A DNA stretch of 58,031 bases, the filler included, from Jimgerdemannia flammicorona (lineage: Eukaryota), in assembly GCA_003990765.1 (NCBI GenBank). It is 2 parts of 2 records of this genome, joined end to end, with 100 filler letters (N's around TTAATTAATTAA, not from the genome) between each part and the next. Parts side by side here need not be neighbours in the genome. Positions count along the whole stretch, not along the records: positions 1 to 28,974 come from RBNJ01000530.1; 1 more part is not named here. The stretch is one strand, 5' to 3'. The notes under the pieces were generated by a model, which was not told the origin of the DNA, made no database searches, and was given only the letters and a program-made list of their open reading frames with translations. This document shows positions 1-58,031 of the stretch, piece after piece. Position 1 is the first letter of the stretch, and the number at the start of each line of letters is the position of its first letter. The position numbers and the translations under genes were made by a program.

Positions 1-3000
1 CCCCCTCCTATCTCTACCAGATGAAAGATCACTTTGTCTAACACTATCTCCACCCTCCGACCACTCTGTTCACAAATTCTTACCACTAAGCCATGATGGC
101 ACCCCCCCCTGAGGACCCCAACCCACCTACCATCTAGTCAACAGATCTCTCAACAACTCCTCCCACCATAATACCTTCTTCCATAGTCTCATTTACTGTC
201 CCTCCTCGAATACAAAAAGCCAATGTCCAGCCAGTCCCACTCACACTGCTAACACCCACCCTACAGTGAGCCAACTATCACCTACACCACCCACTAGCCA
301 AGATCTCAAGTCCTCCCAGTGGCCTCCCTCCCTCACCAGCCTTCATTTTACACCTAGTCTATTCCCTATTTCTACCCAAAAGTCCCCTAACACCTCACAC
401 TCTCCCAGCTAATATTCTGGTATCTGTACAAGCCCCCCAGCTTGTCCTACATTGTAGCACTTCTTACAATTGAAACAGCCACCATCCACCAGATGCCCAG
501 TGCAGAAATTCAATATGACATTCCTCTGCAACATTTACCACCATACCACCCAGAACTTGGGGGGAAGCCACCTCTGCACCTCAGCACTCCATGACCAGAT
601 ACCTGCCCAGTCCCACTTCTCACCAATCCCTGCTGTCTGCCAGCCACCTGGTCAAAGATCCTGGCCAAGACTCTGCTGATACTTCACTCCATCCCCAATA
701 TCAAACTCAGCAAGTAAAGCATCCCCCAGGAGCAGTCTATCCCATCACTACATATCTGGACCCCACACTACCTCCCCCTCATTGCCTTGCCAGTGCAGGT
801 CAATATAGTATACTCTATCTATCACCTCCCACTAAAAGCCCTTAAACTACAGCTACCAATTTCCATTCAGCCCTACCAAAGAGAGCAGATCTCCTGAGAA
901 CCTTTGAGGGGAGGTTCTCATCTCCCACACCTTCTGCAGCAGTGGCACCCAACCCCCTCCCTGTAGTTCAGCAGCTCTCTTCAACCACCAGGCTTGCAAG
1001 CAGTGCAACCTCCTAGGGAAATCTATAAGGCTAAGACCTCCTCAGACTACTGGTGTTGCAAGAGTATCCCAACTGACCTGAGACCTTCTCCCTGCCCAAA
1101 TCCAATCTCTAGCCACCTTCATCAGCCTCTTCACCACCCAAGCTGGGAAGTCTAGGTTATAGGTCACATACCATAGCTTGGGGAACCAGTAGACATTCAG
1201 AATTGATACCCACTCTGTCAGAGAGATATGGCAGCCTCCCCAACCTTGAAGGGCCTCTCTCCAAATGGTCACCCTGCTTTTCCACCACACTCATGGCAAG
1301 ATAGAACTATATACATAAAGGAAGATGCCCAGATACTGCACTACCTCACCAGTAGGGACAATTGTTCCAATGATGTCCCCACCCACTAGCCCATTCCCTA
1401 GCACCATTGTCTCACACTTATACCAGTTGAGCTTTGCCCCAGAGTGAGCCTCATACCATTCCACTGTCCCCTTAAGTGCCTTGACATTCACTACAGACCC
1501 AAGTCTAACCACTATGTCATCAGCAAAGGCCCCCACCTTCCACACTATATCATATATAGAGAGCCCTGCCACCTTCTGGCAAATTCTATCCATCAAAGGC
1601 TCTAATGAAGGAGTATAGAGAATAGAGGACAGAGGGTCCCCCTGAGGAACTCCTCTTCCCAGGAGAATGCCAGACCACAGTAACTATTATATATTAGCAC
1701 CACCCAACTGCTCTCTAGCAGATTCAACATAGAAGCCTGAAATCTTAGGGGAACATCAATTTGATCCAACACCTTGCCCAGCCAAACCTGCCATACATAG
1801 TCATAGGCCTTCTCTTGGTTCAAAAAGACCAATCTTCCATCCAGTCCACAAGCCTGAGCCCCCTTAATGATGCCATGCACCCATGCAGTCCCATCCTTTA
1901 TAAGTCTGCTCCCAACAAAGCCCTGCTGCCCCTCTCCCAGCACCTGTTGGGTAACTTTCTACAGCCTTACAACAATCACCTTAGTCACTATCTTCTTGTC
2001 TATATCCAGAAGCATGATCAGTCTCCAATTCTTCCAGTCTTCTCTCCTCCCCTTGTCTTTGTACAATAAGGCCACCAGCCTGAGGTCCTGCTCTCTAACC
2101 CACTCATCACTCTGAAGAACATAGTCACAGAGAGCAGCTATCTCACCCAAAACTCCAGATACCTTTACCATCTTCTTCCAGAAGTCCCATGATAACCCAT
2201 CCTCCCCTGGTGCTGTACCAAGCTTAGTCTCTGCAAGGATACTCTAGATCTCCTCTCCTTGCACTGATAAGATCAATTCACCCAGTCCTGCTACTTGCAG
2301 TGGCCCCCACTCCTCTAGTATATCTGCAATTGCCTCCTCATCAGCACCCCCTTCCCCCTCACTCCACAAACCCTGCCAACTCTCCTTCAAAACCCCTAAG
2401 ATTTGTTGTGTGCCATGCACCATGTCCCCCTCAGTATCTAAGACCCCATCCCACCAATGTCACACCCTCCTAGCTTTGAGGAGTCTTGACAAGTACCTAG
2501 TAGGCTGCTCACCCTCCTCAAGCCCCTGCTACCATAGCCTAGCAGCCATTCCTTGCATATGAGTCTCCTCCTCCTCTCTCAACACCTATTGCAATTCTAC
2601 TATCTCTAATTTCACCCACTCTATCCTCCAATCCTTCACCCTAACAGAAGTAAGCAAATCTGCCCAATCCATTTGCAGTCTCCTTAGTCTGCTGGAAGTC
2701 CACCTCATGTACTTCCTCTTCTGTCTCCCAGCTTCTCTACCAGCTCCTTCCCAATAGACTCTCACAGTCTCTTTCAATCTCATCCAATGGACACCCACAG
2801 ACAAACCCTCATACCTCTAGATAGAAACCTTCTCCTGAATGTCCTCCACCCATAAGTCCCACAACCCCTCCTCAGCCAGCAGGGAGGAGTTAAGGCACCA
2901 ATGTCTGGGTCCATCTCTACTCTCCCCAAACTGCCCCTGCCCCAATAGTCCCCAGTGATCAGACCACAGACACTACTCCACCTCTAATATCTTCCAAATA

Positions 3001-3635
3001 TTGGAACCCCAACACTTGGCTGTCAGAATCCAGTCAATCCTTGTACCCAAGCCATTCACTCAATATGTGTAGACCCTGGTGTTGCCCTACCAAGTTCTGT
3101 CCATATCCCCTAAGAAGCTCAAATTCTCCACCTCCTCCCATGTATCCAGACCTCCACTTCTCCCCCCTGCATTTCTCCCTCCATCAGTTCTGTCTAGACT
3201 CTGATCTTGAACCATATTAAAGTCTCCACTGAGAACATCGACCCCTTCCTCCAAGAGAATACTCTCCTCCAGCAGCTCCTTAATCTACACAGTCCTCTCA
3301 CCCCTAACTGCTGGGCAGTAGCAAGAGCCAATCCTCACTGACTCCCACTCTGGCTGATGCCAATCTCCCCAGACCAAGTGATCACTCCAGCTCCTGATTC
3401 CCCCCAAGTCTCCTCTACCCTTCCTTACCAGAATTACCACTTTTCCAAACCAAGCAGTAGCCCCACCCCATTCTCTAGTCCACTCTATCTGATCATCCTC
3501 ATCCTCACACCATATATTCTGTAGTAAAAAGAGATCAGCCTCCAATCTCTTGAGCCAAGTAAAAATGTTCTTACACTACTCAGATCCCCTTAACCTATTC
3601 ACATTCAAAGAGAAAATGTTGGTTGATCTATTCAT
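1..3635 (-). pseudogene. LINE ORF2 (APE endonuclease + reverse transcriptase + C-terminal Cys region), many stops/frameshifts
   Basis: APE motifs: MNRSTNIFSLNVN, DLFLLQ, GDFN (~3220), RIDWIL, SDH (~2960). RT motifs: PGEDG, WRLIMLLDIDKKI, QQGFV, QEKAYD, GVPQGDPLS, AFADD (~1520), YLG. CFNCKKC near 460-480. Confidence 0.92.
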
Positions 3636-3644
3636 AAGAAATAA

Positions 3645-5698
3645 TGTTATATAATGATCCCATCCTCTACAAGTCTGCATTCAGCTCCTCTTGCACCAAG
3701 TCCAAGTTATGTTCAGTAGCTAGTTCCCTTTCCCCAGCTTCCCATGCTTCCACCCCTCTCAGAAGTTCCACCATTGCTCCATCTTCTCTCTCCTCAAAGT
3801 CCTCACAATACTCTAGACAGGCCTCCTGCCAGTGCTGCAAACTATGATGCTCTGCCCAACAGTAGACAGCCCACTTACTAGTGATAACCACCAGCTCCAC
3901 CTTCCTCACCTCATCAACCTCATATCCCTCCTCCTCCAGGAAGATCACAAGAATCTCCACCTTCAGCACCTCCACCACTCCATCTCCTCACAGAATCTAT
4001 GCCCAATACTCCTTAGGCATTATATATAGATCTACTTCTCCCAATGCCTCAGTCACGAGGTTATCCATAATCTTCCTCATCCACAGCAGGTTCCCCACCT
4101 CCTTTCCTCCCAGAGTCCCTGGCTGCCCTACATCCAACATTGTAGTATCAGCTCCTACACTGGCAGCCTCATCCCACTCCTCCTCTGGGACATCCTCCAG
4201 CTCAATCTTGCCAACTACTACCACCTGGCCCCCTTTCACCACATCTGGGACCCCAAAGTGAACTTACTGGGCTCCCTGCATCAGCATATCCTCCACTGCC
4301 CCTCTCTTCTCAATCAGGCCTCTCCTGATAAGTGGGGGGGGGGGTGCCATCCAACTTCTGCTCCCAAACTTCGAACATACTATCAGTATAGAGATCCTTG
4401 CCCAATACCTTCCCAGTCTCTCTCTTATTCACCTCTACCTCCTTTCTACCTTTACCAGTCCAGATACTGGCTTCAATACCTCCAGCCTCCACAGCCCCAT
4501 CTACCTTCTTCTTTGCTCCTATCATACTTGCCAAAAGCTCCCTCTGTTTCTTTTGCCCCTGGACCTGCTCCCACTTCCTCTTGTCTATGTGGATATGCTT
4601 CCCCTCTATAATCTCCAAGTGTGTCGACTTTGCATATTTCTTCCAGGCCTTTGCCCTCCGCTTGATAGCTCCACTCATCTCTTCCAATGCCTCCAGTAGA
4701 TCCTCCTCCTCCTCCTCACTCCCTTTCACCCTCAATACTTGACAGCTGAATGCCCCCCACATTATCACCACTGGCCAGTCACTTATCTTCTCTGTAGCCT
4801 CCTTCCCTGCCAGTTGAATCCTGACATCAACATCCCCAGTTCTTATGGCAGTCTCCTCCCAAATTTGGAAACTAATATCCACCATATCACCATACTCAGC
4901 CATCACCTCCTCAACCCTCCTCCTTGTCTCAACTACTGTTACTGTAGGCACTCTCTTCACCAGCAGCTGCACCACCCTGGGGTCCCATCTCAGGCAACAC
5001 ACCATAGGGACCACTACCTCCCCAACTACCACTTCAGCCCTAAGAGCCTCATCCAGCATGCCTGCCTCCTCAAAACCCACCTCAACCCCCTCCAGCCCCT
5101 TCAGAAACTTCACTGAGGTGGTTCCAGCCATCTGCTTCAAGATAAGCCCCAATACCATTCTCACTATCACTGCCAAGCCCTGGAAGCACAAAGTGGCTAC
5201 AAACTCCAAGATTAATTTCTTGAGTAATGGTGTTACCACCAGCCCTGTCATACCATTGGCCAGGTCCCCCTTCCTCTTCAGGCCCATCTGCCCAGCCCTT
5301 ACATCAACAGTTACATCTGAATGTTTTTTCAGATTCTCTGTCATACCACCATTAGCAATCCTGTCACTACCTCCAACAGCTACTCCACTTCCTCCACCTC
5401 TCACCAGCAAAGGCCCAGCTCCCCCAGTATCCTCAACCTTCTGCTTCTCCTTCCCTCCTATCTGTCTACTATGGACTCTCATTGGCCAACCCCCAGTCCT
5501 TAGCATGTCTGCAAAGCTCCTTTCCTGCTGCTCTCCAGTCCCCTCACCAGTGCTGCCTCTACTGCCCAAGCTGCCCTGCCCACTTGAGCCACTGAAAGAC
5601 CCCATCTCCAGCCCATATCCTCTCCTGACATACTGTCAGTCGAAGGCCCCAGGTCCACCCAACCTAGTATACATATTGGCTTGCTTGCTGATTGACAT
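3645..5698 (-). pseudogene. LINE ORF1, disrupted
   Basis: Starts MSISKQ at 5698 with a premature TGA at 5636. Open 4310-5605, probably frameshifted at the G run near 4333-4343, with further fragments 3997-4242 and 3667-3978 up to ORF2. Confidence 0.8.
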
Positions 5699-6974
5699 CA
5701 CCTTAATATCTTTCTCTAATAAATAATTTGAAAGTGTGTTATAAAAGTATATATAATGTGAATTATAGCAAAGAAAGATGTATATAGAGCTTATTCTCAT
5801 GGAGGATCTTGAGACTTGTTCAATATGCTTGAGGTGTTCTTCTTCAGTACTACTGAAGATCAGGATATCATCAATGTATACAAGTACAAAGATATAGAGC
5901 TGATCCTTGAAGACAGTTTGCATGAGATCTTGAAAGGTTGCTGGTGTATTAGTGAGACCAAAGGCCATGACTAGGAATTTGTAGAGTCTGAAGAGTATTA
6001 TAAAGGCAGTCTTGGGTATGTCTTCTGGCTTGATTTGAATTTGGTGATACCCAGAGGTGAGATCAATCTTGGTGAAGTACTTTGCATTTTTGAGAGCATC
6101 AAAGATTTGATCTATGAGTAGTAGTGGATAATGGTTCTTGACTGTGATCTTGTTGAGTGCTCAGTAGTCGATGTATATTTGTAAAGTATTATTCTTTTTC
6201 TTGACAAATAGGACTAGGGAGCCAAAGGGTGACTTTCTTGGCTGAATGGCTCCTCACTCAATGAGTTCATTAAGTTCCTTCTTAACTGCTTCAATTTCAA
6301 GTGAAAACATGTGGTATATTTTCTTCTTAGGTATAGTTGCATTAGATACCAACTTGATTTCATAGTCATGGTCTCTTGAAGGTGGTAGACCAGGTAGTTT
6401 GTCTAGGAAGACATCCTTATATTTGTTTAGTAGTAATTTGATGCTTTCACTAATTCATAGCTTCTTGTCTTCTTTCTTTGGTTGGATCAGTACCACAAAG
6501 GCATAGGTAGCTTTCTTGAGGGCCTTCTTGAACTGAATTGCTGAAAGGGTAGCAATTGGGGTTCTTGTCTGAGTCTTATCTGACTTGATGGTAATGTTGG
6601 CTCCATCCTGGATCAAGGTGACTTCATTTTTGGTCCAATAAATCTGAGGGTTATGTTGTATAAGCCAGGGTTTGCCTAGGATCAGGTCATGGTCTTCTAG
6701 AGATGCTACCTCGAAATCTAAACATTCCCAGTACTTCTGGATCTTGAGAGGGAGTTTAGCAGCAATTGAGTTGATTGGTAAGATGGTGCCATCTGTAGTG
6801 ACAACTCCATCATTCTTGCCAGCTGGTTTGGTGAGAATCTTGAGCTTGTCAATGAGGTTCTTATTGATGAAGTTTCCAATAGCTCCACTATCTATGAGAA
6901 CATCTAGCTCTTGTACCTTGACTAGACCTTTGAAAATGAGCATTGAATTGGCTCAGTTCTCAGCTATACTTGTA

Positions 6975-7395
6975 ACTTTGTCAGTACTGCCAAAGCCTTT
7001 CTGATCTCACTTGGTTGAAGACAGCTTGGTGACTTCTTTGATGACTGGTAGGATGGCTTACTCCAGAATGAGCTGTACAATTCTGTCACCTTCATTGACA
7101 GTATATGATTAGTTCTTGTGGTTGACTAGCAGGACTTGCATTTCACCTTGGAAGTCAGGGTCAATAACTCCAGCACCAACATCTAATGAGTGCTTGAAAC
7201 TGAGGCCAGATCTTGGTACAATCCTTGCAAATTGTTCCTTGGGGATTTCGACTGAAAGGCCAGTTGGAATGAGTCTTCGTTCATGTGCAGGAATAGTGAC
7301 TTGTTGTACTGCTTGAAGGTCCAAACTGATGACTCCTTCTGACTGTGCTTGAGGGATCTGGGCCTTGGGGTTGACTCATATGAAATTGAGTACAA
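6975..7395 (-). pseudogene. dUTPase domain of element A, between gag and protease
   Basis: Motifs RSG, GVIDPDFQG, GDRIVQL and GFGST, in the same frame as the protease ORF 6455-6943. Confidence 0.92.
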
Positions 7396-8420
7396 CTTCT
7401 TGTTCAACTGGTTGACCTTGGGTGTCTTTGGACAGGACCAGAATCCTCTTTGATTTGGCAGTTTTCTTGGGACATTTAGTGCAATGTGATCAGATTGATG
7501 GCAAAAGAAGCAGGCTCCAGCCTTCTTGAGACACTCTTTTCCTTAGATGTAAGCTTGCCTTTCTTGCTCTTGTTAATGATGTCTAGGTCTATGGGGGCAG
7601 GTCTAATAGTTCTGACTTTGAGTTCCTTCCTTTTATAGTTGTTATTGAAAGATGGTCTCTTCTGTTCAAAGCAGTGACCATAGGTGATAACATCAAACCT
7701 ATCAGTAATCTTCATTGCTGTATCTAGGTCCTTGGGTTCTTCTAGTTCGATATGAGCTCAGGTTTGACCTTTCAGGCCTTGGATGTACTTGTTGATCTTC
7801 TTATCTTCAGTGACATATAGTAATTCTAGCAGGATTGACAGGAATTGTACATTATATGCTTATATAAACTTGAGTTGTTTGACATTTGCCAGATAGTCTT
7901 GTGCAGCCTTAGTGTTATTGACTGGTTTGAATTGGTCTTGAATAGCATCAGAGAATTCATTCCAGATTCTGATCTGGCCAGCAAATCTGGTATTCTGGAC
8001 ATGGTTTTACCACCAGATTGTGGCATTCTCTCAGAGGAGTGTGGCAGCGAATTGGACTAGTGTTGCTTCTTCCAAATTGGTCAGTTCTCCATATTGCTCT
8101 AATTGAAAAAGTCAGACATCAGTAGACAGTCCTTATCTTTGACCATCAAAAGTATCAGGCTTCTGGGGCTTGATAGTGACTACTGTTAGGTATATTGATA
8201 TCAGTAGAGGTATGGAGGTATGAGCAGGAGCCTTGCTTTCCTTTCTTTCTATATATTCTTGAAGTTGAGCAATCTGAGCTAATGCAGTCTACAAAAGACT
8301 CTCAATGGCCCCATTTGACTGAGTAGGGTTTTGCTGTTCCTCTTCTTCTTACTGATTGTATGAGGGCATTACCTGGACTGTAGGTACTGTATGAAGGGTC
8401 CCACCTGTTGTCCTCTATAG

Positions 8421-8890
8421 TGTTGTGACTGATATCTTGAGAGGTGTCTTAATAAGGCTAGGTGTAACTTAACTGCTGCTACTAAGTATAATGGTTCTAG
8501 TTTCTAAATGAGGAAGTGACTAGTTCTGGTAGTTCTAAGTAACTTGAAGAGATACTTAAGGATTCAAGTATTCTTGAAGGATTTCTGAGAGAAAATATTC
8601 TGAGACTTTATTTATGAGAACAAAGAGGATATTTATACAAGATCTGAAAGAAGAATCTGGAAGGATCTGAGAAATCAAAGGAAAATATCAAGAGGAAAGT
8701 TTTTGACAAAGATGATAAATGATGACAAATAAAGTTCTATAAGTTTCCAGGACATTCAGTGACTAGCTAAATAAGTACTAGTGGATGCTTGGTAATAAGA
8801 AAGAATTTCTAAGTGTTCAGAAAGTACTGGAAGGTTGTAGAATATTGAGAAAAGATAAAGAAAAGAAACAAACTATGCTAAAATATTATA
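8421..8890 (-). repeat. 5' LTR of element A
   Basis: Upstream of gag; begins TGTTGTGAC and ends AATATTATA (decayed TACA); minus strand has TATAAAT followed by AATAAA (~8605-8640). The partner LTR is outside the window, so boundaries are approximate. Confidence 0.7.
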
Positions 8891-8895
8891 CTCTC

Positions 8896-9340
8896 TTAAT
8901 ATTAAGACTTTACCAGTATATTTTTGTCTTTTTTTTAATTCTAAGTATTTTATCTTAGCTAGTTATAGAACTTTTTAGAATATTGTAAAATTTTATTAGT
9001 TATCTTTTGATAAGATCTTCTCTTAGTACTTTTTTAGTATTTTTTTATTTATTTCTAAGATTCTTTTATATTTTTCTTTCAGATCTTATATAAATATTCT
9101 CTCTGTTTTGCTTAAATAAGACTCAGAATATTTAAATCTTTAGTATCTCTTTAAACTACTTTAGACATATCAGAATCTTTCTGATTTAGTTACTTTTTTT
9201 TATAGAAATCTAGAAATTGGTTATAATTAGTTATATAAACTTAAAATAAATAATAAAGAAAAATCAGTTTAATTAAGTTATATTATAGTTAAAGATACAG
9301 ATTCTGAAGCTTAAATAAATCTTAATAAAATATTATATAA
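8896..9340 (+). repeat. More decayed A-family LTR in opposite orientation, directly adjacent to the first
   Basis: 9074-9131 (ttctttcagatcttatataaatattctctctgttttgcttaaataagactcagaatat) matches the reverse complement of 8595-8652; tagtatctctttaaact matches rc of 8541-8560. Confidence 0.7.
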
Positions 9341-9817
9341 ATAGTATAAATATTAGATTTGAAATTTATAAGTATAATATAATAGTTAATCTAAATTAGA
9401 AAATATAATTAGAAGATAGATATTTGATTTATCTTTTATAAAGAATCTCTTATTACTAGAGATTTTGTTATTATTTTCATCTTTAATCTCTATTATTCTT
9501 AGCTTAGATAATTCTAACTTAGATATATATAGCAGTTGAAAATAATTTTAGTTGACTACTAGAGAGGTTAATAATAGTTATTACTTTGTTTACTATATTT
9601 GTACTGGCTGATATATAGATATAGAGGTCTTGACTAGTATATCTATATAGATTTCTAATCTATCTTCTTTCTTTTCTCAGAACTATATATTATGTAAAAT
9701 GACTATATACTGCTTACATAGATCCTAGAGTCTATATATCTTGTCAGAATACCTAAAAAATATACTTGCCAACTTTTAGCTTGAATTTGTATCAATTAGT
9801 ATTACTTTTATTAAGAA

Positions 9818-10020
9818 TATATCTCTAATATCAATTTGTAGGTAAATTTGCCTATTTAAATTTTATGTCAAAAAAAAATTTAAAAATATAATTTTTGAGT
9901 TTTATTAAAAAAAAATTTTTTAAAAAATTTAAATTAAATATTATATCAAAAAAAAATTTAAAAATATTAAATTTTTTACAGATAAATTTACCTATATCTA
10001 ATTACAATATAAGGAATATA
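9818..10020. mobile_element. AT-rich MITE-like short TIR element (copy 1)
   Basis: Inverted ends tatctctaatat...gtaggtaaatttgcc / cagataaatttacctat...atataaggaata around an A/T core. A second copy is at 39762-44862, split by Ngaro-1. Confidence 0.6.
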
Positions 10021-10030
10021 TTATATCTAA

Positions 10031-10480
10031 TATGATGGTCAATCTGAATTAGTAACATAAATCAGAGAAATTAGATATTTGATCACAGTACCTGAATTCA
10101 ATTCCCAAATATAGCTTAGCCTTAAAAGATAGCAGTCATATTTCACTATTGGCAAAAACTTTACTATTGGTAAAATTTTAGAAGATGGCAAAATCTTTAC
10201 AAATGGTAAAAGATTCAATACTGGTAGAAAATGACTTATTACTTAGCTACCTTATAGCTAACAAACTTGTATAAATAACTCAGTATCTTAGAGTGAATAA
10301 AACTCAGATTGAAATAGTTCAAAGCAAAGAGAAAGCAAAGAAACTAGTAAGCCTGCAGACAGATATACTTTGAACTCACCCACCCCTGCATCCCAAGAAC
10401 TCTGCAGAGTCAAAGAAGATTAAGTTTTTAAGATACAGAAATCTGACATACTTCTAAGGTTAAGCATCTGCTATATTACA
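10031..10480 (+). repeat. 5' LTR of element B
   Basis: TATGATGG...TATTACA, colinear with 16246-16694; TATAAAT at 10270 and AATAAA at 10296. Confidence 0.95.
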
Positions 10481-10595
10481 ACTTGGTGCCTATTGACTGA
10501 TGATTCAAGATAAATTCCTTACTTTCAAACTAAATAATGAATAACTACTACTACTTGAACTACCACATAAACTGAGCCAAAATACTCAGACAAAA

Positions 10596-13500
10596 TGGAT
10601 ATAAGACCACTGATATTCTATAGATATACTTCAGATGAATCAATCATCACTTTCATTGATGACTTTGAGTAGTATACCACTATAAGAACCCTGACAGCAG
10701 TATAGCAAGTAGTCCTCATACCCTTCAGCCTATGAGGTCCTGCCAGAGCAGCATTCATAGCTGCAATCCATATAGGAAATAATGCTGATGCTATACTGAC
10801 AGTACAAAAGACCTGGCTCCAAAACACCTATTATATAGATGAGATCAAGCAAGCCCTAAAGGATCAGCTTAACACAACATACCATGAGATAAGTGAGGAT
10901 CCAAACACATTCTACACCAGAATTCAATATCAGATAATCCTTGCAGACTATGCTAATGCTATTCAAGATCAAGTAGCTGAAGCAACCTTCATAAAAGAAG
11001 TCCACCCAGATAGCTATGGCCATTTGCTCATTACTAGTAGTTCTGGATCTGCTGCAAAAGGTCACCTATGCTCAGCAATATTGGATAGCCAGACACCCAC
11101 AAGATCACACAATGGAAAAAGTCACTAGAGTTAGAATTGAAGTACCAAAGGCAACTAGTGTAATCTCTATCATAATGATCAATTAAAACACACCTCAGCC
11201 AAGAGCTACAGAGCTGTAGAGAAACAGTGACCCTATGGAGGAGCTTGCCAAACAGTTCACTGAAATGACTGCCCACCTAGAAGATGTAGTAAAGGAAATC
11301 AGAGAGAGAGACTGCTGCCCAGTTCAGAAGTTTATCACTACCACAGACAAGAAAAAAGGTACCTGCTACAGCTGTGGAGAGGAAGGCCACTACTCTTATA
11401 AATATAGAGTAAAACCAAGCATAAGACCCAGCCAAGCAATACTACTAAAAACAAGAAACAGGCTAACATTATTATATTTGAGGAAATTGGAGAATCAGAT
11501 GAAGAATAGTAGGCCTATTCTACATAGACTACCAAAAAAGATATTCATAAAGAACCTTACAAGAGGCCACCAGGAAGACCTAAGAAGAACTCAGTAGAAA
11601 AACAAATAGAGATAGCCACAGAAAGCCAAGCTGAAGAAATAGATCAAGATATGGAGCTAGAGCAGATAGTTCAGGATATCATCTGAGGAACCACTCCAGC
11701 CAGTAAAGGAGAAAAGAAGAAGAAGCTCTGCAAGACCAAAACTTTCAAGTATGATATCTTTAAAGACCTCAGCCAACAAAAGGTCAATGCAACCTTTGGT
11801 CAGCTTACAGAAATTCCCACCTTCAGATAGTAAATGAGATTTGGACTGGCAGAAATAATCAAGAAGCAAGGTTGGAAAATAATCAAGGCCAACAACATTC
11901 AAGAAGACTCTGGAGAAGAAAGTAAAGACAACTGCAAGACTTCTGCCTATGCAACTTGCCAAATTAAAGACAGAATCTTTGAGGCCATCATTGATACTAG
12001 AGCAGGAGGATATCTTCTCAGCAAAAAGCAGCAGACTGCCTAGGTTGGGAAGTTGAAGAAGCAACCAAGTTGATATTCATCACAGCAGATGGTATAAGAG
12101 CCACACCTCTGGGAAAAATTTGAGATGTTTCCATCAAGTTTGGAGGAGCAACCATCTCAGTAGATGTAATTGTAACCAATGCAACCAATTATGACATCCT
12201 CATTAGCAATCAATGACTTCACAAAGCCAGAGCAATAATCAACCTCAATGTACAGAAGATACAGATCATCTACTGAGGACAGAAAATATAAATTTCCATC
12301 AATATCAACAAAGAAGTACTTCCCAAAATGGAGAAACAAGAGAGTGAATAAGAGAAAGCCTATATAGTGACCACTCAGAAGAAGAAGAAGAAAGTTGGAT
12401 AAATGAGTAAAGAGAAATAGTATAAGAAGATTGCAGAAGGATATGCACTACAAGGAGTCTGCCCCTACAGGATCAAGATATACTATATGGAGTATATCAA
12501 TGATTGCTACCAGTATACTAGCAGAATCAGGAACATCTACTATGAAAGAAGACAGAAGGCTCTTAAGGAGCAGGCCAAAGAAGAAAAAGAGGAAGAAGAT
12601 GATAAACCACCAGCCCTCCTGGAGGACAGTGATGATGAAGAAGAAATCAAGGTCAAGATTTGAAAGATTCACTCTAATACAGTTCTACCAGAATATAAGT
12701 CAGAAAATGTAGCTAGAATGGACATCACTACTATAGAAGAAACTGTACTGGAACCCCAGATAACTACTTTGCTCACAACTGGTTTGGAAATGACTATACC
12801 AAAAGACTATGTTGGAATTCTCAAGACAAGAAGCAGCCTGGCTAAAAGTGAAATTACTATTGAAGGAGGAGTTATCGACTCAGACTATATTGGAGAAATC
12901 CTACTCATTGTCAGGAATCACAATTCTACAATCCCATTCCCAATCAAGAAGAAGGACTGATTGATACAGATGTTAATCTTTCCAGTTCTACAACCAAAGA
13001 TCATAGGAGTTAAGAAGCTAGAGAAAATAAGGAGAGGAAGGAAAGAAAAGAATCTACTGGAAGAAGAGTATTTGCTAGTACCAAGATTACTGAACTGGAC
13101 TACAAGAAAGAGGAAACTATAGATAAGCATAGCTATACCATCAGAAATAAGTTTTCACTCAAAAAGGAACTCAAGAAGATACTCTACAAATTTGAGGATG
13201 TTCTTGCCACAGACTTCAAGAATATCAAAGAAAAGACCCCACACCACTACCATAATGTAGACACAGGAGATGCAGAACCAATTTATCAGAAGGTAAGACC
13301 CATTCTGTCAGCCTACCATGAATGGCTTAGAGAAGAAATCAAGCAGATGGAAGAAACTGGTATCATCAAAGAAGTCAGTAGTTCTTGGACTTCACCAGTC
13401 ATACTAGCTCTGAAGAAAGAAAGCAAGCCAGGAGAATTTGCCCCAAGGCTCTGCACTGATTACAGGAAACTCAATCTGGTCACTAAGAAAGATCACCAAC

Positions 13501-15763
13501 TACTGCCCCTTATCAGTGATATCCTTGTAACTCTAGGAGATAAAGTACAGTATTACAGCACCTTAGACTTATACTCAGGATTCTATCAAATTAGTCTCAC
13601 AGAAGCAGCAAGTGAAAAATCAGCTTTCATCACCTCAGATGGAATCTATGTCTACTTATGAATACCATTTGAAATATACAATACACTAGTAAGCTTCTAG
13701 TGAATGATGAACAAAATCTTCTGCTATGATATGGGAAGATAGATGATGGTTTATATAGATAATATAATCATTTACAGCAGGACAGCTGAAGAACATCTGT
13801 GGTATATCCAGCAGATGATGGAAAAGTTAAGGAAGTATGGCCTTTACATTAAGCCTAAGAAATATAAGTTTGCAGAAATTGAGATCTCCTATCTTGGTCA
13901 TATCATCAATCAAGATAGAACACATTCAGACCCCCTCAATATACAAGCAGTAGCAGCATATCTAAGACCCACTATCATTACTAAAGCCCAAGCCTTCATG
14001 GAACTCACCTTCTACTACTGAAGATTTATTAAAAAATTCTTTAATATTGCAGGTCCAATCTATGAACTTAACAAGAAGGATACCAAGTTCCAATAGACTG
14101 GTAGGCAGCAATAAGTATTTGATGAGCTCAAGGTTAGACTGACCTAAGCACCCATCCTTAGAAGACCAGACTGGATCCAAGAATTCATCCTTTAGACAGA
14201 TGTAAATGCACAAGGACTAGGAGCAGTCCTAGCTCAGAAGAAAGACAAAGTAGAGTATGTTATTACATATCTCAGCCATAGAACCCAAGGAGCTGAAAAA
14301 GAATACAAATTGTATAAGTTGGAGTACCTTGCAGTCATCTGGGCTGTAGAAAAGTTCCACTACTATCTGACTGGAAGACACTTTACTATTTAAACTGACC
14401 ACTCAGCTCTCACCTAGCTACTGACCACTGGACAACCCAAGGGAATCTATGCCAGATGGATCATGAAGTTGCAAGCCTATGGTATGACTATTGTGTACTG
14501 CTCAGGAAGAACCAATACCAATATAGATGCTCTCTCACAGATACTCTGAAGGACTCTCAACCAACAAATCAATAATGAATAAAGAGCTCTCCTATAGAAT
14601 TATCACATATCTGGGACAGTAAAAGATGCCCCAACATTTGGAAGAATGGACCCAAATGATCATCAACAGAACATGGAAACAATTTGAAACTAATAGAGAA
14701 GTACTGAAGAAAGGAAAACTACTAGTAATACTAGAATGTAAAAAGGAGTAAGTAATGAAATCAGTATATGAACTCAGCCATCTAGATGGAATCAATACAT
14801 ATGATAAAATAAGAAGAACAATGTGGTGGCCAGGAATGGAGGAAGATATTAGACAATTTGTCAAGACCTGTGAAAAATACCAGAAACAAAAACAAGACTA
14901 ATGAAATCAGACTCCAGGATTAGCACATATAGAATCAGTGTCCTTTGCCTATATAGAAATAGATATAATTGGCCAACTACCTCTGATCCTGACTGGCAAC
15001 TGATATATCATTATCATTATAGACCTCTTCACAAAATAGATAGAGGCAGGACCCCTCAAAGAAGCCAATATACAGTCAATTGCTGATTTCTTCCACAAAG
15101 AAATCATCTACCAATTCAAGACTCCAATACAAGTGACCACTGATAGAGGAACAGAATTCATGAACTAGTTCTTTAAGGTTCTCTACAAAAAGTATAAGAT
15201 CTAGTATATTTGGACCACAGCATATTATTCCCAAGAAAATAGATAAGCAGAAAGGACCAACAAGATCCTCAAGAATGTTATTGCTAAGATCTGTGATAAC
15301 TACAAAAATTGGAATCACTATCTGCCAATAGCATTATTTGTTCTCTGGGATATTCGATCACAAAGTACCCATTTTACTCTCTAAGAAATGCTGTTCAGAG
15401 AAGAAAGTTCTCAAGGAACTCTATTAATTAATCAAGATGCTGTATGAAAGCATATAGATATAGAGATACAGAAACTATATCAAATCAGGAAGAAGGCCAA
15501 GGATTATATAAACAAGGTGCAGACACTATAGCAGAATAATGCAGAAAAGATTCACAAACCCCTGAAGATAATCAAGATAGAAGACAAAGTCCTAGTATAT
15601 CAGAATATGGTAGAAGCTTCATGGTCACAAAAACTGGAGCCTAAGTGGGAAGGATCTTATCTTATGCAAGATATAAAAAAAACCACCTTTTGGCTATGAA
15701 AATTCTCAGAAATAATCATTCTTACTACCATCTACCGAAACTGACTCAAGAGATACCATGAAT
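10596..15763 (+). pseudogene. gag-pol of element B
   Basis: CYSCGEEGH knuckle (~11365); AIIDTRAG protease (~11985); LCTDYRKLN, LDLYSGFYQI, YIDN in RT; RNase H TD...GLGAVLAQ; integrase IDIIGPLP, TDRGTEF and KWEGSY. Confidence 0.93.
12690..13075 (+). pseudogene. dUTPase domain of element B, between protease and RT
   Basis: TGLEMTIP, KTRSSL, GGVIDSDYIGEI, then a decayed motif IV/V. Confidence 0.88.
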
Positions 15764-16250
15764 AGTCAACAAAGTAATGTAGTTGCTCTCAGGATTACAA
15801 GTGCTGCCCAATGAGCCATAGAAAGATAGTGGTGTTCTACTGAGCCACCTACAATAGAGGAATCCTTTGACAGCATCCAGAGTATAGTCCAGACCCACTT
15901 ATCATTAATTTCATACTTCAAGGCCTACCAGAACCAAACTAAGCTTCAAGAATACTTCAGTACTAAATTCAAAGTCAGACATGGGAAAAGAAGACTAGAT
16001 CAAGTAATGTCAACTCTTCTACACTCAGATCACAATCACCAAGAGAGTGTATAAGTTATTCAAAGATGATGAGTCAGTCCTAGACTATTTTTGAGAAGTA
16101 GCCCCAACTGACTTTAGACATATCAAGAGATAATATTAGAAGAATGTTATGGTATAAATCCTACAATATAAGAAGATACAAATCATAGAAGTCTGGGAGT
16201 TTGAATAGAATACTTTAGAGATAAATCACTTATTTAGGAGGAAGTTGTGA
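15758..16250 (+). pseudogene. Accessory ORF downstream of integrase (unknown function)
   Basis: ATG overlaps the end of integrase. Reads MNSQQSNVVALR...FKAYQNQ...ITKRVYKLFKDDESVLDYF*EVAPTDFRHI with transition-type stops and one frameshift. Confidence 0.65.
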
Positions 16251-16694
16251 TGGTCAATCTGAATTAGTAACATGAATTAGAGAAATTAGACATTTGATTA
16301 TAATACCTAAATTGATTCCCAAATATAGCTTAGCCTTAAAAGATAGCAGTCATATTTCACTATTAGAGAAAACTTTACTATTGGCGAAATTTTAGGAGAT
16401 GGCAAAATCTTTGCAGATGGTAAAAGATTCAATACTAGCAGAAAATGATTCATTACTTAGCCACCTTATAGTTAGTAAACTTGTATAAATAACCCAGTAT
16501 CTTAGAGTAAATAAAACTCAGATCAAAATAGTTTAAAACAAAGAGAAAGCAAAGGAACTAGTAAGCCTGTGGGCAGATACACTTCAAACTTATCCATTCC
16601 TATATCCTAAGGACTCTGTAGAGTCAAAGAAGATCAAGTTTTCAAGATACAGAAATCTAACATACTTCCAAGGTTAAGCATCTGCTACATTATA
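16246..16694 (+). repeat. 3' LTR of element B
   Basis: TGTGATGG...CATTATA, immediately after the PPT. Confidence 0.95.
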
Positions 16695-17323
16695 CTGAAT
16701 ATATATAGATGAGATATTTAGCTTAGATCTACTCTATAAATCTTCAGAGCTAAGATCATCATCTTTATACTTATTATTATTATTAGATTCCTTACTGAGT
16801 ACTTGAGATATGTATTAATTATATATATATACTACTATATTAATAGTTTTGGCCTAATAAGAATATAATAATCTGATAACATTAATCATTATTTGAATTA
16901 TTGTAATGATTGTATAATTAAATTACTCAGCTATACTATTCTGTTGAGATATAAGGAGCTGTCATTTGATATTATATATTTCATTTTTTCAGAAATTGCT
17001 TAAATATATTATTGATATATTTATATCTATTATCTGATTATATAATACATACTCTATGTTTTGTCTCATTCTCAGTAATTACTTTGAATTCTTTGAATTT
17101 TTCTAAGACTTCACTCTTTGCTAATAAGAAATTATTTCTAGAGTATATATTTAGTAGTAATCTACTAATAGATTTACTCTTTATCATATATTAAAGACTT
17201 ATCTTACTGATATATCCTAAGCATTGATACTATATATTAGATATATCAGATATAGTTATTATATATATAGAGGCTTTTATACTATTTAGCATCTTATTGA
17301 TTATATAAATATTACTATTGTTA

Positions 17324-18844
17324 CATAGTAGTTGCTGAGTCCTTCAAATATACCAGATTCTCTTTAAGGTATATCTCTTAGACTAACTCAAGTTTATTAT
17401 AAGCAAGTTCTTATTGAAGTGCCTTCCCAAGGTCTTATAGTCCTCAAACTTCTTATCTTTAACTATCTTGTTATATCTTAGATTGCTTGCAAGAAAGTAT
17501 ATATAAGTGAACCAGAACTGACTTTATTTCAGAGAAAATAAGAGGAGTATTTATACAAAATATAATTCAATGATTGCTAAGATATAAAGCTAAATATAAA
17601 TTCCAATAACTAAAATAAAATGCCAGAACAGGAAAAACTACTAAGTTCCAGAGTCAGCACTGATGGTTGTACAGGTTCAGGATGCTGATATAATTCAGTG
17701 TTACATCAGAATACTGGTACTGGTATTATTCAGTATTATATCAGAATGCCAGTGCTGGCATTATTCAGTATAACCAAGGGACTTAGAGCAGAATGTTCAG
17801 GACTATGGGGGCTTCATCATCAGAGGTCAGGATGTCTTCAAAGGAGATGAGGTCTGCAAATTCAACATTATCGCATAGGTTATTTTCATGTATGTCATAT
17901 ATTTCACATATATTGTATGAGATGACGTCATCACTGATGATATCATTATATTTAGCAGTAGGAAGGAGGTCTAGAGCTCTCCAGTCTATGAGGTTCTCTT
18001 CCACAAAATAGAGAACAAATGTGGGGTCTTGGGGAGGTCTAACCTAGATGCTTGAGTCTTGGAATATTGAGATCAATTCTTACAGGAATTGGTCTGGGTT
18101 GTTCTAGAGGATAGGATGCCAGAAGTCTTCTACTTCATCACTATTGAGGGTGATAGTGGACTGGGCTTCTGTAGCCACTCTGACTTCTAGTACATTGATA
18201 CAGTGGAATTACAGATCTCTGAAATCTGAGACTCTAACATACTCCAAGTTGGGGATCAACCATGGTGCATACCTGAAGATCTGATGGATCTTTTTAGCTA
18301 TTTTTGCCTCATATATATCTATGGGAGTAGCATCTTGTAGCTCTTGAGGGCTGGCCTGTGGGAACTTCTGGTAGAGGAGGTTTCCTATTTCATACTTCTG
18401 CTATATTTAGAGGTATTCAGTAGTAATGGTAATCCTTGTTTCCATTTCACATATAATGATAAGAGTCACTGGTACTCAGGTTGATACTGGGAGTCCTTCT
18501 TGAGCAGGTCCTCATGGCTATTCTGATGTCTTGGAATATCCTCTCTTCAACTGAGATATCTTGATGGTTTCTTAATTTTGAGGTTTGGTAAACAGCAGGC
18601 ATTTTATTTGTAGTAAGTCTTTGAGCTATTTTGAGATTGGTGGGTCTTGTTGGTTGCTGCTACTGCAGTTCCTTGATCCTTTTTTTATATTCCTCAGGAT
18701 GCTTATACTGTGGTCAAAATGACTCATAGTTGGTCATCATTGCTCATCTTATATACTGTATAATCTTCTTGTGCTCTGATCTAGTGACTTGTAAGAAAAG
18801 ACTATCTTCTATGCTGATGTCATCATTCTGGGGTCACTATTACA
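17324..18844 (-). repeat. 3' LTR of element C (~1520 bp)
   Basis: Minus strand starts TGTAATAGTG right after the PPT; colinear with 24541-26104. Confidence 0.93.
17783..18602 (-). pseudogene. LTR-embedded ORF (~276 aa consensus), 3' LTR copy
   Basis: MPAVYQTSKLRNHQ...YEIGNLL...AKKIHQIFRYAPWLIPNLEYVRVSDFRDL...EENLIDWRA. Lesions are mostly complemented by the other LTR copy. Confidence 0.7.
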
Positions 18845-19214
18845 TCTTCCTCCTGAATAAAGATCTTCTCAAGCATCCTTATTCATTGGTCCAGTCCTGA
18901 AAAATTTTCTGATCCCATAACCTCTGGCAAGGGGTCAAAAAGTGGTATTTATGGGCTGATATCTTCCTTTTGTATTTTGGTGTGATGGTGAAGGGTCACT
19001 CCCTTCATATAGAGCAAGGGCCTGATTCTGATCTTGACCAATCAGTTGATGGTTCAAACTCCTCTAACTCTGAAAGTCTCACAAATGAGTAGTTGCTAAT
19101 ACCATATCCCTTAGAGAATAGTCCAGACAGATAGCCTGCTGGTCACAGTACATGCTGTTATGATTTGTAGACTAGAACCTTATGGGTAGTTATCATGTTT
19201 TGCTTCTCTTATAT

Positions 19215-22200
19215 AGGTTCATGATACTTCTTGAGTCTGTTCCTATATACTGTGGTAGGCAGTATAGTCTCTGAGATTTTTCTAAGCCAGAAGATAGTTC
19301 CCTTGATATCTTGCATATAGAAGGGTCCTTTTCATTTGGGCTCCAGTTTTCATGACCATGAGGCTTCTACCATATTTTGATACAGTAGAATCTTTTCTCT
19401 GATTTGGATGGGTTCTAGAGTCTTATAATTCTTTTCTGCATTCTTCCTTATCAGTACTTGTGACTTGATGATGTAATCTTCAGCCTTCTTCCTGATTTGG
19501 TATAGTCTTCTGATTTCTGCATCAACCTATCTCCAAGTTAGGTCTAGATTTATGGCTGAGGTTCCATCAGAATCTTCTTCTCTGAAGAGCAGTTCTCTTG
19601 GGGTAAAGTATGTACTCTGTGACTGTATGTCTCATAGGACAGAGAGGCAGTTGGGAGATAATTATCCCAACTCTCATATGTCTCTGAGATCTTTGCCAGA
19701 ATATTCTTGAGAGTCTTGTTGGTTCTCTCTGTTTGTCCATTTTCTTGAGGGTGGTATACAGTAGTCTTGATGTACTGGATCTTATATTTCTGATACATTA
19801 TCTTATAGAATCCATTGACAAATTCTGTGCTGTGGTCTGTTGTGATTTGCTTTGGTATCTTATAGTGGCAGATGATTTCTCAGTACAGAAAGTCAGCTAT
19901 AGAGAGGGTATTGGCTTCTTGTAATGCTCCTGCCTCTATCCATTTGGTGAAGAGGTCTATAATAACTATAATATAGCAGTTTCCTGATAATATTACTGGT
20001 AGTGGCCCAATGATATTCATTATGATGTGGTGGAAGGATATAGGCTCAATTCTTGATGATCTAGATGTCTGGTCTTACTGATCTTGTTTCTGTTTTTAGC
20101 ACTTATCACACTCTTTGACAAATCGGCACAGGTCTTCTTCCATCTTGAACCACCACATAGTTCTTTTTGCCTTATCATATGTGTTGATTCCTCCTAAGTA
20201 TTCTTGCTCATGTACTTCCTTCATTACTTGATACTTCTTGTGTTTAGGTATTACTAGCTTTCCTCCTTTTCTGAGTATAGTGTTGTCTAGTTCAAACTAT
20301 TTCCAATTCCAGTTGATGATAGTGATTGTCTAGGGTTTGAGGTGGTTGAACATCTTCTGCTGCCTAAGATAGCTGATTAATCCATAGTATAGCTCCTTAT
20401 TCATGTTGAATAGTCTTGATGGGGATGTTTCAGGGTATCCTTGAGAGTACATCAGCATTGGTGTTAGTTCTTCCTGAGTGGTGCTTGACGGTACAGTTAT
20501 ACTCTTACAGCCTGTAGATCCATCTGATATATATTCCTTTGGGGTTCAGAGTGTGGAATAGCCAGGCAAGAGCAGAATGGTCTGTTTGAATAGTGAAGTA
20601 TTTTCTGGCTAGGTAGTAGTAGAACTTGTCTACTGTCCAAACTACTGCTAAGCATTCAAGCTTACATGACTTGTAGTTCTGTTCTGCTCTGTAGGTATCT
20701 CAGCTTGCATAGGAAATGACATATTCATGTCCATCTTTCTTCTGAGCTAGGACTGCTCCAAGTCCTATAATACTTATATCTGTCTGCAGGATAAATTCTA
20801 GGTTCCAATCTGGTATTCTGAGGATAGGTGCTTGGGTCAGCCTATTCTTAAGTTCATTGAAGGTTTCTTGGTGTTCCTTGGTCCATTTGAATTTGGTCTC
20901 CTTCTTCAGTAGCTCATAGATAGGTACTACAATGTTAGAGTATCTTTTGATGAACCTTCTGTAGTAGCTGGCCAGTCCAAGGAAGGCATGGACTTCTGTG
21001 GTTGTTCTGGGTCTCGAGTAAGCTGCAACAGCCTCAATCTTCATGAGATCTGTGTGGATTTCAGTCTGGTTGATGAGGTGTCCTAGGTAGGTGATTTCCT
21101 GAGCTACAAACTTGCATTTCTTGGGCTTGATGTAAAGGCCATGCTCCTTGAGCTTCTTGAGGGCTAGCTATATGATTGACATATTCCTATATAGTGTTGC
21201 TAAAGATGATCACATCATCAATATAGACAAAGAGCCATTTTCCAATCTCATTGCTGAAGACTCTGTTAATCATTCACTGAAAACTTACTGGGGCATTGCA
21301 CATTCCAAATGACATTTGCAGGTAGATATAGATGGTATCAGGTATAATGAAGGCTGATTTCTCACTGGCATCTTGAGTGAGACCAATCTGATGGAAGCCT
21401 GAGAACAGATCCAAGGTAGTGTAGTATTTGGCTTTACTTCTAAGAGTGGTAAGAATTTCTTGAATGTTTGGCAAGAGCTGCCTATCCTTCTTGGTGATGG
21501 CATTGAGCTTCCTGTAGTCAATGTAGAGTCTTAGTGCAAACTCTTCAGGCTTGCTTCCTTTCTTTGGGGTAAGGACAATGAGTGAGACCCAGGGGCTGAT
21601 AGCTTGTTTGATGATTCTGACTTCTTCCATTTCCTTGAGTTCTGCTTGCAGCCATTCTCTGTAGGCAGGTGGTATGGGTCTAGATTTCTGGTAGATAGGC
21701 TTAGTATTATCAGTATCAACTTCATGATAGTACTTGGGTTTTTGGTTGTAAATATTCCTGAAGTCTATAGCAAGTACTCTTTCATTCTGATGCAGGATCT
21801 TGAGAAGTTATTCTTTCAGGGGAAAGTTTTCTCCAATAGTGTATGTGTGTTTGTTCTGGTCCTTGTCTTTCTTGTGCTCAAGTTCAGTAATCTTGGTGGT
21901 AGCATAGGCTCCTCTTCCAGTAGATCCAAAGTCTTGTTCTCCTCTCTTGGTCTTGATGAGTTCAATGGCTTCTATGATCTTAGGCTTCTTGATTTCATGG
22001 ATCAGCATCTGGTCAATCCTGTCATGCTTCTTGACTTTGAATGGAGTGGTGGAGTTGTGATTCCTGACTATAAGGAAGATCTCACCAGTGTAATTAGAGT
22101 CAATTACTCCTCCTTTAACTGAGATTTCACTTTTGGCCAGACTGCTCCTGGTCTTGATAATTCTGGTATAGTTTTCTAGCAGCTTGACTCCAATTCCAGT

Positions 22201-24420
22201 ACCAAGTAGGGTGGTGGTCTGTGGTTTAAGGGTAGCATCTTGAATGCTGGCAAGGTCTATTTCAATGGCTCCTTCAGTCTTGTATTCTGGAATCTTGGCT
22301 TTGGGGGTGAAACTTCTTAACCTTGAGGGTGATATCTGATTCTTATTCCTCCTCATTATTACTGTCAGCCTGAAGCTCTGGGGGCTGATCATCTTCTTTG
22401 GCTTTCCTTTTTGCTTTGACAGCTTCTTGCTCATGTTTCTGTTGATAGATTTTCCTGACTTCACTAATACAAGACCAGCAGTCATTCAGGTGTTCAGAGC
22501 TGTACATCCTAGTACTATGGGGGCATCTTCCTTGAGGGGTATAGCCATCAATGATCTTGTTGTACTACTGCTCATCTGTGAGCTTAGGTGTCTTGTTCTT
22601 GTTCTTACTCACCAAATACATGAAGACCTCTATGTCCTCTTCATCTCCTTCCTCCATGTCTGGTAGAACTCCTTTATGGACATTGATAGAAACTTGTACC
22701 TTTCTTCCTCCATAGTTGATCTGTATCTTCTGGGCATTGAGATCAATGATGGCCTTGGTCTTGTGAAGCCATTAGTTGCCAATGAGGATGTCATAGTTAG
22801 TAGTGCTTATAACAATCACATCTACTGGGATGGTAGCTCCTCCTATCTTGATGGGGACTTCTCAGATTTTACTAAGGGGGGTAGCTCATATATTATCTGC
22901 TGTGACATAGACCATCTTGGTAGACTCTTCAATGTCTCAACCTAGGCAGTTAATTGCCTTCTTACTCATGAGGCATTCTCCAGCACTGGTATCAATGATA
23001 GCATCAAAGATATAGTCTTCAATCTGATATGAGGTATAGGCTGATGTCCTATGCTGGTCTTTGAATTCTTCACCTGAGTTTTCAGATTCTTCCTGTACAT
23101 TGTGAGCTTCTACAATCTTGTACTTTTGATTCTTGATAGTAGTTATAAGTCCTACTCTCAACAGTTGTCTGAAGGCAGGAACTTCAGCTAGTTGTCCAAA
23201 AGTAGCATTGACCTTCTGTTTCTTGAGATTCTTATAGATATCATACTGGTGGATCTTGGTCTTGTACAGCTTCTGTTCCTTCTTGCTCTCACTTTCTCCT
23301 AAAACTAGAGTAGTGCCTTCAATAATTTGGCAGACAGCTTCATCTAACTCCATGTCTTGATCAATCTCCTCAGGTTGGGTCTTGCTTTGAATAGTGACAG
23401 CTGGGGTCTTCTTTGGTCTTCCAACTGGCTTGCTGTTACTCTTCTTGTCATAGGGCTTGGACTGGGTTCTGGTACCTTCAGTAGCAGGGTAGAATTCAAG
23501 CTCCTCATAGTATTCTTCATCATCAGTGTCACCAATCTTCTCAATGACTACTGCATTAGTTTGTTCTCTGGTTCTGCTAGCATTTCTTGGTTGGGCTTTG
23601 CATCTTGTTTCAGTTATGCAATTCTTTGCATAGTGGCCTTCTTCTCCACATCTGAAGTATATGATATTGCATTCTTCTGTAGCAGCTGCAAATCTCTGCA
23701 CTGGTCTCCTATTGGCACTTTGGACTTCTCTAACAATATCACTAAGGTGTGCAGTCATCTCGGCAAACTGCTTAGTAAGTTCTTCCACTGGATCAGCTTT
23801 GACTGCCTTGAGAGTAGGTGGGGTTGGTTGTCTGTTTACAATTATGGCAGATATGATACTAGTTGGCATTGATGGCTCTATCTTGATGCCAGTTATTTTC
23901 TCTATTGAGTGTTTGGCAGGGTGTCTGGCAGTCCAATATCTCTGTGCAAAGATCACTTTCTGATCAAGGGTCAGTATAGCTGGGGTAGACTGGATTGCTA
24001 AGGCAATTTCAGAGTGAACTCCTTTGAGAAAGGTTGAAACTACTATTTGTTCCTTGAGGGCATCATTATAGCTAGCCAGGACAATCTGATAGCAGATTTA
24101 GGTATAAAATGAGTTGGGATCTTCACTAAGTCTCTGGCAGATAGTATTGAGTTGATCCTTGAGAGCTTGCTTGATCTCTTCAGTATAGTATGTTATTCTG
24201 AGGAAGGCCTTCATGTTGGCAAGTTTGGCTGCACCATTATCAGCAATAGTAGCTGTATTGAACTTAGCTCTGGCAGGTCCTCTGAGGCTGACTGGTAGAA
24301 GGGCCAATTATGCATCCACACCAAGAGCTCATATGGCAGCAAATTGTTCAAAGTCTTCAATAAAGGTCAGTATTGACTCTTCAGTAGTATATCTATAGAA
24401 TATAGAGAGATGCATTTCCA
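19215..24420 (-). pseudogene. gag-pol of element C
   Basis: YFRCGEEGHYAKNC knuckle; AIIDTSAG protease; IDYRKLN, LDLFSGFHQI, YIDD; FLGLASYYRRFI; LQTDISIIGLGAVL; YHPQENGQTER. Confidence 0.93.
21905..22310 (-). pseudogene. dUTPase domain of element C, between protease and RT
   Basis: AIEIDL, KTRSSL, GGVIDSNYTGEI, DRIDQML and RGEQDFGSTG, all within ORF 21808-22485. Confidence 0.92.
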
Positions 24421-24908
24421 TCTTATCTTGAATTCTTGCAGGAGTGACTCTTGTAGTCAGGGTAGTTGTTGTGGGATTGTTCGTTTTTCAGCTTAAAAGT
24501 AAGAGATTCATCTTGTATCACCAGCCAATGGGCACCAAGACATAGTGGTCGCTAAGTCCTTCAAATTCACCAGATTCTCTTCAAGGTATATCTCTTAGAC
24601 TAACTCAAGTTTGTATAAGCAAGTTCTTATTAGAGTGCCTTCCCAAAGTCTTATAGTCCTCAAACTTCTTATCTTTAACTGTCTTATTATCTCTTAGATT
24701 GCTTGCAAAGAAGTGTATATAAGTGAACCAGAACTGACTTTATTTTAGAGAAAATAAAAGGAGTATTTATACAAAATATAATTCAATGGTTGCTAAGATA
24801 TAAAGCTAAATATAAATTCCAATAACTAAAATAAAATGCCAGGACAGGAAAAACTGCTAAGTTCCAGGGTTAGCACTGATGGTTGTATAGGTTCAGGATG
24901 CTGGTATA

Positions 24909-25025
24909 ATTTAGTATCACATCAGAATACTGGTGCTGGCATTATTTAGTGTTACATCAGAATGCCAGTACTGGTATTATTCAGTATTATATCAGAATAC
25001 CAGTATTGGCATTATTCAGTGTAAC
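24909..25025. repeat. 35-bp tandem repeat with internal palindrome (3 units here; 2 units at ~17693-17773)
   Basis: Unit ATTCAGTGTTACATCAGAATGCCAGTRCTGGCATT; the consensus AATGCCAGTACTGGCATT is self-complementary. Confidence 0.85.
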
Positions 25026-25033
25026 TAAGGAAC

Positions 25034-25862
25034 TTAGAGCAGAATATTCAGGACCATGGGAGCTTTATCATCAGAGGTCAGGATGTCTTCAAAGGAGATG
25101 AGGTCTATGAATTCATTGTCATTACATAGGTCATTTTTATATATATTATGTATTTCATATATTATATGAGATGACGTCATTGCTGATGACATCATCACAT
25201 TCAGCAGTAGGAAGGAGGTCTGGAGCTCTTTAGTCTATGAGGTTCTCTTCTACAAAATAGAGAACAAATGTGGGATCTTGGAGAGATATAATCTGGATGC
25301 TTGGGCCTTGGAATACTGAGATCAATCCTTGTAGGAATTGGTCTGGATTGTCCTAGAGAATAGGATGCCAGAAGTCTTCTACTTCATCACTATTGAGGGT
25401 AATAGTAGACAGGGCTTCTATAGCCACCCTGACTTCTAGTGCATTGATATAGTAGGATGATAGGTCTCTGAAATCTGAGACTCTAACATACTCCAAGTTG
25501 GGGATCAACTATGGTGTATACCTGAAGACCTGATGGATCTTCTTAGCCATTCTTGTCTTACGTATATCTATAGAAGTGGCATCTTATAGCTCTTGAGGGC
25601 TGGTCTGTGAGAACTTCCAGCAGAGGAGGTTTCCTATTTCATACTCCTGCCATATTTGGAGGCATTTGGTAGTAATGGTGATCCTTGTTTCCATTTCATG
25701 GCAGTAGAGGATATAATGATAAGAGTCACCAGTACCTAGGTTGACACTAGGAGTCCTTCTTGAGTGGGTCCTCATGGCTCTTCTGATGTCTTAGAACATC
25801 CTCTCTTCAACTGAGATACCTTGTTGGTTTCTTAATCTTGAGGTTTGGCAAGCAGCAGGCAT
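25034..25862 (-). pseudogene. LTR-embedded ORF, 5' LTR copy
   Basis: Includes track ORF 25584-25775 (MRTHSRRTPSVNLG...YEIGNLL). Retains 11 nt deleted in the other copy and has a 2-nt deletion near the C-terminus. Confidence 0.7.
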
Positions 25863-27649
25863 TTTGTTTATAGTAAGTCTTTGAGCTATTTTGGGATTGA
25901 TGGGTCTTGTTGATTGCTGCTACTGTGGTTTCTTGATCTTTCTATTATATTTCTCAGGATGCTTATACTGTGGTCACAATAACTCACAGTTGGTCATCAT
26001 TACTCATCTTATATGCTATATAATCTTCTTGTGCTCTGATCTGATAGCTTGCAAGGAAAGACTGTCTTCTGTACTGATGTCATTATTCTGGAGTCACTAT
26101 TACACTATGTTTTGAGACTATTAATATCTTATTATTATACAAATCATATACTATTATACTCTTTGCATATATATATATCTCTTTATTACTATATAACATT
26201 ATCTTCTTTATTTAAAAGAGGTTTTTACTAATTTTTAAAGTATATAATATATCTAGGAAGATACTAGCAGATTCTATGATATTGCTTTAGAGATATATTC
26301 CAATATTTCTCTTTTCTAAAGCATAGATAATATTGTTATGTATCTCTTAGTTTGATAAGTATAGAGTACTTAAAAAACTCATATATAGATAACAATTCTC
26401 TATATAATATTATATATTATATAGCTCCTAAATCTATTAATCAGACATTACTATTATTAGCTATATTAATATATTTATTAGATATATAGTTAGGCATACT
26501 GATGTCATTGCTATTTTTATCAGATAAAAAGTATTTTAACTATAATTTATATATATTGTTTATGTGAAAAATATATTGTTTTTATCAGTTTTTATAGTAT
26601 TTATATTTCTTTGCTGACTTCTACTATTTCTATGATAGTTCTTTCCACTACTTCTATATTACTAATACTGGTTTCTATATTTACTTTTACTGCTCTTCTT
26701 ATTTATTTTCTCAGTAATAATAATAGTACTTTCTATATCTATACTTGCTATAGTATTTATAGTAATTATTATACTTGATTGATTAGAAGAACTGATTGTT
26801 ATGATATTAATTTTGGGTTTAGGTTCATTAGCCTTATTATTATCTATACTTTTGACCTTATTTGATACTATATCTGTAAGAACTATAGAAGACATTTTTA
26901 TTATCATTAGTGGTACTGTTTTCTTGATATATTTTCTCATTCATGAGACTCATTATTATATGGGTATACATAATTCATAAGCTTACTACTTTCTATATAG
27001 CTACTATTATGATATCATATACTTTAGAAAGATTTCTTATAAGAGCTAGAACTTTGTCTTCATTACTTATATACTATACTAACATACTTAAAAAATTCAT
27101 CTGATTTATCAGATCATCAATATTACTAACATATTTATGGATAGTTTCCTTGGACTTCATTTATAGATTAAATAGCTGAGATTTTAGTAAAATTGATTCA
27201 ATATAGATATTTGTATATAATGATTATATAGAGTCTCCTATATCTTATAAGCAGTCATTATATGTATTATGAGCTTTATTTGGGAATTTGACAATATAAA
27301 TACAATCTTATATAATACTTGGTAATTATTTATAGTATCATAATCTTGAATTTATCCTTATAGCTTTATACTCTACTAAGTCACATTTATAGTATATTTC
27401 AAAACTGAATCAATGTTTTATTAAATTTTATATTTTAATTATTTAAATAAAAATACTCAAAATAAATATATTTTATATTATAATACATTATTTATATTAC
27501 AGATATTTAAAAATATTAAATTTATTGTTTTTAAATTTTTATTTTATTTTTAAAAAAAAATCTAAAAAAAAAAATTTATTGGTTTAGTTTTGGAACCAAA
27601 TTATTTATAAATATTCTTTATTTAATAGATAGACAATAAATTGAGATAT

Positions 27650-28650
27650 TGTAATATAGTGGATGCAGAATTTAGTAAGTTGGATGAATTTTGGAATTGG
27701 ACTGGTTTGATCTGACTCGTTCTGACTGAGGTTTATTCGCTCTAAAATACTGAGTTATTTATACAGATTTGTGCGCTAATTCTGCTACTAAATATGTGGC
27801 TAAGTATTAAGTCTTTTCATGTGAAATTCTCAGGTAGAATCTCATGTGAAATCCTATCTGAAATTTGTGAAAGTAACAAGAGTTTCACTGATAATGTTTT
27901 AGATGCAGTGTCCGCAGTAAAAGACTATACTAAATCGGAAATTGGATTCAGGTACTATGATCAAATGTCTATTTCCTGTTTCTATTTCATACCATACGTC
28001 ACATCTTCCCCCTGAATAGATTATTTTTGACACAAAAATACCTATTCAAATTCTTACATTGCAATGTTTATATATTTGTTCCCCCTACATGGACATATTT
28101 ATAATATATCCAGGCAATTGTTAAAATGTTATTTGAGGTTCCAAAAGTCTTCAAATAATTAATTCGGGCAGTGGTTTCAGGTGACGGTTCGGGTGACGGG
28201 GTCTTCAAAAATCGGGTGGTGGCTCATCTTCAAATTCTCCAGGATGTCATAGGTGTTCGTATGTTGGGCAGCATTCTTCAAATAATTAACTCGAATGGTT
28301 CGTATATGACGTCTTCAGCTCTCCGTGGTGGTCCATTCGTATGTCGGGTGGTATTCTTCACTCGGGCGGTTTGTATACGATGTCTTCAATTCTGCGGTCA
28401 AAAGTAGGGCGGCATTCTTCAAATAATTAACTTGGGCAGCGGTGGCATTTGGCATGGTGGTTCGTTCAGCGTTTTTTGGCGATTAATTCTTGTAACATTG
28501 TCCCTTAAACTAAGGAGCGACCTGGCTATTAACTCAATGATGTGGTCCTTTGCAGAGCGTCTATTGTTCAATACCGATGACAGTTCACAGAAACGAGGCT
28601 GACAACCAGAACAACCAATTAACAGCAGATAGCGCAGACAAACAATGTCT
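27650..28650 (-). mobile_element. 3' end of a B-related Gypsy element (F): 354-bp LTR 27650-28003, PPT and 3' internal region; CpG-intact
   Basis: TGTAATATAG...CGTCACA followed by the rc of PPT TTCAGGGGGAAGA; LTR blocks match rc of B's LTR (gacatttgatcatagtacctgaat; gcatc...ctatattaca). Assigning 28020-28650 to F is inferred from position. Confidence 0.75.
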
Positions 28651-28654
28651 TCAA

Positions 28655-28974
28655 CGCGCTCTCTCCACTACAATTCACGTTACACACACTTTTCAACACA
28701 CTTTTGAAGCTTTTATTGGAGAAAGATACTAAGGCAATGTCAACCAGCAAGCAAGCCGACACGCGTACTAGGTCGGGTGGACCTGGGGCCTTCGACTGGC
28801 AGACTGTCGGGAGAGGGTATGGATTGGGGATGGGGTCCTTCGGTGGTTCGAGTGGACAGGGTGGCTCCGGCAGTGGAAGTGGCACTGGAGGGGGGGCTGG
28901 GGAGAAGCAGGGGAGGAGCTTTGCGGACACGCTGAGGGGTGGGGGCTGGCCGTTGGGCACTCGTGGTGGACCGG
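28655..28974 (+). mobile_element. 5' end of a young, unmutated copy of the LINE family, cut by the gap
   Basis: Aligns to rc of ~5470-5783 but retains its CpGs. Confidence 0.88.
28737..28974 (+). CDS. LINE ORF1 N-terminus (open until the gap)
   Basis: MSTSKQADTRTRSGGPGAFDWQTVGRGYGLGMGSFGGSSGQ...RSFADTLRGGGWP vs decayed MSISKQANMYTRLGGPGAFD*...RSFADMLRTGGWP. Confidence 0.8.
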
Positions 28975-29074
28975 NNNNNNNNNNNNNNNNNNNNNNNNNN
29001 NNNNNNNNNNNNNNNNNNTTAATTAATTAANNNNNNNNNNNNNNNNNNNNNNNNNNNNNNNNNNNNNNNNNNNN
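28975..29074. other. Artificial contig linker: 44 N + TTAATTAATTAA + 44 N
   Basis: Exactly 100 nt and symmetric; the central 12-mer gives stop codons in all six frames. Confidence 0.97.
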
Positions 29075-30749
29075 AAAAAAAAAAAAAAAAGATATATCTA
29101 TATATATTTATACTATTTTGAGTAACTATAACTGCTATATAGGAATTTTCATAGAAATTTCTAATAGAATTTCTATCAGAATTTTCAGTAGCTTAGAGAT
29201 ATATAATAATTCATTATAGTAACAAGCAAATAATATAGTTTAGCCAGATAATATAAATACTCAGTATAGTATAGTTATCTATATCTATTTACTCATATAT
29301 ACTACTACTTATAATTAGTCAAAGATATAAATCAGATTTGTTAATCTATATCCTAAGGATATATCTATACTTACTAGATACATATATCTATTGTAATATG
29401 CTGGCTCAATGGAGGCAAATTACAAGGTTGGGGATTGATATAGTTTGGCTTGAGCCCCCAGTTACTTTGTCAAAAAGCAACAAAATGTTCTAAGATTCCT
29501 GAGGTCCTTGGTGTTTAGTGGTATAATAGTTAAAGCTGGATATCTGCGAGTGATTTGTGTATTGATTTCCTAATTGGGATGATTCTTCTGGGTATAGTGG
29601 CGATTTGAGAATGGGTTTCCTTCTTGAGTAGCAGTTGATTTCTTTGTATAGCATAATGATCTCCTTGTGTATAACAGTCTGGTAATTTAGTAGTTCTCCT
29701 TATGCAATTTCTGCATGATGATCTTGTATAGCATGAGTGGTTTCCTTATTTGAGTCAACTGGGAATGGTAGGATTTGTGTATAGCATGAGCAGTTTCCTT
29801 CTTGGATGGCAGGTGATCTTGGAAATAATACTGGCAGCAGATAACTTAACAACTCGGGCTCACTGGAAACAATGAAGAACTCAGATGTCACAGATTTGGC
29901 TTCAACTGGGAATACCACTTGGATGGTCTGGGTCTTCTGGGAATGTGAATAACTTGAAAATGGCAGATAACACAGATTCTCCTGAATTGGCAGACTTCTG
30001 GGAAATAACTTGGATGGTGCGGATTCTTTGGAATCAGCGGCTTCAACTGGAAAGGGTCTCTTGGCAAAGTTGCATCAAAGACTGGCTTTGTTTGCATGAA
30101 TGGGTCACTGCGAAGTTGTGTCAGAAACTGGCTCATGGCAAGAAAGGCAGGCTCTCTGGGAATGGAGCAAAGTTCTTCCTTGAACTTGGCAGAAAACTGG
30201 GATTCTTCAGACTTATCTGGCAAGCATACCAAAAACATAACAAACTCTTCTTTGTATCGGAAAGTGGACTGGAGTGGAAAAAAGGGGAACCAATGCTCAC
30301 AATCTCCTAGTAGTGACTTTAGAGCAGGCATTTCTTCTAAGTATTACAATCCTTCCTGGATCAAGTGGCTTTTGGCAGGTATATCCCTCAAAGTGTAATA
30401 GGCAGACTTGTATTTTGCTTTGAATTTGGACTTTTTGGACTGAGGTTTATTCACTCTTGTCTCTGGGGTAATTTATACAAGTTGGTTGCTATCTGGTTAC
30501 TATGTGGCTAACTATAGATCTGCTACTTATAGCAGGTGTACAGAGTCTGTACAGGTAAACAGACCCTTTCTGGTATATCTGGCTATTTATACAGTTTCAA
30601 CAGCAATAGTTGCTGATTACTATGCTGTGTGTTCATGTCATCTGGCTAATTGTTTATGTCATCTAGCTAAGGTATAATTTGGGTGATATGTCCTGGTTTG
30701 TCACATCAGCTCCCACTGAAGGATAGTCTGTCCCAGACTGTTCTTCAGT

Positions 30750-31255
30750 TATCATCTCAATAAGCATAGGCTACTTCTGCATCTATACCTGTTCTATCAT
30801 CTTTATTATCTGTACTAGGGTCACTCCATTCTATGGGCTCTTCTTCTTCTTCGGAGAATAGGATTTTGACAGAGTCGATGATGCTCAAATAGCTAATAGG
30901 GTTCATTTCTTGAATGTCATTCAGGGAGAATTGTGCCTATGTCAGGGCTGTGACATTTTGTTTATAAATGGTGTATAGTCTGTCTGTAGCAATAGTGTCT
31001 CTTCTGGTCAGACCTGTGGTATTCCTGATATAGGTCTGCTCTGGGGCTAGGAGGTTCTGCAATTGTTCACTGATTGCATAATAGGCCTGCAGTTGGTGGA
31101 CTTGTAGTAGGCATCTGGCCAGAGTGAGATTTTCTTGATGAGCTTGGATCCTCTAAAGGGGGCTTCCATTAGCTTGGCCAAATTGGGGTAGAGGGACTGG
31201 TATAGAAGGAGCTGAGGACCAATGTCTAGAGGTGCTGATCAATCCTTTGGCTCAT
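30750..31255 (-). pseudogene. Accessory ORF downstream of integrase in D (homologous remnant in E at ~53370-53900)
   Basis: MSQRIDQHL...HQENLTLARCLLQVHQLQAYYAISEQL...IATDRLYTIYKQN...SLNDIQEM in one frame, with transition-type stops. Confidence 0.7.
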
Positions 31256-31259
31256 GGTA

Positions 31260-34200
31260 TAGAGGAGAGATATAGTTTGAGGTAATTGATGTGTACTGGT
31301 GTTCTCAGGGTGCATCCATCCATACTTCTTAAATAGATGCTAGTTCCTCTGATATTGTGTACAAGATAAGGTCCTTTCCATTTGGGTTCCAGTTTGGTGG
31401 CAAAATTCATTTCAATCATGCTTCTCTAAACTAGTACTTGATCTCCAATCTTGATCTCCTGATCCTTTTGTTTTTGGTTATAGTACTTCTTTTGTCTTTC
31501 TTGGACTTTGATAATCTGTCCTCAGGCTTGATTACATAATTGTTCTACCTTCTTGAGGAGGTCTCCAAGATTCTCATGGTCAGCAGTTCTGGTTCTCTTG
31601 GCAAACATCATTTCGAATGGCTTTTGTTTGGTGGAGGTGGCAGAGGTATTCCGAATTTCCCATAGGATCTCAGGCAAGCAGAGGTCCCAATTAGTAGGAT
31701 TGACTTGAGCAAGTCCTTTCTTGATGGTCTGGTTCATTCTCTCTGTCATGCCATTGGTCTGAGGGTGGTATTATGTGGTCCTTTTGAGGTGGATCTTGTG
31801 AATTCAGACATAACTTGTGATTATGTTGTTGATGTATTCCATGCCTCAGTCAGAAATAAGTTCTTCTGGAGGTCCATATCTGAGTGTGAGTCCATGGAGG
31901 AGGCCTACAATGGTTAAGACATCTGTGATTTCCATTGGGAAAGCCTCGGGCCACTTGGTCAGATGTTCTATAAATACAAGGATATACTTATTTCTTCTTG
32001 GTATAACTGGTAGAGGTCCAATTACATCTACTCTCTATCTCTGAAAGATATGAGTGGGTGGGGGAAACGGTTGCAAAGGGGCTTGATAGTTCTTCTTTCC
32101 TTGGTACTTCTGGCAAGTGTCATATTTCTGGATGATGTCTTGGACTTGAGTTCTGAGATGAGGCCAGTGTTGATACAGTTTTCGAATCTTGTCTTCTGTA
32201 CTTGTCTGTCCTTGATGGGCTTTCTGATGTTCTTTATGGATGAGATCTTCTTGTGCCTCAATGGTCTGAGGAGCTTCCTTTAGAGTGTAGTTCCTCAGGA
32301 CACCCTTCTTCTAATTCATTAGGGCTGGTGGGAAAGTACATCAACATTGTTGTGAGCTTTCCCTGCTTTGTGGATGATGGTGATTTTGTAATCCTGAAGG
32401 ATAAGGATCCAGCGGGCTAGAATTCTGGTGGGTTCCTTGCAGTTGAATAACCATTTGAGGGCTGCATGGTCTGTGATCAGGGTGAACCTTTTTTCAATGA
32501 GATAATGCTTGAACAGGGTGACCACCCATATGACTGCAAGGCATTCCAGTTTGGTGCTACTATAGTTCATCTGCTGCTGATTGATAGCTCTGCTTGTATA
32601 AGCTATCATATAGTGCTATTGATCAGGTCCTTCTTGGACTAGAACTGCTCTGAGGCCATCTTTAGAGGTATCTGTATACAAGATGAATGGCTTCTGTAGA
32701 TTGGGGCACACAAGGATTAGTGGTATAGTCATGCAGTTTTTGAGTTCTTTGAAGGCTTTTCCTTGTGATTCTGTCCATTTGAATGGCACTCCTTTCTTGA
32801 GAAGGATCCGGATTGGGGCAGCAATTTGAGCAAAGTTCTTGATAAACCTTCTGTAGTAGGATACTAGCATCAGAAATGATAGTGTCTCCTTTGGGGTTTT
32901 GGGTACTGGCCAATTGTTGATTTTCTTGGTTTTCTTTAGATCTGCATGGGTTCCTTCTTTCAAAACTATGAATCTAAGGAATTCAAGTTTCTGTTTTCCA
33001 AAGTAGCATTTCTTTGTATTCAGTCTCAAGTGGTTCTTGCAGGTGAGTTTGAAGAATTCCTCTAGGTGGTACAGGTGTTCTTCGAAATTTGCTGAGTAGA
33101 TATTGGAATCATCCATGTATACAATCAGGCAGTGGTGGATCAAGGGGGTATAGACTGAATTCATCATCCTCTGGAAGGTGGGGGGTACATTGCAAAGTCC
33201 AAAGGGCATTTGGAGGTACTCAAACAGTTTTCCTAGAGCAAGGAAGGCTGTCTTTTGAATGTCCTTGGGGTTCATGGGGATCTCATGGAATCCTGTGAAG
33301 AGGTCCATACTGCTGAAGTATCTGGCATCTTATAACTGATCCAAGAGGTCATCGATTCTGGGCAAAGGATAGGCATCCTTTTTGGAGACTGAATTGAGTT
33401 TTCTGTAATCCACGCAGAGTCTCCATCCTCCTTTCTTTGGTACAATAAGTATAGGGCTAGCCCAGGGGCTGGTAGAGGGTCGGATGACTCTATTGTCTAA
33501 GAGTTCTTGGATGTGCTCTTTTTCAAATGTTTTTAGATGATGAGGTATTCTATAGGGTTTCTGCCAGATGGGTGTTGCATTTCCTGTATTTATGCTATGG
33601 TGGTATGATGGATTGTATGGCAGGTTGCCATAATCAGTAGTGAAGATATCTTGATATTTGCTGAGAAGTTCTACTAGTTGTTGCTGTTGTTGGGGTATCA
33701 ATTCTCCTCCAATATTGGTGGAAGGCTTCACTGTCTTTTGGGTCACAGAGGGGCCTTTCCTTTCTTCTGAGACCTTTTGCCATTTCCCAATAGGTTTAGT
33801 TCATAAACTTCCCTATGAGTTTGGTTGAGAAAAGGTACCAGATATCCTATGATGGTTCCTTTTGGCAAGATGATGGTCTCCCAACTTTGGTTGGTTGCTC
33901 AGGAGTGTACTGGGTTCATCTTATCAGGGAATGTGTATCCCTCTATGTCCAGGTGTGGGATATCTTCCTTGGGTTCAAAGAAAAGATTTCTGGGGTTGGG
34001 TGGTACAGAGAATTTGAAGATAGTTTGTTCTCCGGGCTCCAGGATGAGATTCTTGTGCAGTCTAACTGGTTGCCAGTATACTTGCTGGGGAATATTCCTC
34101 TTGAGGTGGTTGACTTGAAGGAGATATACCTCCTTCCTGTCTGAACTTCCAAATCTCTTGACTTGTCTTATTCCTTCAGTTAGTTCAGAGACTTCCTGTA

Positions 34201-37200
34201 ACTGTGGGGTCTTGACCTTTATGAAGACTGCTTGGGTGATCTTCTGTCCTCTAATAATTCGGTACCATTCTGCACTGCTATTGTATAGGATAACCTTGAT
34301 TTTGTCTATATATCCAGGGTCAATGGTTCCTCCTTCTACAGTTATCCCTTGTCTGGTAAGTCCAGACCTTGAGGTTAGTTGAATATAAGCTCCTTGGGGT
34401 GGCTGCATGGCTAATCCAGTTCTGACCATGAAGGTTTTTCCAGGCTTGATAGATTCATCCTCCAGGCTGTGAAGATCATATCCTATATCCTCTGAGTGGG
34501 CTTTGGTTGGGGGTTTGGCCTTGGAGTGCAGCAGGGTATACTGGGCAATATCCTTGCTGAGTTCAGGCTTTCCTAAGGCTGAAGCTCCACTAGTGGAAAG
34601 CCTCCAAGCTCTAAGGTTGAGGTGTGGCCATCTGGCTCCAGTAGAGGGGTCTCAGAGATAGTTGATTCCCCTCCTTTCTGTAGGGTCAAGGGCTTCCATG
34701 AAGTTGGTGACATCTTCTGCCCATCCTTGGCAGGTTGCATGTCTGATGAGAGCTAGGATGTCTTCTCCCAAATCATAGATCTTGAGGATTCTTTTTCTGG
34801 GTTTCTTGGTCTGACTTTTTCGAATCTGGCTTTTTTGAATCTGGCTTTGGTTATCTCCTTTCTTCAAAGTATGCACTGCAACATCATGACTGAGGTGAAT
34901 CTTCTGATGTCTGCAGTCTCGGCAGTCAGGGTGTCTCCCATGGTTACAATATCCCATTGCCTGAAAATGATGTTCCTGGCTATTTATCTTTTGTTGTCTT
35001 GGGAATTGGTATCCATCTTAATCATAGGTTGGGGGAAGGGTAGACAAGGGGTATATTTCTGTTCAGGTGAAGAAGCCTTGTCCCCTAAATTGACTTTGTA
35101 ACCTTGTGGTGACTTCTTGAAAGGTGGTGGACTGTGCAAGAGTAGTTGCAGGTTCTGGTCTCTGGGGTCTCTGTCTTTCTTATTGGTCCAACAGATGACA
35201 CTGATAGTAGTAGTTTCAGGCAGAGTGGAAGACCATTTGGTAAGCACTCCTCCAAGATCATGAGAACAAGGAAATTGCCTGGCACAGCCTTCCCACAGTG
35301 CAGAAGGAAGAAGAAGAAATGCAGACATGTTCCAGAAACACCTGCAACCAAAGCTGCAGAAGTACAAGCAATTTGGGGTCAAGAATCATCCGAGGAAGAA
35401 GAAACTTCCGATGAAGAAGTTCCTGAACAAGAAGCACCTGATGAAGAAGAGATCTCTGAATTCATTCCCTGGGATGACCCTCGCTGGACACTACCTGAAG
35501 ACAATGACTCTTGGAATACAGAAGAAGGACCCAGTACAATCACCATTATCCCCAAGAAAGAAACCCACCAAGAGAAAGCTTTTTAGCTAGGAAGATGTCC
35601 ATGGGATACTTGTGTCTCTTGAGGCATATAGGGTATTCTTTGGCTTCTTCTACAATAGCTCCAATGGTAATAGGGATAGTGTTCTTGGCCCACACATTAT
35701 CTTCTAGTTGGTCAACCACCAGATTGATTCAGGGATTGTTTCTGGGATCATTTCCATCTTCAGATTCTTCCTCTTCTTCTGTAGTGGATTCTTCACTGCT
35801 GGCATACTCTTCCTGAATAGTGACCTTCTTCTTCTTCTTTGATTGCTCATAGCTGGTCACCTTAACCCTATACTTCTTGCCTCAGTAATCAAACTTGAGT
35901 ACTTGCTGGCCAATATCAACAACTGCATTCATTTCCTTCATCCAGTTGGTGCCAAGAATCATGTAATAGGTGATAGCTTCAGTAACAACAGCTTTGGGAA
36001 TAGAGAACTGAATGTGTCCAAGAGAGATAGTGATATTTCATACTTCTCCAAGAGGTTGAGTTCAGGCTCCATCAGCTACTATGATGCTGAGGTTGGATGG
36101 TCCATCAATGGGCCATTGGAGGGTGTCCAAGAATCATTTGGCAATGACATAGACAGCTGCTCCTGTGTCTATGAGGATTTTCACTTTTTGTCTTCCAATA
36201 TCTCCATGTAAGTAGGTGCTGACATGTCTTTCAGCTGCTTGGACAGGGATGGGAGCTGGTTCTTGCTGTGGGATTGGAACTCAGCCAGTGCTAGACCTGG
36301 TGGTTCTCAGCAATTTGTTTCAGACTCCAGCTGGTGTTAGTTGCAAGAACTGCAGAAGAGGGACTTCTATCTTAGCTTCTTGAATCTTCTGCCAGGCTTC
36401 ATTTTAAATGTCTCTAGGCATGGTCTTTGGAGTGTACTTCTTCTTAGGCTTTGGAGCAGCAGGTTCCCATTCTTCTTGTTCCATTTCTTCATCTTCTGGT
36501 GGCAACTCATTTGTCTTGGGGACAAAAGGTGAGGGGGTTCAGAAAGGTGTTTCTACTTGTTCCTCCTTATGTTCTTCATCCTCTTCTTGGATAATTCTTC
36601 TGCTGATGATCCTGGATGGTCTTCCTACAGGTCTCTTTCTTTTTTCTGCTGGATAGACTGTTTTCCGGGTTATAACCTTAGTGGGGTATAAGTCTAGATC
36701 ACTGTAGTCTTCACTATTGCTTGCTTCTTCGAAATCTTCAACAGGATGGGCTTCAGTCTTCTTGTAATGAGTGTCATTCCTTCAGTTTGGTGGTTCTGAG
36801 TCTCTTCAGTCACTTCTTTTGTTGTCATATTCAGTGGCATATTGTCCGAATTGTCCACAGTAGAAGCATTGAACTTGGGCTCTGTCTCAGACAGAGTACC
36901 TTCTTTCTTCTTACTGGTAATTCCTGTTATCTCTTGGTGGATAACCTTGGCTCCTCTGTGGTGGATATCCCCTATTGTCTTGATAGCTCCAATTTTCACA
37001 TGTAGTGAGTTTTTCCATCTGTCCAACCAATCAGTCCAACTTGGAGCTAAGGTCTTGGATTTTACTTCTATCCTTCTTTTCTTCCTTGGATGGCCTTCTT
37101 TCTTCAGATCTTTCTTGTCCTTGAAGGAGTCCTTATAGGGCTTTGACCAGAATATCTTCTTTATCTTCTTTCCTATCATGATCACTCTAAGTAGTTCTTT

Positions 37201-37730
37201 GTCTGATATCAAAGAATCCTTGGGCTGCATCTACTTGCTCTTCAGACCTTCTGATACCCAGGGTGTGAACATGCTCGGCAATGTTTGGGGGAATTCCATT
37301 CATGAAGGTCATTGGACTGATGATGTCCTGATTGGTGGCATTGAACCCAGCAGCATACATTCTCTCTATATTCTTGTGAAGAAGGCTCTAGGTGACTCTC
37401 CAAGATTCATCTTCATCCCCATGATGGATTCTTGAGCCTTGTGGTGGGTTTCATTTCCCATGTACTTTTCAATGAGCCAGTGAACCATGACCTCATATTC
37501 TAGCTCATCAGACATTGCTGCTTATATCTGTCTTGCTAGTTCTGAATCTCGGGTATTTGCTGTTTGATAGAAAATTCCTCTGGCTGGTTCTCTGAGCTGA
37601 GCTTTGTAGATGGCAATTTTTCTTTCATCTGAGAGATTTCTCAAGGCTACAATTCCTTCAATTCTATCAAGGAATTCTCTGGGGTCTTCCTCTGGGTATC
37701 CTGCAAAGGTTGGCAATGAGGTGGCCATTT
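31260..37730 (-). pseudogene. gag-pol of element D
   Basis: Track ORFs 37522-37923, 33330-33746, 32616-33308, 32319-32609 and 31522-31749; integrase HQKAH...DTC zinc finger and KWKGPY. Confidence 0.92.
34135..34545 (-). pseudogene. dUTPase domain of element D
   Basis: DIGYDL, TSRSGL, GGTIDPGY, GQKITQA, RFGSSD. Confidence 0.9.
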
Positions 37731-38266
37731 CATCATCACTTTCTTCTGATTCTGGTTCAAGTTCGGATTCTGATTCTGATTCACTTTCTGAACTGTCACT
37801 AGAGATGGGGGTGCTTGGGTATCCTGAGGATGGTGTTCTGGATCTTGGACAAAGCAGAATAGGCCTAGGTATTCTTGTAGGAGCTATTTTCAACTCTACA
37901 AGGGGTTGTGGTAAAGGTTCCATTGGTGAGATTGGTGGGATTAGTATGGGGTGTCTGGCTGTAAGGTCTTGGGTTCATGTGATAAGATCTTCTAGTTCTT
38001 GTACAAGTTCTCTGAAATCTCTAGCAGGGCTGTCTATATTGTCTAGTTGATCTGGTTGGGGATTTCGGGCTGTACTGCCTCCTGCTTCTGGTTGGGATCC
38101 TTCTGATACTGGGTAGTTGGCAAGTCTTGATGTAATTACTTCTCTTCCTGTCCAAATGCTAGTGATGACTGGTTCTCCTATAGTGGCAGAGATTGGTGTT
38201 GTATCAAATGTATCCAGTTTGACTGTAGGTTCTTATGAGCTGAAAAGTTACATCGATTTGAAATCT

Positions 38267-38283
38267 TCCCAGTTGAGCTCCCA
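38267..38283 (-). promoter_or_regulatory. Primer-binding site, probably tRNA-Pro
   Basis: TGGGAGCTCAACTGGGA here and TGGAGGCTCAACTGGGA at 44988 both derive by transitions from TGGGGGCTCGACCGGGA, close to the known tRNA-Pro PBS TGGGGGCTCGTCCGGGA. Confidence 0.75.
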
Positions 38284-38951
38284 AATGTAATATGCCAGCT
38301 CAATGGAGGCAAATTACAAGGTTGGAGATTGATGTAGTTGGCTTGAGCCCACAGTTACTTTGTCAAAAAGTAACAAAATGTTCTAAGATTCCTGAGGTCC
38401 TTGGTGTTTAGTGGTATAATAGTCAAAGCTGGATATCTGTGAGTGATTTGTGTATCAATTTCCTAATTGGGATGGTTCTTTTGGATATAGCAGCAATTTG
38501 AGAATGGGTTTCCTTTTTGAGTAGCAGTTGATTTCTTTATATAGTGTAATGATCTCCTTGTACGTGATGGTCAGATAATTTAGTGGTTCTCCTTATGTAA
38601 TTTCTGCATGATGATCTTGTATAGTGCAAGTGGTTTCCTTCTTAGATGGCAGGTGATCTTGGAAATAATACTGGCAGCAGATAACTTGACAACTCAGGCT
38701 CACTGGGAATAACAAAGAACTCAGATGTCATGGATTCAGCTTCAACTGGGAATATCACTTGGATGGCGCAGATCTTCTGGGAATATGGATAACTTGAAAA
38801 TGGCAGATGACACAGATTCTCCTGAATCAGCAGGCTTCTGGGAAATAACTCAGATGGTGCAGATTCTTTGGAATCAGTGACTTTAACTGGAAAGGGTCTC
38901 TTGGCAAAGTTATGTCAAAGACTGGCTTCATTTGCATGAATGGGTCACTGC

Positions 38952-39095
38952 ATTAACCATTCTCAATATACTACCCTAGCTCCAATTACAACCTGTTAGC
39001 CCTCCCTAAAGATATGAAGCCAATGACTGACTATCCCTATCTAAATTACCAGGACCCATCCTAAGATCAACCATTCATCTCTTACCCCAGCTTTC
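38952..39095 (-). mobile_element. ~145-bp internal fragment of the LINE ORF2 C-terminal region
   Basis: GIVSHWLHIFREG vs GLAGHWLFVFEEG encoded at ~200-240. Confidence 0.55.
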
Positions 39096-40109
39096 TTTTC
39101 TACTCTAGTTCACTTTCTAATATAAAAAAGAGTCCAAAAAGTTTGAAAGCAAAAGTCAATTATCAATATCTACCAAAAGCTACTTAATTTAAGAAATATT
39201 GCAATACTTAGGAGATACTTATATTGGTCAATGAGCTACTGCTGAAAAGTTGTGAGCTTTGTCTTATTCTTACTCTAGTTTACTTTTCAATATAAAGAAG
39301 AAGCCTGACTGTATAAAACCAGTCTAGTATAAGATATATCTTTATAGTAAATAACCTAGTTCATATAAATAAAGCAGTTTTTGATATAACTTTACTTAAG
39401 AGAAAGTCTGCTATTTTTTGGAAAATATGCTTTATTTAAAAATTCTGCTGGTTTAGAAAGAATTTGTATTAACTAAATTATATATATATCTACTATTTTC
39501 AAATAATCTATATTATCTATTTAATAAGAAATTCTGCTAAATTACTTATATAATATCAAGATCAAGATATTTATATAGAAAATTACATACTTTGGAAACA
39601 AATCATCATATAGAAATTATATATATAAGGAAACTGCTCTTACTATACAATCTACTTAAAAAGGAAACTACTGAAATTGTCAAATTACTACTATATCCAA
39701 GAACCTGTCCTAATTAGGAAATTACTGAAATTATCTATATTATGTATACAAAATGGAGAACTTATCTCTTATATCATAATCAGATACAGATAAATTTGAT
39801 ATAGTTATGAATACAATTCAAACTTCAGCAAAGTGGCTGAGAGCCACTTAACATTATGCAGAACAATCATGCAATTTCCCCTTGGCAGACTTAGTTTAGC
39901 TCATTTCATACAGTTTCTTGTCCCTTTCTATGTCAAAGATAACTTAGCTAGTGGTGTTTTAAAAATACGCCAACCATTAATGTGAGTTAGTAACAATGTA
40001 ATCGGTCCAGTGACTGAGTATTCATCACATCTCAGCTAGTCAGGCATATACTATATCAAGTTGCAATTAGTCACTAGTATTTACAATCAGTTTGCGTACC
40101 ACATTCACA

Positions 40110-41429
40110 ATGCCCCCAATTCATACTCAGTCTCATGGTTCTTTGGAACCAGCTATAGCCCCAAGACCAGTTGCCCCCCTAGCCCCCTTACATGAACCTC
40201 ACCCCTCCCCCATTTCCAATCTATCTGGCCTACACGCTTGTTGCAAAGAACAGCTAGTCACACTGTGTCACGAACATCATCTGCCAGTCGAAGGTCAAAA
40301 AGCTGCACTAGTTATGTGTCTCAACTCACACCATCCAAGTCTCGACCCTCCACCTCAGCTGATTATTGGAGAGCAAGCTGAAGATGCCCTTATTGAATGC
40401 TTAATTCCCACTTTAGTTGGGTGCCTTGTAATACATCCATCCATTATACCAATGGGCCCCAACTTAATTACTCTGCCAGTATCAGGGCTACCAGTGGGCT
40501 TGTCACAGGCAATTCCTCTACTGGCCACTACTCCTCCCTCAGTCATGGCCCCCTTCATACCGCCACCTCCCATGACAAGGTTGATATCGCAATCGCTGCC
40601 AAATCTGCAAAGTGGTGAGTCTTCCTTGTCTCTCATTTTGGATGCCATGCTTCGATAGAATTGGGTACCACCCGACTTGCTGGCATCACTAGATGCGGGC
40701 AACTATCAGATTCTATCTGAATGGACTGGCAGCACTCTTATTTCATGATCAAGCAGCTGCAAAAAAGCAGATATACACATGCCCGACCATGACCTAGATC
40801 TACCACTGTGGCTCGAAGTCATCTTTAACATCCGAGATACTCTACTGGCTCTGGGTACCACCCGATCGACCTTGCATACATCCCATGCTCCTCAACTTCT
40901 TGCCCATGCAATCTTTATTATTAAAGCGATAAATGATCATTATGACTGGGTGGCACTTCAATGCTTCAACTGTCAAGTTCATACACTCAAGGCCTCCTTC
41001 CCTGACTTGGACATCGGCAATTCAGATATGGTTTACCGTACATTCGAGACAATCCTCAACCAACCTTCCTCAGCACTCTTAGCATACCAACATTACTCTA
41101 CATTCTCCTATGCTGGATCTCATGTAGTGGGAAGTTCATCAACTGCCCACCTGGCTGGCAGCCCAAAACTGGTCTCATCCACCAACCTCTTGTACTTTCG
41201 ATGTGGGGTGCAGGGATATACCATCAGCTCCTGTACCCAAACCCCACTCCAGCATCCTACTTTCCCATCCAAGCCAGACGATCCTATCTGTCCAGATGGT
41301 GCAGCAAGCTCGGTCTGTCATAACTTTAACGGCTCTGGTTGCTCCTATCAAAACTGCGGTCGAGCGCACATATGCCTCTTCTGCTATAGACCTCACACAG
41401 CCCCGGCTTGCTCTGCTCGCCATGGCTAA
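40110..41429 (+). pseudogene. Ngaro-1 ORF1 (gag-like): SAP-like N-terminal motif and C-terminal zinc fingers
   Basis: KEQLVTLCHEHHLPVEGQKAALVMCL; YFRCGVQGYTISSC; CHNFNGSGCSYQNCGRAHICLFCYRPHTAPAC. Confidence 0.78.
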
Positions 41430-43010
41430 TCTCTCAATTCCCCCCACTTCTAGTCATCCAACCACCCCATACCATATTAAGGAGTAGAAAAGGGTACTGC
41501 ATTCGCATCCCAACCAATCACTCATTCAGTACCACCTAACAGGTCTTTACCACGGTTATCAGCATGGAAATCACTCTCACCCTGAGCTTTGCATCAACCT
41601 CATATCCAACAACCTTACTTCCACTTATCAGTACCAAGAAGTTCTCTCCACCAACATTCTTACTGAGCTAGCTGTGGGTCGCTATCTTGGCCCATTTTTG
41701 TCTCTCTCCTCCATACCACCAGAATTCCACCCCTTTCGCAATGTACCCCTTGGTGCCATTCCTAAGAAGCACTCGTCCAAATTTTGTACTATACAACATC
41801 TATCCTTTCCCTATGGGAGTTCAGTCAATGATGGAATCGATCCTGAGGAGTTCTCAATCCAGTACTAGTCCATTCAAGCTGTCATTCCCCTTCTCCTCTC
41901 AGTCGGCTCTACTGCACTCTTCTGGAAGACCGATGTGGCTGACACCTTCCACACCATCCCAGTACACCACTCTGATTGGGCTATGCAGGGTATCTGCTGG
42001 CTTAGTCTTTTCTTCCTCGACATATTCCTCCCCTTTGGTCTTCACTCTGCTCCCTTTATCTTCACATCTCTCATGGACCTCTTTACCTGGATCTGTATTC
42101 AACTGTACAATCTTTCTAACTTGGGCCATTTCGTTGATGACTTTATCTATGTTGCACCTCTGTCCAGCGCATTCTCCTTCTATAATCAATTTCATGCTAC
42201 CACATCTCGATTCGGCCTCCCACTCAAACCCTCCAAAGATATTCCTCCTACTCCAACTATAGAGTATATTGGCTTCATTCTCAACACTCCAACAATAATG
42301 ATTAGTCTCCCAATGGAGAAACACACATGCATTCTCACCTTACTAGCATCATGGCATATACTGGCTCAGCAGACTCGATCATACCATCTATGTCCACATT
42401 CACACCATGAAGCTCAATCACTCTCAGGCCATCTTATGCACATTGTTCAAATACTTCCAGATGGGAAGGTGTTTTGCGACAGCATCATTCGCTTCACTTT
42501 CTCTTGGAAACCACTCTATGCAGGGTGGCATTTTCCACCTCCTTGACTAGTCACTGACTTACAGTGGTGGTATGATATTCTACACTCATGGCCAGGTCAT
42601 CGCCTGCTCTGCCATTCTGAGTGGCTCAATTGTGATCTGTTTACAGATGCATCTGGGACACTTGGTGCTGGCAGCCTGCTGGGCCAATGCTGGTGGAGTA
42701 CTCATTGGGCTCCCTCCTTCTTAGATCTGAATGGCTATGATATATTCTGGAAAGAAATATTTGCCATTTGGGTCTCATTGATGCTCTGGGGCCCCTTGTT
42801 TTGTTCTCAATTTATTATTCTCTGGTGTGATAGCCAGCCCTGTGTCGAATTGTTGACCAGTGGTCAGGCATGCTATTATCCTCTTATCAACAACTTACTT
42901 CGTTGTATCATTCTCTTACATCTCGAAATCAGATTCAAAATTCAAGCTTGTTACATCTCTTCAGCATCTAACCCTGTAGACTCCTTATCTCGCCATATAC
43001 ATCCTCCACA
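41422..43010 (+). pseudogene. Ngaro-1 RT/RNase H
   Basis: GRYLGPF, PLGAIPKK, HLSFPYGSSVNDGI, LPFGLHSAP, HFVDDF, LFTDASG, KEIFAI, WCDSQ, NPVDSLSR. Confidence 0.92.
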
Positions 43011-43029
43011 TCCCCAGGACCCATTGCCT

Positions 43030-44070
43030 ACATTAATCACATCCCTCTTTGGCCTCGCCATCAATTCGACACCTGCCTCTACCAATGTACCCACACTTGA
43101 ACAGGTAACTTCCGGTCAGGCACCAATTCTCTACACCGATTTCTCAACTCCTACAATATTGTAGAGGCCACTGCTTTCCCTCTTCAAGATGAATTACTTA
43201 GTTATTGGGCTCTTTGGCTTGTCCAAGATGGAAAGCCCTACTCTACCATCAAGAACTACTTCTATGATCTTGCAGCCTATCAGGTCGCTCACTGGCATGG
43301 TCCTCCACTCCAGTGCCTTTCTCTACCCCTCTTCAACACCATTATGAAGTCTATTCAGACTCACCCACCACCTTCCAGTTCACTCGACTGGCTTCCTATT
43401 ATGCACCAATACCTCTGGTCTATCCATCTCTCTCTCTACATAGACACTCCTTTTGGTGCTACTATTTGGGCAGTGGTGTGCTCTGCTTTTTATGGCTTAA
43501 TGCATGTTGGTGAATTTACTACTCGAGATGGCTCCATATTCAATCCGAATTGGCAAATTTGTCATCACCATCTTCATCGCTGACAGGATGACACCCTTTC
43601 TCAACCATTCTGGGCTCTACATCTTCCCCGAACAAAAACAGGTAGAGCAGGTGATGTCTTCCTTGGCTTCTCTGGTGCCTTCAATTGCCCATGCACTACA
43701 ATTGACAACATGGTCCATATTCTCCCAGCACAACCTCATGACCCCACCTTCTGCCTTGGTCTAGACCAATCACTTTCTCGATCTACATTCATTGAAGCGT
43801 TTTGATCTCCACTCACGGGCACCTCCCTAGCTGTCAGTATTTATGGTCACTCCTTTCGAATTGGTGGTGCCATGCTTCTGGCAGCTGGGGGCTATCCTGA
43901 TCATATCATTCAACTCACTGGTCGATGGAAATCCACCATATTTCTCCACTACATTTGACATCTCGACCACATTCTCTCCAAAACCATGGCAATACTAGCA
44001 GGACTCCCTCTACCCAATCTTCAGCGGGCCATGGGTTTGGCCGGTAATGGCCAAATTTCGCCCATAAGTA
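43030..44070 (+). pseudogene. Ngaro-1 tyrosine recombinase
   Basis: FYGLMHVGEFT (catalytic R mutated to H), LPRTKT, GHSFRIGGA (~43845), GRWKS...HYI. Confidence 0.9.
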
Positions 44071-47056
44071 GTTTATGGCACCGTTAGGAGCCTAAAACCA
44101 CTTCCCAGGCCCGCAGTTTTGGCCCCCTTTGCTAATGCGAATAGCGGGCCTTGGAGGCATATGCTTCCATATAGCCAAACCTACCCTGCTTCATCCCCTA
44201 TACACATTCTACATTTTACACTTCATAATCTCCCCTTTTCTACTTCATTGAATTGGTCACTCGATAGACACTTTGATATAATTATGAATGCAATTCAAAC
44301 TTCAGCAAAGTGGCCAAGAGCCACTTAACATTATGTAGAACAATCATGCAATTTCCCCTTGGCAGACTTAGTTTAGCTCATTTCATGTGGTTTCTTATCC
44401 CTTTCTACGCCAAAGATAACTTAGCTAGTAGTGTTTTAAAAATATGCCAACTATTAATATGAGTTAGTAACAATGTAATCAGTCCAGTGACTGAGTATTC
44501 GTCACATCTCAGCTAGTCAGGCATATACTATGCCAAGTTGCAATTAGTTGCTAGTATTTACAATCAGTTTGCATAACTCTCCCACCCATCCCCTTTTAGT
44601 AGTATATAATAAAAGAAGGCCCCCTTTGCTAATGCGAATGGTGGGCCTTAGAGGCATATGCTTCTATATAGCCAAACCTACCCTGCTTCATCCCCTATAC
44701 ATATTCTACATTTTATGCTTCATAATCCCCCCTTTTCTACTTCATTGAATTGGTCACTCGATAGACACTTTGTCTACCAAAAATTTAATATTTTTAATAA
44801 AATATTTTTTTAATTCAATTTTTTTTACTGACAAATTTATCTGCAAATTAATATAAGAGATATCTATTTCTCAGAGAAACTATTAAACATTTTGTTGCTT
44901 TTTTAACAAAGTAACTAAGAGCTTAAGCCAAACTATATAATAGTATCAATCTTGTAATTTATCTTTATTCAGCTAGTATATTATATTTGGAGGCTCAACT
45001 GGGAAGATTTTCTTTAAATCTATATAACTTTTCAGCTCATAGAAACCCAACAGCCAAACTGGATATATTTGATACAACACCAATATCTACTACTATAGGA
45101 GAGTGAGTTATTACTAGTATTTGAACTAGAAGAGAAGTAATTATCATAAGACTTATCAATTATCCAGCATAGAAAGATCTCAACCAGAAGCTAATAAAGT
45201 ACAGAATCCTCAACTAGTATTGACAGACTTACAACTAGGAGACTTGATCCAACTAGATTGACTAGACCAATTAGATCAACTAGATAATATAGATAGCTTT
45301 TCTAGAAACTTCAATAAGCTTACATATATAAGAACTAGAAGATTTTATTACATAATTCTGATTTCTCTTAAAAGCTCTATCAGTCTCCCATTGAACCACT
45401 ATCAGGACCAGAAACCACAGAACCAGAAGTACTAAAAATAGCTCCTTTAAAGTTACCCAGACTTACTATACCTTACTCAAGATCAATAATACCATCTTTA
45501 GAATATCCAAGTATATATCTCAAGCTTTAGCAATAACTTAGAAAGTGAATCAGAACCAGAATCAGAACTAGAATCAGAACTAGAAGAGAGTGATGATGAA
45601 ATAGCCATCTTAATATCAATTTTTATAGAATATCCAGAAGAAGACCCCAGAGAATTTCTTGATAGAATTGAAGAAATTATAGCTTTAAAAAATCTTTCTG
45701 TCTAGAGAAAAGTTGCTATCTATAAGGCCCAACTCAAAGAACCAGCTAAGGGAATTTTTAACTAAGTAGAAAATAATATATATTCAGAACTTAGAACAGC
45801 CATTCTCATAGTACTATCTTGAGAAGAAGAATATAGAGCCATTACTCACTGACTTATTGAAAAATATACAGGAAATAAAACCTGCCACAAGACTTAAGAA
45901 TTCATCATAGAGATAAAGATAAATCTTGAAAAATTACCTAAAGTATTCTTTATCAAAATCCAGAAAAGAATATATATAGTCAGGTTTAATGTTATCAATT
46001 AAGATATTATAGATTAAATGATCTTTATAAATGGAATTCCTCTAAACATTGCCCAGTATATCTATATTTCAGACATCAAAAGGCCTGAAGAATAAGTAGA
46101 TATAGTCTAAGGATTTTTTGATATCAGATAAGAAATCACCTGAAGTAATTATAATAAGAAAGTTAACAAGAAAGACCTCTTAATCAAAACCCTACAAGAA
46201 CTCCTTCAAGAATATAGAAAACCAAAAGAAGGAAAGCTGGTTAAGAAGTGAAAGAAAGAGAGAAATGAAATCTAGAAACTTAACTTTAAGTTGGAATAAT
46301 TGGCTGGGCAAATTGAAAAACTTGCCACATGTAAAAACTAGAGCTATCTACAGAATAACAGAGGATATTATAACATGCCTAACTTAATAGAGGTAAATTA
46401 CTAGATTGGAGATTAATGTAGTTTGGCTTAAGTCCTTAGTTACTTTTTTAAAAAATAACAAAATGTTCTATAATTCCTGAGATCTTTGGTATTTAGTGAT
46501 ATAATAGTCAAATCTGAATATGGTAGTCAATTCTGGTAGATTTTCTTATTAGGACTCTTCTCTGAGTATAGTAGCAAATTTGTATATATGATATGAACAG
46601 TTTCCTTTTTAAGTAGTGAATAATTCCTGTATAGCTCAACAATCTCCAAAAGTATGTAATTTCTGGTATAATAGTCTTATGATCTCTGTGTAGCATAATG
46701 ATCTCTGCATGATGATCTTGTTTCCAAAAGTATGTAATTTCTGTATGATGATCTCTGTGTGTAGGTTTTCTTAATAAGCAGTTAGTGCTCTGAATGAGTC
46801 AATTTAATCTGGATTAGATTCAGATTGATTTGGATTGAATCCCATCTGGATCAACTCAGATGAGATTTGAATCTCATCTAGATTGATTTGAATCTGATTT
46901 CCAAATTAGACAATTAAATGTTTACATCAATAACTCAATAAATAATCATCCAATTTTGATGATCTTAGTGTCATTGGAAAGCCCTTAATAGGGCCTTTCT
47001 AATGATACCAAGAATGTTAAAGTCAGATTATGCATTGCCAAGCTATTAAGGAAAAC

Positions 47057-50000
47057 ATTTTAAATCTCATCTTACTACTCTGAACCCAATTCTCCCATCT
47101 CTTCATAAATAATAAATTGGATGAATATATATTTATATATTGGGCAAATGCATGCATGAGAAAAGTTCTGTCTTGAATATATTGCATTGGTCAGTTCTAA
47201 GAACCCAACATAAAAAGGTATATAAGAGAGAGATAAATAGGAGTAAAAACTATATAATAGTGATTGAGTGGGATTGGAAGAGATCAGGATATTGGTGAAT
47301 AATAATTGCATAATTGCTAATTATAAATACATATTTCCTAATTGAGTAATACATATCTTTAATGTACTATCTCTTTGAGATCCCTTTATTAAATTTCTGT
47401 CTTACTATTCTGAACCAAATTCTTCTGTCTCTTTGTAAATAATAAATTAGATAAATATATATTTGTATATTGGGCAAATGTTGTATGAGAAAAGTTCTGT
47501 CTCAAATGTGCTATATCAGTCAGTTCAAAGATCTCAGCTCAAAGAAATTAGATGAGCTTACATCATAGTCATAGAGCCTATATAGAGTATAGTCATTAGG
47601 ATCTACATTATATTAATGTGATTTGTCTGTAGTCTAGGGCCCTATATGGGTAAGAAAGAAGAGATAGCCTGCTCATGGTCTTCAAATCCTACACTACTTG
47701 CAATTTTGAGACTTAGTATTAGAGTGTGTATCCTATTCAGGTCTTTATAATCTTAGGATTCTATATCATAGAGGTAAGTGAACCAACCATAGTCTTCAAA
47801 TTCTGCACTACCATAGTTATAGGACTCAGGTTGTTGTGGTCTTAGGATTTGGCATCATAGAGTATGTATATCAAACCATTGTTATGGAAACTTCACTGCC
47901 TCACAATCTTGTGGCTTGGTACAAAAGCAGGTCCTATGTGAGTACTCATGGTAAAGAGTTCTATATAGATGGCTGATAAAGGTTGGATGTGATAGTAGTG
48001 ATTTGTATGATCATATAACATATCTGGCCATATTATGAGAGGCCAGAATCATCATCAAGGAGAGAATGCAAGAGATGGGCATTCAAATGTATAGTTGATA
48101 GATATCACTATACTACTGCTTAAGAATTTGAATCTCATAGTCTGAGAACCCAGTCTCAGTGGTATCAGATGTGGCCCCAATGTGAAAGCTGTATCTGGCA
48201 AAGATAGATGCTTGCAATCCAATAGCCATAAGAGGGACCATAGGTCCAAAAGGAGCCATACTTAAGGGAATGAAGTATTGTTGATCCAATAGAAAAGTGG
48301 CAAGTCAGAAGGAGCCAGAAAGAAGTAGAAGAGAGCTTGGAGAAGATGGACAATACACAGAGTGCCAACTAGTATATGAGCAATATAGAGAGTAGTATTC
48401 TTGCAGAAAGAATCTGTCTTAGAGAAGGGGATGGTTAACATAATATAGGCAGAGTTACATACTGAAGGTATAAATCATATAGTAGAATAGGAGAGGTTGA
48501 CAGTAGGGTCAAATACTACTGATCTCTATGTGATTTCACCAGAATAAAGGAATCCAAAATATACAAGCATAATAGCTGCTGCAAAATTAAGATGGTTTTC
48601 AGTAGAAAGGTCTAAGAGGAGAAGAATTTATAATAAGATAGAGATAGAGATAGAGAGGCTTGGCCATGGGGTTGACTCTCTAACCTAATACTTGATGTCC
48701 TGAAGGATCTGCAGAAGCTGAAGCAAGTCTTCTAAAGGGTCAGGAAGGCTGGCAGTGATGTAGAGTGAGCAATAGTACATAAGTATGATTTGATGATATC
48801 TAGACATAGTTGTTATAGGGTCAGAGCATATACTCACTAAATCAGATATCATTTGGAAGCTGGCAGAATAGAACCATCCTGGTTGTAGAGGTTGTTAATG
48901 ATACAGAATTCAAGAAAACTATGTTGGCTGGTTAAATATAATTAGTATATAGAGCCTGCTAGGCTGAACTATAGAAAGAATACAGTGAGGGGTGGAAGGC
49001 CATAGGGGTAGGAAGAGAGTCTGATATTGTTGGGGTCTGGTCAGCATAAGGGGTGAGGGAGTAAAGCCATAAGGGGTCAAGACAAGACAATACATCAGCA
49101 ATGGCATTAAGATAGGAGGGGATAAATGATGCTCATAATTGAAAAGAGTATGAAGCCCCCAGTAAGAGAAGTTGGTGAAGGAGTTCAAGGAGTTTTGGAT
49201 TATGAGAGGTACCAGAATTGATGCAGGACATTGCAGCCTAATTGTCAATATAGATGTGAATGTGGCAGAACTGCCAATGGGGGCCCCATGTAGCTACAGT
49301 AATGATAATAATATATAATTCTTTAAATTGGATCTCTTCAGAAAGAAGATCCATGAGCTAGAGGATAGAGAACCATACTCTATTAAAAAATACTGTGAAG
49401 CCATAAGTGCTACTGGCATCAGTCCAGAATCAATAATCAATGATCTCTTCCCATGGGACAATAATTATGACTCTATTCCACAGTGGGAAGAATTGTAATC
49501 ACTAATATAAGTCAGCAAAAAAATTGGCAGTCAAGTTGATATAGAGATTGGGGTGAGAAATAAAGTTCGAAATATTGATAAAACAGTGAAGAAAGGGTCA
49601 GCCTGAACAATAACATTCAGGCCATGGTATTTGAAAAGTCATTCAAGTATTTTACCAAAGACATTGAAGAGGAATGGAGATGAATATAGTCTGAAGAGAA
49701 GGAATTGGTCAAAATATAATAGACTCTGCCAATAGAAGTCTAGTAGTTCCCAATTTTCCAGATGGACCTGAATATGTTAGAAGGCATTCACCAAGTCAAC
49801 TTTAAACAGTAGGGTACCTCTGCCAAGATGTCATATGATATCTAATACTTGATCAAAGACAGCATACTTGAGAGTAAAATCATTAATTAATATATCATCA
49901 TTAACCAATATATCATAAGACCAAGAGAGATGATAAATGTGGCACCAATTAGTAGATTCTTTCTTTACCACTATACCCAATAGAGATGTCTGAAAATTCA

Positions 50001-52122
50001 GGAATGGAGAGTAGGAGAAGGGCCCACAATGCAGCTAGCTGCAACTTCTGTTATAATGTTATCAGAAATTACTTGAAGAAAGGCATGGACTGAAGATAGA
50101 TTATAGTATGACTGAGAGTAGCATGGGCCTGCAAAGCCTATACAGACACCATAGTATAGAGCAAGTAAGATAGTAGATAAGAGATGGTGATCAGGGAAGT
50201 CTCAAAATACAACTACCCAAACATTGGCTCATAAGTGAACTGTAGAGGGAGGGAAAATATCTAAAATATATTGGGCAGAGGTCAGGGAAGTAGAGAGAGA
50301 AAAGGTAAAGATGGTGTTTGGAGGTTGAGGGGGTAATATTGTAGAAGGGGCAGAAGGGAGGACTGTTATCAGAGCTTCAGATATATCTATAGAATCCTAT
50401 AATGTACATTGGAATACAGTATATACTTTTCCACAATAAGAATACTGATATTTATAGGGACAACCCATATAAGTGCAGTCTTGAATAAAATGTCAATGAT
50501 ACCAGCTCAGTTAATGTGGTTATAGTTGTAGTACATACCAGATAGAGGATATATATAGTTGAGAAGTTAAAGTCTGGTTATACTATACTGGTTTTCTTAC
50601 AGAATGAGAAGTCAATAGAGTGGACCCAGGGGTTTGGCTATAGAAGTGTGAGTGTAGTAGTAGATATAAAGACATCAGTTCACCATCCTGAGTAGCTCAG
50701 ACCATAGCAATCTCCTGTAGGCATAAGATATAGGAGAGTATAGAAGGATTAATCTCTTCGATAAAGTGGGGGTCATTTGGTATAAGCACTGATAGAGCTC
50801 AGATAATGAGTTTTCTGAGATCATGTAGATGGAAGATATTATTGTAGATGATAGCAGAAACTATTATAGAATTCATATTAGAGTATTTGATGAGATTGGG
50901 ACTATCATAGATAGATGGAAAAAAGCATGCACCTGTAGGCATTACAACAGGAAGTAATGTACCTGAAGATATTGCACCTAGAGGCATCATACCTGGAGAT
51001 ATTGTCCCTGAGAGTATTACCTCTGGAGGTATTACCTCTGAGGGCATTACTCCTGAAGGTATCACCCCTGAAGGCTCTACATCTAACTGCATTGAGGCAG
51101 GCATTGGGAATGACAGATAGAGCTTACTAGATAAGGAAAATAATCTGATGCTAAAAACAGAGGTGGTATGTAGGAATAACTTATAAAAGGGACATTGATA
51201 AGTAAGAGTTAGATATCAGAAAGACCCAGAGAAGCTGCTGAAAGTGGGAAGGTAGCTGGTGATAGTGAAGACCAAAAAATAGCTATTGTAGGTAAAGAGT
51301 ACCAAGGGCATAACTTCAGTATCTGAGGTATGAAAATATCTAAGATAGAGATGCCTGAAACTAGAACTAGTATTGTAAGAGTGCTGAGAACAGAACCAGC
51401 ACAGAATGGGAAATTGGTACTGAGGTAGCTAATACAGTACCAGAGGATATAGACTCAGTGAGAAAATCCAGATCAGAGGCTAGGTCAAGGGCATAATCTA
51501 AGATAGATGAGGCCTGGGCTTTTTTGAGATAGTGGTACAAGGAGGTGATTATCAAGTCTTACTTGGCAATATGGACATCTCAATCAGATGTAGTGAATGG
51601 AGGTGTGGAATCTGTATGAGAAGGGCCAGTAGTGGCTGATGTATCTGCAACAGGTTCACATATGGGGCAGCAGTTATAAAGTTGGTGAAGCACCAGCAGA
51701 GTAGCATTATCACCAATAGTTGAGGTGTAGGAAGCAATAGCTACCAGTATAGCATTGGTGTCTTGAGAAGGAGATATATATAGAAGCCAGTAGTGTGGTG
51801 TCTGAGAATTGGTCTCCTATGGAATAGCAGATCAGATAGGAGTTATGAGGAAAAGTCATTGTATTAGACATATTGATTAAAAAAAAAAAAATTGGATTGT
51901 GTATATATATAAAGGTGAAGTTTATATTATTGTTAGTTATATTTTTGCTATAATGATATAAATATAAATAATACAGTGAAAACTATATAGTAGTAATTGA
52001 GTAGGATGAGAAGAGGTCAGGATATTGACAAATATTAATTGTATAATTGCTAATTTTAAATGCATATTGCCTAATCGAGTAATACACATCTTTAATGCAA
52101 TATCTCTTCAGGATCCCTTCAT
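47057..52122 (-). mobile_element. Second, more decayed Ngaro/PAT-type YR retrotransposon (Ngaro-2, different family)
   Basis: Split direct repeats: ~52000-52122 = ~47268-47390 and ~47390-47531 = ~47060-47202. RT HLSWSY, FKVDLVNAF; RH WTDAS (~49420); YR RYSFHIGAT (~48171-48197). Confidence 0.88.
50925..51078 (-). repeat. 15-bp coding tandem repeat (PSGVI-like pentapeptide) in Ngaro-2 ORF1
   Basis: EPSGVIPSGVMPSEVIPPEVILSGTISPGMMPLGAISSG in track ORF 50799-51104. Confidence 0.8.
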
Positions 52123-52478
52123 CTTTTGACAAAATTTCCAAAATTGACAAGTCAAATAATTTCTAATATCAGTGAGTCAGACATTTTCTTTAATAACTCA
52201 GCAATATATAATCTGATTTCAAGTTCTTGGTATCATTAGAAAGGCCTTATTAAGGGCTTTTAAATGATACTAAGATTATTAAAATTGAATGATTATTCAT
52301 TAAGATATTGATGTAAATATTTAATTGTCTAATTTGGAAATCAAAATAATAGTTGATTCAAATGTATTCAAATTCCATCTGAGTTGATCCAGATTAACTT
52401 GTTTGAAGCACTATAAGTAGTAATGGCAGATGACTTAATTTGAATACAGATTCTCCTAAATTGTCAGTTTTTCTGGAA

Positions 52479-52577
52479 AATAACTCAGATGGTGGATAAT
52501 TCAGATAACTCAGATACCTTGGATAACTCAGATAACTCAGATAACTCAAATAACTCAGATGACTTAGAGAACTCATA
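52479..52577. repeat. 9-bp minisatellite (GATAACTCA)n within the E LTR
   Basis: About 9 imperfect tandem units. Confidence 0.85.
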
Positions 52578-55500
52578 TGGTGAGGATTCTTGGCAAGTTA
52601 TATCAAATACTAGCTTTATTTATATGAGGTTATATTGTAGTCTAGCTCTACTGTGAAGTTACATCAGATAGACTAGCTTGGTAAAAGGCCTATAGTGGAT
52701 GCTCTCTGAGAAATAACTCAGATAGTGGGCTCTCTGAGAAACAGTGGATTCTTCTCTTGGCAAAGTTATATTAAAACTGGCTTTATTTGTACAGAGTTAT
52801 ATTATAGACTAGCTCTACTGTAAAGTTATATCAAAAGACTGACTTTGTGATAAGAGGGATTTCAGACTTATCTAGCAAGTAAACCAAAAATATAGCAGAC
52901 TTCTCTTAAAAATGGCAGCTTTTTCTTAAGCAGTGGATTTCTCTTCAAATGGTGGCTCTTTCTTGAGCAGTGGATTTCTCTTTAAAGCTTTGTATCAGAA
53001 AGGAGACCAGAGTTGAAATGTGTTCTGAATTTCAGACTGAGGTTTATTCACTCTTATCTCTAGGATATTTTATACAAGTTGGTTACTATCTAGTTGCTAT
53101 GTAGCTAACTATAGGTTTACTATTTATAGTAAGTATTTCTGGATCAATATGGTATTCCTGGACCAGTATAGTATTTCTGGACTAATATAGTATACTAGAT
53201 AGATACAGATAAATATATCCTTTCTAGTATATCTGACTAACTATACAGATTGGTATAATAAAGCAGTCTTGGTTACTTAGTATACTAGATATGATATGTA
53301 GCTATTTTATAATTTTGGCAGAACAATTCTGCTGCTCATCACATCAACTCTCACTAAAGAATAGTCTGTCCTTAGACTATCCTTTAGTCATTATTCTAAT
53401 ATATATCAGTATCTTCAATATCTATATCTGAACCATTATCTTAATTTATATCTAGGTTACACTATTCTTCAGATTCTTCTTTTTCTTCTATGAATAGGAT
53501 TTCAATATAGTTAATAATACTCAGATAGGTAGCTAGATTCATTCCTTATACATATATTATATAGAAAGAACTGTATCTAAATCTATAATGAAATGTTCTA
53601 TTTATAAAGTATATATAGTCTGTCTGCAGTAATGGTATTTTTTCATATTAGGCCAGTGGAGTTTCTAATGTAGATTAGATCTATAATTATACAATTCTAC
53701 AACTATTCAACAATTATATAGTAGGCTTATAACTAGTAAACTTATAGTAAATATCTGGCCAAGGTAAGGTTCTCCTGATAGATCTGGATTTGCCAGAGAG
53801 GGTTCTGATTGACTTAACAAAATTGAGATAGAGGAACTAAAAGTGATTGGAATGAACTAAGGATAAGGGTCTGGAGGCACTGATCAATTCTCTGGTTCAT
53901 AGTATAGAGGAAGATATATCTTGAGGCAATTGATATATACTGGTATCCTCAGGGTTCATCTATCTATGCTTTTTAAATAGATACTATTATATTCAAAATA
54001 GGATCCTTCTCATTTGGACTCTAGTTTGGTAGCAAAGTTTGTTTTGATCATACTTCTCCAAACTAGTACTTGATCTCCAATCTTGATCTTCTAATTCTTT
54101 AACTTCTAATTATAGTACTTCTTTTGTCTTTTCTGAGTCTTGATAATCTGAATTTAGATTTGATTATATAATTATTCTGTCTTCTTGAGGAGGTCTCTGA
54201 GGTTCTCATGGTTAGTAGTTTAGGATTTCTTGCAAATATCATCTTGAATGATTTTTGTTTGGTAGAGACAGTAGGGGTATTTCAAATTTCTCATAAGATC
54301 TCAGATAAGCAGAGATCTCAATTGATAGAATTGACTCAGGTAAGTTCTTTCTTGATGGTTTGATTCATTTGTTCTATCATGGCTTTGGTTTGAGGATGGT
54401 ATGATATAGTCTATTTGAGATTAAGCTTGTAACTTAGGTATAACTTTTGATTATGTTATTGATAAATTCAGTGCCTCAGTCAGAGATAGGTTCTTCTGGA
54501 GGTCCATATCTGAGTGTGAGTCCATGGAGGAGGCCAACAATAGTCAGAGCATCAGTAATTTATATTGGAAAACTTTAAGCCATTTGGTCGGATATTCTAC
54601 AAATACTAGGATATATTTATTCTTTTTAATATAACTGGTAGAAGTCAAATAACATCTACTTCTCATCTTTGAAAGATATCTTCTGGTAGTATAATTGGTT
54701 GTAGTAGTGCTTGGTAGTTTTTCTTTCCTTAGTACTTTTGATAAGTGTTATATTTCTTAAGTTTATCTCAGACTTGTGTTCTGAGATTAGGCCAATATTA
54801 GTATATTATTCATAGCTTTTCTTCTATATTCATCTGTCCTTGGTGGGCTTTCTAGTGTTCTTTTCAAATGAGATCTTCTTGTACTTTGATGATCAGAGAA
54901 GCTTTCTTTAGAGTATAGATTCTCAGTATATCCTTTTTCTGATTCATTGAGGTTGGCAGAAAAAATATATCAATATTGTTGTGAGCTTTCTCTACTTTAT
55001 AGATAATGGTGATTTTGAAATTCTGTAAGATAAGAATCCAGTGAGTAAGAATCCTGGTAGGTTTCTTATAACTGAATAGCTATTTGAGAGCAGTATAGTC
55101 AGTTATTCTGATGAATCTTTTTTCATTAAGATAATACTTAAATAGAATAACTGTCTATATAACTGCAAGACATTCTAATTTAGTACTACCATAGTTGATC
55201 TACTACTGATTGGTAGCTTAGCTTATATAAGCTATCACATAGTATTATTGATCAAGTCTTTCTTAAGCTAGAACTGCTCTGAGACTATATTTGGAAGTAT
55301 CTGTATATAAGATGAATAGTTTTTATATATTGGACCAAATAAGGATTGGTTCTGTGGTCATATGATACTTGAGTTCTTTAAAGGCCAGTTCTTGAGATTC
55401 TATTTATTTATAAAGTACTTCTTTCTTGAGCAGTATTTAGATTAGGGTAGCAATTTGGGTAAAGTTCTTGATAAACCTTTTATAGTAAGACACTAGCATC

Positions 55501-55997
55501 AGGAATAATCATATTTCCTTTAAAATCTTAAGTACTGATCAGTTATTAATCTTCTTGGTTTTCTTTGGGTCTATATATATAGGTTCCTTTTTTTGAGACT
55601 ATAAATCTAAGAAATTTGAGTTTTTGTTTTCCAAAGTATTATTTCTTAGCATTGAGCCTCAGGTGATTCTTCCAGATAAGCTTGAAGAATTCTTCTAGGT
55701 AGTGCAGGTGTTCTTTGAAATTTGCTGAATAGATGTTGGAGTCATCTATATATATAATTAGACAGTAGTAAATCAGTAGGCTATAGATTAAGTTCATCAT
55801 TCTTTAGAAGGTAGGAGGTATATTACAAAGTCTAAAGGACATTCAGAGATACTCAAATAGTTTTTCTAGAGCAAAGAAGACTGTTTTTTAAATGTCTTTG
55901 AGATCTATGGAGATCTCATAAAATTCTGCAAAAAAGTCCATACTGCTGAAGTATCTGGTATCTTATAGCTGGTTCAAGAGGCTACTAATTCTGGGCA

Positions 55998-58031
55998 CCT
56001 TTAAACTAAAATCATCCACCAGCATACTCCCTAATAGAAGACAGTTCTACCTCTACATCTGGGATCTCTAGTCTATCTCACCCTCATCACTCTGCTACTG
56101 GAGGCCAATTTATTAAGCTCCATCAACTACTCTCTACCAGAATCCACTAAAGTACATCTTCTGGCTCCCCTCCAGTATCTCTAGAGAGAGCAAGTTACCA
56201 GATATGCCATAGAGAGAGAACTGTGCCTTCTATACTCTCTGCATAAGTGGCACTTACTCTCAGTCTCCCAACTTACTAGCTCACTTCAGCCACCATACTC
56301 TCAAGTAGTATAGGTGCTTAGTAAAGTCTACCAGACCCAGCCCTCTCTAGTCTACTAGCAATATCAATATCTCTCAGCCAATCTGACTCTATTGCCCTGT
56401 CCATATCTATGTCCTGGCCATCTTCAACAATCTCTTGACCACCTATACTGAGAAGTCTAAATGATATCCCAGATACCATAACTTAGACAGCTAATAAATA
56501 TTCAACACCATCACTCTTTTCACCAGAGAGATATATTGGCCACTCCACTCCAGGAGAGTATTTCTCTACTTAATTAGCTATTACTCTCACTATTCCCAAG
56601 ACAACAAGGAACCATATACTGAGAAGTAGATCTCTAGATACTAGACTGCTTCTCCTGTTGAGACAATTGTTCCAATCACATCCCCTCCTACTATCTCTCT
56701 ATCTAATACCAGAGTCTTGTACTTATGCCAGTTAAGCTTAGTATCTGAGTACTTCTTATACTATTCCACTGCTCTCTTCAGTACTGTTGCATCCTCCACA
56801 GAGCCCAGCCCTACTACTATATCATCAGTGAAGCCCCCCACCTTCTAGTTCACTTTCAGAATATTTAGCCCCCCACTCTGTACCTAATCTAGTCTAACAA
56901 TAGCTCTAGAGAGAGAGCATAAAGGATCAGTGACAGTGAGTCCCTTTGTAGCACTCCTCTGCTCTGAGGAAATGACTCTCTCTCTGTGCCTATTCATCAG
57001 AATAGCTACTTGATTTCCTACCAACAGACAGATCAAAGATTATCAAAACTCTAAGGGAACCCTCATACACTATAGCACCCCTTACAGCTATACTCACCAG
57101 ACCCTGTCATAGGCCTTCTCTTGGTCCAGAAACACTAGCTGACTATCTACCACTATAGAACATACTCTCTCAATGATACTATATATCTATACTATTCTGT
57201 CTCTTATTAAATAACCTCTGATGAAGTCCCTCTGCTCTGTCCCCAATATCTGCTGAGTTACTCCTTATAATCTAGCCCCCAATATCTTCATAACTAACTT
57301 ACAATCTATATCCAAAAGTAAGATCAGTCTGCAGTTTTTCTATTTCTCTCTTCTCCTCTTATTCTTATATAATAGAACTATAAGACTCAGATACTGTCCC
57401 CCAATCCAAGCCCCTGAGCTAATAACTTTATCACACATCTACATTATCTCCTCCAACACCAACTCTACACCTGCTATTCTCTTCCAGAAATCCCAAGATA
57501 AACCATCCTCTCCAGGAGGTGTCCCAAGACTCATCATCACTAATACTCTACAGATCTCCTCTTCTCAGACAGATACTCCAAGTTCATCTAAGCTCTCTGT
57601 TGGGTCTGAATACCAATCCTCCAGATGCTGTTCAATGTCCCAGACATCCTCTCCACCCTTCTCTTCACTCTATAATTGCTCTTATCAGAAACTCAACTGG
57701 CTCAAGATCTCTGGAGTTCTGATCACTAACTCTCCTACCTCATCCAATACTTCTTTCTACTGCTGCCTCACTCTTCTCACCAGCAGTAGCCTTGACAAGA
57801 ACTTCATAGGCCTCTCTCTCTCTTTTAAGCTCTGCCACTATAGCTAGGCTACTATACTCTTCATCTGTAATTCTTCCTCCTACTATAGCATCTTCTTCAG
57901 TTTCTCTACCTTCAGCCAGACCTGCTATACCCTCCAATCTCCCTCCTCTCTGTTATTCAGTAAAGCAGACCACCTCTCCAATAACTTCTCTAACCTCTGA
58001 GAAGTCCATCTTAAATAATATCTTCTCTGAG
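55998..58031 (-). mobile_element. Second decayed Tx1/L1-type LINE, ORF2 RT region, lacking its 3' end
   Basis: PPGEDGLSWDFWK (~57500), FLDQEKAYDRVW, GVLQRDSLS, GGFTDDIVV (~56825); colinear with ~700-2750. Confidence 0.9.

Follow-up and report, generated by a model that had tools for sequence, protein, structure and literature searches.

Almost transition-only decay of transposon copies in Jimgerdemannia flammicorona follows the base 3' of the cytosine and is consistent with methylation-linked hypermutation

Described systems of C-to-T change in fungal repeats

Classical RIP, the RID-dependent process of Neurospora and the Pezizomycotina, introduces C:G to T:A transitions into repeats, on both strands and in both copies, creates stop codons and drives old copies to AT-rich relics. 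All of these features recur in the transposon copies described here. Neurospora RIP is described as preferentially directed at CpA (PMC8016269), whereas CpG >> CpA > CpC >> CpT was the order in our material, and RID is reported from Ascomycota only (PMC13297926). In a second, heterochromatin-related branch of Neurospora RIP, C-to-T mutation of repeats depends on the DNMT1-like methylase DIM-2, not RID, in concert with the H3K9me3 machinery; in Neurospora the branch is homology-triggered, runs in the sexual phase and belongs to an ascomycete (bioRxiv 10.1101/115501). We propose a similar enzyme for our locus. In transposons of Zymoseptoria tritici, Dim2-dependent 5mC was found at ~43-61 % of CG, ~10-22 % of CA, ~3-8 % of CC and <0.01 % of CT, and during mitosis methylated repeats acquire more C>T mutations when Dim2 is present (PMC8016269). 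The context rank CG > CA > CC with an almost untouched CT and the near-exclusive C>T change are shared with our locus; in Z. tritici the system is confined to transposons, in which CA/TG is lowered and TA raised (PMC8016269). However, in mutation-accumulation lines of this fungus >98 % of the C>T changes fell on CA and CG hardly mutated (PMC8016269), whereas CpG changed most in our repeats (78/96). The match is thus one between the mutation spectrum here and the methylation preference there, not the mutation spectrum there. Z. tritici is also an ascomycete with RID and classical RIP, and both enzyme and methylation are putative in our case.

Outside the ascomycetes, CpG transitions are over-represented in transposons of Basidiomycota, as in our window, and were attributed there to 5mC deamination (PMC3318451). 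Other dinucleotides are not elevated in Agaricomycotina and Ustilaginomycotina according to the same source, in contrast to the strong elevation of CpA and CpC in our material, and Pucciniomycotina require a 5'-T (TpCpG) (PMC3318451), whereas the 5' base had no clear influence at our CpG sites. Phycomyces blakesleeanus, an early-diverging fungus of the host's phylum, the Mucoromycota, encodes DIM2 and DNMT1; its transposons are methylated at CG and CHH, with 5mC almost exclusive to repeats and highest on LTR elements (PMC11258239). That study reports methylation, not mutation, and found CHG not enriched (PMC11258239), while CAG mutated like CAH in our repeats.

Element B, a decayed Ty3/gypsy retrotransposon

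The window, i.e., the whole stretch of DNA analysed, comprises 58,031 nucleotides, filler included, and consists of two parts of the J. flammicorona genome (GCA_003990765.1) joined end to end. The element studied most closely, element B, has the following parts.

10027..10030, plus strand: left target-site duplication CTAA, equal to the CTGA at 16695-16698 bar one G/A transition (sequence)
10031..10480, plus strand: 5' LTR, 450 bp, TA..CA, originally TG..CA (find_repeats-type repeat search, MAFFT)
10483..10490, plus strand: PBS-like TTGGTGCC just inside the 5' LTR (sequence reading)
10595..11393, plus strand: tentative remnant of gag in which 11364-11393 resembles a CCHC zinc knuckle (translation judged by eye)
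12682..13044, plus strand: dUTPase domain, stops read through (Pfam PF00692, E = 2.8e-20, 72.9 bits)
13233..14543, plus strand: reverse transcriptase and RNase H, 11 in-frame stops (translation, Pfam, homologues)
14743..15225, plus strand: integrase, H2C2 zinc-binding domain and rve core, in a frame differing from that of the reverse transcriptase (Pfam PF17921, 5.2e-13; PF00665, 8e-8)
16246..16694, plus strand: 3' LTR, 449 bp, with the purine tract AGGAGGAAG upstream (repeat search, MAFFT, sequence)
16695..16698, plus strand: right target-site duplication CTGA (sequence)

The LTR pair, the target-site duplication and the Pfam order RVT_1, RT_RNaseH, Integrase_H2C2, rve, plus dUTPase, identify element B as a Ty3/gypsy LTR retrotransposon. 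Its 4-bp flanks CTAA and CTGA, one G/A transition apart, support a single insertion event. The word TTGGTGCC, which in reverse complement also adjoins an LTR of element A (24525-24539), is a putative primer-binding site. A Pfam search of the putative gag frame (10595-11800) found no domain. The RT-RNase H reading matched RVT_1 (1.3e-20), RT_RNaseH (6e-30) and RT_RNaseH_2 (2.1e-27) and had 457 homologues at E <= 1e-20. The pol reading carried 38 stops in 1,238 codons and the integrase reading 17 in 400.

The LTRs of element B are direct repeats, separated by about 6.2 kb. Between the BLAST/MAFFT ends (10033-10480 and 16248-16694), 395 of 447 aligned columns were identical, with 51 transitions, 1 transversion and 1 one-base indel; with the start shifted two bases to the left, where TG of the 3' copy faces TA of the 5' copy, the 450- and 449-bp LTRs differed by 52 transitions, 1 transversion and 1 gap column. 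These are exactly the counts that a preliminary description had estimated by hand, and all four changes it listed (atcag/attag, gacat/gatat, catga/cataa, cctga/cctaa) were present in the alignment. The chance of 52 transitions among 53 substitutions is P = 1.6e-8 at a transition share of 67 % and still P = 1e-4 at 80 %. By type, 29 differences were C/T and 22 A/G. Context was assignable for 49 of the 51 transitions: CpG 8/8, CpA 27/58, CpC 8/28 and CpT 6/68 had changed. Forty-one of the 49 lay outside CpG, which agrees with the earlier statement that many of the changes are CA>TA or TG>TA, as well as at CpG.

The coding region gave the direction. In a comparison of the RT-RNase H of element B with 57 homologues, 41 of 146 conserved codons differed: 20 by C>T or G>A, 2 by the reverse transitions and 8 by transversions, while 4 were ambiguous and 7 multi-step. 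Five of the 11 stops stood opposite strongly conserved residues (Q in 48/57 homologues, R in 54/57, R in 57/57, W in 56/57, W in 41/57). The other six lie at variable columns, which allow no judgement. For the proposal that stops throughout the window replace CAA, CAG, TGG and CGA codons, the scope of this comparison is the RT-RNase H frame of element B only.

Transition excess, neighbour-base rule and compositional ageing across the window

Further repeats and relics extended the comparison beyond element B.

8300..10026, no strand: AT-rich relic, GC 0.24, no CpG, host site of the element B insertion and apparent end state of decay (composition)
17323..18844, minus strand: LTR of element A, a gypsy element with dUTPase (self-BLAST; BLAST ends, +/- few bases)
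24540..26104, minus strand: second LTR of element A (self-BLAST, MAFFT)
26105..27700, no strand: second AT-rich relic, GC 0.20, no CpG (composition, CT:CA ratio 1.58)
27718..28972, minus strand: young copy of a LINE-like element, CpG retained (49 CpG, o/e 0.80), adjoining an assembly gap (sequence comparison, composition)
29392..30111, minus strand: LTR of element C, a gypsy element with dUTPase (self-BLAST)
38286..38951, minus strand: second LTR of element C (self-BLAST)
39795..40098, plus strand: LTR of element D, the youngest LTR element, internal CpG o/e 0.35 (self-BLAST, composition)
44272..44575, plus strand: second LTR of element D (self-BLAST)

Pfam matches placed the dUTPase of element A at 21808-22485, and dUTPase and RVT_1 of element C at 33899-34651 and 32616-33329. 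The LINE-like ORF has a length of 441 aa. Host genes were sought among 67 ORFs of at least 55 aa in the less-annotated parts of the window; only dUTPase and one sub-threshold Med31 match were obtained, the latter rejected as spurious (23.1 bits against a cutoff of 25, on a low-complexity SELSEL repeat). These 67 were picked from 100 ORFs; the 33 omitted came for the most part from the plus strand of the C-rich block 1-4700 and included three on the minus strand (6458-6952, 1294-1683) that had already been Pfam-scanned. A transition-tolerant pattern of the LTR of element B had 0 matches in metagenome contigs, and no look-alike stretches were found among the other genomes scanned.

All five repeat pairs were rich in transitions: 52 against 1 transversion in B, 153 against 10 in A (1519 columns, 4 indels), 65 against 3 in C (666 columns, 2 indels), 22 against 0 in D (304 columns) and 8 against 0 in the pair D2. 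Pooled, with B at its count of 51, 299 transitions stood against 14 transversions (Ts:Tv 21), and 300 transitions out of 314 correspond to P = 1e-35 against a 67 % transition share. The LINE-like family showed the same direction, as 39 changes from the young copy toward the old copy (5484-5768) were C/G>T/A, 9 were the reverse and 8 were transversions. When a third, partial copy (46366-46575) was used to polarise the LTR differences of element C, this third copy had the G/C allele at 4 sites, the A/T allele at 4 and another base at 4, an even split.

The C:G to T:A changes were distributed about equally over both strands and both copies; in element B, 10 G and 13 C had changed in copy 1 and 10 G and 16 C in copy 2. 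Runs tests on strand labels gave P > 0.18 in seven of eight cases and P = 0.018 in one, those on copy labels P > 0.4 in four of four. Processive mutation bursts appear unlikely on this lack of clustering, although repeated RIP rounds could also erase strand runs. Concerted double mutation at CpG was discarded too, as TA was present in just 4 of 98 copy states. GC skew reached a magnitude of up to 0.5 in the blocks 1-6000, 40-44 kb, 48-52 kb and 56-58 kb. A strand-asymmetric mutation process was considered for the LINE-like family of 1-6000 and dismissed. The skew is native there: in the young CpG-rich copy it is stronger still, with 108 C and 57 G among 284 bases, and the old copy departs from the young one by C>T at 22 sites and by G>A at 17.

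The 3' neighbour governed which cytosines changed. Over the five pairs, 78 of 96 CpG, 133 of 448 CpA, 60 of 296 CpC and 20 of 430 CpT had been altered, and the order CG > CA > CC >> CT was common to all four pair sets. CpA exceeded CpT with an odds ratio of 9.3 (Fisher p = 2.6e-25) and CpC exceeded CpT with 5.5 (p = 3.8e-11), which bears out the earlier observation that the transitions extend beyond CpG. As per-copy hazards this amounts to 1.15 for CpG, 0.19 for CpA, 0.12 for CpC and 0.024 for CpT. The second downstream base had no effect (CAG 33/117, CAH 99/322, p = 0.64); thus no preference between CHG and CHH was found in the pooled pairs. The 5' base had a modest effect at CpA (ACA 37/84 vs the rest, p = 0.002) and made no clear difference at CpG (ACG 15/17, CCG 22/24, GCG 20/27, TCG 21/28). 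Without a +2 effect and with a modest 5' effect, the specificity sits with the 3' neighbour, which is also true of DNA methyltransferases. A CpG-only methylation decay of the DNMT1/DNMT5 type was rejected since CpA and CpC are also raised over CpT, and hidden CpG sites do not account for the CpA changes, because a CpG-only process is unable to yield a C/T difference before a shared A.

Composition provided evidence independent of the repeat-pair alignments. Along blocks of rising age, CpG o/e fell from 0.80 over 0.35, 0.08 and 0.02 to 0.00 and GC from 0.44-0.47 over 0.37-0.43 to 0.20-0.24, while the CT:CA ratio among surviving cytosines rose from 0.78 over 0.87 and 1.05-1.23 to 1.58-2.22. In the relic 8300..10026, 61 % of the remaining cytosines precede T, with a CT:CA ratio of 2.22.

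RIP indices were computed in 29 bins of 2 kb. Thresholds are 0.89 for TpA/ApT and 1.03 for (CpA+TpG)/(ApC+GpT), and RIP is indicated by high values of the former and low values of the latter. The second index was 1.16-1.66 in 27 of the 29 bins, and values near the threshold were confined to two relic bins, 8001-10000 (0.97) and 26001-28000 (1.08).

Methylation-linked hypermutation and its rivals

As the best reading, the outcome resembles RIP yet differs from classical, CpA-specific RIP. The preliminary description had called the pattern RIP-like and proposed a repeat-directed mutator or pervasive methylation at CpG and non-CpG sites. Strong C-to-T hypermutation at CpG, CpA and CpC stands; the classical sense of the label is not supported, with CpG as the main target, CpC third, CpT spared, indices mostly negative and no strand clustering, and the methylation alternative fits better. 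We consider it probable (roughly 0.6) that silenced transposon copies undergo methylation-linked C-to-T hypermutation by a DIM-2/DNMT1-type system. From the patterns above we infer the link to methylation, the identity of the enzyme and the confinement to repeats. A cytosine methyltransferase system of this type would mark transposon DNA on both strands, with a preference for C before G, then A, then C, and would almost ignore C before T. Marked cytosines would turn into thymine when 5-methylcytosine deaminates spontaneously or through action of the enzyme itself, and the T:G mismatches so formed would be left unrepaired. Over time CpG would be lost, CpA and CpC would decay at about 1/6 and 1/10 of the CpG rate, CpT would survive and GC would sink from ~45 % to ~20 %. 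The CpA per-copy hazard of 0.19 is far above the ~0.002 transversions per site. Passive deamination at sites methylated only in part may be insufficient to explain this, so that an active mutator could be involved. An enzyme-driven C-to-T transposon mutator in an early-diverging, non-Dikarya fungus, either a self-deaminating DIM-2-type methyltransferase or a RID-independent relative of RIP, is a possibility, though we hold it only tentatively. Neurospora DIM-2 is described as CpT-preferring (PMC13297926; PMC8016269), so that the term DIM-2-type alone does not predict the sparing of CpT. A published tree places sequences of Phycomyces, Basidiobolus and Rhizophagus in the Dim2 clade (PMC10538959 supplement); Jimgerdemannia and Endogone have 0 occurrences in the supplements of that tree (PMC10538959).

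A RIP-like process proper, in which duplicates recognised by homology are mutated in bursts at a pre-meiotic or otherwise restricted stage, by an undescribed enzyme or a Neurospora-like DIM-2-dependent branch, seems doubtful to us. Ts:Tv values of 21 in the pool and 52 in element B are nearer to RIP than to the ordinary methylation decay of plants and mammals. Both members of each pair are mutated about equally, the CpA hazard is ~100x the per-site transversion rate, the oldest relics reach classical index values (TA/AT 1.15 and (CA+TG)/(AC+GT) 0.97 in 8001-10000), and Neurospora has a DIM-2-mediated C-to-T pathway that acts on repeats (bioRxiv 10.1101/115501). Against it stand CpG rather than CpA as main target, CpC mutated four times more than CpT, the index above threshold in 27 of 29 bins, the scarcity of CG>TA double events and the lack of strand and copy runs but for the one strand test at P = 0.018. 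Decay also runs on to 20 % GC, far past the loss of inter-copy homology. RID is listed for Ascomycota only (PMC13297926), and a kingdom-wide k-mer screen reported RIP-like signatures in ascomycetes only (PMC12543289).

An ordinary, genome-wide mutation bias, visible merely because dead transposons are neutral, would require no direction toward repeats, and the window, with 67 ORFs scanned, holds no single-copy gene as control. We regard it as improbable nevertheless. New copies have near-expected CpG (o/e 0.80 in 27718-28972, 0.35 in element D) beside older neighbours at 0.00-0.08, which indicates that CpG is retained in the active source lineages of this genome. Family-member divergence, which includes active life, had a Ts:Tv of just 533:122 and 212:55. 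The transition share (300/314) and the 9-fold contrast between CpA and CpT lie far outside ordinary mutation spectra. Least probable of all appears editing by an AID/APOBEC-like cytidine deaminase, which would act on the cDNA as it is being reverse-transcribed or on the chromosome. Such enzymes yield pure C>T changes, and these retroelements carry a dUTPase, whose function is tied to uracil in DNA, an association only. However, editing of minus-strand cDNA would leave G>A in the sense strand only, whereas element B has 29 C/T and 22 A/G, and the differences postdate insertion, the LTRs being identical at that time. The specificity lies in the 3' neighbour, while the AID/APOBEC enzymes known so far respond to the base on the 5' side, and the strong GC skew of the LINE-like family is native, not acquired.

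The hypermutation has practical and evolutionary implications. LTR dating is unreliable here, as had been suspected: element B has a K2P distance of 0.134 but one of 0.0022 when only transversions are counted, and the two differ 60-fold. Ages from LTR divergence are inflated in this genome; element B would appear ~20x too old even if transitions were twice the transversions, a figure that rests on a single transversion. If the host belongs to the Endogonales, a RIP-like outcome occurs in a lineage for which published screens report none, the kingdom-wide k-mer screen having found RIP-like signatures only in ascomycetes (PMC12543289). In a full-text literature search, no paper was found that describes hypermutated transposons from Jimgerdemannia, from Endogonales or from other Mucoromycota. 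Should the reading as an active mutator be true, a repeat-directed hypermutation defence would predate the Ascomycota or have arisen outside them, contrary to that screen (PMC12543289). The 3'-neighbour rule predicts 5mC at CG > CA > CC, not at CT, in transposons only, and a Dim2-clade writer. The J. flammicorona genome is said to consist of >77 % repeats (PMC10386755), and the finding bears on how such a genome copes with its transposons.

Retroelement content of the window

Self-BLAST and Pfam searches over the 58,031 bases revealed a heap of dead retroelements, with AT-rich relics filling the space between them.

Retroelements identified by self-BLAST and Pfam
1-6160 and 56-58 kb: LINE-like reverse-transcriptase remnants
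10031-16694, plus strand: B, Ty3/gypsy element with dUTPase
17323-26104, minus strand: A, Ty3/gypsy element with dUTPase
27718-28972: young LINE-like fragment
29392-38951, minus strand: C, Ty3/gypsy element with dUTPase
39795-44575: D, younger LTR element

Two short N gaps lay inside 28975-29074 (28975-29018 and 29031-29074). No host gene was found by Pfam among 67 ORFs from the less-annotated parts of the window, which yielded only a dUTPase match and a sub-threshold Med31 match (52397-52597, minus strand; 23.1 bits, cutoff 25); the latter was rejected as spurious, consisting of microsatellite-like, low-complexity SELSEL repeats.

With stops read through, element B presented the Pfam domain order dUTPase (PF00692, E = 2.8e-20), RVT_1 (1.3e-20), RNase H (6e-30), integrase zinc domain (5.2e-13) and rve core (8e-8), and its pol region held 38 in-frame stops in 1,238 codons read. 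Within 12028-15405 the protease-dUTPase and the integrase shared a frame and RT-RNase H occupied another, either by a designed frame change or by an indel in a decayed copy. A dUTPase domain was located in the protease-RT interval of four gypsy copies, at 12682-13044 (B), 21808-22485 (A), 33899-34651 (C) and 7112-7375 (a fragment), with Pfam E values of 1e-23 to 2.8e-20; it was also present in some of the nearest database relatives, e.g., P0004 and P0006. The internal regions of A and B were only 66 % identical by self-BLAST. In both, the word TTGGTGCC adjoined the LTR (10483-10490 and 24525-24539), presumably the same tRNA primer site. A 155-bp direct repeat, D2, stood either side of the 3' LTR of D (44121-44275 and 44618-44772) and may stem from a rearrangement or from a second insertion that was truncated. 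An inverted repeat pair (46844-47055 and 52184-52394; 211 columns, 26 transitions, 12 transversions) enclosed a purine-rich 5-kb block, which at 48-52 kb had a GC skew of +0.2 to +0.34, an AT skew of +0.15 to +0.18 and no Pfam match.

Transitions in repeat pairs and their sequence context

Alignment of the two LTRs of B (10031-10480, 450 bp; 16246-16694, 449 bp) reproduced the differences counted by hand in the preliminary description, 52 transitions, one transversion and one single-base indel, and located all four examples quoted there; the narrower BLAST ends gave 51, one and one. The 4-bp target duplication, with flanks CTAA and CTGA one transition apart, indicates that the pair stems from a single insertion. 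If as many as two thirds of ordinary changes are transitions, the probability of 52 among 53 substitutions is still 1.6e-8. The excess extended to the other repeat pairs, with transition to transversion counts of 153:10 (A), 65:3 (C), 22:0 (D) and 8:0 (D2), thus 299 to 14 over five pairs with the BLAST ends for B. Comparisons between family members, which also take in divergence from the active life of the elements, gave far lower ratios (533:122, 212:55, 44:14 and 26:12).

For the context analysis, the C of each C/T difference and the G of each G/A difference were treated as ancestral, and the strands were pooled; a context could be assigned to 291 of the 299 transitions. The cytosines hit amounted to 78 of 96 in CpG, 133 of 448 in CpA, 60 of 296 in CpC and 20 of 430 in CpT, an order identical in B, A, C, and D plus D2 taken separately. 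Both CpA (odds ratio 9.3, p = 2.6e-25) and CpC (odds ratio 5.5, p = 3.8e-11) differed strongly from CpT. Sites mutated in both copies are unseen in a pair; per-copy hazards allowing for this were approximately 1.15 (CG), 0.19 (CA), 0.12 (CC) and 0.024 (CT). The CpT hits, and a part of the other classes, may be ordinary background. As a C/T difference before a shared A is impossible for a process restricted to CpG, the CpA hits must have arisen outside CpG. The second downstream base had no effect (CAG 33 of 117, CAH 99 of 322, p = 0.64). The outer cytosine of CCG was hit in only one of 24 cases, as expected if the inner CpG cytosine mutates first and leaves a protected CpT. Upstream, the 5' base had a modest effect at CpA (ACA 37 of 84, all others 96 of 364, p = 0.002) and none at CpC.

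Hits were similar in number between both copies and both strands. Runs of strand labels within each copy had P > 0.18 in seven of eight tests and P = 0.018 in one, and runs of copy labels along the alignment had P > 0.4 in all four; neither set of labels indicated bursts or a bias to one strand, though repeated rounds of RIP might also have erased such runs. The 49 inferred ancestral CpG sites were now CA/TG (30), CG/TG (6), CA/CG (6), CG/TA (4) or CG/CG (3) in the copy pair, a pattern of isolated hits to one strand or the other, double hits being rare.

Direction of change and base composition

Polarity cannot be derived from a pair alone, thus two outside references were used. The translated RT-RNase H of B (P0001) was placed in an alignment with 57 homologues (P0004-P0060), chosen out of 120 proteins among the matches listed. 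In 146 columns the homologues were conserved to 80 % or more, and B deviated in 41 of these: 20 were single-step C>T or G>A changes and two the reverse transition, the others being transversions (8), ambiguous (4) or more than one step away (7); with homologues about 34-43 % identical to B, some of the deviations other than C>T may reflect divergence between lineages instead of decay. Of the 11 stops in this region, five faced conserved residues (Q, R, R, W, W). As second reference, an old LINE-like copy (5484-5768) was compared to the young, CpG-holding copy (28668-28951): C or G in the young copy stood against T or A in the old one at 39 sites, the opposite direction was observed at nine, and eight sites were transversions. 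A third, partial copy of the LTR of C, used as a further polarity reference, had the G/C allele, the A/T allele and another base four times each.

An age series based on block composition alone, independent of pairing, agreed with the results of the repeat pairs.

Composition of blocks (CpG observed/expected; GC content; CT:CA ratio of the remaining cytosines)
Young LINE-like copy: 0.80; 0.44; 0.78
Element D: 0.35; 0.47; 0.87
Element C: 0.08; 0.43; 1.05
Element A: 0.02; 0.41; 1.14
Element B: 0.01; 0.37; 1.23
Relic 26105-27700: 0.00; 0.20; 1.58
Relic 8300-10026: 0.00; 0.24; 2.22

The young copy and element D together held 116 of the 198 CpG in the window. The CpG island at 27718-28972 (49 CpG, observed/expected 0.80), which we read as a probable recent LINE-like insertion, stopped exactly at the N gap. 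The LINE-like family (1-6160, 27718-28972 and 56000-58031) had about 35 % C and 12-15 % G on the plus strand, the sense strand being G-rich and C-poor, and the young CpG-rich copy already showed this very strong GC skew. For the family at 1-6000, strand-specific mutation, which the strong GC skew of some blocks had suggested, was rejected as source of the skew, which is native to it since the young copy is skewed at least as much as the old. A 441-aa LINE-like ORF (4310-5635, minus strand) had only four database relatives, with 48-59 % identity, and no Pfam domain.

Probable methylation-linked decay and related systems

That the 3' neighbour governs the specificity, equally on both strands and most strongly at CpG, argues for a DNA cytosine methyltransferase. 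Our preferred explanation, with a probability of roughly 0.6, is a Dim2-type, methylation-linked C-to-T hypermutation: silenced copies would be methylated by a Dim2/DNMT1-type system, and the methylated cytosines would turn into thymines. Given how large the non-CpG effect is, an enzyme may also take an active part in the conversion. Editing by an AID/APOBEC-like enzyme, which would also exchange C for T, is the least probable of the explanations considered; such a deaminase would read the 5' neighbour. A mutation bias acting on the whole genome is improbable as well; new copies arrive with their CpG, hence the active lineages from which they derive escape erosion at this rate within the same genome, indirect evidence, of less weight than a single-copy control, for a process aimed at silenced copies. 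Somewhat less remote, yet still unlikely, is a homology-triggered relative of RIP. The preliminary description had read the LTR pair of B as RIP-like, transition-only hypermutation by a mutator or by CpG plus non-CpG methylation. C-to-T hypermutation at CpG and non-CpG sites was borne out by the context counts, whereas the classical RIP indices did not follow: (CA+TG)/(AC+GT) was 1.16-1.66 in 27 of 29 2-kb bins and TA/AT ranged from 0.59 to 1.21. Only the relic bin 8001-10000 (0.97 and 1.15, respectively) passed the usual thresholds of 1.03 and 0.89. CpA and TpG are constantly replenished by the decay of CpG, and this may partly explain why k-mer or index screens would overlook the pattern.

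The Dim2-type reading has a parallel, if an imperfect one, in Zymoseptoria tritici. According to PMC8016269, Dim2 methylates transposons there at about 43-61 % of CG, 10-22 % of CA, 3-8 % of CC and less than 0.01 % of CT, and, during mitosis, brings about a more than tenfold increase in C>T mutation of methylated repeats, an effect its authors term a mitotic version of RIP. The context order of the mutations observed here equals this published 5mC preference; however, CG sites were hardly mutated in that experiment, while they mutate first here. In Neurospora, DIM-2 is described as favouring CpT (PMC13297926, PMC8016269), the context spared here. Dim2-class enzymes are reported beyond the ascomycetes: both DIM2 and DNMT1 occur in Phycomyces (Mucoromycota), where transposons, LTR elements most, are methylated at CG and CHH (PMC11258239, PMC7862722, PMC13297926), and sequences of Phycomyces, Basidiobolus and Rhizophagus stand beside Neurospora Dim2 in a published tree (PMC10538959, supplement file 7). 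A kingdom-wide screen reported RIP-like signatures in ascomycetes only (PMC12543289) and a basidiomycete survey CpG or TpCpG effects only (PMC3318451). The literature pairing Jimgerdemannia with RIP or transposons consisted of passing mentions, and the literature searched, which excluded the Endogonales genome study of Chang et al. (2019) and Bewick et al. (2019), contained no account of hypermutated transposons in Mucoromycota. The pattern amounts to a RIP-like, probably methylation-linked decay of transposons with a CpT-sparing spectrum, apparently outside the Dikarya.

Follow-up and report, generated by a model that had tools for sequence, protein, structure and literature searches.

A probable accessory gene inside the long terminal repeats of a Gypsy-type retrotransposon of Jimgerdemannia flammicorona

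The window, as the whole stretch of DNA analysed here is called, comprises 58,031 nt of the Jimgerdemannia flammicorona assembly GCA_003990765.1 and consists of two records joined by 100 N. Its minus strand carries a Gypsy element, C, in which both long terminal repeats (LTRs) are present, with gag (CCHC), dUTPase, reverse transcriptase (RT), RNase H and integrase encoded in that order between them (Table 1). The open reading frames (ORFs) from 24097 to 19209 match the Pfam families zf-CCHC, dUTPase (E 2.4e-23), RVT_1, RT_RNaseH_2 and rve in the same order, the zf-CCHC match (E 0.0017) being below the curated cut-off, and no protease domain is called by Pfam in C. The dUTPase, located between gag and RT, is an addition to the usual set. 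By this domain order between two LTRs, together with the features of the LTR ends, C is a Ty3/Gypsy element.

Table 1. Positions of element C and of the features within and around its LTRs, counted along the window
Feature	Position	Strand	Basis or remark
Gypsy element C, both LTRs present	17319-26104	-	self-blast, Pfam, ends read
C 5' LTR, 1565 nt	24540-26104	-	self-blast, ends read
C 3' LTR, about 1525 nt	17319-18844	-	aligned part 17323-18844 = 1522 nt
LTR gene, 5'-LTR copy	25034-25862	-	codons 1-230 in one frame, 5 stops
LTR gene, 3'-LTR copy	17783-18602	-	codons 1-49, then 11-nt deletion near 18451
Polypurine tract AGGAGGAAGA	18845-18854	-	adjoins 3' LTR start TGTAATAG; read directly
PBS-like TGGTGCCCATTGGCTGGTGA, after C 5' LTR	24518-24537	-	begins TGGTGCCCATTGG
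Target-site duplication ATAG, upstream side	26105-26108	.	read directly
Target-site duplication ATAG, downstream side	17315-17318	.	after LTR end ...CTATGTAACA
Main LTR TATA box TATAAATA	17548-17555 (3' LTR), 24764-24771 (5' LTR)	-	
AATAAA poly(A) signal	17523-17528, 24739-24744	-	27 nt past TATA box
TATA-like ATATAAAAAA, 3' LTR	18681-18690	-	87 nt upstream of gene ATG
5'-LTR counterpart of TATA-like ATATAAAAAA	25941-25950	-	mutated to ATATAATAGA
35-nt tandem repeats, 3' LTR, 2.5 copies	17685-17771	-	between gene stop and main TATA box
35-nt tandem repeats, 5' LTR, 3.4 copies	24901-25020	-	

A preliminary description of this DNA had put the LTRs of C at ~1.5 kb against 450 bp in its relative B, and measurement gives 1522 and 1565 nt for C versus 446 nt for B, whose LTRs (10033-10478 and 16248-16692) are 88.3% identical to each other. 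Between the LTRs, the internal parts of B and C share 66.2% identity over 5410 columns. The two C LTRs are 86.48% identical over 1568 columns by self-blast and have TG...CA boundaries, running from TGTAATAG to GTAACA; the final bases of the 5' LTR are altered, and the last few before the primer binding site (PBS) probably differ from those of the 3' LTR through a small deletion. The combined motif of polypurine tract (PPT) and LTR start, AGGAGGAAGA followed by TGTAATAG, is found a single time in the window and is absent from all 100 shuffles. In B the equivalent is AGGAGGAAGT-TGTGATGG, from 16237 on, and a PBS-like TTGGTGCCTATTGACTGATGA stands behind its own 5' LTR as TGGTGCCCATTGGCTGGTGA does in C. 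Because of the PPT, the PBS, the 4-bp ATAG duplication, the TG start and the 86.5% identity, the 1.5-kb repeats can be accepted as the true LTRs that they had been taken for.

Each C LTR contains the sense-strand ORF that had been described there, at the same positions, as a gene for a protein of ~276 aa; the gene is genuine, with a length of about 271 codons. When the intact 271-aa relative P0002 is used as a tblastn query it matches the 5' copy over 231 residues (165 identical, E 2e-106) and the 3' copy in two segments (145 of 223 and 33 of 49 residues, E 2e-86). The lesions of the two copies are largely complementary, again as first reported. In the 5' copy a 2-nt deletion near 25158 shifts the tail into another frame, which continues to a stop at 25036-25034, and the in-frame stop codons start at 25793, 25586, 25511, 25355 and 25232. 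In the 3' copy, beyond its 11-nt deletion, codons 56-271 form a single frame that ends at the stop at 17785-17783 and is interrupted by six stops at 18409, 18403, 18211, 18106, 18082 and 18046. Only a TAG at residue 170 is common to both copies. Taken as a whole, what had been described is far above chance.

From the LTR start (18844) to the ORF start (18602) there are 242 nt, and the ORF ends 227 nt upstream of the TATAAATA box. This box would mark the end of U3, and since the frame lies upstream of it the gene can be placed entirely within U3, with the boundary read only from the TATA box and AATAAA motifs. As the gene is inside the LTR, there are two copies of it per element, and each transposition places it in both LTRs again.

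Intact relatives of 247-342 aa are present in public protein sets, six of them at E <= 0.01 among 67 candidates; these sets derive from gene callers that list open frames only, which makes openness alone biased evidence. The closest to the C frame are P0002 and P0003, which belong to the same sub-branch, and the C frame is 65-79% identical to its intact relatives over the full length, with start and stop positions in agreement. Searching 1.84 billion representatives with the family profile recovered five proteins at E <= 0.001, among them the diverged P0008, P0009 and P0010. All five are unnamed or annotated as “hypothetical protein” and come from contigs of 4.8 kb or less (4.8 kb for P0009). 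In the ESM Atlas the family matched unnamed clusters only, one of them from Mucoromycota with a score of 0.89. Pairwise identities within the family range from 23% to 98%, falling to ~23-50% between sub-branches that nevertheless retain the frame and the motifs. A conserved core of ~75 residues has 48 invariant columns in seven sequences, and the C-terminal motif [VIT]LN[FI][LT] is reached in frame by eight of the ten aligned members, across 31 distinct internal gap intervals.

The single relative for which DNA is available, L001, was obtained from a metagenome pattern scan in which one related locus was found among 46 matches. Its frame stays open for 291 codons, and the two alternative frames contain 13 and 20 stops. 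Codon-position constraint had been named beforehand as a test of the gene, and it is present: in a nearly ungapped, protein-guided alignment with this one relative (E 2e-47), identity by codon position is 0.53/0.68/0.39 for one C copy and 0.54/0.67/0.40 for the other. The pattern argues strongly that the family has evolved under constraint at the protein level. The intact relatives, the open frame of L001, the codon-position pattern and the C-terminal motif reached in frame are the reasons for regarding the gene as real. Among 474 matches of another metagenome pattern scan and 210 pattern matches in viral contigs no related DNA was found, and a phage collection gave no match by blastn.

It could still be supposed that the frame arose by chance in a long non-coding U3, or that the repeats are not LTRs at all and result from segmental duplication or nested elements, given that the family has no Pfam match, that its structure models are poor and that the window copies contain 11 stops and two frameshifts between them. 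This is already refuted by the tblastn matches to intact proteins, the codon-position pattern against L001, the PPT, PBS, target duplication and TG start, and the gag-to-integrase body between the repeats, and we allow it next to no probability.

The stops and frameshifts are better understood by comparing the two C LTRs with each other. They differ by 153 transitions versus 10 transversions, with 98 at CpA/TpG, and their divergence of 12% is the same before the ORF as inside it. Ten of the 11 stops are at codons for Q or W in P0002 and the eleventh is at a Ser codon. With 22 Q/W codons and a per-copy hit rate of 0.21, ~4.6 stops are expected in each copy, and five and six are observed. These figures indicate independent decay of the two copies once C had inserted, by C>T/G>A changes of a RIP-like kind, and a gene intact at insertion would be predicted to gain about as many stops as are observed. 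The same hit rate leads to an expectation of 0.97 common stops, so that the one TAG common to both copies fits parallel hits and is no proof of a gene already dead when C inserted. Since the stop counts are at expectation and the 65-79% identity extends over the full length, the gene had not drifted before that insertion.

The DNA of L001 shows a different relation between gene and LTR. Its stop TAA adjoins AAGGAGGGAGGA-T-TGTAATAAG, which closely resembles the PPT and LTR start of C and B, and the contig ends 270 nt past this PPT-like motif. From this likeness the motif would be a real LTR start, placing the L001 gene probably just upstream of a 3' LTR, in env position. As the gene seems to be outside the LTR in L001 and is 242 nt inside it in C, gene and boundary would have swapped places at least once. 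The change could have come about either by a move of the PPT/att site or by insertion of a gene cassette into U3; the non-coding flanks are too diverged to distinguish the two, or to say which state is older. The earlier proposal that a more upstream PPT had come into use therefore holds in part: the L001 gene abutting a PPT-like motif speaks for a shift of the boundary, while a PPT move is indistinguishable from cassette insertion.

A boundary shift of this kind might have been an accident that swallowed an env-position ORF already useless or unexpressed in the C lineage. The L001 gene ending at the PPT would agree with such an origin, as would the TAG common to both copies and the lack of a second DNA example, besides C, of the gene within an LTR. 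A useless ORF would nevertheless be hard to reconcile with stop numbers, both per copy and in common, that are as expected if the gene was intact when it inserted, or with the full-length identity to intact relatives and the matching start and stop, and we think this account improbable.

A further alternative makes the frame a passenger, derived by transduction of a host-gene fragment or retrocopy into the LTR and without a role for the element. B, the closest relative of C in the window, is without the gene, a six-frame search with the family profile matches the two LTRs of C only, and the protein has no retroelement domain. (A profile match in env position of element D, at 30924-30721, was rejected as a relative, its i-E of 2.9 not being significant.) Transduction of genes by LTR elements is described, but in the accessible text of that source transduced genes occur in one or few copies (PMC7264820). 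Against a passenger there is also the lack of any host-type relative among the five profile matches and the finding, a weak one, that no longer or fused form of the family scored among 4482 candidates. Both available DNA contexts, C and L001, adjoin a PPT/LTR-start motif, and the low identity between sub-branches that have kept frame and motifs argues for long persistence in retroelement lineages. A passenger origin thus appears unlikely. The suggestion in the preliminary description that the gene had been captured, if capture of a host gene is meant, finds no support: neither a relative among host genes nor a fused form nor a known domain was found, and the surroundings are those of a retroelement in two of two DNA contexts. 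One further sequence, P0007, was rejected as evidence of context: its odd C-terminus comes from a tail that corresponds, in reverse complement, to the 3' end of the gene itself, and its contig, probably an inverted chimera, was left out of the context arguments.

We therefore consider it likely that C carries a genuine accessory gene inside its LTR, in the putative U3, of a Gypsy-type element with a probably fungal host, and that the gene is copied into both LTRs. Genomic RNA would then carry it at the 3' end only, in the manner of MMTV sag.

The proteins of the family are acidic overall, with a pI of 4.5-4.9, and have an arginine-rich N-terminus within a basic stretch formed by the first 45-60 residues. 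Their tails have a net charge of -15 to -22 and contain DLIxF and LNFLL motifs, the latter (...VLNFLL) being of the LxxLL type. No 19-residue window that would serve as a membrane anchor was found in five members, in which the highest mean Kyte-Doolittle hydropathy is 0.59-1.05. AlphaFold2 gave a pLDDT of 35.8 with five sequences, with the tail below 50, and a pLDDT of 53.9 and pTM of 0.50 for the N-terminal 220 residues with nine sequences; in these models helices are predicted up to about residue 188. The protein therefore probably comprises a basic N-terminus, a body that the models weakly suggest to be helical, and an acidic, disordered tail. Fold searches with these poor models reached a best E of 0.96 in Foldseek and a best Z of 4.4 in the wide VIA-align search and provided no usable match; the models are too weak to support a claim of a new fold. 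In Pfam there is no family at E <= 10 for P0001 and none at E <= 0.01 for P0002 or P0013, and a search of PDB sequences with the family profile is likewise empty at E <= 10. ATG5_HBR, the sole Pfam family at E <= 1 (two of ten members, best E 0.088), was dismissed as noise.

In the non-coding parts of the LTR, homology between C and B or between C and L001 is detectable in short motifs only: at the PPT/LTR start, in a 13-14-nt ACTGAATAAT box and in the 21 nt that precede the ATG. Conservation of these 21 nt in C and L001 has a z of 3.9, a score reached in 2 of 300 shuffles. At positions equivalent to the main TATA box and the poly(A) signal of C, B has TTGTATAAATAA and AAATAAAA. Upstream of the gene, the distant relative L001 has a TATA-like TATAAAAG 80 nt before the ATG, so that a TATA-like box ~80-87 nt before the start is seen in both and might serve the gene as its own promoter. 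In that case every LTR would form a unit complete in itself, with promoter, ORF and the LTR poly(A) signal. The core of the 35-nt repeats is a palindrome of the type AATGCCAG-N2-CTGGCATT, perfect in one case (17745-17762), and the other units can be read as differing from it by transitions. Alignment of the two C LTRs shows a 35-nt length difference.

The basic N-terminus, the predicted helical body and the acidic tail with its conserved hydrophobic motifs form a composition such as might be expected of a nuclear regulator whose activation domain is acidic. On this basis it is possible, though doubtful, that the soluble protein works as a transcription or anti-silencing factor specific to the element and acts on its own LTR, perhaps through the palindromic 35-bp repeats; the guess draws on composition and on short motifs of a kind common in disordered acidic tails. 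In a more speculative version, which we hold to be rather unlikely, the LTR would function as a self-contained gene in which the TATA-like promoter, in the 5' part of U3, drives a family-specific nuclear factor whose acidic tail activates the main promoter, or shields it from silencing, via the 35-bp repeats. Were this so, promoter, ORF, binding sites and poly(A) signal would all be in the LTR, every solo LTR that recombination leaves would still make the factor and could trans-activate sister copies, and retrotransposons would have in this gene their equivalent of foamy-virus Tas or of VANC, the anti-silencing proteins of plant VANDAL transposons.

The closest analogy to this layout is MMTV sag, which had been invoked at the outset, and as regards position the analogy stands: the complete sense-strand ORF of C falls wholly within the putative U3 and is present in both LTRs, and the genomic RNA would have it at its 3' end. 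MMTV is a mammalian betaretrovirus whereas C is a fungal Gypsy retrotransposon, and the likeness is one of position only, without homology. Sag is a type II membrane glycoprotein for which Pfam holds a family model; the proteins of the C family, in contrast, have neither a hydrophobic segment nor a match to any Pfam family. Other 3' regulatory genes overlap U3, such as nef of HIV/SIV and, in foamy viruses, bel2/bet and Tas, the last with an internal promoter. The stop of L001 abutting the PPT resembles the nef and bel genes in that an accessory gene is next to the PPT/U3 border, whereas the C gene lies within the LTR over its whole length, clear of that border. The candidate upstream promoter and acidic activator tail, if present, would add a likeness to Tas. 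Membership of the Nef or foamy Bel-Tas families receives no support from Pfam or from the PDB profile search at the threshold given above.

Retrotransposon LTRs count as control regions without coding content, and genes within them are not sought by annotation pipelines. In the openly accessible literature, including the available text of PMC5408684, PMC7264820, PMC1560396 and PMC12037069, no LTR retrotransposon was found whose LTR contains a gene, and the layout was encountered for retroviruses only, chiefly in MMTV sag. A conserved U3 gene would be duplicated with each insertion, would survive loss of the element body as a solo LTR and would be expressible without gag-pol, with consequences for gene counts in transposable elements, for the reading of long LTRs, and for self-regulation of these elements or their interference with host silencing.

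Extra ORFs in the internal region of LTR retrotransposons are better documented. The LTR retrotransposons of bdelloid rotifers carry captured ORFs besides gag and pol and so share with C the possession of an extra ORF, but these are animal elements, and in the accessible text of that report no ORF is placed inside an LTR, where the C gene is found (PMC5408684). Plant elements have additional ORFs (aORFs) that are conserved family-wide, have unknown functions and no database matches, lie mostly between pol and the 3' LTR and in some cases encode nuclear proteins (PMC7264820). The C gene, inside the LTR and in an apparently fungal host, is unlike these aORFs of the internal region, for which no LTR-internal placement was found in the accessible part of the same source. 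Together, L001 and element C offer two states in which the crossing of the LTR boundary by a gene can be studied: an ORF between pol and the PPT/3' LTR, the position of aORFs, is not what is found in C and appears to be present in L001, whose layout fits the class of the plant aORFs (PMC7264820).

A conserved retroelement gene lies inside the long terminal repeat of the Gypsy element C, where it has been duplicated together with the LTR and is now dead in this copy. Self-comparison shows retroelements nested across the window, among them two related Gypsy elements, B and C, whose internal parts are 66.2% identical across 5410 columns. On the minus strand of C the Pfam domains zf-CCHC, dUTPase, RVT_1, RT_RNaseH_2 and rve follow in Gypsy order. 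The preliminary description had given C repeats of about 1.5 kb, longer than the LTRs of B, and these do behave as true LTRs. The purine tract AGGAGGAAGA abuts TGTAATAG, the first bases of the 3' repeat, and a scan of the window for AGGAGGRAGR-TGTRAT gives a single match, against none in 100 shuffles; at the corresponding place B has the homologous AGGAGGAAGT-TGTGATGG. Directly after the 5' repeat stands TGGTGCCCATTGGCTGGTGA, which is near-identical to the sequence after the 5' LTR of B and thus marks a primer-binding site common to both elements. The tetranucleotide ATAG flanks C on both sides and, with the repeat ends, fixes its extent.

Features of the window, with coordinates along the whole stretch
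Feature	Coordinates	Strand	Details
Element B	10033-16692	plus	LTRs 446 nt, 88.3% identical
Element C	17319-26104	minus	Terminal repeats; flanking ATAG at 26108-26105 and 17318-17315
LTR pair of C	17323-18844 (3'); 24540-26104 (5')	minus	86.48% identity, 1568 columns
Purine tract of C	18854-18845	minus	AGGAGGAAGA
Primer-binding site of C	24537-24518	minus	TGGTGCCCATTGGCTGGTGA
LTR start to ATG			242 nt; TATA-like ATATAAAAAA 87 nt upstream of ATG
LTR gene			820 nt, then ~16 nt
LTR gene, 3' copy	18602-17783	minus	ATG at 18602, TAA at 17785-17783; six in-frame stops (P0002 residues 69, 71, 135, 170, 178, 190); 11-nt deletion near 18451
LTR gene, 5' copy	25862-25034	minus	ATG at 25862, TAA at 25036-25034; five in-frame stops (P0002 residues 24, 93, 118, 170, 211); 2-nt deletion near 25158
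35-nt tandem repeats, palindromic core, 3' LTR	17685-17771		2.5 copies
35-nt tandem repeats, palindromic core, 5' LTR	24901-25020		3.4 copies
Main TATA box	17555-17548	minus	TATAAATA
AATAAA			27 nt past TATAAATA, ~200 nt before LTR end
dUTPase domain of C	21811-22485	minus	Between gag/protease and RT; Pfam E 2.4e-23
dUTPase domain of D	33902-34651	minus	Between gag/protease and RT; Pfam E 1e-23
LTR pair of D	29392-30111 (3'); 38286-38951		83% identical
Open frames in D LTR	29700-30400	both	Four, overlapping, 124-151 codons; one minus-strand frame crosses the LTR boundary
Acid-rich frame of D	30721-31020	minus	Decayed; between D integrase and D 3' LTR
Run of long open frames	40071-43583	plus	RT (RVT_1, E 9.3e-06, below curated cut-off); cysteine-rich parts
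Short direct repeats around it	39795-40098; 44272-44575		93% identical
RT fragment	1294-1683	minus	RVT_1, E 3.5e-08
Window ends	1-5700; 56000-58031	both	GC ~50%; GC skew strongly negative (-0.3 to -0.5); long open frames
Run of N	~28970-29020		Probable assembly gap; appears as X in translations of 28619-29030

The 5' copy of the gene, with its stops read as X, was used as the query in a word-indexed search of approximately 5.8 billion proteins, and six of 67 candidates were found at E <= 0.01. The database relative P0002, of 271 aa, covers the full length at 72% identity to the 5' copy, and the two start (MPAA...) and end (...LNFLL) alike. Using tblastn, P0002 aligns to the 5' copy over 165/231 residues (E 2e-106) and to the 3' copy over 145/223 and 33/49 residues (E 2e-86). 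The frame coordinates reported earlier for both LTRs proved exact, as did every detail of the lesions: each copy has its own deletion and mostly its own stops, with the TAG at residue 170 common to both. Ten of the 11 stops fall on Q or W codons of P0002 and one on S.

In a second search, a profile built from five intact relatives recovered five proteins at E <= 0.001 out of 1.84 billion representative proteins, including the diverged P0008, P0009 (342 aa) and P0010, and pairwise identity among ten aligned members ranges from 23% to 98%. Database proteins are open by construction, and weight was placed on the pattern of change by codon position and on the keeping of the frame across indels rather than on openness by itself. 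The sole relative available as DNA is L001, a metagenome contig of 1535 nt in which one frame stays open for 291 codons and the remaining two are interrupted by 13 and 20 stops over that stretch. In an almost gap-free, protein-guided codon alignment (E 2e-47), identity between L001 and the two copies in C at the first, second and third codon positions is 0.53/0.68/0.39 (195 codons) and 0.54/0.67/0.40 (194 codons), and this order, second above first above third, is that of a protein under purifying selection. The acidic tail varies in length in almost every member and the alignment holds 31 distinct internal gap intervals; the C-terminal motif [VIT]LN[FI][LT] is reached in frame by eight of the ten members, DLIxF is retained in eight of ten, and a core of approximately 75 residues has 48 invariant columns in seven sequences. 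At the level of sequence comparison, the open frame of L001, the codon positions and the frame kept across indels show the LTR gene to be a real gene under constraint.

The two LTRs of C differ at 163 aligned positions, 153 of them transitions and 10 transversions, and 98 of the 153 transitions lie at CpA or TpG. An excess of transitions at these dinucleotides is the established signature of RIP in fungi. The pattern in C is RIP-like and, beside the Mucoromycota origin of one near cluster in the ESM Atlas, speaks for a host that is probably a fungus. Arginine codons of the gene are mostly altered to C, H or Y. Divergence is equal upstream of the ORF (29/242) and within it (100/820), which argues that the gene evolved neutrally after insertion. 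Dinucleotides intact in both copies (152) versus altered in one (81) give a hit rate of 0.21 per copy, which over the 22 Q/W codons of P0002 predicts about 4.6 stops per copy, where 5 and 6 are observed. Parallel hits would give 0.97 stops common to both copies, and since one is observed, the common TAG does not indicate that the gene was already dead when it arrived. The stop counts are compatible with an LTR gene still intact at the time of C's insertion.

Within the LTR, the stretch from the gene to the main TATA box is taken up largely by the 35-nt repeats, whose palindromic core is perfect in one instance, AATGCCAG-N2-CTGGCATT. The TATA box forms with AATAAA a pair also present in B. We infer that U3 extends to about 17526 and includes the whole gene. 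Transcripts from the main promoter of the 5' LTR would then contain the gene in their 3' part only, in the manner of MMTV sag. The TATA-like box ahead of the gene is matched in L001 by TATAAAAG, 80 nt upstream of its ATG, and C and L001 share conserved sequence over the 21 nt that precede the ATG (z 3.9; score reached by 2 of 300 shuffles), making a candidate promoter specific to the gene plausible.

In L001 the stop codon abuts AAGGAGGGAGGA-T-TGTAATAAG, comparable to the tract and LTR start of C and B, and a T-rich box precedes the tract in all three. We read this as a putative PPT and LTR start, seen at one locus in a contig that ends 270 nt later. The gene of L001 would thus lie just upstream of the 3' LTR, where extra ORFs of LTR elements are usually found according to a review (PMC7264820), and that of C inside the LTR. 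Either a PPT/att site was duplicated or shifted upstream of the gene and the old site later disappeared, or a promoter-plus-ORF cassette was inserted into U3 through template switching. No relic PPT follows the stop codon of the gene in C; B lacks the gene, and a six-frame search with the family profile matches the two LTRs of C only. Both routes fit the data, the non-coding parts being too diverged to separate them. Of the earlier interpretation, a real gene in the inferred U3 of true LTRs stands, and the upstream PPT suggested with it is a candidate route with one supporting locus, L001.

By position the closest known case is MMTV sag, although the LTR gene has neither homology to it nor a membrane anchor (the 19-residue hydropathy mean peaks at 1.05, with no membrane segment) and is therefore not a member of the Sag family. 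The genes nef, bet and Tas overlap or neighbour U3, and the layout of L001 resembles their placement. In plants, aORFs are described in the internal region of LTR retrotransposons, and the phrases "within", "in" and "inside the LTR" are absent from the text of that review (PMC7264820); a phrase search of a rotifer LTR-retrotransposon paper gave no ORF inside an LTR. The literature open without subscription yielded no LTR retrotransposon whose LTR houses a gene. We class the case as a new protein family whose gene is placed much like sag, in an apparently fungal Gypsy retrotransposon.

The family has no Pfam family, its profile has no sequence match in the PDB, and a search for longer, fused proteins gave no scoring form in 4482 candidates; neighbours in the ESM Atlas are all unnamed clusters, one near cluster coming from Mucoromycota. 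AlphaFold2 models are poor (pLDDT 35.8 with five sequences; 53.9, pTM 0.50, for the N-terminal 220 residues with nine sequences); in both, helices dominate as far as about residue 188 and the tail is unstructured. The fold search proposed earlier came to nothing usable: Foldseek reached an E of 0.96 at best, and VIA-align a Z of 4.4. The proteins are acidic overall (pI 4.5-4.9), with a basic, arginine-rich N-terminus (10 K+R against 2 D+E in residues 1-45 of P0002) and a tail of net charge -15 to -22 that carries DLIxF and ...VLNFLL, of LxxLL type, and in P0009 also PPAY. Together, the arginine-rich N-terminus, the helical body and the bulky hydrophobic motifs of the acidic tail give the make-up of activators with an acidic activation domain, suggesting a soluble, probably nuclear regulator. 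The palindromic repeats between gene and promoter resemble binding sites for a dimer, and the protein may be a factor specific to the element that activates its own LTR or counters the silencing of it. We offer this role tentatively, as one possibility, with the remainder split between a helper in RNA export or packaging, an adaptor that would engage host proteins by means of its short motifs, and further, unknown roles.

In the relative P0007 the last 14 residues match the 3' end of the gene itself, read from the opposite strand (17776-17817, plus strand, E 9e-05), and the contig it comes from is, judging from this match, probably an inverted chimera. The acid-rich frame of the neighbouring element D (...FSEEEEEPIEWSDPSTDNKDD...) has no Pfam match and its comparison with the "...EENxIDWRAPD..." block of the family is not significant (i-E 2.9); it could be a very distant relative in env position, or chance. 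The run of long open frames on the plus strand at 40071-43583 is another retroelement, of a type other than B and C.
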